From NCBI GenBank assembly GCA_003565195.1, contig PXCX01000138.1, positions 1 through 33,039 of the forward strand: DNA of 33,039 bases, written 5' to 3'. The stretch's first letter is position 1, and every line of letters starts with the position of its first letter. Below the pieces are notes generated by a model. That model was not told where the DNA came from. It ran no database searches and saw only the letters and a list, made by a program, of their open reading frames with translations. The position numbers were made by a program, and so were the translations under genes. Origin of the DNA: PVC group bacterium (GTDB lineage Bacteria; Verrucomicrobiota; Kiritimatiellia; CAIKKV01; PXCX01). This document shows, piece after piece, positions 1-33,039 of this stretch.

Positions 1-3000
1 CACTGCGGTTTGACCGGGATATCGCGGGTGGAACGCGGATGGTGGTGCCGCGTTTATCGCGCCGACGGCGCTCTGGTGCCGCTCGCCGATTTGGAAGGCG
101 TGTTACCGTTGTTGCATGACCGCATGACCGAAGGGATCTATACCCGGGTTGACGATTTACTGGATGTGGGCGAACCGGCGCCGCTGGAACGGGTGGATGT
201 CCTGAAACACGGTCGTGCCGCGCTTGTGCAGGCGAATACCGCCATGGGATTGGCGCTCAACGACGATGAAATCGATTACCTTCTCAAGATATTTAAACAA
301 TTGAACCGCAATCCATCTGATGCCGAACTGCTGATGTTCGGACAGGTTAACTCCGAACATTGCCGCCATAAGATCTTCAATGCAAGCTGGCGGATTGACG
401 GCCAAACACAGGCAAAGACCTTGTTTGACATGATTCGCCACACCCATGCTCAGCATCCCGAAGGGACCATGGTCGCATATCGTGATAATGCTGCCGTGAT
501 CGAGGGGTTCCGGGAACGCTGTTTTGATGCCGATCCCGCCGATGACTATTGTTATCGCACACGTGACGAACAGTGCGATATAGTTATAAAAGTCGAGACC
601 CACAATCATCCCACGGCCATTTCTCCCTGGCCGGGTGCGGCAACCGGTGTGGGGGGGGAGATCCGTGACGAGACGGCAACCGGACGCGGCGCGTTCAGTA
701 AAGCCGGATTGTCTGCGTTGATCGTATCGCATTTGCGGTTGCCCGGCTTCGAGCAACCGTGGGAAAACGCGATATCCAAGCCGCCCGCCCATTTGGCGAC
801 TCCGTTGCAGATTATGCTTGACGGGCCCCTGGGTGGCGCCGCTTTCGGCAACGAATTCGGGCGTCCGCAATTATGCGGTATCTTCAAGACCTTCGGCATC
901 CGCCATAATGGCCGTGCCTACGGTTATCATAAACCGATTATGGCCGCCGGCGGCCTGGGCGGTATCCGGCGTATTCATGCATTGAAGGGAAGTATGCCGC
1001 CGGGCGCCACGGTGTTGCAGATCGGGGGGCCGGCCTTGCGCATCGGGTTGGGTGGCGGCGCGGCATCGTCGATGGCCAGTGGCAGTAATCAGGCCGAACT
1101 GGATTTCAATTCGGTGCAACGCGACAACGCCGAAATGCAGCGACGCTGCCAGGAAGTCGTCAATACACTTTGCAGTATGCGTGAACGGAATCCGATTATC
1201 AGTATTCATGATATCGGAGCCGGCGGTCTTTCGAACGCCTGCCCCGAACTGGTGGCCGAAAGCGGAGGACACTTTTATCTGAGACGTATTCCCAACGAAG
1301 AACCGTCGATGAATCCCATGGAAATTTGGTGCTGCGAAGCCCAGGAACGTTATGTCCTGGCGGTCCCGCGGGACCGACTGGAAGACGTCATCGCTATATG
1401 CCGGCGCGAACGGTGCCCGGTTGCCGCGATCGGTGAAACCAGCGGTGACGGACGGTTGATTCTCGACGACGAATATTTCGGTGAGCGCCCCATTGATATC
1501 GACTTGGACGTGATTCTGGGACGGCCGCCCAAAATGGTGCGTGACGTCCAGCGCGAACCCAGTCCCGGGGTTGCTTTGGATGTGGAAGGTATAAGCCTTG
1601 ACGAGGCGGTCCGGCGCGTGCTGCGGTTACCCGCTGTGGCTCGCAAGAATTTCCTGATTACCATTGGCGATCGCAGTGTGACCGGACTGGTAGCACGCGA
1701 TCAAATGGTTGGTCCCTATCAGGTTCCGGTGGCCGATTATGCGATGACCGTCACCGATTACGAGTCTTATACCGGAGAAACCATGGCCATGGGTGAACGG
1801 ATCAATCTGGCGCCGCTGTATGCGGCCGCATCGGGTCGGATGGCCATCGCCGAGGCGCTGACCAATATCGCCGCCGCCGATATCGGCGATATTGGCCGGA
1901 TCAAACTCTCGGCGAATTGGATGTGTGCCTGTGGTGAAAAAGGACAGGATGCCGAATTGTATGACACCGTGCATGCCGTCGGCATGGAATTTTGTCCCGC
2001 TCTGGGGATCAGTATCCCGGTCGGTAAGGATTCGCTGTCGATGCGTACGCGCTGGACGGACAAGCAGGGGAATGACCATTGTGTCAGCGCACCCGTCAGC
2101 CTGATCGTCAGCGCGTTTGCGCCGGTTCGCGATGTGCGCCGCTCGGTTACGCCGCAACTTCAGCCGCTGGAAGCGAGCGTCCTGTTGCTGGCGGATCTGG
2201 GCGAAGGACGCAACCGTTTGGGCGGCAGTGCGCTGGCACAAGTTTACGGACAGTTGGGTGACGAGGTGCCCGATATCGGGCAGCCGCCACGACTGGCCGC
2301 TTTTTTCCGTGCCGTACAACAATTGCTGGCCGACGGGCATCTGCTGGCCTATCATGACCGGTCCGATGGTGGCTTGCTGGTAACGGTTGCCGAAATGTGT
2401 TTTGCCGGGGGGATGGGATGCCGTTTGGAATGGTCCGGTCACGACACCGATCCAATCCGGTTTGCCTTGGCGGCCTTGTTCGCGGAGGAAGCCGGCGCGG
2501 TATTTCAGGTCCGTACGGCCGATGTTGCCGCGGTGCAAACAGTGTTCGAGCAGCAGGGGATCGGCGATATCCTGCAGGAGATCGGGAAACCGCTTGCGGA
2601 GAAGCTGTTTGACGTGCGGGTAAACGGCGAATCCGTTTTCAGTGAACGACTCTGTGAGTTGAATCGCGGGTGGTCCGAACTAAGTTGGCGTATGCAGATG
2701 TTGCGGGATGATCCCGTTTGCGCGACGGAAGAATACGATGCGTTGCTTGACGAGACCGATCCGGGAATGACCGTTCACGCCACGTTCGATCCCGAAACAC
2801 CGTTTAATGTGCCTTCGTGCCGTCCACCGCTGGCGATTTTGCGTGAACAGGGCGTGAACGGGCATATCGAAATGGCGGCTGCATTTGATCGCGCCGGATT
2901 CGATTGCATTGATATCCACATGACGGAACTGCTTGACGGGACGCGTGACTTGTCCGAATTCGTGATGCTGGTGGCCTGTGGCGGTTTTTCGTATGGTGAC

Positions 3001-3594
3001 GTGCTTGGGGCGGGCACCGGCTGGGCTCGGACCGTGCTTTACAACGAACGCTTGAAAAACATGTTCAGCGAATTTTTCGCGTCGCCCAACACCATGACGC
3101 TGGGGGTTTGCAATGGTTGCCAGATGCTGTCCCAATTGCGTGACATCATTCCCGGTGCCGCAAACTGGCCGCGGTTTGTCGCGAATCGTAGCGAACGGTT
3201 CGAGGGTCGCTTTGTTACCGTCGAAATCATGCCGTCGCCCTCCTTGCTGTTGCGGGACATGACCGGTTCCCGTCTGGGGGTGTCGATCGCGCATGGCGAG
3301 GGTTGTGCGGCGTTCGAAGCTCATGACCTCGCAAAGGCCAGGGCCAAAAACCTGGTGGTCGTTCGGTATGTTGACCATCGAGGGGCGCCGACCCAGGTGT
3401 ATCCGTTGAATCCCAACGGATCGCCGGATGGGATTGCCGGCATGACCAGCGCGGACGGGCGGGCTACCATTATGATGCCGCATCCCGAACGCGGATTCCG
3501 CGCCATTCAATATTCCTGGCGCCCGACCGACATGACCGGCGAAGCCGGCTGGTGGTTGCGTATGTTTCAGAACGCGCGCAAGGTTATCGGCTAG
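1..3594 (+). CDS. purL: phosphoribosylformylglycinamidine (FGAM) synthase, single-chain large form; 5' end lies outside the window
   Basis: The frame is open from nt 1; the listed ORF merely starts at an internal TTG at nt 10. Hallmark motifs are present: [25 protein letters not shown] (FGAM synthase core), the C-terminal glutaminase nucleophile GVCNGCQML, and HGEG / MPHPER. The ~1195 aa seen are consistent with a ~1300-aa single-chain PurL missing ~100 N-terminal residues. Confidence 0.95.
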
Positions 3595-3615
3595 ACTCGC
3601 AATCGTCGTTTTTTC

Positions 3616-4650
3616 TTATTTGTATTGAGCACGCTGGGCCTGGCCTTTGCGTGCACTACGGACGGCAAGATCAAGGATGTGAATCGGGCGCCGCGACCAT
3701 TCCGGCGTAATCACCAGCGCTGTTTTTTTGGTAAGATGATCGGCGATGTTCTGATAAAATTTCCAGCCTTCGGATGGCGGGTTGCGGCCTTCGCGGGTGA
3801 GCGTGGTTTCGCCGTCGTGGGTGATGCATTTCCATGTCGAGCCATCCATGACGTAGGTTCCCTTGGTTCCGGTGATCTCAAGATTGCCCGGTTTAGGGTT
3901 GGAGTCCAGTTGGGTGATGCACAGCGATGACCATCGGCCATCGCCATAACGAATCACGGCGTATGCCTCGTCTTCGTTGGTGTCCTTTTTCCAGGCGGTT
4001 TTGGAGGACCAGAATCCTGTTTTGGCGTAGCCGCTGACTTCGGCAATCTCGGCACGCATCAATTGAAGGGTATACTCAAGCAAATGGACACCCCAATCAT
4101 AAAGAATACCGCCGGATATCTTGCGGTTGGATCGCCACCAGTCGCGCGGCAATCCCCAGGCACCCATGTGCGCCTCGATCCGGACGATCTCGCCGATCGT
4201 TTTTTTGTTGATCAATTGGTTGACGGCTTCCATAATGCAGCCATCCCAGTGACGGTTGTGGTAGGTTGAAAGCACAACCCGGTTTTTACGCGCGGCAGCG
4301 ATCATTTTGTCGCACTCCGCGGTGGTGATCGCCAGCGGCTTTTCGCATACCACGTGACGGCCGGCATTCAAACATTGCAAAGCCAGTTTGGCGTGGGTAT
4401 TGTGCGGGGTAATGATCGCCAGCAGCTCGACATCCGATCGCTTAAGCATGGTTGTGACGCTGCTGTAGGTCGCGATTCCCGGAAAATCTTGCTGGGCAAT
4501 TTTAAGGCGCTCCGGATCGATCTCAGCAATCGCGACCGGCGTCATGCCCGCCTTGTTCATCTCGTTCAGATGGGCGCGTCCCATGCCGAACGCGCTGCCA
4601 TAGCCGATGACGCCGACCTTGATATCGCTTGCGGATTTGTATTTTTTCAT
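3616..4650 (-). CDS. Gfo/Idh/MocA family NAD(P)-dependent oxidoreductase
   Basis: N-terminal Rossmann motif VGVIGYGSAFGMG and the family EKP motif (VVCEKPLA) in a 344-aa protein. An SD-like AAAGGA lies 6 nt upstream of the ATG at 4650. It is the last gene of the minus-strand operon, 29 nt after the upstream gene. Confidence 0.9.
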   Translation of the reverse strand: MKKYKSASDIKVGVIGYGSAFGMGRAHLNEMNKAGMTPVAIAEIDPERLKIAQQDFPGIATYSSVTTMLKRSDVELLAIITPHNTHAKLALQCLNAGRHVVCEKPLAITTAECDKMIAAARKNRVVLSTYHNRHWDGCIMEAVNQLINKKTIGEIVRIEAHMGAWGLPRDWWRSNRKISGGILYDWGVHLLEYTLQLMRAEIAEVSGYAKTGFWSSKTAWKKDTNEDEAYAVIRYGDGRWSSLCITQLDSNPKPGNLEITGTKGTYVMDGSTWKCITHDGETTLTREGRNPPSEGWKFYQNIADHLTKKTALVITPEWSRRPIHILDLAVRSARKGQAQRAQYK

Positions 4651-4679
4651 GGATGATCCTTTCTTAGTGAGTTTAATTC

Positions 4680-6053
4680 TTAATTGACAAGACTTTGAAT
4701 GGGGGCCGGGATATGGCCTCCATGTTGCGCAAACGCTTCACTTCCGGTTGGTGCGGTAATCGGCAAAACGGTGCCGGCACCGAACAACCCGCCGAAATCG
4801 ATATGATCACCCGGCTTGGCGCCGGGTACCGGAATGATTCTCACCGCCGTGGTTTTGCGATTGCTGACTCCGATGGCGGCTTCATCCAAAATAATTCCGG
4901 CGAGCGTGGCAGTCGGTGTGTCGCCGGCGATCAATATCATGTCCAATCCAACCGAGCAGACCGCGGTCATGGCTTCGAGTTTCTCCAACGTTAACCAGCC
5001 TTCGGCCGCGGATTGAGCCAGCGCGCGATCTTCCATCACGGGAATGAAGGCCCCGGATAGTCCGCCGACGGCGGCCGAAGCAAAGGCGCCGCCTTTCTTG
5101 ACCGCATCGTTCAACAGCGCGACGGCGGCCGTCGTACCCGGCGCGCCGATGCGGGAAATACCCATGGCTTGGTAAATTTCGCCGACACTGTCGCCAACCC
5201 GGGGCGTTGGCGCCAACGAGAGGTCTAGAACCCCGAAGGGTGTATTCAATCGTTCCGCGACTTCGCGACCGATCAGTTCGCCGGTACGGGTTACCCGGAA
5301 GGCAGTGTGCTTTATTTCCTCGGCAATCTGATCAAGCGTGCAGTGGGGTCGGTCGGTAACCAGCCGCTCGACCGCCCTTTTGACTACGCCGGGACCGCTG
5401 ACTCCCACATTGATGACACATTCCGGTTCCCCCGCACCAAGATAGGCCCCCGCCATGAAAGGATTGTCTTCGGCGCTGTTTGCGAAAACGACCAGTTTGG
5501 CGGCGCCGAATCCATGCCGGTCGCTGGTTGCCGCGGCCGTGTTCTTGATCGCGCCGGCCACCCGTAAAACGGCGTCCGCATTGATGCCGGCGCGGGTGGT
5601 CGCGATGTTGACGGAGGCACACAACCGTTCGGTGCTGCCAAGCGCTTCCGGCAACGAATCGATCAGAAACTGTTCCCCTGGCGTCATACCCTTGTGAACC
5701 AGTGCGGTATAACCACCGATCAGATCCACCTGTACCGCGGCGGCGGCGGCATCCAATGCCTTGGCCAGACGCGTTGCGGCATGCTGGTCGTGGCCTTCAA
5801 GTAAACGCGAAGCAGGCGAAACAGCCAGCCGCTTGTTGATAATCGGAATCCCGTAACGGGCCGATATTTCGTCGCAGGTCGCCACAAGATTGGCGGCTTT
5901 TCGGGTGATTTTGTCGTGCACTGCGGATGCGACGGATGTCATGCTGCGTCCGGCACAATCCGATAAGTCGATGCCCATCGTCACGGTGCGTACGTCCAGA
6001 TTCTCGTCCTGAAGCATCCGGACTGTTTCCAGAACATTATCGGTTCTATACAT
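4680..6053 (-). CDS. UPF0210 / DUF711 family protein (function unknown)
   Basis: 457 aa. The N-terminus (VLETVRMLQDENLDVRTVTMGIDLSDC) and the overall Gly/Ala-rich pattern match what I recall of the ~450-aa UPF0210 family, which is classically encoded next to a small ACT-domain protein. It overlaps the upstream ACT gene by 8 nt. Confidence 0.8.
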   Translation of the reverse strand: MYRTDNVLETVRMLQDENLDVRTVTMGIDLSDCAGRSMTSVASAVHDKITRKAANLVATCDEISARYGIPIINKRLAVSPASRLLEGHDQHAATRLAKALDAAAAAVQVDLIGGYTALVHKGMTPGEQFLIDSLPEALGSTERLCASVNIATTRAGINADAVLRVAGAIKNTAAATSDRHGFGAAKLVVFANSAEDNPFMAGAYLGAGEPECVINVGVSGPGVVKRAVERLVTDRPHCTLDQIAEEIKHTAFRVTRTGELIGREVAERLNTPFGVLDLSLAPTPRVGDSVGEIYQAMGISRIGAPGTTAAVALLNDAVKKGGAFASAAVGGLSGAFIPVMEDRALAQSAAEGWLTLEKLEAMTAVCSVGLDMILIAGDTPTATLAGIILDEAAIGVSNRKTTAVRIIPVPGAKPGDHIDFGGLFGAGTVLPITAPTGSEAFAQHGGHIPAPIQSLVN

Positions 6054-6666
6054 GCTTGAGTTTCCGATCGGGTTTGGCCCGGTCCCTGGTTTGCAAGTCC
6101 AACATTAAACCAATCGATTCGAGCTCGTTGGTTGCCCGGAAAATGTTTTCGTGACGGCAATGAACTCGCAAATCGCGCGGCTCTAGTAATATCCGCAAAT
6201 CTTCCTGGATGCGGCGGATGTCGAGTCGGGACGGGACCGTGATTTCACCGATATGAGTTACCATGGCTCCGTCAATCCGAAAATACCAGTCCTCGATGTT
6301 GATTGCTTGTTCCGCAAGGTATTCGGTTAACTGCTTGAGAATGCCAGGCGCTTCGCGCCCCATCAGCGTGAGGATATATCGTTCACTGTCGCTCGATGCT
6401 TCACAATGGTCGTGGAATTCGCGGACCATGACCGAAATCGAGTGCTCGGGAAAATTCTCCACGATCGTCATTTGAACGCTTTGTGCCGTTACCGAAGATT
6501 TGAATTCGGCGACTAGAATGACGGTGAAATATGCTTGGACCACCGTTTGGCTGATGCCTTGAATGTCTCCGCCAAGATCGGTGATTGCCGTGGTTATCCC
6601 GCGCATCAGACCTGTCCGGTCCGGTGTCAGGACCGAAACGACATAGCGTGCAACCTGATCTTTCAT
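6046..6666 (-). CDS. tandem ACT-domain protein (GcvR-like / UPF0237-like regulatory ligand-binding protein)
   Basis: There are two ACT-like beta-alpha-beta-beta-alpha-beta units: YVVSVLTPDRTGLMRGITTAITDLGGDIQGIS... and YILTLMGREAPGILKQLTEYLAEQAINIEDW.... I chose the internal ATG at 6666 (MKDQVARYVV) because it forms an ATGA start/stop overlap with the upstream 125-aa gene. The longer 6870 start would overlap that gene out of frame. Confidence 0.75.
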   Translation of the reverse strand: MKDQVARYVVSVLTPDRTGLMRGITTAITDLGGDIQGISQTVVQAYFTVILVAEFKSSVTAQSVQMTIVENFPEHSISVMVREFHDHCEASSDSERYILTLMGREAPGILKQLTEYLAEQAINIEDWYFRIDGAMVTHIGEITVPSRLDIRRIQEDLRILLEPRDLRVHCRHENIFRATNELESIGLMLDLQTRDRAKPDRKLKHV

Positions 6667-7040
6667 GATGCCGGTTGCGGACGGCTGAAATAATTGCATA
6701 ACGGACATGTCCAGTCGGAATCCTCCGGCCGTTGCGGATGATCTTCCGCGGAGAGTCCGCTGCCTTCGGAAAACGCGTGAAAAATTTCGCAATGCTTCAA
6801 AAAGGCCGCGCGCGTGTTGGCGGCATAGGCAAATTTGAAACGGTTGCAGTCCGGGCGATAGTTTACCCAACTCTTGAGCGTCGCATTAATGTCTTCGTCC
6901 GCGCGTCCGATGTAACGCACGTAGAAAACCTTGTTCTCGACGTATCCCAGGGCAAAATTACCCGGCACTTTGCGCGTGACGACTTCATCGATCTTCAATG
7001 GCGATAAGGTGAACGAACCGAGCATTTCCAATGATGGCAT
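6663..7040 (-). CDS. small GIY-YIG-like protein with C-terminal HPxRP...WxCPxC motif (hypothetical)
   Basis: 125 aa. A perfect SD (GAAAGGAGG, + strand 7047-7055) lies 6 nt before the ATG at 7040, with a near-consensus promoter upstream. Motifs are PGNFALGY-x9-YIGRADEDINATLKSW (GIY...YIG-like), FKFAY...AFLKHCEIFH (conserved Glu region) and DHPQRPEDSDWTCPLC. Codon usage resembles the neighbouring genes. Confidence 0.7.
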   Translation of the reverse strand: MPSLEMLGSFTLSPLKIDEVVTRKVPGNFALGYVENKVFYVRYIGRADEDINATLKSWVNYRPDCNRFKFAYAANTRAAFLKHCEIFHAFSEGSGLSAEDHPQRPEDSDWTCPLCNYFSRPQPAS

Positions 7041-7064
7041 GATGGACCTCCTTTCAACCTGCGC

Positions 7065-7092
7065 ATTATGGCATGTTATCTTGAATTGTCAA
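7065..7092 (-). promoter_or_regulatory. sigma70-like promoter for the minus-strand operon (GIY-YIG-like -> ACT -> UPF0210 -> oxidoreductase)
   Basis: On the minus strand: TTGACA (+ coordinates 7087-7092), 16-nt spacer, CATAAT (7065-7070). This sits ~25 nt upstream of the start codon at 7040, with the SD GAAAGGAGG in between. Confidence 0.5.
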
Positions 7093-7106
7093 ATCCTGAG
7101 CAAAAC

Positions 7107-7135
7107 TTGTCAAGCGCTGGATAGTCATGTATAGT
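7107..7135 (+). promoter_or_regulatory. sigma70-like promoter for the GH4 / glycosyltransferase genes
   Basis: TTGTCA (7107-7112), exactly 17 nt of spacer, TATAGT (7130-7135). This predicts a ~60-nt leader before the ATG at 7202. It lies back-to-back with the minus-strand promoter. Confidence 0.5.
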
Positions 7136-7201
7136 GGCAATGTTTTTGGCAACGTAATGTTCCGGGAAGTGCCGGTGTGGCAATCGAAAGGAAAACTGAC
7201 A

Positions 7202-8584
7202 ATGCGGGGACCCAAAATTACAGTGATAGGCGCCGGAAGCTACTTTTTCGGCAAACAGATCATCCACAAGATGGCGTCGAGCGAGGTGATGCGCGAGGGC
7301 ACGCTTGCGCTGGTCGATACCGATAAGACGAGATTGAATACCATGCTGCGGTTGGCTCGCCGCGTTTTTAAAACAACCGGTTGCGGAGTCAAGGTCGTCG
7401 GGAATACCGATCGGCGTAAAGTTATAGGCGGGTCGGACTTCATCGTGTTGACGTTTTCCGATCGTAACGCCCATTTTCGCGGTGTCGATACCGAAATCGC
7501 GGCCCGTCACGGTATCCGTATGTGTAGTTCCGATACCATCGGTCCCGGCGGTGTTTTCCGTGCGCTACGCGAAGTTCCGCATGCGGTGGCGATGGCGCGC
7601 GATGCAGCTCGTCTGGCGCCCAACGCCTGGGTGATCAATTTCGTCAACCCGACTACCGTGCTCGGGATGGCCTTGCGCCGTTATGTTCCCGAGATTTCGA
7701 GTTTTGCGCTTTGCGATGGCCATCACGAACCGTATAACCGTTTGGGTTGGTGTAAGAATGTCGGGATTCTGCCGCAGGATGCCGAAAGCATCCCGCCGGA
7801 TGTTTTACGGCGGCTCGATTTGGCGATAGGCGGCGTGAACCATTTCACCGTTCTTTTCCGTTTCGTTTATGATGGCAAGGATATGATGCCGAGGGTACGT
7901 CGCTTCGTCAGTCGTAAAGCTGCCTCCGAAAATCAAGATCCGGGAGAACATTCCAAATCGCGTTACAACGCAACGTATGCTTTGAAACTGTTCGATCTTT
8001 TTGGTGTTTACCTGGATAACATGGGGCATACCAAGGAATATGTTCCCTATTTTCAAGGGTATGGCGTCAAACCATGCGATCCCGAACCGTTACGCCTCTT
8101 CGATGCGCCCGCTCGCGCGGCCTTGATGACCAATGCCTGGCAACAAACACGCCGCTACGCCGCCGGTCGCCTCAGTGTCAAACAATTCATGCGGGACGTC
8201 CATAACGATCATGCCTCCGATATCATCGAGAATATGTGGGGTGGGTTGGGTAAACCATTCTATATAAATACCGCTAATCACGGCGCTATCGCCAATTTGG
8301 CGCACGATGCCTTCCTGGAATTACGATGCGACATCGATATGCGCGGACCGCGTCCCCAACCGCTGGGTGATCTGCAGTGCGGCATTCTCGGTTTGCAGGC
8401 CCAGTTGCTTGATTCCCATGAATTGACTGCGGAAGCCGCCATGACCGGCGACCGTGCCGTGTTGCGCAGGGCTTTGCTTACCGATCCGATCTGTAACAAT
8501 ATCGGTGATGCCGATGCATGTATCCGCGATCTGCTGGCGGCCGAACGTGATGTGCTGCCGGCGTACTGGTATCGACGACGCTGA
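7202..8584 (+). CDS. glycoside hydrolase family 4-like (NAD+/metal-dependent glycosidase)
   Basis: N-terminal KITVIGAGSYFFG Rossmann motif directly after the start, INFVNPT, and a Cys-containing LCDGHH segment where GH4 enzymes carry the metal-binding Cys. About 460 aa. I moved the start to the ATG at 7202 (AAGGA upstream) because the ORF-track start at 7127 lies inside the predicted promoter. Confidence 0.8.
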   Translation: MRGPKITVIGAGSYFFGKQIIHKMASSEVMREGTLALVDTDKTRLNTMLRLARRVFKTTGCGVKVVGNTDRRKVIGGSDFIVLTFSDRNAHFRGVDTEIAARHGIRMCSSDTIGPGGVFRALREVPHAVAMARDAARLAPNAWVINFVNPTTVLGMALRRYVPEISSFALCDGHHEPYNRLGWCKNVGILPQDAESIPPDVLRRLDLAIGGVNHFTVLFRFVYDGKDMMPRVRRFVSRKAASENQDPGEHSKSRYNATYALKLFDLFGVYLDNMGHTKEYVPYFQGYGVKPCDPEPLRLFDAPARAALMTNAWQQTRRYAAGRLSVKQFMRDVHNDHASDIIENMWGGLGKPFYINTANHGAIANLAHDAFLELRCDIDMRGPRPQPLGDLQCGILGLQAQLLDSHELTAEAAMTGDRAVLRRALLTDPICNNIGDADACIRDLLAAERDVLPAYWYRRR

Positions 8585-8671
8585 ATGGAGGGGTAGTTTC
8601 TGGACAGGCGCTAAACCCGGCACGGTTTGGGTAGTTCCCGACTTCCGGCACGGGATGGAGAATGAGTCGCC

Positions 8672-9847
8672 ATGCCTCAGCGGGTCTTAATTGTCAACCA
8701 TACAGGGATCATGGGTGGCGCCGAAGTCGGGCTGGCGGAATGGATCCGTTTTTTGGACCGCGATCGTGTATATCCTCTGGTTGCCGCACCAATGCAGGGA
8801 CCCTTGAACGATCGATTACGGGCTGCCGGCGATCGGGTACTGGCGCAGCCGATGATCCGGGTGCAACGAACGTGGAATCCGTGCCGCATGACCGTAATGG
8901 CGGTTCAGGGATGGCGTCAGATTTCCATGTTGAGCCGTTTAGCCGGCCAGGAACGAGTCCGTGTCCTACATGCTAACAGTAATCATGCCCATCTGATCAC
9001 GGCGCCGGCGGCGCGCCGGATGGGCATGCCCTGTATCTGGCATGTGCGCGACCTGACGCCGTTGGGCTGGATCGGGCGCCGCTTATACAGGCGGGCAAGC
9101 CTAATTGTTGCCGTTTCAAAATCGGTGGAGCGCCACGTACAGCAGTATCGGACCGGTCATGACCGCGTTCGCGTGATTACCAACGGGATTGATGTAACCC
9201 GCTTTAACGGAGACAATCCTGACCGCGCGGCTGCGCGCCGGTCGCTTTTCCCGCGGATTGATGACACAATGGTTTTGATCGGAATGGTGGGCAACCTGGT
9301 TCCCTGGAAACGGCATGATCTTTTTTTGGATATCGCCGCAAACATGCTTCGTGAAAACGCCGATCAACTGCGGTTCGTGATCGTCGGTGACGATCGCTTT
9401 GGCGACCATCCGGAATACGAACGATCCCTTATTTGCCGGATTACCAAATCCCCGCTCAACGGCCGGGTTCTGCTGGCGGGATATCGTGAAGATATTCCCC
9501 GCGTTATGCAGGCCCTCGATATCCTGGTGCATCCGGCGGAACGCGAACCGTTCGGGCGGGTGATGGTCGAAGCGATGGCCGCCGACCGGCCGGTGGTGGC
9601 GGTGAACGCCGGCGGCGCATCCGAAATTGTTGTCGATCGTGTAACGGGCTATTTAACGGCGCCAAACGATGTTGGCGCGATGACCAATGCCGTCCGGTCG
9701 CTGGCGCGCAATCCCGCTTTGCGACGACAATTGGGAGAGGCCGGCCGGCAGCGGGCCTTGCGTGAATTTGATGTGCGTCGCGTCGGTCGGTTGATGACCG
9801 AAATGTACGAGGAACTGGCGAATGAATACGCGTCCGATCGTCATTAA
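8672..9847 (+). CDS. glycosyltransferase, GT4 family (GT-B fold, Glycos_transf_1-type)
   Basis: The N-terminus RVLIVNHTGIMGGAEV is typical of GT4. The C-terminal half carries LLAGYREDIP...DILVHPAEREPFGRVMVEAMAADRPVVAVNAGGASEIV (EX7E-type region). GGAGAA lies 9 nt upstream of the ATG. Confidence 0.9.
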   Translation: MPQRVLIVNHTGIMGGAEVGLAEWIRFLDRDRVYPLVAAPMQGPLNDRLRAAGDRVLAQPMIRVQRTWNPCRMTVMAVQGWRQISMLSRLAGQERVRVLHANSNHAHLITAPAARRMGMPCIWHVRDLTPLGWIGRRLYRRASLIVAVSKSVERHVQQYRTGHDRVRVITNGIDVTRFNGDNPDRAAARRSLFPRIDDTMVLIGMVGNLVPWKRHDLFLDIAANMLRENADQLRFVIVGDDRFGDHPEYERSLICRITKSPLNGRVLLAGYREDIPRVMQALDILVHPAEREPFGRVMVEAMAADRPVVAVNAGGASEIVVDRVTGYLTAPNDVGAMTNAVRSLARNPALRRQLGEAGRQRALREFDVRRVGRLMTEMYEELANEYASDRH

Positions 9848-10955
9848 TGCGGTCCTGCTGGGGCACGGCCGGGAATCGGGAGTGGAACGGTGTATCCGCG
9901 GTCTACTGGAAGCGCTCGCCCGTTATGGCCGGTTGCCATACCGGGTTTACTGTGCTCCCGGCAGCGATCTCGCGCATCTGGTAAGCGATAGGTTTAGTGT
10001 CGAAACTGTTGGTTTTCCAGTTCGCTCGCGGGGGTTACGTATTCTCTGGGAGCAAACCGTGCTGCCGTTGGTCTTACGGCGAGAAGCATCGGCTTTGTTG
10101 CATGCGCCCGGATATGTTGCGCCGCTGGCCGCGCCACCGCCGGTTGTCTTGACGGTTTACGATCTCGTGGCGTTACGTTTTCCCCAATGGGCAGCACGGG
10201 CAAATGCATGCCATTATCGTTGTCTGATGCCCGCTGCCATCCGGCGTGCGCGTGCCATCGTAACCCCCTCGACAACCGTACGCGACGATGTCATCCAACG
10301 ATTCCGGTTGCCACAATCCAAAGTTCATGTCATTGCGCCGGCCGTCGCACCACTCTTTTTCGAAACGCCCTCGGTTGACCAAACCGAATCCGTCCGGCGA
10401 CATTACCGGTTGCCGCCGCAATTTCTGCTCTATGTCGGCAATATCGAGCCCAAAAAAAATACGGAAGGTTTATTAAACGCCTATGCACGTTTGTGCCGGA
10501 TCGATCGCGAAACCCCGCCACTCGTGATGGTTGGCGAACTGGCCTGGAAATCGCAAAGTTTTGTTCGCCGTCGGCGTCAACTCGGATTGAATGCGCGGGT
10601 ACTCTGCCTCGGTCCGCTGCCGGACAGGGATTTGCACTTGATTTACGGGTTGGCAACCTTGTTGCTCATGCCGTCCTGGTACGAAGGATTCGGGTTGCCG
10701 TCGCTTGAAGCGATGGCTTGCGGAACGGCGGTGATCGTTTCAACCGGTGGCGCGCTACCGGAAACGGTTGGAGATGCGGCTGCCTGTCTTGACCCCGGCA
10801 ATGAGGCGGTATGGAGTCAAACCATCCATAAACTGCTTAAAGACGCCGGTCTCCGCGCCCGGATGACCAAACAAGGACGTAACCATGCCCGACAGTATAC
10901 GGCCACCGCGGTCGCCGAGCAACACGAAACCCTCTATCGCGCTATCGCCATATGA
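9822..10955 (+). CDS. glycosyltransferase, GT4 family (mannosyltransferase-like)
   Basis: YVGNIEPKKN, LLLMPSWYEGFGLPSLEAMACGTAVIVSTGGALPETV (EX7E region). It overlaps the preceding GT gene by 26 nt, which suggests co-transcription. Confidence 0.9.
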   Translation: MNTRPIVINAVLLGHGRESGVERCIRGLLEALARYGRLPYRVYCAPGSDLAHLVSDRFSVETVGFPVRSRGLRILWEQTVLPLVLRREASALLHAPGYVAPLAAPPPVVLTVYDLVALRFPQWAARANACHYRCLMPAAIRRARAIVTPSTTVRDDVIQRFRLPQSKVHVIAPAVAPLFFETPSVDQTESVRRHYRLPPQFLLYVGNIEPKKNTEGLLNAYARLCRIDRETPPLVMVGELAWKSQSFVRRRRQLGLNARVLCLGPLPDRDLHLIYGLATLLLMPSWYEGFGLPSLEAMACGTAVIVSTGGALPETVGDAAACLDPGNEAVWSQTIHKLLKDAGLRARMTKQGRNHARQYTATAVAEQHETLYRAIAI

Positions 10956-10980
10956 TGCTTTGCCGGTGCGCATTCCCTCA

Positions 10981-11009
10981 TTGACACTTGCGCGACTCGA
11001 GGGTATCAT
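10981..11009 (+). promoter_or_regulatory. sigma70-like promoter upstream of the 448-aa RRE-like protein gene
   Basis: TTGACA (10981-10986), 17-nt spacer, TATCAT (11004-11009). The next plausible start codon is the TTG at 11151, which implies a ~135-nt leader. Confidence 0.45.
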
Positions 11010-11150
11010 GACGCCATTGTAATCGAAGGTTACCCTTGATCGTTGAGGAGCGCAATTTCCAAAAACTCGACGATTTGAGACGCGTTACGAGAAGAGGATA
11101 CGACCATTAAAGTTCATGCCGTACATGCCGAACCTCCGCCAGGATTCAAG

Positions 11151-12497
11151 TTGTTGTGCTGGGAAGGAGCGGGCCTTTTCGCGCCTGAACGATGGGAGAT
11201 CGGACGGCATTCCGGTGATGCCGCTAAAGGTTTTTTCCGGATCGACAACGACCATCGGTTCGTGCTCCAATTGCGCTGGTGGACGGCAACGAAACCGGTG
11301 CCGATAGCGCGCCTGGTCGAGCAGCATGCACGTGAGGTTGCCGGTCGTAGGGATGCGCAGTTGCCCCGTTTCCAGAAAACCAATGATTTCCGGTTGCCGC
11401 AAGGGTCGCACGATCGCGCGTCCGCTTTTATTTCGAAGCCGTCCGGCGATGCACCCGCTGATTCTTCCGAACTGCTAGTTATCTGGCAGCGTAGCTCGGT
11501 GGCGCGCGTAATGATGATCCGGTTTATGATCGAACACGGTCAACCGGATCCGATCTGCCTGAAGTCCATGTTGTCGGGACTACGATTGCAAGGACCGCAG
11601 GAAACGCGGGATTGGGCGTTTCACGATCTGGCGTTTCAAACACCGCCGGACTGGCATCTGCAATTGGCGCATTTGTATGCCGGTGTCGCCTATCTCGAAT
11701 TTAAACATCGACGCGACCGGTTTGCGATCCGGCGTTTCAGTGTGGCCGATGCAGTCATGGGCACGACTACGCCCGCAATCGAGGATTTGACGCGCTGGTG
11801 CCGTGTGGTGTATGCCAAGGAATTTTTCGATATGCGATACCGCATCGAATTGATGACGGATCCGGCCGGCCGTCCGGGACTGCGGCTCAGCGGTTCGCGC
11901 CGCTGGCTGGCACCGATCGAGATGCGCTGGCTGCTTCCGCGGCATCGCCGTCTGCCGCGCCGGATCGACATTATCTGGGATGCGGCGGCCAACAAGATCT
12001 ATAACCTTGAGATTCGGCGTCCCTCGCTCGCGATGGAACCGATCCTGGGTACCGTCCAAAAAAGTCTGCGACTGAATCTAGCGGATGTGACCGCCAAAGT
12101 TTGCCAGGACGAACCGCCGAATGGCACGGTGCCGCCTCGCGCACGATCCCTTAATGCGCGCGTACGGAGGCGCAAGGAAGTTTATAGTGAAATCAACAAT
12201 CAGGGTCGCACTGTCCTGACCTACACGTTCCCAAGACCTCGCCGTTTGCGGGGACTACGTCTGTTGGCCGGCCTGGATTCCGGTCCGCAAAAGATCAAGC
12301 GCAAACTGGAACTGGATCTGATCGGTAGTTTGGTCTGGGAACGCTGTGACCGGTCGCCGAAGGTAAGGCAACTGATCGCGGATGTCCGGCAGCGATTCCT
12401 GATCAGCTACCGGGAAGCGGAACTTTCGGTTACGGAATTCATCCGTGCCATGGGTTCACGGGGACTGTTGTCCGTCCATATCGACGCCCCATCCTGA
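11151..12497 (+). CDS. hypothetical protein with C-terminal PqqD-like (RiPP recognition element-like) domain
   Basis: 448-aa ORF. In-frame upstream sequence is closed by a TGA at 11076-11078, and the first canonical start is the TTG at 11151 (AGGA 6 nt upstream). The last ~100 aa (nt ~12176-12494: ...RTVLTYTF...RKLELDLIGSLVWERCDRSPKVRQLIADVRQRFLISYREAELSVTEFIRAMGSRGLLSV) follow the PqqD-family pattern. I did not recognise the N-terminal ~340 aa. Confidence 0.7.
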   Translation: MLCWEGAGLFAPERWEIGRHSGDAAKGFFRIDNDHRFVLQLRWWTATKPVPIARLVEQHAREVAGRRDAQLPRFQKTNDFRLPQGSHDRASAFISKPSGDAPADSSELLVIWQRSSVARVMMIRFMIEHGQPDPICLKSMLSGLRLQGPQETRDWAFHDLAFQTPPDWHLQLAHLYAGVAYLEFKHRRDRFAIRRFSVADAVMGTTTPAIEDLTRWCRVVYAKEFFDMRYRIELMTDPAGRPGLRLSGSRRWLAPIEMRWLLPRHRRLPRRIDIIWDAAANKIYNLEIRRPSLAMEPILGTVQKSLRLNLADVTAKVCQDEPPNGTVPPRARSLNARVRRRKEVYSEINNQGRTVLTYTFPRPRRLRGLRLLAGLDSGPQKIKRKLELDLIGSLVWERCDRSPKVRQLIADVRQRFLISYREAELSVTEFIRAMGSRGLLSVHIDAPS

Positions 12498-12554
12498 AAT
12501 CCGCGGAGCTTGCGAACGTACAACGCATCGCGATAAGGCGGCGGAAAAAAAACG

Positions 12555-13283
12555 TCAGCCAATGTTTCCGACTTTAATCCGCAGTTCGGAGGCGTTGGCA
12601 ATGCGTTCAATCTTCCCATCAGCGACCCAAACGACGCGATCGGAAACCGCCAACATGGCGTGATCGTGGGTTGCGGTAATAACGGTCACTCCGAATTTGC
12701 GACTCAATTCGCGCAGCAGAACGATGATTTGCTCACCGGTATGCAAGTCCAGGTTGGCGGTCGGTTCGTCGGCCAGCAGAATGGTTGGTCGGTTGACGAT
12801 GGCGCGGGCGATAGCAACCCGTTGTTGCTGGCCGCCGGACAACTCGTCCGGCCGATGAGAACAGCGGTCGGAAAGTCCCACTTCTTCCAGCGCTTCAAAG
12901 GCACGCTGGCCGGCTTCAGCAGGTGTGGCGCCGGCCAATGCTGCCGGCAAGGCCACGTTTTTGTGAGCCGTCAACGAGGAAATCAAATTGTAGGATTGAA
13001 AAATATAGCCCATATGCCGACTACGGAAATAGGCTGTCTGACGGTCCGTGATCTGATTGAGAAAAATGCTGCCGATTTCAACCGTCCCGCTTGAGGGTAA
13101 ATCCAGTGCGCCGATCATGTTAAAGAGCGTTGACTTGCCGGAACCAGAGGGGCCCATAACCGAAAGGTATTCTCCTTCGGTCACGTCTAGGTTGATACCG
13201 TCCAGCGCATGAACTTCGCCCCGCCCCGTTTTAAACGTTTTACAAACGTCACGCACTTCGATAATGGTGTTGTCGTGTTCCAT
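12555..13283 (-). CDS. ABC transporter ATP-binding protein, MacB/LolD/FtsE-like
   Basis: Walker A GPSGSGKST, Q-loop IFQSYNL, signature LSGGQQQR, Walker B ILLADEPTANLD, H-loop THDH. The start lies 1 nt after the stop of the upstream membrane-protein gene. Confidence 0.95.
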   Translation of the reverse strand: MEHDNTIIEVRDVCKTFKTGRGEVHALDGINLDVTEGEYLSVMGPSGSGKSTLFNMIGALDLPSSGTVEIGSIFLNQITDRQTAYFRSRHMGYIFQSYNLISSLTAHKNVALPAALAGATPAEAGQRAFEALEEVGLSDRCSHRPDELSGGQQQRVAIARAIVNRPTILLADEPTANLDLHTGEQIIVLLRELSRKFGVTVITATHDHAMLAVSDRVVWVADGKIERIANASELRIKVGNIG

Positions 13284-13284
13284 C

Positions 13285-15228
13285 TCAATACCCCAACTGG
13301 AAAATGGACTGGCTAAGAAAGGTAATGCCGACGCACAGCATGGCGATCAAGCCCATGCCGCAACCGAATCCCGCAGAAATCACCGGAATCATTTTCCGCC
13401 ACTGCGGTCCGAACTTCTTTTGAAAATGGAACCGCCCGATCAGGGCGCCGAAAAACATCAGGAACATGCTATGCGGCATCGTCTGGTTCAGTCCCCGCAC
13501 GAACCCGTAGGCCAGCAGGATGGGTGCTCCGAACACAGCCAGGATAATATACGTCAAAAGACCCGCGACGCTGCCGGCCCCGATATAAAGCAGGTTTAGC
13601 GCCTTGTAAAAGGGCGAGAATTCATCCATCGTCGCTCCCCAGGTAATCGTTTGATTTAAGGCCTGGAACTCCCACATGCGTTGAGCGAACGGATAGGCCG
13701 CCGAGGGGATCGGCGCCAGCGACCAGATGAAATTGGCAAACACAATCGAGCACACCAGAATAAATGGCACCAGAAAGAAATCGGCTTTCCAAACCGACCA
13801 GAAACGGGTTCCAGTGAGTTCGGCCTGACGGTAAAAAACCGTATCGCTACCGTAGTTACTAAGCGGAATCGGCAGAAACCAGATTTTAAGTCCTTCGTAT
13901 CCGGACAGGATAAAACCCGCCTCCCTGACCAACGGCAGGTTGACAGCCTGGCCGCACATACCCTCCAAACGGGCGGTTACATAACTCATCACCGGTGTGT
14001 AAACCAATCCGTAAAAACAAAGAACGATCATCACGCCGCGATGCCAGTCGATCAACCAACCACTTAACAAAATGTACAAGCTCACATAACCGAAATAAAA
14101 GGAGAGAATCCCCCAGTTCGGAATGTCACCCCGTCCGGGCGGCGCGCCCAACAGTTCATCCTGCACCGTTTGACCAGCCTTACTGCGTTTCACCGAAGAC
14201 CAGACGGAGTAGAACCCGATCAGCGCCACTGCCAGCGACAGACCGACACTGAAGGAAAAATAAAAGTCGATCGTATTTTTGTACAACGTGACAATCGTTC
14301 CGTCGCCCGGTCGCCATTCCGAGAGAATCCCGGCGCCATACAGAAACGGATTGACCACAATCGTGAAAACCACTCCCAGGAAACTGCCCAGAACAGCCCA
14401 GAATGGCATAACCATCCCGATGAAAAAGCTGCCCATATCGAAACTCATGCCGGTCGCGACTGCCGGCAGAAAGCCTTCGGTTTTGCCGGTCCAGTCCACG
14501 AACGGAATCGGCAGCGGCTGCATCGTCACATTAAAAATGGCGTTGGAAAGAACCGGGATCCCGAGATAAATAAATCCGAAAATCATGCCGATAGCGCCGC
14601 CGATCGAAAAATAGCGCCACCGCGGCGATTCCTCGTCGCCTTGTTCTTCCAGCGCCAGCATGCCCATGGCGCCGACCGGTGCCATGGGGAAGGGGAGCTT
14701 TTCGTAATCGCTGGTAAGCTTAAACAAACCGTATCCGAGAATTCGTCCGTCGACCCGTCCCAGAACACTGGTCAGGAAAACCAATCCCACGGCCGGCAGC
14801 CATTCCCGCATGAAGAACGAGCGTTGTCCCAACACTTCCGGATCGCTGGGCGCGAACCAGATAGGGAAATCGTTCTGCCATCCCTGAGCGTAGACCGCTT
14901 CGGACTGGACCACAAACTGATTCCACAGCAAACCGCTGAACGGCGTGGCCATGGCGGCGCTGCATAGATAAAAGAGGACAAATATCTCGGCGCGTTTCAA
15001 GGTTTTATGGGTGCGCCGTGCAACCTCCAGGAAAAGGATGGCCGTCACCCAGGTGGCGGCGTTGGTGGGACTCTGCCCCGCCACCAACCCCATATACATG
15101 GCTCCCGGCACCATCATGAGGGCGATAAATACTGCTGCGGCAAAGGATGTCCAGGTGAATCCGTCGTTAAATTCCGTCGGACGCTGGATCAGATCCCTAA
15201 ACTCTTCAAGTTCCTTGTCTAATTTCAT
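13285..15228 (-). CDS. polytopic membrane protein, OPT-superfamily-like (function unknown)
   Basis: 647 aa with many hydrophobic helices throughout. The N-terminal layout (helix - YMGLVAGQS - AATWVTAILFLEVARR) and a KLPFPMAPVGAMGM motif (nt 14659-14700) resemble OPT-family transporters by eye. ATGA start/stop overlap with the upstream giant gene at 15225-15228. Confidence 0.8.
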   Translation of the reverse strand: MKLDKELEEFRDLIQRPTEFNDGFTWTSFAAAVFIALMMVPGAMYMGLVAGQSPTNAATWVTAILFLEVARRTHKTLKRAEIFVLFYLCSAAMATPFSGLLWNQFVVQSEAVYAQGWQNDFPIWFAPSDPEVLGQRSFFMREWLPAVGLVFLTSVLGRVDGRILGYGLFKLTSDYEKLPFPMAPVGAMGMLALEEQGDEESPRWRYFSIGGAIGMIFGFIYLGIPVLSNAIFNVTMQPLPIPFVDWTGKTEGFLPAVATGMSFDMGSFFIGMVMPFWAVLGSFLGVVFTIVVNPFLYGAGILSEWRPGDGTIVTLYKNTIDFYFSFSVGLSLAVALIGFYSVWSSVKRSKAGQTVQDELLGAPPGRGDIPNWGILSFYFGYVSLYILLSGWLIDWHRGVMIVLCFYGLVYTPVMSYVTARLEGMCGQAVNLPLVREAGFILSGYEGLKIWFLPIPLSNYGSDTVFYRQAELTGTRFWSVWKADFFLVPFILVCSIVFANFIWSLAPIPSAAYPFAQRMWEFQALNQTITWGATMDEFSPFYKALNLLYIGAGSVAGLLTYIILAVFGAPILLAYGFVRGLNQTMPHSMFLMFFGALIGRFHFQKKFGPQWRKMIPVISAGFGCGMGLIAMLCVGITFLSQSIFQLGY

Positions 15229-18200
15229 GTTTGGGAATCATCCTCCCGGATGCCGAACCGTTCAGCCGTCATGCGGTAATAATGGTCCGCGGCATCATCT
15301 GGAATCGTGCGCCACAGAATAAACTGGTTGCGCAATTCGTGAATAAAAACACGGCTACTGCGTCGCCAGATCGCCGGGCTGCCGCTGCGTCGTTGCATGG
15401 CGACATGTACCTGATCGATACCCTCGATCCGGCTCGGCTGTGTCCAGAGACTAAAGGTTTGCGAAATTCCCTGATCAAACGGTTGCAGCCAGACATTGGC
15501 TTGCAGGGTAAAGCGTTCGTCCTTGTGCTGGACTTCGACGTCGTTGGCGGCGAAAAGGCCCACCGACTTTTCGCTATGCGACGCCAGATATTCTTCGAGA
15601 AAGCTGACCAGACCGACCATATCGTAATCAGAAACGGTGAACGGGAATTCCAGGCGCAACCAATCGCCTTCCGGTTCCGGCATACGCCACTGCCTTTGCG
15701 CGCCGGGATTGGCGGACCGCGATGCTCTGAAGGCCGGATACACTGTTGATGCCAAAACGGTCAGCATGACCATCAACAGGGTCAGCATCGCGTTCAACGA
15801 AGAATGGTTCATCGCCGGTGCGCCCACCCAGCCCTGTTGCGCCATCCATTCGACCAACTTTGAGAATACATGTGCAAACAGATATCCGCCCATGCCGCCT
15901 ACCACGGCGTAGACAGCGGCTTCAGCGAAAAACAGCGTTGCCACATGCCGCGGTCCGAGACCAAGAGCCGAAAAGGTGAAAATTTCGCGTTGCCGGTCGC
16001 TGACCGAGCTGAGCATCGTGCCGAAGATAATCAAGCCGCCGAGCACCAGCGGCACCACAACACGGGCAAGTCCGCCCATCGATACTTCCGTCGCGTATAA
16101 TGCCCGGAAATGGTCCCCGCCCGCAGCGAAACTAGCCCGCCGCGACAGTTGGATTGCCAAATCCGACGCAATTCGACGGGCTTGCGCTTCGGTTTGCGGC
16201 AAGAAAACCAAACTCCGAATCGGCATATTCAGGCGCGGGGCGCGCGGTTGCCATACCAGGGAAACCGTCTCGGGATCGAGCGGCGGATAATCTTCCAACT
16301 CCATTTCCTCGAGCCGTAACTCGATCGCCAGCGGATCGTTGGGATACTCCTGTTCAAGCTGGCGGTTAACCTCCTCCAGGTTCGGAGGGACGAAGGATGC
16401 GCCATCCAGCGTACGCAAAGCACCCAGGCGCACTGGATCAAACGTACCCCTTAACACATGGCGCTGCCCGGCCAATTCGATCACCGCTGCGCCGTTGGTC
16501 CGAACATGTTCCGGAAGACGACGGTAAATCTCCGGCGGCAGAAATACGCCGCCTTCCTCTGTGAATCCCTCGAGGTCGCCGTCCAGAATATCCCGCAGTT
16601 CGGGATACAATCTCAAGTCCTGTGGCGGCAGAGTTGCCTGCCCGCTGACCGTGAACACGGTATCGTCGGGGAAACGTCCGGCCATGCTTTCATGCTCGTC
16701 GGCAACGTTCCAAGTGCGGAAATAGCTATCCGCCTCGTCTTCATGCAGTTCCCGGAGCATCACAATGGCTTGTTCGTCAAAGGCGCTCCCAGGCACGGAC
16801 CCGATTTCCACGAGCGGCATGCGGGGTCCCGGCCCGACATAGATCTGCCGGACACCGTCCTCGCTTTTAAACGAGCCGAAGAACAGGATCGTGAAGGTCA
16901 GCAACAAGATGGTGACAGCGGTTAAAACGCTGCGCAGCGGTCGGCGTCGCATGGTGGCGATTCCCAGGGCGACTGCTGCCCCGATCATACCCCGAGCCGT
17001 TCGAGTGCTTTGGTGACTTGCGGTAGCCAAACCATGCAGTTTTCGCATTTCGTATTCGAACTTTTGCCACATAATGGCGATCACGAAGCTGCTCATGATG
17101 ATAATCACGAACGCCAGCAGTACCACGATGGGAAAACTTACGAACCGAAACGCCGGATGTACCAGGTAAAGGATGGTGAACACCACGCCGAACACCACAA
17201 CGAACCCGCCGATTTGACGATAAATATTGGGTGTGCCGATGACGGCGCGCTCGAACGCGAAAGCGAATGGAATAGCCAGCAGGAGCAAAATAACGATGGC
17301 TGTTACCAGATCGTTGGTAACGTCGCGTACCGGTTCGTAGACGCGCGCCGAATAGCCGCGCGAGGCCAGCGTCCGCGACCAGCGCTGGGCCGGCGAAACC
17401 GTCTCCGCCGTCGCCTGGTCAAGAAAACGTTCCGCTTGCGCATGCAAGCGTTCCAGCGAATGCTGCATGACGTTACGCCGCCGCAGGCTGTCTAGCCGGC
17501 TCTCGTTCAAAATCCAGGTGTCACGGGCCGACCGGAGCTGGGCATCCACGAATCCCGGTTCCGGCTCATAACCGTCACCGACCGGTTCGACTTCCGAGTT
17601 GTTTAGCAGCAATTGCGCCCCGTGCAACACCTTGTAGCGGCGTACACGTCCGGCATACACCGCCAGCATGTCGCCGCCCAAGGTTAAATTCATCTCTTTG
17701 GGCGCGCTCTCCGTTATCCCGTCGATGAAACGCACCGCCGCTTCACTGGCCAGGCCCATCGGTGTACGGATTCCAGCGAGCATGACCCGCACATCGGCTT
17801 CGCTGATCAGGATTTGGTTGCGGCGATCGGCGAAATACCAGCCGGCCAATTCCCAACTTCCGGCGACGCCGAGACCCCCGCCCGGCGAGCGTAAACTGAT
17901 GCCCTTGATCCGGCCTTGATCATCATGAAGCGCGGCCTGAATCGCCATGCGTGCACCTCGATCCGTCAGCAACGGAAACGTTCCGGCGTGACTGCTGTAC
18001 ATCAGGTGTCCGCCCCAACCGTGCAGCGGCGGTCGTTGGCTTACTCGCCCGCGCTCCATCGCCAGTACGACGGCACCCGGGGCATTCTCGCCCGCCTTGA
18101 AACGTTCGTCGTAATGGCGCACGTACGATCCGTCATAGCTCGTTCCGTCCCACTCGGGAACATTGAACGTCAAGGTGGCCGTCAACCGCGGCGGAATCCG

Positions 18201-20144
18201 CGTTCGTCCCAATTCCGGCACTTGGGCCAACTGCCGGATAAAATCCAAAGCTTGCTCAAGCTGTGCGGCATAGGCCACCATATCGGCGCTGCTTTCAGCC
18301 GGCGGCGGCGGCACCGGCTGGACGGCACCCGGATTGGCCAGTTCCAAAATGAATGTGGTACGTCCACTGACTCTTGCCGCGGCCGGACTGGGAAAATCGG
18401 GCACGTACCCCATGGGGGCGGGGCTCGTCTTAGGCGTAGCCACCGAAGGGGTATACGTCTCCCGCATCCAGCGAATCACATGCGGGTTCGACAAGGAGGC
18501 ATGTTGCACGTCTTCGGCCGGTCCCAAAACAGCCCAGTTTCGCGGTGCCGGCAGCAGATTAAAGACAATTATGTTAACCAGTCGATGCTCGTCTAAACGC
18601 TCGCCCAACGCCTGTTGATGTTCTAGAATTTCGCGTTCGCGGGATTGTTCCTTCAAACGATCCTGCCAGCTTTGCTGCACGTCTGAAATTAAAGTTTCAA
18701 AAAATGCGCGTTCCTCGGGATCGTCGTCCGCTCCGGGAACCCGTTCGGCGGTTAACAGGACGCGTACGGAAAACACGATGTCCCGGTCATGTTCGGCCTG
18801 CTCCAGTCGCTCCATTGCATCGTCACGCGTCAGCTCGCGCAGGCGTTCAGCACGGTCAAGCTCAAGCTGTAAGGCCGCCCTCTCGTCGTCTTCATCGGTT
18901 GATCTGCCCGGTACCAGCCGCCGCAGACTCATTTCCAGTCTTGCAATCCGTCGATCCAGCAGATTGATTTCCCGGCGTACGTCACTGAGCGCGGATACGC
19001 GTTGATTGTAAATCTGTTCGATGGTGTCGAGTACGGACTGACGAGCTTTTGACGCAGCGGGCTTTTCGCTGCGTCGCTCCATCAGGGCCACGGGATCTTC
19101 GATCGCCTCCAAGAGCCCCTTCAAAAACGAATGCTCCCGGTCGCGATCCCGGATCATGCGCAGGAACGAACCGGGAACGTCGCTTGGACGGTAGGCGTCC
19201 CGAGCGTAAAGGAACTGATACTGTCCGGCTTGTTGCTGCGCTTCGTTATCAAAAAAAACGGCCAGGACCGGACGTTCAAGCGGATTATGTTGCAGCCACG
19301 CGACCGTCTCGATCAAGCCCGCCACGTTGGCAGCTTCCTGCGGTAACTGTGTCGCAAACGGCAAGGTTCCAAAGGTATCGTAATGCGTCGCCAAAACCAA
19401 CGTGTCGGCGGGTGATTCATCAACCGGTTGGGTTCCGGGAATGAAAACGTATAGATTACGTCCTTCGACGCGTTCGAATCCCATTCGGCTGAAAAGGGTG
19501 ATTTCCGTCCCGTTCAGCAGACCTTGTTCAGCAGCGATTTCAGATTCGACGAAGAACCGGGGGATATCCAGATGGGCGAAATAAAACTTGATGTCTTCCT
19601 CATGGAACGCCTCAGACGGCGCAGCTTCCCGTTCGCCTACGAACATCACGGCCACGGCGCCGGCTTGGACGGCGCGGGTCCAGCGTTCAGCGCAGTTGTA
19701 ATCGAAGATTGCGATATGGTCCCTGATTTCCTTGCCTTCGAAATGCTCCCAATGTCCGTCCGCCAGATATACCGTCGGCGCCGTCAACCCGTCGATCGGG
19801 GTCACAGGCAACGCCAAGCCGTTCGGTCGCAGCGGTTGCATGGGAAACCGTTGGCCCGCCTGCTTGAAGTAGCAATCCCCGTCCGCCATCTCCAGTTGCG
19901 GCATGGCAAACGGTTGCACGAGGATCTGGTCGTCGGTCACACCGGCCTCGCGCAATCGACGCAGGATCGTGTCGCCCGCCGCACGCCCTTCATCCGAACC
20001 CGCCAGACGATGCGGTGTTGCGAGCAGTTCCGACATGGTTTCCGTCAAGCGCGTGACATCCACTGTCGCGCCGTAAACACTGGCGCACAAGACAACAACA
20101 GCGCAGACCGTCATCCAAACTATCTTTTTTAGGCGTCGTTTCAT
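15225..20144 (-). CDS. 1639-aa fusion protein: signal/anchor - PA-domain M28-peptidase-like ectodomain (apparently degenerate active site) - coiled coil - large ectodomain - 3-TM bundle - FtsX/MacB-type permease module - C-terminal cytoplasmic domain
   Basis: N-terminal MKRRLKKIVWMTVCAVVVLCASVYG. PA-like segment GKEIRDHIAIFDYNCAERWTRAVQAGAVAVMFVG. M28-like THYDTFG...PQEAANVAG...FFDNEAQQQAG (nt ~19242-19385). Arg/Glu/Leu-rich heptad-like stretch at residues ~330-520. Hydrophobic bundle at nt ~17065-17315. MacB-type TM1 (MRRRPLRSVLTAVTILLLTFTILFF, nt ~16870-16955). FtsX motif SDRQREIFTFSALGLGPRHVATLFFAEAAVYAVVGG plus terminal TMs (nt ~15715-16080). A ~160-aa tail follows. ATGA overlaps occur at both ends. 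Confidence 0.85.
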   Translation of the reverse strand: MKRRLKKIVWMTVCAVVVLCASVYGATVDVTRLTETMSELLATPHRLAGSDEGRAAGDTILRRLREAGVTDDQILVQPFAMPQLEMADGDCYFKQAGQRFPMQPLRPNGLALPVTPIDGLTAPTVYLADGHWEHFEGKEIRDHIAIFDYNCAERWTRAVQAGAVAVMFVGEREAAPSEAFHEEDIKFYFAHLDIPRFFVESEIAAEQGLLNGTEITLFSRMGFERVEGRNLYVFIPGTQPVDESPADTLVLATHYDTFGTLPFATQLPQEAANVAGLIETVAWLQHNPLERPVLAVFFDNEAQQQAGQYQFLYARDAYRPSDVPGSFLRMIRDRDREHSFLKGLLEAIEDPVALMERRSEKPAASKARQSVLDTIEQIYNQRVSALSDVRREINLLDRRIARLEMSLRRLVPGRSTDEDDERAALQLELDRAERLRELTRDDAMERLEQAEHDRDIVFSVRVLLTAERVPGADDDPEERAFFETLISDVQQSWQDRLKEQSREREILEHQQALGERLDEHRLVNIIVFNLLPAPRNWAVLGPAEDVQHASLSNPHVIRWMRETYTPSVATPKTSPAPMGYVPDFPSPAAARVSGRTTFILELANPGAVQPVPPPPAESSADMVAYAAQLEQALDFIRQLAQVPELGRTRIPPRLTATLTFNVPEWDGTSYDGSYVRHYDERFKAGENAPGAVVLAMERGRVSQRPPLHGWGGHLMYSSHAGTFPLLTDRGARMAIQAALHDDQGRIKGISLRSPGGGLGVAGSWELAGWYFADRRNQILISEADVRVMLAGIRTPMGLASEAAVRFIDGITESAPKEMNLTLGGDMLAVYAGRVRRYKVLHGAQLLLNNSEVEPVGDGYEPEPGFVDAQLRSARDTWILNESRLDSLRRRNVMQHSLERLHAQAERFLDQATAETVSPAQRWSRTLASRGYSARVYEPVRDVTNDLVTAIVILLLLAIPFAFAFERAVIGTPNIYRQIGGFVVVFGVVFTILYLVHPAFRFVSFPIVVLLAFVIIIMSSFVIAIMWQKFEYEMRKLHGLATASHQSTRTARGMIGAAVALGIATMRRRPLRSVLTAVTILLLTFTILFFGSFKSEDGVRQIYVGPGPRMPLVEIGSVPGSAFDEQAIVMLRELHEDEADSYFRTWNVADEHESMAGRFPDDTVFTVSGQATLPPQDLRLYPELRDILDGDLEGFTEEGGVFLPPEIYRRLPEHVRTNGAAVIELAGQRHVLRGTFDPVRLGALRTLDGASFVPPNLEEVNRQLEQEYPNDPLAIELRLEEMELEDYPPLDPETVSLVWQPRAPRLNMPIRSLVFLPQTEAQARRIASDLAIQLSRRASFAAGGDHFRALYATEVSMGGLARVVVPLVLGGLIIFGTMLSSVSDRQREIFTFSALGLGPRHVATLFFAEAAVYAVVGGMGGYLFAHVFSKLVEWMAQQGWVGAPAMNHSSLNAMLTLLMVMLTVLASTVYPAFRASRSANPGAQRQWRMPEPEGDWLRLEFPFTVSDYDMVGLVSFLEEYLASHSEKSVGLFAANDVEVQHKDERFTLQANVWLQPFDQGISQTFSLWTQPSRIEGIDQVHVAMQRRSGSPAIWRRSSRVFIHELRNQFILWRTIPDDAADHYYRMTAERFGIREDDSQT

Positions 20145-20890
20145 GGTGTATGGCCGACCTCCACGGCAGCCAGTTCGATATTGAGATCTTCGCGACGCGA
20201 AATACGTTCCACCTGTCCGTCGCGGATCCAGACCACGCGATCGGAGACATCCAGCATGCGGTGATCATGGGTGGAACAGATCACGGTTGCGCCACTCTCC
20301 TTGTTAAGCCGAACCAGCAAATCGTTGATTTCCTGGCCGGTTTTAAGATCCAGATTGGCTGTTGGCTCATCGCAAAGCAGAATGGAGGGATCGTTGGCCA
20401 GCGCTCGCGCAATGGCCGTTCGCTGCTGTTGTCCACCGGACATTTCCAGCGGTCGATGATCCCAACGATCTTTGAGACCCACCATGTCCAATAATTGCAT
20501 GCCGCGCTTCCGGGCTTGATCATCGATCAGACCGGCAAAAATCATGGGTGTCGTTACGTTTTCCAAGCAGGTTTGCACGGTAACCAAATTATAACTCTGA
20601 AAAATGTATCCGATTTTCTTGCAGCGAATATAGGCCAGTTCGTCGGCGTTAAGCTGGGCTACATCGACTTCATCGATAAAGACGGTGCCTGACGTCGGTG
20701 TGTCCAGCGCACCGATCGCATTGAAGAGCGTGGACTTTCCCGATCCTGACGGACCCATGATTGAAACGAATTCACGGCGCACCACTTCGAGGTCAATGCC
20801 GCGCAACGCTTTGGTAATCACGCCGTTGCGGTTGTAATCCCTGCAAACGCCTTGCGTCCGAATAATGATTTTTGAAAGTTTCCGACTCAT
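20141..20890 (-). CDS. ABC transporter ATP-binding protein, MacB/LolD/FtsE-like (paralogue of 12555-13283)
   Basis: GPSGSGKST, IFQSYNL, MSGGQQQR, ILLCDEPTANLD, THDH. It shares long identical stretches with the other ATPase, including the C-terminal VSDRVVW-x-DG-x-ERI. Its stop overlaps the start of the giant gene (ATGA at 20141-20144). Confidence 0.95.
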   Translation of the reverse strand: MSRKLSKIIIRTQGVCRDYNRNGVITKALRGIDLEVVRREFVSIMGPSGSGKSTLFNAIGALDTPTSGTVFIDEVDVAQLNADELAYIRCKKIGYIFQSYNLVTVQTCLENVTTPMIFAGLIDDQARKRGMQLLDMVGLKDRWDHRPLEMSGGQQQRTAIARALANDPSILLCDEPTANLDLKTGQEINDLLVRLNKESGATVICSTHDHRMLDVSDRVVWIRDGQVERISRREDLNIELAAVEVGHTP

Positions 20891-20894
20891 ATTC

Positions 20895-22346
20895 CTATTC
20901 CACCCTCATGGCGTCCACCGGCACCATGCGCGCGGCGGCAAAGGCCGGGTACAAGGCCGAAAGGGTAGCCAGCGCCAGGCCACTGGCGATGGCGATGAGT
21001 GCTCCCCATCCCAGATCCGACCACGGGAAAAACCGCCAAACCCAGTGCCCGTAAGCATAGGCCATCCGAGTGACGGCGATCACGCCACCCAAAAGCACAC
21101 CCAGAAATCCGCCCACCAGACCCATCGCCGCAGCCTCGATCAGCGACAATCGTGCAATGAATCCGTTTAACGCACCCAGACATTTCATTGTGGCGATTTC
21201 ACGAAAACGTTCGATTACGCTGATCAGCATGGCATTGGTAATGCCGGCAATACAAACCATAAACGAAACCACCAGCAACCAAAACATATTTGCGTCCAAC
21301 CCGGTTCGCGTACCGTAATTGGCGATCAGCAACTCATCCATATCGAGAATACGCCGCGTTTGCAAGATCCGTCGAGCCGCATCCACCGCAATGCCGGCAT
21401 CGATATCGGCAGCCTGGGCCAATTCGCGTTCCTCCATCCATAACGCCCGTTCATCGTGCTCGGCCAGCGCCACCAAAGCGCGACGCTGATCGAAAACCTC
21501 CCCAAACTCGTCGCGCCAGGCGGTAGCCAAGCGCGGTTCACGCAGGACACGCAGCAAATCACGTTCGCGCTGGCGATCGCCGGCGCGAACCATCAACGCC
21601 TCCAGTCGCTCCGACGGCACGGAAACCTGATGTGCGTCGAACAAATCGGCCGCGGTCTCCACATCGGTTGCAGCCAACCATTCGGCTAGGCCATCGGCCT
21701 CGATATGGGACGCAAACGCTTCGCGATTTTTATTAAAGTGATCGCTGGCCCGTCGCAAACTCTCCAAAAAATAGGATCTGCGGGGCAGGAAATCAACTAG
21801 GCCGTCGGGCAATCGCAGGGGAATCATGCGAGCTGTACGCACGAACTCGCGTCGTTCATCCGGATCTTGTAATTGCGCGAATAAAGTTTCGCGATCAAGG
21901 CCTTCCGTCAATATGCGTTGATGTCCCGGCGGCAATTCGTCAAACCAGGCATCGTATTGCAACAAACTGGCGCAATCATCCATAAAAAGCGGCAGACGCT
22001 CCTTGTCCACCCCCATCCACGCCGTAAGACTCTGCGGCAACCAGGATCCCGGCGGCAGCTCCGCCAGATTGCGGGCCAGTTCGCGGGGGGGCATTTCGGT
22101 GTCGAAAAAAACAGCCACCTGTCCCAGCTCGCGCTGTTCGCTGGCCAGCGCACCAACCCCTGTCTTGCAAGCGTCGGCAATCTGATGTTCAACCAAAACA
22201 TTCGACAAAAAGGCCACCGCCAGCACCACAACGCCCAGTGTCAGCAACGAGCGAAACAGCCGGTACTGGATACCATCGACGGCGATGGCCACTTGCTTGA
22301 GCAACGGCAAATTATTCTGATCGCGTAAATCGAGTTTGGTAGTCAT
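20895..22346 (-). CDS. FtsX/MacB-type ABC permease with a long charged, helix-like loop
   Basis: TM1 YRLFRSLLTLGVVVLAVAFLSNVLV. A ~290-aa Glu/Arg/Asp/Leu-rich loop (nt ~21296-22190). C-terminal FtsX signature LISVIERFREIATMKCLGALNGFIARLSLIEAAAMGLVGG plus two further TMs, ending YPAFAAARMVPVDAMRVE. There is a 4-nt gap to the downstream ATPase gene. Confidence 0.9.
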   Translation of the reverse strand: MTTKLDLRDQNNLPLLKQVAIAVDGIQYRLFRSLLTLGVVVLAVAFLSNVLVEHQIADACKTGVGALASEQRELGQVAVFFDTEMPPRELARNLAELPPGSWLPQSLTAWMGVDKERLPLFMDDCASLLQYDAWFDELPPGHQRILTEGLDRETLFAQLQDPDERREFVRTARMIPLRLPDGLVDFLPRRSYFLESLRRASDHFNKNREAFASHIEADGLAEWLAATDVETAADLFDAHQVSVPSERLEALMVRAGDRQRERDLLRVLREPRLATAWRDEFGEVFDQRRALVALAEHDERALWMEERELAQAADIDAGIAVDAARRILQTRRILDMDELLIANYGTRTGLDANMFWLLVVSFMVCIAGITNAMLISVIERFREIATMKCLGALNGFIARLSLIEAAAMGLVGGFLGVLLGGVIAVTRMAYAYGHWVWRFFPWSDLGWGALIAIASGLALATLSALYPAFAAARMVPVDAMRVE

Positions 22347-22422
22347 AGTGCTTGCTGAAAACCTGCTGCCCAGAAACCGCGGGCTTCACCGAGAGCGCAA
22401 GCGAAACATTTCGAAAAGCAGG

Positions 22423-24582
22423 TTAATGGTTAAACATATCTCTAAAAAACGTGATCCATTCAAATTCAAACATGTAATGATTATACCGGTAAAACACGAT
22501 ATTGGCCACAATCCAGACTGAGTAAATAAAGGCCAATCCCATGATCGTTCCAATAAAAAACGGCCGACTGCTTTCGAACAGGCGTCCACCGCCAATTTTA
22601 AGGATGGCCTTCTTGATCAGCCAGCCGATCATAAACGAGAACCATAACCGGGACATCAACCAACTTCCCAGCAACACCATGGGAAGAGGATGCAGCGGAA
22701 ATTTCGGGTAGCGTAGCCGTGCGGCGCCCGTCGCCAGAACCAGCATGGCGCCGAAGACAAACATGGGTGGAAACCGTGGATTCGTGCTAACGGCGGACCA
22801 GCGTTCCAGCATCGGGACGGACTCGCTCACGTCCAGCGTCCGTGTGGTGTCGCCTTCGTGGAAGACGCTGCCGACGACTCTTGCAGCCGCGTTGACGGGC
22901 CCTAAGCTATCGAACGGGTAATCGTTGGCAGCTCCTTCGCTGCTATAGCCCATCCAGATGGCAATCGCGACGGCCAGCACCAAAATCACGCCCAGAAACG
23001 GCACCAAAATACCCGGAGTTTGTAAGCGCCGCGTCACGCGCGATTCAACATGTACGGCGTTAATGACCATGGGTGCCAGCAACATTAGCGTCGTCCGTTG
23101 CGGAATCACGAGCACGCCTAGAATGGCCAATAAAGCATAGCCTTCGGCTCCCAACACCCGTTCGCCAAATGCGGCCACCATGAACGGCAAAGGCAGAAGA
23201 ACCCCCAGCGGTATCCACGGAATCCCCATCTCCGCCACGAGGCGGCAGACGACCAGGAACATAATCAAGACAATCAGGGTCCAGAGAATCGCAAGATCAA
23301 TTGCCACGCCATAGTGAACCAGTGTCGCGACAAACGCAACAACCGACAGTAAAAACACACGGCAGATGCGAATACTCTGCCGATCGATTTCGTTTTCCTC
23401 ATTTTTGGATCGAAATCTTCGCCATCCCAAGGCCCGTTTCAACAATGCCAGATAATAATTCCGGCCGCCATAGAGAATCATGCCAGCCATCGCCCAGGTT
23501 GCCCCCATCGACATCGGGCCGACATTGGGGCCGAAGCGGTCGCCGGTTTGAACATAAAAAATGTATGTGCCCAACACCATCAGCGGCCAGGTGAACCAAG
23601 CGGTGAAACTGATCTCCGACGGCAGCAAAACCGCTACGGAAATAACAGCAAAAAACGCCCACCCTCGCAACAACGAATATCCCTCATGACTGTCCCGCAA
23701 AAAGGAAAACTGGTTTGCCAGCTCATAAAATTGAAAGCGGGTTGGAATCGCGATCATATTCGGGAAATGGGCATGCAAACCGTTGACCGTGAACACCACC
23801 ACCATGACAATGAACCCGATCCAGAAACGGCGATTGTAAAAAATATCCGGTAGCACACGGTTCTGGTTGTATTGCACCATGGCAACGCCGACCTCGGCTA
23901 ACGGGAACGGTGTAAGCTCCCGTTCGGCCCATTGACGGTACAACAAATAGCCAAAGCTGATACACAACGTTAAAAACGTCAAAAATAACGGCAGCCAAAA
24001 AAGCGTGGGACGGGTCCAGGCTTGCCAGGAAATATCGCCAATCTGTGCCATGCCCCCCAGGGTTTCGGCAATCCCGTCGTCAAAACTCCGGGACTCAACG
24101 CCGTCCAGCAGGGCATGCGCAGGCAGCAACTCGAAAATATTTGTTCGCGCCAGCATTGTCAGGTTGCTGTGACGCGCCTCCAGCAAGGAAGGCAGATGCC
24201 CCACCGTCATTACCCATGGCGATGCCAGAAAACGCGATAACGGTGTGGCGATCAGGGCCAACGTTAACGCCACCGCCAATTCGCCGTCGCGCAAGGACCA
24301 CGTTGGAAGGAACCTTCTGAGCAGGGTATTGAAAATGCCGATGAACACAAACAAGCTTGCCAGCGCAAGCGGCGCTACGTAATGGTGCTGGGAAAGTTCA
24401 CGGGGTGCCATGATCCCATCATGATAATTGGCAATCAAAATCCCTGCCACACCGATCACCAATGCCAACAACAAAGAGCGTACCGTTACCGATCTCACGG
24501 ACGCGGGATCGGTTGATTGAGTTGGATTACCTCGATTCAACATAACGGGCCCAGTTGTACCACAAGCTTCTGATTTAATCAA
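22423..24582 (-). CDS. polytopic membrane protein, OPT-superfamily-like (function unknown)
   Basis: 719 aa with hydrophobic helices throughout and an ELTPFPLAEVGVAM motif (nt ~23881-23919) echoing KLPFPMAPVGAMGM of the 647-aa protein. The TTG start at 24582 is preceded by GAGGA at a 6-nt spacing. An alternative ATG at 24543 lacks an SD. Confidence 0.8.
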   Translation of the reverse strand: MIKSEACGTTGPVMLNRGNPTQSTDPASVRSVTVRSLLLALVIGVAGILIANYHDGIMAPRELSQHHYVAPLALASLFVFIGIFNTLLRRFLPTWSLRDGELAVALTLALIATPLSRFLASPWVMTVGHLPSLLEARHSNLTMLARTNIFELLPAHALLDGVESRSFDDGIAETLGGMAQIGDISWQAWTRPTLFWLPLFLTFLTLCISFGYLLYRQWAERELTPFPLAEVGVAMVQYNQNRVLPDIFYNRRFWIGFIVMVVVFTVNGLHAHFPNMIAIPTRFQFYELANQFSFLRDSHEGYSLLRGWAFFAVISVAVLLPSEISFTAWFTWPLMVLGTYIFYVQTGDRFGPNVGPMSMGATWAMAGMILYGGRNYYLALLKRALGWRRFRSKNEENEIDRQSIRICRVFLLSVVAFVATLVHYGVAIDLAILWTLIVLIMFLVVCRLVAEMGIPWIPLGVLLPLPFMVAAFGERVLGAEGYALLAILGVLVIPQRTTLMLLAPMVINAVHVESRVTRRLQTPGILVPFLGVILVLAVAIAIWMGYSSEGAANDYPFDSLGPVNAAARVVGSVFHEGDTTRTLDVSESVPMLERWSAVSTNPRFPPMFVFGAMLVLATGAARLRYPKFPLHPLPMVLLGSWLMSRLWFSFMIGWLIKKAILKIGGGRLFESSRPFFIGTIMGLAFIYSVWIVANIVFYRYNHYMFEFEWITFFRDMFNH

Positions 24583-24654
24583 GAGATTTCCTCACGATCC
24601 TTAAAATCACCAGTCTGATCAACAAGCTATCCACGCCAGCCACGGCATCCGCCG

Positions 24655-27600
24655 TTACTTGCGACGTTCCTCATGCAGCATTACCGCACCCTCGCGCAAC
24701 GCCTCGGCGCTCAACCTAACCTCGCCGATCCCGGGCAGCGACACAATACACGGTACATTCGCGCGCACGGCGTACACGCCGGGTTCCACGCGTGCCACAT
24801 GCACGAAGGTGGGCACCTCGAAGATGTCGTCGGGCCCGAAATGGTAGGCGTACAACTTGCGATTGCCATGATCGTCCGCCGTGAACAGCGCATCCGCGAC
24901 CGGCTCGTTGCCTTCGAGAAGCCACGAGAATGTGGTGCCCGGATAGGATGCCAGCCAGCGTTTCGAACCGTCTTCGTTGACGATCTCGCGCCTGACGAAC
25001 TGCCAGCCGCCGGCCTGGTATTCGGGGTTTTCGGGCATACGGAAATAAAACAGATTGTTTTCGGGGTCAACGCGGGTAACTTCCATTTCAAGCAATACGT
25101 CGCCGGCCGTCACGCCCGTTGCGCGTGTGTCCCGTTCGTCCGTCAACAGCCTGAGCGTGCGCCGTCCATCACCGTCGGCATCGGGTACATCGTCCCATTC
25201 CACTGTGTCGGGATATGACAATTCGGTTCCCGGCCAGCCCAGATACATCCAGCGTTCACGCGGTTCGAGGGTCGCCTTCCAATAGCGGTCATGATCCTCG
25301 TTGGTGACCGTGGTCCCGTCGGCGTGCCGGGTATCGGATCCGTAAACCATGGGCTCCAATTCGGTGGCCACCAGTCGGTTTTCGGCATCGACGAATTCGA
25401 TGTTGGATTGATAATAGCGCGGGGTTCTCAATACGCGGGCGTTTGTCCCGGAGACCCGATCGAGTTCGAAAGCGCTCCAATGGCGTTCGTTGCCGATCCG
25501 CGCCAGGGCGCCGTCAAGCAGACCCTCGGGCATCGGGTCGGAAAGTGTCAGGCCATGATTACGCCAGTCCGCCGCAGTAATGCGGGCGGTGTGAACGCCG
25601 CGTTCGGCGCTGACCCGGATATCGTCGCGTTCGATTTCGGTCCCGCCGACCAAGTGCAGCAGACGCAGTCCCTGGGCATCCTCGCTGAGCAAGGCGTATT
25701 CGCCGTTGACGCGCAGTCCACCTTCAACCTGATGGATGATTTCCGGTCGCCGCGAAGCGAACAGCAGGTCGCGCCGGTCATTGTCCATCTCAACTTCCAG
25801 GGCGACACCGCGCCGGGCGTCGTCCGGGTCCGCGGGTTCGACCTTCAATTCACGCTGCGCACCCATAAACGGTTGACCGGACCAGGCTTCGTAGAGCGCC
25901 GGATATACGGAAACACGGCCTTCGTCCGCCTGGCGTCCCTGCACGTGCAGGTAGGGCATGGCCACCGGATAGGCATCGGATTGCGCGCTACCGACCATGA
26001 CATGATCGTTCTCACGTCCGAACAGGTGCAACGTCAGGCCGACCGGTTGATCGGGTTTGAAAAAATCGCGCTGATAATGGCGCCGCATGTCTTCGTCCAG
26101 TTCCCAGGTGGCCCTCAGGTAATCGCCGGCCCGCCCTTCCTGGCGTGAAGCCTCAGGGCGAGCGGCCATGTAGGCCATCGCGGTATCGCTGCTGGCCGGT
26201 TCCAGGGATACGTTGGTGTCCAGTCGGTTCTCGTCGGCGGTCGGCGCCCCGTGAAAACAATAGGTATGCACCCGGCCGCCGGCCACCCGGAACACATCGA
26301 AAAGATAGACATCGGCGTGTTCAGGGCCGGTATCGCCGTCGATCATGGCCGTGGCGCGATGATATAGCGACACCTCGGGATGCGAGGTGGCGCGCGCCGC
26401 CGCTGCCGCGTAATGGGATCCCGGCAAAGCGGCCAGCGCCGTCGGCCAGCCGGTGGCGGAGACGGTGGAACCGGGAAACGAATTCTCGAAATTGCGTTCA
26501 TCGATTTCGACCAGGTTATGCATGCGATTGATGCGCATGTTCGGCGTGGCGCGCAGGTTGCCTTCGTGTCGTCCGCCGAGATCGGGCGCCAGACGGGTAC
26601 CATGCGCGAACATTTCGAGGTTCAATGTGTCCTGGTGCGCGTGTCCGCGGCCGATCCCGGTCCGGATGGCGACAGCGCGTTTAACCAACGGGTTCGTGTC
26701 CGTTTGCCCGGATTCGAGCACGATGGCGCCGAACCCTTCCACGTAACGCGACGGGAAGGAGGGGATGTCGGGCAACCGGGGGCGGCGCAAATCCATGCTG
26801 TCTCCGATGATGAACGGGAATCCGCCGGCGGCATGCAGTTTCTGTTTGGTGAGCTCGGCCTCGGGCATGTGCGGATACAACTCGGGGTTATTCATATCGA
26901 AGCGCCGATCGCCGCCCGCGGCGACGTAACGGCCCAAAATCCCGGCAATCTCGCTCAGCGCAGGGCCCACGTAACCGGTGGCGCCGACATAATGAACGCC
27001 GCCACGATTGAACGAGGTGAACACTTGATCGTCCAGCCCGCCGGCATCAGCCATATTGTAATGAACGCGTTTGAACAACCCGTTTTCGAGCATTGCATGG
27101 CTGACTTGGTTAACGCCCTGGACCAGAGGGATGAAGGCCGACACCGGATCGCTACGCATTACCCGGCGGTTCAGGCAATCCATGCCGTGTTGCAGGATAT
27201 GGGTGTCAAGCAACTCGATTACATCGGCGGGCGTTTTAACCCAGGGTATGCGAGTGTTGACATAATCGGCCAGATCCTGGTTATCCTTGATGGCGTCGAA
27301 CAACCGGTCATAGGCCGTGGCAAGTTCCTTCAGACGGCCGGGTTCATGTCCGCTATACACGGTCTTGCCGCCGCGTGATCCCCAGATCAGGGTGTTTTCC
27401 CGGTTAAAATTCGCGTGCCCGCTGACTTCACTGTAGTAATGATCCAGCCCCGGATATTTTTCGGCGATCGCACACAACATGACGGCGCCATCCCAGGCTG
27501 CCTCGAGGTTGCCGGTACGTTCGTAGGCCAGGGCCACATCATTCACGCCGCCGCGTCCATGGGCGCCCATGATACCGCGCCAACCCCGGAACAAGGGGTC

Positions 27601-28356
27601 GGCGGTCATCAAATTCAGTGGCGGAGCCGAATCCCAGATTTGGTCGGCCCGTTCGCGTCGCTGCTCGATCGTGCGTTCGGGCGGCAACCGGTGTCGTCCC
27701 GGATCGTCGCGCAACGCCGCCAGTTCCTCGTCACTGGTTAACATACGTTGTGTCTTGGCGGCGACCCGTGCCGTTCCACCGAGGGTATCCCGGATTTCGA
27801 AACGCTGAAACAACAAGCTATGTTCGCTACGTTCGTTGAGCCCGATCTCAATCCGGCAAGGCCCCGGAACATGCAGCGGGAAATACAGGCTGCCAACCAC
27901 CGCGTAATCTGTGCGAAAAGCAATCGGCATATACCATTCCTGGCTGTCGCCGGCGGCGGGGGTTATCTTCAAGCTCAAATACACCGGTTTTCGCGGCGTA
28001 CGGATCGTCACCGTGCCGCCGGGCAAATCGAATTCCTGCTCGCGATCATCGCCCTCCAGTAGCACCATCTCGTCCTCGAGCGCGCGGGCAATGGCCCAGA
28101 CCGCATACACGCTGCGCGGTAACTCGACGCTAAACCCCAGCGTCTCTCCGGGACGCAGCAAGACGGCATCCCCGCCTCGGCCACCATCGGCTTGCGCGTC
28201 AGCCCGCACATCGCGTGCCCCGGCACCGTCAGGAGCCGCAAGCTCTTGCACCAGAGGCCAGGGCTGCTGAGCCCGCACCTGCGTGTCCCACCATGCCCGC
28301 GCCGAAGATGTGACCGTTAAAAGAGTGACCAGTGCGAAAAAACATTTCTTATTCAT
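24655..28356 (-). CDS. secreted heparinase II/III-like (polysaccharide-lyase-like) multidomain protein
   Basis: Signal peptide MNKKCFFALVTLLTVTSSARA. Central GRGHAHQDTLNLEMFAHGTRLAPDLGG (nt ~26560-26640) matches the Heparinase II/III-like C-terminal-domain signature (GHxHxD...D.G). At 1233 aa it has extra N- and C-terminal beta-rich regions. Confidence 0.8.
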   Translation of the reverse strand: MNKKCFFALVTLLTVTSSARAWWDTQVRAQQPWPLVQELAAPDGAGARDVRADAQADGGRGGDAVLLRPGETLGFSVELPRSVYAVWAIARALEDEMVLLEGDDREQEFDLPGGTVTIRTPRKPVYLSLKITPAAGDSQEWYMPIAFRTDYAVVGSLYFPLHVPGPCRIEIGLNERSEHSLLFQRFEIRDTLGGTARVAAKTQRMLTSDEELAALRDDPGRHRLPPERTIEQRRERADQIWDSAPPLNLMTADPLFRGWRGIMGAHGRGGVNDVALAYERTGNLEAAWDGAVMLCAIAEKYPGLDHYYSEVSGHANFNRENTLIWGSRGGKTVYSGHEPGRLKELATAYDRLFDAIKDNQDLADYVNTRIPWVKTPADVIELLDTHILQHGMDCLNRRVMRSDPVSAFIPLVQGVNQVSHAMLENGLFKRVHYNMADAGGLDDQVFTSFNRGGVHYVGATGYVGPALSEIAGILGRYVAAGGDRRFDMNNPELYPHMPEAELTKQKLHAAGGFPFIIGDSMDLRRPRLPDIPSFPSRYVEGFGAIVLESGQTDTNPLVKRAVAIRTGIGRGHAHQDTLNLEMFAHGTRLAPDLGGRHEGNLRATPNMRINRMHNLVEIDERNFENSFPGSTVSATGWPTALAALPGSHYAAAAARATSHPEVSLYHRATAMIDGDTGPEHADVYLFDVFRVAGGRVHTYCFHGAPTADENRLDTNVSLEPASSDTAMAYMAARPEASRQEGRAGDYLRATWELDEDMRRHYQRDFFKPDQPVGLTLHLFGRENDHVMVGSAQSDAYPVAMPYLHVQGRQADEGRVSVYPALYEAWSGQPFMGAQRELKVEPADPDDARRGVALEVEMDNDRRDLLFASRRPEIIHQVEGGLRVNGEYALLSEDAQGLRLLHLVGGTEIERDDIRVSAERGVHTARITAADWRNHGLTLSDPMPEGLLDGALARIGNERHWSAFELDRVSGTNARVLRTPRYYQSNIEFVDAENRLVATELEPMVYGSDTRHADGTTVTNEDHDRYWKATLEPRERWMYLGWPGTELSYPDTVEWDDVPDADGDGRRTLRLLTDERDTRATGVTAGDVLLEMEVTRVDPENNLFYFRMPENPEYQAGGWQFVRREIVNEDGSKRWLASYPGTTFSWLLEGNEPVADALFTADDHGNRKLYAYHFGPDDIFEVPTFVHVARVEPGVYAVRANVPCIVSLPGIGEVRLSAEALREGAVMLHEERRK

Positions 28357-28441
28357 AATTGGGGTCTTTCGTTACTAATTTGGATGCCGAGAAAACCTGA
28401 CGCGTGATCGATTAATTGAGTGGTCTGCAAAATGCCTCGAG

Positions 28442-28470
28442 CTTATAATTATATCAAGAAAGGGTTGCAA
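28442..28470 (-). promoter_or_regulatory. possible sigma70-like promoter for the lyase-like gene and downstream ABC cluster
   Basis: On the minus strand: TTGCAA (+ coordinates 28465-28470), 17-nt spacer, TATAAG (28442-28447), ~86 nt upstream of the ATG at 28356. It sits in an AT-richer 198-nt intergenic region. Confidence 0.35.
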
Positions 28471-28473
28471 GAA

Positions 28474-28516
28474 CAAAACTGAAGTTTTGCCGTCACGCCG
28501 CTACGCAGCGCCGTGA
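28474..28516 (-). terminator. possible weak intrinsic terminator after the beta-propeller gene
   Basis: The minus-strand RNA could form a 9-bp GC-rich hairpin with one mismatch (28493-28516), then a perfect 6-bp AU-rich hairpin CAAAAC-UUCA-GUUUUG (28474-28489), followed by U-rich UUCUUG. There is no clean U-tract directly after the GC stem. Confidence 0.25.
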
Positions 28517-28554
28517 ATGGTGGTTGAATTTTTGATAGTCAAAGTTAATGCGCC

Positions 28555-30045
28555 CTAATCCGTGCCGTAACCGTAAATTGTAGCCTTGCGCGGATAGAAA
28601 CGAATGCGTAATACATGCCCCGGATCGGCTTTGCCGTTGTGATGTCCCGTGCCCGGCAACACGGTTTCGCCGGGATTCCGACCGTCGCCTTCCCAACGGA
28701 CGGTAAACCGGCCGGGAAGACCGGTAGGCTCAAGCCGGGAATGCATCATTTCGTAGCCGGGAAGCAAACGGTCGTAGCAATCGAACACTTCGGCCCGCAG
28801 GCAGCCGCCGGTTGCAATATCCGCAACTACCTTCAGCTCGGATCTGCCGTACACGGTCACCCAGGGCGTTGTCAATTCGCCGCTGATTTCCGCTTGCCAG
28901 CCGGCGTATTGTTGGCGTGGCAGCGAATATATCCCGAATCCGCGCTCGGCTTTGCCGGTACGCGGATCGGTATGCTGGCATGACTGGCGCGGATCGAGCC
29001 GGTTATTGCCGTGACCGCCGGTCGACGTTCCGGCATATAACAACACATCGTTTTCACGGGCGATCATGGCCGTCACCCAGTTGCCGTGTTCGTCCGGGGC
29101 GCCCGGAGCGCCCGGTGGAATCAGCAAGGTTCCCGGCGCCACGCGTGTAAACTGGTTGCCGTCGGACGAAACCGCCAGCTCATTGAATATCGGGCAATAA
29201 TCCGGATTGTTATGCATGATCCACAAGGCACCGATATGGATCCCATCGACCTTTTCCGTAGCAAGCCCGTAGAATTCGGTATCGTAACAATCCTGGTCAT
29301 TCGGCGCCAGCATCATTTCGGGCAGACTCCAGGATTCGAAATCGCGACTGCGGGCCAGACCGATGAAACGTCGTTTGGGTCCGCATCGCGGGCGTACATA
29401 CGCTCTCCAGGAACCGTCGCACGGATCACGGTAACGCGAAAGAATGTTGCAATCCGTTACGTCCAAAGTGCTTGCCACCTGACGAGGTGTTGCCCAGCGC
29501 AACCCGTCCGGTGAAAACATAACATAAATGCCCATGGCCCGGGAACGTGCCGCGGCATCCCAATCCGGATCCGGATTTATCGCCCCGCTGAAACCAAAAG
29601 CTTTGAATCTCCTATTCGGATTCGGGTCGTCCCCATCCTTGACGATATTCCAAAACACACTATCGCCGGCGCAGATATCGGTAATGATGTTGTTGCGTCG
29701 ATTCCCCTGGAACTCGAACAAATCCAATTGCGGGCGTTCCCAGCGGATACCGTCAGCGCTCTCGGCATAGCAAAGAAACGTGCGGGGTTTCCCCGAAACA
29801 CGCTCCGTCGTATCCACATTCTGTTCATCGACGGCATCGACCCGTTCCCGAATACGGCTCCGATACCACATACGGTAACGTTTGATTTCAGCGTCATAAA
29901 AAATCCCGCACATCGGCGTGATTCCGTCTTGTTCCCATGGCACGACATCGTGGAAAGGGGAATACGCGACCGGTTTAGCCTGCGACACCACTCGACGCAT
30001 GCCGCGTACCCTATCAATCCATTGGTCTTCGATCAATAAACGCAT
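28555..30045 (-). CDS. beta-propeller glycosidase-like protein (GH32/43/130-like fold, family unassigned)
   Basis: Three SxDGxx(W/F) Asp-box-like motifs (ESADGIRWERP, FSPDGLRWATP, VSSDGNQFTRV) and repeated W/Y-rich blade-like segments. I set the start at the ATG at 30045 (AAAGGA 7 nt upstream). The ORF-track start at 30231 would overlap the upstream gene by 52 nt. Confidence 0.65.
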   Translation of the reverse strand: MRLLIEDQWIDRVRGMRRVVSQAKPVAYSPFHDVVPWEQDGITPMCGIFYDAEIKRYRMWYRSRIRERVDAVDEQNVDTTERVSGKPRTFLCYAESADGIRWERPQLDLFEFQGNRRNNIITDICAGDSVFWNIVKDGDDPNPNRRFKAFGFSGAINPDPDWDAAARSRAMGIYVMFSPDGLRWATPRQVASTLDVTDCNILSRYRDPCDGSWRAYVRPRCGPKRRFIGLARSRDFESWSLPEMMLAPNDQDCYDTEFYGLATEKVDGIHIGALWIMHNNPDYCPIFNELAVSSDGNQFTRVAPGTLLIPPGAPGAPDEHGNWVTAMIARENDVLLYAGTSTGGHGNNRLDPRQSCQHTDPRTGKAERGFGIYSLPRQQYAGWQAEISGELTTPWVTVYGRSELKVVADIATGGCLRAEVFDCYDRLLPGYEMMHSRLEPTGLPGRFTVRWEGDGRNPGETVLPGTGHHNGKADPGHVLRIRFYPRKATIYGYGTD

Positions 30046-30179
30046 TTTGTAATCCTTTGCGAAGCCCCTGGTTTCGCGGCGAACAGTCAACCCCAATCCT
30101 GACACCGGACCCCCTTGCGTCCCTTCTTTACACGTCTTAGACTCCATTCCTTGCGCATGCCACGGCTTATCAGCCGCAG

Positions 30180-31238
30180 CTACGTTGCGCGTTCGTTTTC
30201 CAGTCGATATGTCGTTGGCCAGGATTGACAAGGTAATCCGCGGGTAACGGTCAGTCTTCCGCGGGTCGGTTCGCCGATCACCACCGCCGCGCTGACGGCA
30301 CGCTCCGACTGATGGCGGCAGATCGACCGCGGGTATCCGTCATGATCGGCCATGGCGCGATAACAGATCTGGGGTGTAATCCGACCGTGCTCGGGGTCAA
30401 GCTGGGCATACATCCGGGCGGTCCGATGCATCGAGTCGGGTCGCAAGAAATCGCGGTCTGCACGTTCCAGCGCCAGCACATCGCGATCGCCGGATTCGAT
30501 CGCGTTGGCGTGGGCATAGATTCCGTGGCGCGGTTCGAGAAAATTGGCCTTCCCGCCGCCGTATTCGATACCGACAATGCCGCCGGCTTCGTCGGCAACC
30601 GTCACGTGCGCGTACTGATCGATTCCGTGATCGCGGGTCAATTGCATCACGTCCTCGACCGACGGGCAGTGGAGCGCCAGAATACCCCAGATCGCGTATG
30701 GAAGCCCCGATTCCCGGCTATTCAAATACAGCGAATTACGATAAATACTGACACCGCCGCGCACGAATCCGTGTCCGAAAAGCCATCCCGGGTAGGTCAG
30801 AGTCAGGGCCGAAGGCGCATCCTTGATTTCCATACGCAAGACAATCAATTCGTGACCACGAGCCACGCTGACATCCTTGCTTTGGCCCGAGATGGGAATC
30901 CCGTCAAGGGTAACGGCGGGCGCAACGGCAAACGATGTGCATCCGCCTTTTTCAGACGGTAACCGTGTCCCAATCCGATCCTCGGCGATCCCGGCGCCTT
31001 CGGCCAAGCCGCAATACAGATCGGGCAAATGCGGTGCCAGACGTTCAATCAGCTTCCTGAATTTTGAATCCCGCCACCATGGCCGATCCCGCGAATCATA
31101 GCGGTCGGCGTTTATGGTCAACGTTGTTTTCCAAGCGCCCCCAAGTTGCCGACCGCATTCCCGGACGGTTCCCCGACACGAAAAAAATGGTATCGGCAGA
31201 TCGGGATAAAAACGTCGATCCCTCCTGTTGGAATTCAC
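30180..31238 (-). CDS. peptidase C45 / acyl-CoA:6-aminopenicillanic-acid acyltransferase-like Ntn hydrolase
   Basis: The GGCTSFAV motif carries the candidate N-terminal-nucleophile Cys at about residue 100 (the 99th or 100th) after a ~100-aa propeptide-like region. About 350 aa, typical of the family. GTG start at 31238 with GGAGG 5 nt upstream. Confidence 0.75.
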   Translation of the reverse strand: MNSNRRDRRFYPDLPIPFFSCRGTVRECGRQLGGAWKTTLTINADRYDSRDRPWWRDSKFRKLIERLAPHLPDLYCGLAEGAGIAEDRIGTRLPSEKGGCTSFAVAPAVTLDGIPISGQSKDVSVARGHELIVLRMEIKDAPSALTLTYPGWLFGHGFVRGGVSIYRNSLYLNSRESGLPYAIWGILALHCPSVEDVMQLTRDHGIDQYAHVTVADEAGGIVGIEYGGGKANFLEPRHGIYAHANAIESGDRDVLALERADRDFLRPDSMHRTARMYAQLDPEHGRITPQICYRAMADHDGYPRSICRHQSERAVSAAVVIGEPTRGRLTVTRGLPCQSWPTTYRLENERAT

Positions 31239-31319
31239 TTGTTCCTCCCTGCGGTTCCTGAGTCCATTGTCTGTAATCTATGGTCCACGGTCTGCGGCTT
31301 TGCCGCCTTGACTCTTTCG

Positions 31320-32666
31320 TCATGGCAACCAGGCTCCATGCTCGCGCAAGCGCTGGCGCAAACGTTCCGTCTCAACCTCGCGCACATCCTGAAGTTCGTC
31401 CGCCACGGCCATGGCGGCGGCCAGTCCAGCGGCTTCGCCGGTGCATAGACAAACCGGCATGACCCGTACGCTGCCGTTGACCCGGCGCTCGGATGCTATC
31501 GGACGTCCCGCCACCAGCACATTTTGCAGCGCTTTGGGGATCAGACAACGGTAGGGAATTCCGTGCGATTCGCCCGGCTTATAAAAATGGGACTGCTTGC
31601 TGCACGACGGATCTTCCGCCTCTTGAGCGGCGCGATCGTCAAGCTTGGCATGAACATCGATAAAATAGGCATTCCGGCAAATCTCGTCCGGAAAATCGCG
31701 CCGTGCCATGTAGTCGTCGTCCGTCAAATCGTATTCGCCCACGATCCGGCGGGTTTCGCGGACACCCATCAAAGCGCCGGTGTTCACCAAAAAGGCATTG
31801 CCGAAAATCTCCGGCATATATTCCGCTAACGCGTCCCGGTATTGTTGCGCCGCACGCCGTCCGGTTACCATGGCATTGGACAACGCGACCGGATCGGTCG
31901 CATCCAAATCATACACATGTCCCGCATTGAATCCAACGCAATCAGGCCCCGGCTGATTGTTGCAGGTATGCGAATCGACGATCAAAGGATACCGTTGATC
32001 GGCAACCATGGCCTTGATCGGGCTGGTGGGATTCAGATGGAATAACTGCCGGCCAAAACGATATTGATAGGAATCGATGTTGGCCAGGGTAAAACAATGG
32101 GTGGCCGGCTGCAAGGTTCCATCGGCCGGATCGCCCTTATGACAGGGACTGCCGGCATAGGCCGTTAAATCCGCGTCGCCGGTGGCGTCGACATATATTT
32201 TCGCGCGATAAGCGCTTAAACCCGATTTGTTGGCGACAAACAGAGTATCCACCGTCCCGTCCGTTGCGGACACGGCACTCAACACGCTATGGAAAAGAAC
32301 CGTAACACCGGTTTCTCCCATCAAGTCGTCGTAAATTTGTTTCAACCCTTCCGGATCAATCGCCACCCAATCCAAACGGGATTCGGACACATGCGCGACT
32401 TGATTGCGGGAACGATCGAAGACGGTTTGGGCCAATCCCCGGTAAATAATCTTTTCACCGTCAGTGAACGGACACCAGGCGGGAACCAGACCGGCCGTTC
32501 CCATGCCGCCAAGACATCCCGAGGCTTCGAGTAAAAGCGTGCGCGCGCCTTCGCGGGCGGCCGCCGCCGCTGCCGTACAGCCGGCGGGTCCCCCGCCCGC
32601 CACGATCACATCCCAGGAATCGTCCAGGGGAAGATTGCGGTTAAACGAAACTGTTTTCAATGACAT
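31320..32666 (-). CDS. FAD-dependent oxidoreductase (FAD_oxidored / GlcNAc-PUL-type family)
   Basis: N-terminal dinucleotide-binding motif DVIVAGGGPAGCTAAAAAAREGARTLLLE and a C-terminal GEAAGLAAAMA segment. SD GAGGAGG lies 7 nt upstream of the ATG at 32666. Confidence 0.85.
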   Translation of the reverse strand: MSLKTVSFNRNLPLDDSWDVIVAGGGPAGCTAAAAAAREGARTLLLEASGCLGGMGTAGLVPAWCPFTDGEKIIYRGLAQTVFDRSRNQVAHVSESRLDWVAIDPEGLKQIYDDLMGETGVTVLFHSVLSAVSATDGTVDTLFVANKSGLSAYRAKIYVDATGDADLTAYAGSPCHKGDPADGTLQPATHCFTLANIDSYQYRFGRQLFHLNPTSPIKAMVADQRYPLIVDSHTCNNQPGPDCVGFNAGHVYDLDATDPVALSNAMVTGRRAAQQYRDALAEYMPEIFGNAFLVNTGALMGVRETRRIVGEYDLTDDDYMARRDFPDEICRNAYFIDVHAKLDDRAAQEAEDPSCSKQSHFYKPGESHGIPYRCLIPKALQNVLVAGRPIASERRVNGSVRVMPVCLCTGEAAGLAAAMAVADELQDVREVETERLRQRLREHGAWLP

Positions 32667-33039
32667 GACTGTACCTCCTCGTTTTTCCCCGTACCGAACC
32701 GGAAAGAATACAATCGGGCGTTGGACATCCTGAATCTAAGGCGCACGACGCCGGGCCAATCGCTATCCGGCACAATCCGGTACCAGACCTGTTCGGGATC
32801 GGATGGCGGACGAATGGCGTAGACTGCCAGGGACTTGCCGCTCGCGGTCAAGATTTCCACCTTCATATCCATGGCGGGCGATTCCGGTCGGGTATTGAAA
32901 GGACAACAATTTATTTCCAGCGCGGACCAGCGTTCCGGTAACTTCAACGGCTGGGTCTCGACGATGCCTTCGGAACCGAGCGCATCCAGACTGACGAAAC
33001 CGTCCTCGCGTAACGTGGACAGGGCGAAGGCGCCGCCCA
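32657..33039 (-). CDS. C-terminal fragment of an unidentified protein (gene continues beyond the window)
   Basis: My translation of the minus strand stays open from 33037 down to the TGA at 32657-32659 (...GGAFALSTLREDGFVSLDALGSEGIVETQPLKLPERWSALEIN...FRFGTGKNEEVQSCH). The TTG at 32947 in the ORF track is probably internal. It overlaps the FAD-oxidoreductase start by 10 nt. No family was recognised. Confidence 0.5.
   Translation of the reverse strand, partial: GGAFALSTLREDGFVSLDALGSEGIVETQPLKLPERWSALEINCCPFNTRPESPAMDMKVEILTASGKSLAVYAIRPPSDPEQVWYRIVPDSDWPGVVRLRFRMSNARLYSFRFGTGKNEEVQSCH

Follow-up and report, generated by a model that had tools for sequence, protein, structure and literature searches.

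The window, a 33,039-nt stretch of DNA from a PVC group bacterium, includes a cluster of genes for two FtsX permeases, two ABC ATPases, two polytopic membrane proteins and a cytoplasmic adaptor, which is conserved in gene order across phyla. We consider, with a probability of about 40%, that this cluster encodes one conserved multi-subunit, hetero-oligomeric inner-membrane machine of type VII, with OPT-fold partners, that would handle a peptide-like cargo. No curated family was found to cover the cluster, and neither the cluster nor DUF6785/DUF6784 is described in the literature searched.

Organization of the cluster

The ORF list agrees exactly with the order and coordinates of the six consecutive minus-strand genes reported in a preliminary description of this DNA. 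That description overlooked a conserved component at 11151-12497 on the plus strand; the cluster is one of seven to eight genes rather than six, and this convergent 448-aa gene belongs to it. The features are as follows.

11151-12497, plus strand: 448-aa adaptor, with a predicted PsbP/Mog1-like domain "X" (residues ~20-305) and a PqqD/RRE peptide-binding domain (~340-445) (Pfam PqqD, AF2)
12555-13283, minus strand: ABC ATPase "b", 242 aa, paralogue of "a" (Pfam ABC_tran; identity to "a")
13285-15228, minus strand: 647-aa OPT-family polytopic membrane protein, divergent branch, with a conserved cytoplasmic N-terminal peptide (homologues, Pfam OPT)
15225-20144, minus strand: giant FtsX protein, 1639 aa, with signal peptide, ~920-aa periplasmic ectodomain, three TM helices, cytoplasmic loop, FtsX module and cytoplasmic C-terminal domain (Pfam FtsX, hydropathy)
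15228-15692, minus strand: conserved cytoplasmic C-terminal domain of the giant protein, residues 1485-1639 (conservation)
15705-16931, minus strand: FtsX module of the giant protein, with TM1 (~1072-1090), a ~270-aa extracytoplasmic domain and TM2-4 (1362-1468) (Pfam, PDB profile, hydropathy, alignment)
17073-17309, minus strand: three extra TM helices, residues ~946-1024, returning the ectodomain chain to the cytoplasm ahead of the FtsX module (hydropathy)
19215-20063, minus strand: M28 aminopeptidase and PA-domain-like ectodomain, residues ~28-310 of the giant protein (family profile against PDB)
20141-20890, minus strand: ABC ATPase "a", 249 aa, LolD/MacB/FtsE-like (Pfam ABC_tran, E 2e-31)
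20895-22346, minus strand: 483-aa FtsX/MacB-type permease, with TM1, a ~300-aa extracytoplasmic helical domain and TM2-4 (Pfam FtsX, E 4e-10; four hydrophobic segments)
22423-24582, minus strand: 719-aa polytopic inner-membrane protein, DUF6785 and DUF6784, predicted OPT/Yellow-Stripe fold (Pfam, AF2 model)

The call of the 719-aa ORF begins at a TTG, and the true start is likely the ATG at 24543. The DUF6785 gene is separated from the 483-aa FtsX gene by 76 nt, a gap in which no terminator-like site is present. The remaining junctions, read directly in the sequence, are those of the preliminary description: a 4-nt gap between the 483-aa FtsX gene and ATPase "a" (20891-20894, TAGgaatATG), ATGA start/stop overlaps between ATPase "a" and the giant FtsX gene (20141-20144) and between the latter and the 647-aa OPT-like gene (15225-15228), and a 1-nt gap ahead of ATPase "b" (13284, TGAgATG). 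The OPT-like gene is coupled translationally to both of its neighbors, the giant FtsX gene and the gene for ATPase "b". Start/stop overlaps are found again in the related loci L001 and L003. Promoter and terminator counts over the cluster region equaled the shuffled expectation, with no excess.

The ATPases and the FtsX permeases

Pfam bears out the assignment of FtsX permeases and MacB-type ATPases, with FtsX in the 483-aa and 1639-aa proteins and ABC_tran in both small proteins. The two ATPases, which had been taken for clear paralogues, share 52% identity (E 2e-88). Their orthologues fall into distinct groups with within-group identities of 64% and 60% and a between-group identity of 48%, and all catalytic motifs are kept in the 62 orthologues of "a" and the 70 of "b". 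Judged by these alignments, they are ancient paralogues that have kept every catalytic motif. The best NCBIfam matches of ATPase "a" were LolD, MacB, DarD and DevA, all under cut-off.

When compared with the PDB, the family profile of the 483-aa permease matched a Spr0694-type permease, MacB, LolF, YtrF, LolC/E and FtsX at E values of 2.6e-22 to 1e-8, and that of the giant protein, in which Pfam FtsX spans residues 1366-1476 (E 1e-13), matched MacB/LolC/LolF/YtrF. A motif ER..EI...LG is conserved in both permeases on the C-terminal side of the first helix within the Pfam FtsX region; the invariant residues are R380, E383-T386 and K388-A392 in the 483-aa permease and D1383, R1384, E1387, I1388, S1392, L1394 and G1395 in the giant protein. 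The segment of the FtsX family that aligns with these motifs is what we take to be the coupling helix of MacB-type permeases.

The giant protein has eight hydrophobic segments, and its family, taken at E≤1e-30, comprises 1063 clusters at 50% identity, almost all of 1.6-1.9 k aa. The FtsX fusion recognized earlier is confirmed as to its FtsX module, and the fused part includes a catalytically dead M28/PA ectodomain. The M28 and PA scaffold of this ectodomain was detected at E values of 5.7e-19 to 1e-4, the best match being the aminopeptidase 2ek8 (E 5.7e-19), with others to YwaD, transferrin receptor, nicastrin and GCPII. In the family alignment the His-ligand position is variable, with H in 2 of 31 sequences, the DNASG Asp position has Ala in 30 and 27 of 31, and the EE position has N/G/S followed by Q/E/H. 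As zinc ligands and catalytic residues have been lost, the ectodomain is a predicted pseudo-peptidase. The three extra TM helices have hydropathy peaks at 946-964, 978-996 and 1006-1024, within a stretch that includes many invariant residues. Few stretches of the protein are as well conserved as the C-terminal domain (mean column identity 56%, 19 invariant residues), to which PDB and Pfam searches returned no match; likewise, the searches matched nothing known to the middle domain of this protein or to the extracytoplasmic domain of either FtsX protein.

The OPT-fold membrane proteins

The 647-aa protein has more than 3200 homologues, many of which carry PF03169, and Pfam OPT matches 16 of 28 aligned orthologues (best E 6.8e-12) and leaves the protein of the window itself unmatched. 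Residues L7, P17, F20, G23 and F24 of its N-terminal peptide are invariant in the family. The 719-aa protein matches DUF6785 (E 5e-56) and DUF6784 (E 5e-21), and NCBIfam has no model for either protein. The AF2 model of the DUF6785 protein (pLDDT 84.4, pTM 0.88) superposes over its full length on HvYS1, the barley Yellow Stripe 1 transporter of the OPT family, which provides the sole significant PDB fold matches (7wst/7wsr, E 1.6e-8 and 4.5e-8, TM 0.57-0.64), the next one being at E 1e-2 and TM 0.13. No other structure is homologous to the HvYS1 fold; the protein forms a homodimer, its central cavity is large, and an elevator-like mechanism has been proposed for it (PMC9691689).

Since the 647-aa protein belongs to a divergent branch of the OPT family and the model of the 719-aa protein matches only HvYS1, both are predicted to have the OPT fold. 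The earlier label of "OPT-like" for both proteins stands only at the level of fold and fails by sequence: BLASTP found no significant similarity between the two, and DUF6785 has no match to OPT at the sequence level (hhalign probability only 16%). In the related locus L090 distant DUF6785 relatives occur as a pair and FtsX and ABC genes are missing; therefore, this fold can function alone.

The X-PqqD adaptor

Pfam PqqD scores 30 bits in the adaptor (cut-off 23.4), in which hydropathy shows no TM segment. Its AF2 model (pLDDT 77.5) matches PsbP (E 9e-5), Tsi3, SciW and Mog1, that is, PsbP/Mog1/Eag-like folds, as well as the lasso-peptide B1 proteins TbiB1 and 6jx3 (TM ~0.8), the TbiB1 structure carrying a bound leader peptide. 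In the window the gene is convergent with the operon, and this location on the opposite strand was counted against a single machine. In other genomes it lies within the cluster or directly 3' of it, as a single gene or split in two. X was present in 24 and PqqD in 25 of 28 fully flanked loci, and DUF6785 and/or X-PqqD in all 28; X-PqqD was not found in the examined DNA of some related loci. Fusions of X and PqqD occur in six loci (five once a duplicate contig is removed), which shows that the two domains act together.

Conservation across genomes

The genes for FtsX, ABC, giant FtsX and OPT-like proteins are collinear in all 56 related loci whose upstream flank reaches 7.8 kb or more, most of the loci compared being from metagenome-assembled genomes. 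Because these independent loci have an identical gene order, the arrangement is far beyond chance, and the neighborhood extends well outside this genome, as the preliminary description required of a real system. In related loci the OPT-like gene is placed between the giant FtsX and second ATPase genes, with an ABC gene at most 1 kb downstream in 74 of 75; the species genomes that carry it number at least 579, and its product is 50-60% identical across phyla. The best 80 loci cover eight higher taxa, and co-occurrence was seen in Verrucomicrobiota, Kiritimatiellia, Planctomycetota, Lentisphaeria, Fibrobacterota, Omnitrophota and Polyangiales. The DUF6785 gene is usually directly upstream of the cluster; in some loci it is found downstream or on the other strand. 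Sharing the OPT fold and kept with the cluster in related loci, the 647-aa and 719-aa proteins are not the unrelated ordinary transporters that the preliminary description had named as grounds for refutation.

Relationship to known systems and alternative explanations

Membership in LolCDE, FtsEX or MacAB was rejected, as the NCBIfam models for the LolD/MacB/FtsE ATPases and the LolC/LolE/FtsX permeases scored far under their curated cut-offs; together with the silence of the literature searched, this agrees with the earlier placement of the cluster outside characterized systems. MacAB-TolC resembles it in the MacB-fold TM2-4 and the LolD/MacB-like ATPases, but the cluster has no MacA/HlyD-type adaptor. 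FtsEX-EnvC/CwlO with SweCD and YbbAP-TesA likewise combine a type VII ABC module with dedicated partners that do periplasmic work, but no EnvC-like or TesA-like hydrolase is present here. The partners are instead an adaptor in the cytoplasm and polytopic proteins of the OPT fold, a combination absent from the literature searched. ECF-type ABC importers have two different ATPases, scaffold membrane subunits and a carrier that moves by elevator or toppling; this is an analogy of possible working only, there being no kinship in sequence or fold, with an FtsX-fold scaffold and an OPT-fold carrier here.

The cluster could serve capture and uptake of peptides, with the dead M28/PA ectodomain as a receptor for peptides in the periplasm, the FtsX-ABC part spending ATP to hand the ligand to importing OPT-fold proteins and X-PqqD receiving it in the cytoplasm. 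Transferrin receptor, nicastrin and nicalin offer a precedent, being receptor- or gatekeeper-like pseudo-enzymes on membrane complexes that keep the M28 and PA scaffold with metal and catalytic residues replaced; the ectodomain differs in being bacterial and in sharing one chain with a coiled-coil, a beta-rich region, three TM helices and an FtsX permease. Several host lineages are known as polymer degraders, and TonB-ExbB-ExbD and M3 oligopeptidase genes directly follow the cluster in L003, but only in that locus. On the other hand, we know of no type VII ABC system that imports, and importers normally need no cytoplasmic adaptor resembling a leader-peptide binder or chaperone. The OPT/YSL family (TC 2.A.67), to which the cluster is related through the Pfam OPT matches and the superposition on 7wsr/7wst, speaks for uptake in that all characterized members import and genome context suggests peptide uptake by prokaryotic OPTs (PMC3061005). 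Known OPTs are stand-alone proton-coupled importers (PMC3061005), whereas here two very divergent paralogues are conserved beside ABC modules. We regard uptake as rather unlikely.

A second explanation, that of two separate co-regulated transporters, divides the cluster into a LolCDE-like FtsX pair with ATPase "a", acting on lipoproteins or lipids, and an OPT-fold module with ATPase "b". In lolCDE the order lolC-lolD-lolE is also permease-ATPase-permease, with two different FtsX-fold permease genes around a LolD-like ATPase gene; LolD is the best NCBIfam match for both ATPases, and the PDB matches include LolC, LolE and LolF. The ytr operon of B. subtilis, with two ATPases, extra membrane proteins and the FtsX-type YtrF, itself a PDB match here, is comparable. 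However, the LolD model gave 217 and 210 bits for the two ATPases against a cut-off of 307.75, and LolC/LolE gave 18-33 bits against 362-540. Pfam did not detect in the permeases MacB_PCD, the periplasmic-domain family common to MacB and LolC/E, and the extracytoplasmic domains are unrelated in sequence to those of Lol, which has no second ATPase, OPT-fold proteins, RRE adaptor or ~920-aa ectodomain. An OPT-fold protein with its own ABC ATPase has no known precedent, and the coupling of the OPT-like gene to both of its neighbors crosses the proposed division, all of which makes this explanation distinctly improbable.

Export of, and immunity to, a RiPP or bacteriocin, with the RRE protein binding the precursor and the ABC and OPT proteins exporting the product or protecting the producer, would account for the lasso-peptide B1 fold of the PqqD/RRE domain and for the resemblance of the ATPases to the darobactin exporter DarD and to bacteriocin-export ATPases. 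The adaptor is similar to RRE proteins such as PqqD and TbiB1 in score and fold, but its RRE domain is joined to a PsbP/Mog1-like domain, by fusion or as a neighbor, and tied to a membrane transport cluster. Neither a precursor peptide nor a modifying enzyme such as a radical SAM protein, a cyclase or a leader protease is a conserved member or neighbor of the cluster. RiPP clusters are patchy in distribution, whereas the spread and cross-phylum identity of the OPT-like gene are housekeeping-like, and we consider this explanation very improbable. Lastly, the component families also exist singly, as in the DUF6785 pairs, but fortuitous juxtaposition of ordinary unrelated transporters is effectively refuted by the synteny over many phyla, the start/stop overlaps and the distinct, conserved orthologue groups.

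Proposed machine

In the hetero-oligomeric type VII machine that we propose, physical co-assembly, stoichiometry, cargo and transport direction are what we infer. The core would be a MacB/FtsX-fold ABC assembly of the 483-aa and 1639-aa permeases, driven by two distinct LolD-like ATPases, each fully competent, and most simply a pseudo-symmetric heterodimer, with a gene order like that of lolCDE; the parts list described earlier as present in two copies may be a single pseudo-symmetric heteromeric complex. The DUF6785/6784 and 647-aa proteins would dock to this core, may pair together in the way that HvYS1 pairs with itself, and would supply the transmembrane path missing in MacB-type transporters. 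Small-ORF clustering over ~80 loci for a candidate cargo gene gave only antisense shadows of ABC genes; the lack of such a gene, the DUF6785 pairs without ABC genes, the loci in which X-PqqD was not found, the origin of most loci in metagenome-assembled genomes and the unmatched domains of the FtsX proteins were also counted against a single machine.

On the cytoplasmic side, X-PqqD, with one domain resembling PsbP/Mog1-like secretion chaperones and the other resembling the RRE modules that bind leader peptides, would recognize a segment of a peptide or protein and pass it to the membrane complex. On the periplasmic side, the extracytoplasmic domains of the FtsX proteins would transmit the mechanical work of ATP hydrolysis to the giant ectodomain, whose likeness to transferrin receptor and nicastrin and loss of catalysis argue for a platform for binding or hand-over rather than a protease. 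That all characterized OPT/YSL proteins are importers argues against export through the OPT-fold proteins of the cluster (PMC3061005). We nevertheless favor outward handling over uptake: the machine would export a peptide-like cargo or deliver it to the envelope.

Organization of the gene cluster

The ORF list gave six consecutive minus-strand genes at the coordinates assigned to them in the preliminary description, facing one convergent gene on the plus strand.

Genes of the cluster
11151-12497, plus strand: X-PqqD, 448 aa, convergent with the other genes; Pfam PqqD at 30 bits against a cut-off of 23.4
12555-13283, minus strand: ATPase b, 242 aa, Pfam ABC_tran
13285-15228, minus strand: OPT-like protein, 647 aa
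15225-20144, minus strand: giant FtsX, 1639 aa, Pfam FtsX at residues 1366-1476
20141-20890, minus strand: ATPase a, 249 aa, Pfam ABC_tran
20895-22346, minus strand: FtsX483, 483 aa, Pfam FtsX
22423-24582, minus strand: DUF6785 protein, 719 aa, Pfam DUF6785 and DUF6784

The ATGA start/stop overlaps described at 20141-20144 and 15225-15228 are present, as are the short gaps of 1 nt at 13284 and 4 nt at 20891-20894, and the two ATPases, which had been called paralogues, are 52% identical to each other. The original list of six parts was right as to those parts but missed a further conserved component, X-PqqD (11151-12497). Three paralogous or analogous pairs can be distinguished in the cluster: the FtsX permeases, the ATPases, both of them active, and the OPT-fold proteins. 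The 719-aa and 483-aa genes are 76 nt apart, and no terminator-like site was found between them; a scan of the region for consensus promoters and terminators returned the counts expected from shuffled sequence and is therefore uninformative either way. The TTG at 24582 from which the 719-aa ORF was called is less likely to be its true start than the ATG in the same frame at 24543 (MLNRGNPTQ...); a protein begun there would have about 706 amino acids.

The remainder of the window carries the following genes.

Neighbors of the cluster
10-3594: PurL-type FGAM synthase
4680-6870: pair of genes coding for DUF711 and ACT-domain proteins
7127-8584: GH4 glycosidase
8672-10955: two GT4 glycosyltransferases
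within 10-10955: GFO/IDH/MocA oxidoreductase
24655-28356, minus strand: 1233-aa protein directly upstream of the cluster, weak Heparinase II/III C-terminal Pfam match (E 1.9e-5)
28555-31238, minus strand: 558-aa ORF with no Pfam family and 352-aa AAT/peptidase C45-like ORF, overlapping by about 52 nt
31320-32666: FAD-dependent oxidoreductase gene, following the 558-aa/352-aa pair

The region between 10 and 10955 is made up of housekeeping and carbohydrate genes. The 1233-aa heparinase-like protein, which has no hydrophobic segment, was considered as a part of the system and rejected because a single weak match, encoded on the opposite strand (L010), was all that turned up for it among 83 related loci.

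Conservation across genomes

An alignment of the OPT-like protein was scanned against one genome per GTDB species, and the gene was found in at least 579 species. The best 80 loci, which include those of the isolate LW23 and of a closed chromosome (L054), are distributed as follows, going by their record titles.

Taxonomic distribution of the best 80 loci
Planctomycetota (mostly Phycisphaerae): 34
Verrucomicrobiota: 17
Lentisphaeria/Victivallales: 15
Kiritimatiellia: 6 (the group closest to the window, at 75%)
Polyangiales/'Deltaproteobacteria': 3
Fibrobacterota: 2
Chitinivibrionales: 1
Omnitrophota: 1
Unclassified: 1

Wherever the upstream flank reaches at least 7.8 kb, in 56 of 56 loci, the order FtsX-ABC-giant FtsX-OPT-like is collinear and on a single strand, which answers the question of neighborhood conservation raised in the preliminary description. 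An ABC gene lies within 1 kb downstream of the OPT-like gene in 74 of the 75 loci whose downstream flank was long enough, and overlapping gene junctions are also found in other phyla. The DUF6785 gene is usually directly upstream of the cluster, but in some loci it lies downstream of it or is encoded on the other strand. At E≤1e-30 at least 1063 clusters (50% identity) share the C-terminal half of the giant FtsX, and their proteins are almost all 1.6-1.9 k aa long. The cluster is a conserved, translationally coupled set of seven to eight genes. The only other recurrent neighbor among the related loci was a GFO/IDH/MocA oxidoreductase, found in six of them, a recurrence that we judged to be due to chance.

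Several loci depart from the common arrangement. The sole exception among the 75 loci is a Planctomycetota MAG (L016), in which a 479-aa ORF of an unknown family is found after position 11965, where the ABC gene is expected. A Kiritimatiellia MAG (L027, 14119-18229, minus strand) has two tandem DUF6785 genes downstream of the cluster and on the opposite strand, so this component is duplicated there. A variant locus (L092, 2157-12109) codes for a 1783-aa FtsX protein, a 130-aa product and a 665-aa protein with no Pfam family that is possibly OPT-like, followed by DUF6785 and DUF6784 as separate ORFs, with no ABC gene in between. On a long-read contig (L088, 1945-12892) the cluster seems to be fragmented into many short ORFs, with two fragments for FtsX, three for the giant gene and two for the ATPase; these probably reflect sequencing frameshifts and not decay.

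FtsX permeases and ATPases

Both permeases match Pfam FtsX, a domain of type VII permeases, and the profile of the FtsX483 family matched the TM2-4 region of a Spr0694-type permease, MacB, LolF, YtrF, LolC/E and FtsX in the PDB (E 2.6e-22 to 1e-8). PDB matches of the giant FtsX likewise include MacB, LolC, LolF and YtrF. Hydropathy indicates that FtsX483 consists of TM1, an insert of about 300 amino acids and three more TM segments. The giant FtsX starts with a signal-peptide-like sequence followed by a non-hydrophobic stretch of about 920 amino acids, three TM helices at 946-1024 and a conserved basic loop; its FtsX module then comprises TM1 (near residue 1072), roughly 270 inserted amino acids and TM2-4. 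The last 155 amino acids, with a mean column identity of 56%, are among the most conserved stretches of the protein; they had no Pfam match and only chance-level PDB matches, as did residues 520-945 in the PDB. MacB_PCD, the Porter/Sabre-type periplasmic domain, was not matched by Pfam in either permease, and the extracytoplasmic domain of FtsX483 had no PDB sequence match. Both permeases carry an invariant ER..EI...LG motif immediately behind the first helix of the region matched by Pfam FtsX, a segment that we take to correspond to the coupling helix of MacB-type permeases.

The ATPase a and b orthologues form distinct groups (64% and 60% identity within, 48% between). The Walker A, Q-loop, signature, Walker B Glu and H-loop are kept in both groups (62 and 70 orthologues), and therefore neither ATPase is a degenerate regulatory copy. 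NCBIfam ranked LolD, MacB, DevA and FtsE first, all below the curated cut-offs. The LolD model scored 217 and 210 bits against a cut-off of 307.75, and the LolC/LolE models scored 18-33 bits with the permeases against cut-offs of 362-540, so that the proteins of the cluster fall short of LolCDE. The equivalog level was not reached for FtsEX either (FtsE 205 and 186 bits against 264.85; FtsX models 24-29 bits against 225-255). As for MacAB-TolC, in that system the NBD is fused to the permease, whereas the NBDs of the cluster are encoded by separate genes, and the MacA/HlyD-type adaptor family is absent among the genes of the cluster and of the annotated related loci. From their sequences these proteins are predicted to be type VII ABC proteins, yet not Lol, FtsEX or MacB orthologues. 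These scores and the lack of a MacA-type adaptor gene sustain the earlier proposal that the cluster does not belong to a characterized system. Neither the OPT-like protein nor the DUF6785 protein has an NCBIfam model, and the literature searched made no mention of DUF6785/DUF6784 or of this gene set.

The ectodomain of the giant FtsX

A profile built from 31 orthologues over the N-terminal ~350 residues of the giant FtsX matched in the PDB M28 aminopeptidases with an inserted PA domain (2ek8, E 5.7e-19; YwaD/6hc6, E 1.5e-12), and also the transferrin receptor, nicastrin, GCPII and nicalin. When the N-terminal 500 amino acids were scanned against Pfam as a single sequence, M28 (E 0.018) and PA (E 0.11) were matched weakly, and Pfam M28 is annotated in homologues. 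We compared the positions aligned to the HHDS, DASG and AEE motifs of 2ek8, which correspond to the zinc ligands and the catalytic Glu of M28 enzymes. The His-ligand position is variable, with H in 2 of the 31 sequences; the Asp position (DASG/DNASG) is occupied by Ala in 30/31 and 27/31; and the Glu-Glu position has N/G/S followed by Q/E/H. The two-zinc ligand set and the catalytic Glu are thus absent from the alignment of the 31 orthologues, and because these positions are replaced the ectodomain is predicted to be a pseudo-peptidase. The transferrin receptor and nicastrin are likewise dead M28-type scaffolds, which there bind ligands or substrates.

Two proteins of the predicted OPT fold

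The 647-aa protein of the window had no Pfam match, even at E≤10. It has more than 3200 database homologues, many with PF03169 (OPT) and a few named 'peptide transporter', and 16 of 28 aligned orthologues (54-80% identity) match Pfam OPT with a best E of 6.8e-12. Because of these matches the protein is considered a putative divergent branch of the OPT family. Its residues 1-25, a cytoplasmic N-terminal peptide (KLDKELEEFR..M.PP..F.DGF), are unusually conserved across phyla, with L7, P17, F20, G23 and F24 invariant; the RRE domain may dock onto this peptide.

The 719-aa protein was related to OPT by its fold. None of 24 DUF6785 family members matches Pfam OPT, and Pfam cross-scans of the 647-aa and 719-aa families gave no cross-hits. 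BLASTP between the two proteins found nothing but a 22-residue 'PFP.A.VG' motif (E 0.017), and hhalign of the family profiles gave a probability of 16% (E 1.6e-3). A PDB sequence search with both profiles found no match, although barley Yellow Stripe 1 (HvYS1) is in the PDB. The AlphaFold2 model of the 719-aa protein (31 sequences; pLDDT 84.4, pTM 0.88) had two significant PDB fold matches, both of them HvYS1 (7wst and 7wsr; E 1.6e-8 and 4.5e-8, TM 0.57-0.64, about 727 columns), the next match being at E 1e-2 and TM 0.13. The predicted structure shows here that DUF6785/DUF6784 would have the OPT fold. Since BLASTP, hhalign and the Pfam cross-scans all failed, the relationship between the two proteins is at the fold level only; the 'OPT-like' label given to both at the outset therefore suits the 647-aa protein by Pfam matches in its orthologues and the 719-aa protein by fold, not by sequence. 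HvYS1 is an OPT-family homodimer with a large central cavity, for which an elevator-like model was proposed and no structural homologue was found by its authors (PMC9691689). Transporters of the OPT family (TC 2.A.67) couple the uptake of peptides or metal chelates to protons.

Distant DUF6785 relatives (about 25% identity) come in pairs in the absence of FtsX or ABC genes (locus L090), and therefore the fold is not intrinsically ABC-dependent. In L090 (10001-15226) and a similar locus, L091, the DUF6785/DUF6784 proteins are a divergent pair flanking a PBP-like gene and adjoining secretin and prepilin-like (N_methyl) genes.

The X-PqqD protein

X-PqqD has no TM segment and its PqqD domain is at the C-terminal end. 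A PqqD-containing gene lies beside the cluster in every annotated related locus, in variable arrangements: as a fused gene of about 450 aa (L001, L086 and L087), as a pair of ~290-aa and ~125-aa genes directly after the last ATPase (L003), upstream of DUF6785 (L004), or between DUF6785 and FtsX (L089). HMM searches of 28 fully flanked loci located the X domain in 24 and PqqD in 25. Gene fusions that would show subunit contacts were sought across the loci, and none but X+PqqD was found, in six loci (five once a duplicate contig was removed).

In the AlphaFold2 model (pLDDT 77.5) the X part matches the folds of PsbP (E 9e-5 to 3e-3), Tsi3, the Eag-type chaperone SciW and Mog1. When 34 X-domain proteins were scanned against Pfam, no family was matched apart from a single marginal hit to PsbP, an assignment later supported by the fold search. 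The PqqD part matches the leader-peptide-bound lasso-peptide B1 proteins TbiB1 and 6jx3 (TM ~0.8). Judging by the models, both parts are binding modules and not enzymes.

A model for the system and its alternatives

We rate the cluster as a type VII ABC system with an unprecedented set of partners, and the probability that it specifies a single dedicated multi-subunit system is about 0.75. By analogy it would work most like the partner-dependent type VII ABC systems LolCDE, FtsEX-EnvC/CwlO-SweCD, YbbAP-TesA and MacAB-TolC, none of which, to our knowledge, pairs with OPT-fold proteins or an RRE adaptor. Since MacB-type transporters work as paired FtsX modules with two NBDs, and HvYS1 too is homodimeric, one pseudo-symmetric heteromer would be the simplest assembly. 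FtsX483 would pair with the giant FtsX, ATPase a with ATPase b, and the DUF6785 protein with the OPT-like protein, with X-PqqD docked on the cytoplasmic face. We know of no substrate channel in MacB-fold TMDs; the OPT-fold proteins could supply it. X-PqqD would recognize a peptide or protein segment in the cytoplasm, and the periplasmic FtsX domains together with the nicastrin/transferrin receptor-like platform would carry out the ATP-driven release or hand-over of the cargo.

The likeness of X-PqqD to secretion chaperones and leader-peptide binders suggests cytoplasmic recognition, and by this analogy outward handling of a peptide-like cargo is favored, although for the direction the odds are barely better than even. 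Two facts count against export: near the cluster there is no conserved cargo gene, and all characterized OPTs import (PMC3061005). With the cargo type included, the model as a whole is tentative, at somewhat below even odds.

The foremost alternative is uptake, in which the dead peptidase would be a periplasmic receptor and the OPT-fold proteins importers. It fits the Verrucomicrobiae locus L003 (13960-18377), where genes for TonB, ExbB, two ExbD and an M3 oligopeptidase adjoin the cluster directly after X and PqqD on the same strand, and may hint at a link with outer-membrane uptake; these neighbors, however, are found at L003 only. The components could otherwise belong to two separate, co-regulated transporters. 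A cluster for RiPP export or immunity would agree with the PqqD-like RRE (Pfam above cut-off; TbiB1/6jx3 fold), but clustering of the ORFs of 20-110 aa over about 80 loci yielded only antisense shadows of the ABC genes in place of a precursor peptide, no conserved extra enzyme family for maturation was found in the related neighborhoods, and the distribution is housekeeping-like. Chance juxtaposition is excluded by synteny.

There is a real chance that the single system proposed here represents a new hybrid transport mechanism. In its most specific form, which we regard as unlikely, a heterodimeric type VII ABC mechanotransducer would act in trans on the OPT-fold proteins and drive them as carriers of the elevator type, with the RRE/chaperone-like cytoplasmic adaptor selecting a peptide or protein cargo and the nicastrin-like dead peptidase gating the periplasmic side. 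If true, this would define a hybrid class of primary active transporter and an unrecognized route of peptide or protein translocation across the inner membrane of PVC-group and related bacteria.

Type VII ABC systems such as Lol, FtsEX, MacAB and YbbAP have a central part in the construction of the Gram-negative envelope, and every new member to be solved has turned out to have a task of its own. The envelope biology of Verrucomicrobiota, Kiritimatiellota, Lentisphaerota and Planctomycetota is comparatively little studied. The cluster defines a large, uniform and phylogenetically broad family that joins a type VII engine to a leader-peptide-type binding domain and two proteins of the predicted OPT/Yellow-Stripe fold, a fold so far known to us only in stand-alone importers. 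It also provides a first functional context for Pfam DUF6785/DUF6784 and for a putative bacterial nicastrin/transferrin receptor-like pseudo-peptidase. Should the components assemble into a single machine, it could move peptides or proteins in a new way, either across the inner membrane or out of it.

Follow-up and report, generated by a model that had tools for sequence, protein, structure and literature searches.

What does a single 1639-residue polypeptide do that begins with a peptidase-like head and ends in an FtsX-type permease, and with which proteins does it work? The question is raised by a gene on the minus strand (15225..20144) of the window, by which we mean the whole stretch of 33,039 nucleotides that was analysed. 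A sequence-only reading of this DNA had described the gene product, here called the giant, as one intact polypeptide, and we found the same open reading frame, with an ATG start and no internal stops, and the same order of domains (Table 1). Twenty homologues range from 1598 to 1824 aa, and full-length relatives share the layout; the 17 closest homologues are 36-65% identical in alignments that take in 73-100% of the giant, and in the remaining four the alignment spans 46-55% of it. When homologues were compared part by part, conservation was highest in the membrane module and the tail. The same reading had named an artificial fusion as a way in which its proposal could fail. The gene is indeed split in two in two database entries (L084 and L085); however, the L084 split is a frameshift within a TM helix in a long-read assembly, and the 126 full-length family members that we collected come from many phyla and have an identical domain order. 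Because full-length orthologues are kept across many phyla, we conclude that the giant is not an artefact of assembly or annotation, and we rejected that explanation as having a negligible chance of being correct.

The fusion architecture, for which a database survey had been proposed, turned out to characterise a widespread family. No fewer than 303 genomes at species level contain relatives, which at a cut-off of E<=1e-10 fall into 677 clusters at 50% identity (all 80 listed genomes are MAGs), in hosts belonging to the Verrucomicrobiota, Kiritimatiellia, Lentisphaerota, Planctomycetota, Polyangiaceae, Fibrobacterota/Chitinivibrionales and Omnitrophota.

Table 1. Domains of the giant, in order along the protein, and the genes that surround it; positions are those of the window.
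Feature	Residues or length	Position	Strand	Basis and remarks
Signal peptide, Sec-type	1-25	20070..20144	-	KRRLKK, hydrophobic core, VYG/A; predicted cleavage
M28 aminopeptidase-like fold, N-terminal part, with inserted PA domain	28-320	19185..20063	-	degenerate metal site
Long-helix bundle, Arg/Glu/Leu/Asp-rich	327-517	18594..19166	-	AlphaFold, heptad, composition
Alpha/beta segment, probable completion of M28-like fold	520-650	18195..18587	-	predicted from element order in model
Beta-rich periplasmic domain, family not assigned	658-867	17544..18173	-	model
Three juxtamembrane helices	868-943	17316..17543	-	models
Three extra TM helices	946-1024	17073..17309	-	hydropathy, model, PADLOC PDLC01991
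Lys/Arg-rich cytoplasmic linker, conserved	1025-1071	16932..17072	-	KFEYE..HQSTRTA..RRRP; helix before TM1
MacB/FtsX-type module	1072-1478	15711..16931	-	Pfam, profile, Foldseek
Cytoplasmic tail domain, conserved	1484-1639	15228..15695	-	beta-alpha-beta4-alpha2, possibly Bet v 1/SRPBCC-like
DUF6785 + DUF6784 polytopic membrane protein	719 aa	22423..24582	-	Pfam E 5e-56, 5e-21
Second FtsX-type permease	483 aa	20895..22346	-	4 TM, ~300-aa periplasmic domain; Pfam FtsX E 4e-10
MacB/LolD-type ABC ATPase 1	249 aa	20141..20890	-	Pfam ABC_tran E 2e-31; NCBIfam LolD, MacB
OPT-like polytopic membrane protein	647 aa	13285..15228	-	OPT oligopeptide-transporter superfamily, divergent
MacB/LolD-type ABC ATPase 2	242 aa	12555..13283	-	52% identical to ATPase 1
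Trp-rich ~300-aa protein fused to C-terminal PqqD-like peptide-chaperone domain	448 aa	11151..12497	+	Pfam PqqD E 6.6e-7

By its fold and by the ATPases encoded beside it, the giant is a permease subunit of the type VII ABC (MacB/FtsX/LolCE) superfamily. Pfam FtsX (PF02687) matched residues 1366-1476 above cut-off (E 1.1e-13), as it also did in 21 of 21 homologues, and profile matches of the module were to 5xu1_M, MacB, LolF and YtrF. Foldseek returned 5xu1_M at 2e-8 together with MacB, LolCDE, HrtBA, YtrEF, YbbAP, BceAB and FtsEX, the alignments to 5xu1, MacB and LolCE extending over 460-517 columns with low TM-scores; our second structure model, which covers the membrane part, is of moderate quality (pLDDT 68, pTM 0.46). 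Hydropathy and this model place TM1 at 1072-1090, a periplasmic alpha/beta domain of ~265 aa at 1093-1355 and, within 1359-1478, TM2, a short coupling helix, TM3 and TM4, which bears out the earlier description of a MacB-style TM1, a ~250-aa loop, an FtsX signature and terminal TMs. The three hydrophobic helices that had been placed at nt ~17065-17315 are likewise present, at residues 946-964, 978-996 and 1006-1024, with a mean identity of 0.69 across homologues. They are joined to the FtsX module by a linker (mean identity 0.72; helix 1045-1067 in the model) in which F1029, E1032, G1038, H1044 and R1067-P1069 are invariant. The sequence-only reading had spoken of a double membrane module, and here it has to be corrected, as the giant combines three extra TM helices, which have no FtsX match, with one FtsX unit of four TM helices. 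A duplicated FtsX permease resembling BceB, YbbP or ADOP (10 TM) was considered and rejected on account of the single Pfam FtsX stretch; the ADOP model scored 28.6 bits, its cut-off being 622. The topology that we infer, using hydropathy, the models and positive-inside residues, would have ~920 residues placed in the periplasm by a cleaved signal peptide, followed by three TM helices, the linker, the 4-TM FtsX module and the tail, which would lie in the cytoplasm next to the ATPases.

At the N-terminus, where a signal or anchor helix had been noticed, a hydropathy peak at residues 8-26 precedes a cleavage-type motif, and the N-termini of the family resemble Sec signal peptides: a hydrophobic stretch is found in 20 of 21 homologues, mostly followed by small-residue (AxA-like) motifs, the sequence itself not being conserved. 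The M28-like and PA-like segments that had been suspected at ~28-320 are real, and the head is confirmed to possess the Zn-dependent exopeptidase fold with a PA insertion. With the family profile, E was 6.8e-13 for 2ek8, an M28 aminopeptidase that contains a PA domain, and 1.9e-7 for YwaD; Foldseek on the head ranked 2ek8 first (2e-15) with BSAP, PaAP, TfR1 and GCPII next, and Pfam detected M28 in 10 and PA in 8 of 21 homologues (M28 in the window protein itself only at E 0.086). The metal site has nevertheless decayed. The window protein retains His254, Asp256 and Glu301, but the position of the Zn-ligand Glu is occupied by Ala302 (Ala, Ser, Gly or Tyr in the family, acidic in 0/126 members) and the bridging Asp is missing, in a column that is variable across the family; position 529 is Asn in the window protein, and that column holds D in 45 and N in 35 of the 126. 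His254 is retained in 24 and the catalytic Glu in 23 of the 126 members, the last His ligand was not located, and a complete zinc-ligand set was found in none (0/126). Judged from these residues, the head is a catalytically dead M28/PA pseudo-peptidase. Loss of the metal site fits a non-catalytic binding role, in keeping with the binding half of the earlier proposal of a substrate-binding, peptidase-derived head; an active peptidase is not supported.

Our first structure model, that of the ectodomain (pLDDT 83, pTM 0.84), places AlphaFold helices at 327-348, 362-409, 416-465 and 476-517 (pLDDT mostly 77-95 over the region, one block 59), the long ones comprising 42-50 residues or roughly 6-7.5 nm. 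R, E, L and D together make up 52% of the helical region, 77% of the a/d positions of helix 362-409 are hydrophobic in its best heptad register against a background of 42%, and weak profile matches to coiled-coil proteins were obtained. The coiled coil of ~190 residues that had been drawn at ~330-520 keeps its long helices and a/d enrichment, but is probably a helix bundle. In the model, these helices lie between a strand and helix (293-298 and 306-317) on one side and a strand at 520-529, which resembles the Asp-ligand strand of M28, on the other; since they are flanked by M28-like strands, we read the bundle as probably an insertion within the M28 fold, going by secondary-structure order rather than coordinates. 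Residues ~520-650, which gave no significant sequence match, probably complete that fold. The domain that follows has about 19 predicted strands (pLDDT mostly 74-93) and no Pfam or PDB sequence match in whole-protein searches. Of the ~460-residue ectodomain previously left unrecognised, then, the beta domain at 658-867 is still without a match, whereas 520-650 probably belongs to the M28 fold. The picture of a head borne on a coiled-coil stalk is not supported, given that the long helices look inserted in the M28 domain and that it is the helices at 868-943 (mean identity 0.51 across homologues) that reach the membrane, the last of them extending into the first extra TM as one continuous helix (918-968).

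At the opposite end, the ~160-aa cytoplasmic tail of the sequence-only reading corresponds to a conserved domain of ~156 aa, found in each of the full-length relatives that matched (E 1e-15 to 1e-85 in 130 domain alignments) with a mean identity of 0.61. The tail alone had no Pfam or PDB sequence match. Foldseek matches to Ara h 8, CoxG, PYL and Dau c 1 at E ~0.02 (probability 0.66-1.0; TM(target) 0.26-0.46 over ~150-165 columns; aligned query region not given) suggest that its fold is possibly Bet v 1/SRPBCC-like. A different assignment is invited by the defence-system models of PADLOC, two of which matched the giant: PDLC01991 ("CARF_m8--CARF_LolE_TM") at E 7.4e-36, and PDLC01990, itself a giant of 1791 profile positions, at E 1.8e-18. 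The source of the CARF_m8 model is presumably Makarova et al. 2020. What these models have in common with our protein is a chassis of three extra TM helices plus FtsX; the PDLC01991 match is limited to residues 948-1526 (the 7-TM module), the ectodomain and tail are unmatched, no CARF domain was detected, and tail, loop and ectodomain alone match nothing in PADLOC. Moreover, the secondary structure predicted for the tail is not Rossmann-like, no CARF was among the top 50 Foldseek matches of the membrane/tail model, where Bet v 1-like folds were present, and no conserved cas or CBASS genes lie nearby. We therefore rejected a CARF_m8-type defence effector, because the PADLOC match is confined to the TM module, and consider it very improbable. 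As for the earlier opinion that the architecture is undescribed, literature searches were empty, but PADLOC already has a model of the 7-TM chassis.

The giant belongs to a conserved cassette of eight genes with the order DUF6785/6784 protein, ~300-aa protein, PqqD-like protein, second FtsX, MacB-type ATPase, giant, OPT-like protein and second ATPase. This context (second FtsX, two ATPases, OPT-like, DUF6785, PqqD) was not seen by the sequence-only reading, and it shapes the mechanism considered below. The stop of ATPase 1 overlaps the start of the giant, whose own stop overlaps the start of the OPT-like gene (ATGA in each case). Both ATPases have complete canonical motifs, and their best NCBIfam models are LolD, MacB and DevA, all under equivalog cut-offs; with such ATPases adjoining the giant, and mechanotransmission being the mode of the superfamily, the ATP-driven device that had been proposed is plausible. 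The 647-aa neighbour is by sequence similarity a divergent, OPT-superfamily-like member: Pfam OPT (PF03169) matched 15 of 25 orthologues (best E 1.8e-10) though not the window copy, and one orthologue carries a precomputed OPT annotation. A relationship between the OPT-like and DUF6785 proteins is weakly supported by hhalign of the two families (probability 7-33%, best E 4.5e-4), neither of which had a PDB sequence match. In the window, the ~300-aa protein, for which no Pfam or PDB match was found, is fused to a PqqD domain with generic PqqD-family NCBIfam matches, in a gene convergent with the operon, whereas in most loci the two are separate genes directly upstream of the small FtsX gene.

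Synteny was examined in 83 loci from about 7 phylum-level groups. Each ATPase was present in 69 of the 83, the second FtsX lay upstream in 49/49 loci with sufficient upstream sequence, and an OPT-like gene was found in 63 of the 64 with downstream sequence; the ~300-aa protein plus PqqD was present in 39/49, and DUF6785 in 34 of the 49 loci with >6.5 kb upstream. All-against-all clustering of flanking ORFs, which recovered mostly antisense ORFs, yielded no further conserved neighbours beyond the cassette. Across loci there was no conserved hydrolase gene in the cassette or its flanks, nor a conserved precursor or modifying-enzyme gene in the flanks. A search for a precursor-like small ORF beside the PqqD gene found none and was uninformative, and promoter and terminator scans gave counts at chance level. 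Literature searches on the cassette members, DUF6785, FtsX with M28/PA, PqqD with FtsX and OPT with FtsX produced nothing relevant.

Type VII ABC systems act by mechanotransmission with periplasmic partner proteins (PMC12646458). We assign a probability of roughly 0.5 to the reading that the giant serves as large permease subunit in a type VII ABC machine, as yet uncharacterised, that works by mechanotransmission, with its partner module fused in cis and a probable peptide substrate. On binding and hydrolysing ATP, the two MacB-type ATPases would move the stalk helices and periplasmic domain of FtsX, and this motion would act on the covalently attached ectodomain, which by analogy may take the role held in trans by EnvC, PcsB, TesA, LolA or MacA. 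The dead aminopeptidase pocket and the PA domain could serve as a ligand- or partner-binding site. The cassette appears to be made of pairs, namely two FtsX permeases, two ATPases and the OPT-like and DUF6785 proteins, the last relationship being weakly supported; from three paralogous pairs and a PqqD chaperone we propose that the proteins may form one pseudo-symmetric hetero-oligomer and that the substrate may be a peptide or a peptide-bearing molecule. In such a complex the OPT-like proteins would provide the membrane path, and the FtsX subunits would do the periplasmic work. Behind the peptide theme stand three resemblances at the level of families, to M28 (dead), OPT (divergent) and PqqD (generic), and none of them specifies the substrate. 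A bolder version, which we hold to be distinctly unlikely, is a hybrid envelope machine in which a heterodimer of the giant and the 483-aa FtsX with its two ATPases would be coupled to two OPT-like channels, ATP-driven motion rather than proton-motive force gating the passage of a PqqD-chaperoned peptide to a dead-aminopeptidase receptor arm.

Other readings of the cassette must be set against this machine. Its gene order can also be read as two triads, DUF6785-FtsX-ABC and giant-OPT-like-ABC, that is, as two independent transporters sharing an operon. In one of them, the 483-aa FtsX would form a homodimer served by ATPase 1 and joined by DUF6785; in the other, a giant homodimer would work with ATPase 2 and the OPT-like protein. 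MacB and FtsX form homodimers, and both ATPases have their motifs complete, which makes this arrangement possible, if doubtful: the triads almost never occur apart (of the loci long enough to show them, 49/49 have FtsX and 63/64 OPT-like), none of the 83 loci had a giant triad standing alone, and the ATGA overlaps couple the genes translationally.

The rival nearest to the idea of the sequence-only reading is an analogue of FtsEX-EnvC in cis, in which the dead peptidase and a helical arm, gated by ATP, would allosterically activate or inhibit a separate periplasmic enzyme, such as a cell-wall or envelope hydrolase, and no cargo would be moved. In known FtsEX partners, coiled coils occur together with domains of peptidase type, which in some cases are degenerate, and the giant has both a dead M28 site and long helices, with FtsEX-EnvC structures among its Foldseek matches. 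We nonetheless judge this unlikely, as the cassette lacks a conserved hydrolase gene, the presence of OPT-like, DUF6785 and PqqD partners would be left unexplained, and in the model the helices seem to be an M28 insertion rather than a hairpin docked on the periplasmic domain of FtsX. Export-coupled processing, with an active M28 domain trimming a PqqD-chaperoned ribosomal peptide during export as in peptidase-containing ABC exporters, would account for the conserved PqqD-family chaperone, for a fold that is that of genuine aminopeptidases and for the His254, Asp256 and Glu301 that the window protein retains. It is hard to reconcile with Ala302 at a position never acidic in the family, with the missing bridging Asp and Asn at 529, with a catalytic Glu kept by so few members (23/126) and with the lack of a conserved precursor gene or modifying enzyme, and we regard it as improbable.

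If the complex of the preferred reading, a mechanotransmission machine with its partner in cis, exists, it would be tractable by cryo-EM and might reveal a new peptide-handling or envelope-biogenesis pathway. To our knowledge, few type VII ABC systems are understood so far, namely MacAB, LolCDE, FtsEX, HrtBA, BceAB and YbbAP, and each of these revealed a distinct envelope process. The cassette described here is conserved in hundreds of species, which belong to the Planctomycetota, Verrucomicrobiota, Lentisphaerota, Kiritimatiellia, Fibrobacterota and Myxococcota, and whose envelopes are poorly understood. It offers a natural example of a partner module fused to its permease, and in the family, FtsX-type permeases are connected with OPT-like membrane proteins and with a PqqD chaperone; our literature searches found no paper on either such a fusion or such a link. 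The head is furthermore an M28 pseudo-enzyme from bacteria, which can be set beside the transferrin receptor.

How, then, does the giant compare with known systems? With type VII ABC transporters (MacB, LolCDE, FtsEX, HrtBA, YtrEF and YbbAP), which give its best structural matches, it shares the 4-TM module with an FtsX C-terminal domain, a large periplasmic domain between TM1 and TM2 and MacB/LolD-type ATPases encoded alongside. Unlike them, it has ~920 further periplasmic residues at its N-terminus, three additional TM helices and, at its C-terminus, a conserved domain in the cytoplasm, and it comes with another FtsX permease, another ATPase and two polytopic membrane proteins of large size. 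Like BceB, YbbP and the ADOP family it is a large FtsX-family permease with more than four TM helices, but it contains one FtsX domain, and its three extra helices are not FtsX-like. Its head has the fold and PA insertion of the M28 aminopeptidases 2ek8, BSAP/YwaD and PaAP, and as in transferrin receptor 1, an M28B pseudo-enzyme, the metal site is missing, so that by analogy it presumably binds rather than cleaves. In contrast to these proteins, the giant carries a helical insertion of ~190 residues after a vestigial EE motif and joins its M28 module to an ABC permease, and it is without the C-terminal helical dimerisation domain of TfR1. Finally, FtsEX-EnvC, FtsEX-PcsB and YbbAP-TesA likewise combine an ATP-driven FtsX module with a periplasmic module of long helices and hydrolase fold, the hydrolase-type domain of EnvC being degenerate as well. 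In the giant, however, the partner is fused in cis, the fold is M28/PA and not M23, CHAP or SGNH, the helices look like an insertion into it, and the neighbourhood has no conserved target enzyme.

The giant (1639 aa) belongs to the type VII ABC permeases and has an M28/PA ectodomain that is dead. Its gene lies on the minus strand, which corrects the orientation in the sequence-only reading, and each element that reading had listed along the protein was found at its position. The start codon of the giant shares an ATGA with the stop codon of the ATPase gene that precedes it, and its stop shares an ATGA overlap with the start of the downstream gene, and therefore the genes form a tightly packed operon.

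Features of the window (nucleotides) and of the giant protein (residues)
Feature	Position	Strand	Remark
Giant ORF	15225..20144	minus	ATG start, 1639 codons, uninterrupted
N-terminal hydrophobic segment	residues 8-26		hydropathy
Three hydrophobic helices	residues 946-964, 978-996, 1006-1024		hydropathy
Single hydrophobic helix	residues 1072-1090		hydropathy
FtsX helices	residue 1362 onward		hydropathy
647-aa polytopic protein	13285-15228	minus	OPT-like
DUF6785/DUF6784 protein	22423-24582	minus
448-aa fusion of ~300-aa Trp-rich and ~130-aa PqqD-like proteins	11151-12497	plus	convergent to operon
Best sigma-70-like match in scanned region	10981-11009	plus	11/12 positions, ~140 nt upstream of fused PqqD gene
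1233-aa protein, marginal heparinase II/III C-terminal match	24655-28356	minus	E 1.9e-5; just upstream of cassette
DUF711 protein, preceded by overlapping ORF with two ACT domains	4680-6870	minus	E 5e-176
GH4 glycosidase, two GT4 glycosyltransferases, GFO/IDH/MocA oxidoreductase, Pfam AAT match	7127-10955 (+), 3616-4650 (-), 30180-31238 (-)

Artificial fusion through assembly error, against which the sequence-only reading had cautioned, is ruled out by a large family of full-length relatives in many groups. A word-indexed search with the giant gave 20 homologues, which measure 1598-1824 aa; 73-100% of the giant is covered by the closest 17 (36-65% identical), and the remaining four align over 46-55%. 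With residues 1-945 as query, an exhaustive HMMER search returned 1081 cluster representatives at E<=1e-3 (677 at E<=1e-10), the majority of 1500-1860 aa. In all five remote relatives (1693-2101 aa) FtsX lies ~170 residues from the C-terminal end, and Pfam M28 is matched close to the N-terminus in four of them; the C-terminal tail is found in every matching full-length relative (130 domain alignments). With each species represented by a single genome, at least 303 genomes were found to encode a relative. The 80 listed loci, all from MAGs, span Verrucomicrobiota, Kiritimatiellia, Lentisphaerota/Victivallales, Planctomycetota/Phycisphaerae, Polyangiaceae, Chitinivibrionales/Fibrobacterota and Omnitrophota, and in the databases the proteins carry no more specific name than ‘FtsX-like permease family protein’ or ‘ABC transporter permease’. 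L064 and L080 belong to the same Planctomycetota MAG, which hence has two giant gene copies. In two database records the giant is annotated as a pair of genes: in locus L084 (2.96-Mb contig) the frame changes at 9986-9992, inside the second extra TM helix, and is read as a frameshift because homology is continuous across it, and in locus L085 a gap of ~190 nt (9809-10001) between a 1214-aa M28-containing ORF and a 763-aa 7-TM-plus-tail ORF could be a real split.

Family N-termini are not conserved in sequence and resemble Sec signal peptides, most with AxA-type sites, and therefore the ectodomain is probably tethered through its C-terminal end only. Over residues 21-297, a 21-homologue profile matched 2ek8, an M28 aminopeptidase with a PA domain (E 6.8e-13), and YwaD of B. 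subtilis (E 1.9e-7). AlphaFold modelled residues 1-945 with confidence (pLDDT 83.2, pTM 0.84), the top Foldseek matches of this model being 2ek8, BSAP, PaAP, transferrin receptor 1 and glutamate carboxypeptidase II. Catalytic positions were located by alignment to 2ek8 and counted over 126 full-length members: the His of HxD is present in 24 and the catalytic Glu (Glu301 in the window protein) in 23, the bridging Asp column is variable, and the Zn-ligand Glu is Ala302 in the window protein and acidic in no member; the next ligand position is Asn529 in the window protein. Because none of the 126 retains the complete catalytic set, the head is, as judged from this alignment, a pseudo-peptidase that has lost its catalytic site. 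Conserved Asp256, Asn273, Gly307 and Trp537 appear to have a structural role.

A stalk beneath the head, as earlier proposed for residues ~330-520, is not how we read the model of residues 327-517. This region is enriched in Arg, Glu, Leu and Asp with heptad-type spacing, and the prediction gives four helices, of which three span 42-50 residues. It is flanked by a strand and helix with a vestigial EE motif and then by strand 520-529, which is similar to the next M28 strand; because of this order of secondary-structure elements it is probably an insertion within the M28-like fold. The long segment following it had been left unrecognised, a description that needs amending in that part of it probably lies within the peptidase-like fold. 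Residues 658-867 are modelled as a beta-rich domain, for which no sequence relatives were found, and residues 868-943 as three helices, the last running into the first extra TM helix.

The membrane part consists of three extra helices and one FtsX module, in place of the ‘double membrane module’ first suggested. The model built for residues 521-1639 has moderate quality (pLDDT 68, pTM 0.46), and by Foldseek it matches 5xu1_M, MacB, LolCDE, HrtBA, YtrEF, YbbAP, BceAB and FtsEX, consistent with the Pfam FtsX and profile matches. Conservation along the giant is highest in the three extra helices, the FtsX helices and a Lys/Arg-rich linker (mean identity 0.69-0.78), lower in the tail (0.61) and lowest in the ectodomain (0.30-0.51). 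PADLOC model PDLC01991 (‘CARF_m8--CARF_LolE_TM’) matches the giant over residues 948-1526 (E 7e-36). Because tail, loop and ectodomain searched separately against the PADLOC models gave no match, what the two have in common is, by these alignments, the 7-TM chassis and no CARF domain. For the tail the model predicts beta-alpha-beta4-alpha2, and Foldseek returned Bet v 1/SRPBCC proteins (E ~0.02, high probability) in alignments of ~150-165 columns, consistent with its size. Because the aligned query region was not given and tail sequence searches found no match, a hydrophobic-ligand-binding fold is put forward from the model as a lead only.

Around the giant the window order is DUF6785/DUF6784, 483-aa FtsX, ATPase, giant, 647-aa protein and ATPase, and this order recurs in contigs from other phyla. 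Counted across 83 loci, or where relevant those with enough flanking sequence, the small FtsX gene is present in 49/49, the 647-aa family in 63/64, each ATPase in 69/83, DUF6785 in 34/49, and the Trp-rich and PqqD-like proteins in 39/49; no additional conserved genes were found among the neighbours. Some loci, among L055, L064 and L080, have two DUF6785 genes, in tandem in L064. The heparinase-like gene is not a cassette member because it was found in 1/83 loci. Carbohydrate-related genes also lie near the homologues in L001 and L003, none conserved with the cassette; Pfam AAT is the acyl-CoA:6-aminopenicillanic acid acyltransferase family, and the DUF711/ACT pair bears no relation to the giant.

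In most loci the ~300-aa and ~130-aa PqqD-like proteins are separate genes directly upstream of the small FtsX. The fused convergent arrangement is also found in L005 and L007, and a phmmer scan suggests it in L010. The PqqD proteins match only generic PqqD-family peptide-chaperone models, and promoter-like matches in the scanned region are overall at chance level. Pfam OPT matches 15/25 orthologues of the 647-aa protein (best E 1.8e-10), with no match for the window copy or for DUF6785 members; by these matches the 647-aa family probably belongs, as a divergent branch, to the OPT oligopeptide-transporter superfamily. Weak collinear similarity between the 647-aa and DUF6785 families (hhalign probability 7-33%, E 4.5e-4 to 5e-3) and a common E-x-L-P-[FY]-P-x-A motif are suggestive of distant paralogy, which, if true, would make DUF6785/DUF6784 a branch of that superfamily. 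The two ATPases are 52% identical with complete motifs, and the giant and small FtsX modules only ~29% identical over TM2-4.

Besides the giant, the cassette thus comprises two MacB-type ATPases, another FtsX permease, two polytopic membrane proteins and a peptide chaperone. With three paralogous pairs among them, the cassette proteins might form one pseudo-symmetric hetero-oligomer. Taken together, the OPT-like proteins, the PqqD chaperone and the descent from an aminopeptidase suggest that the substrate may be a peptide or peptide-bearing molecule. The vestigial aminopeptidase pocket and PA domain would be a putative binding site. Our literature search found no mention of DUF6785, of FtsX with M28/PA, or of FtsX with PqqD, and a fused pseudo-peptidase within an FtsX/OPT-like/PqqD cassette, its function still inferred, would surprise a specialist.

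On testable features the giant groups with the MacB/FtsX/LolCE superfamily, and not with active M28 peptidases, duplicated FtsX permeases or CARF effectors. In working it may most resemble FtsEX-EnvC and YbbAP-TesA, with the partner module fused in cis to the permease and the three extra helices acting as a tether; unlike these systems, it has its own partner fold, extra TM helices, tail and cassette.
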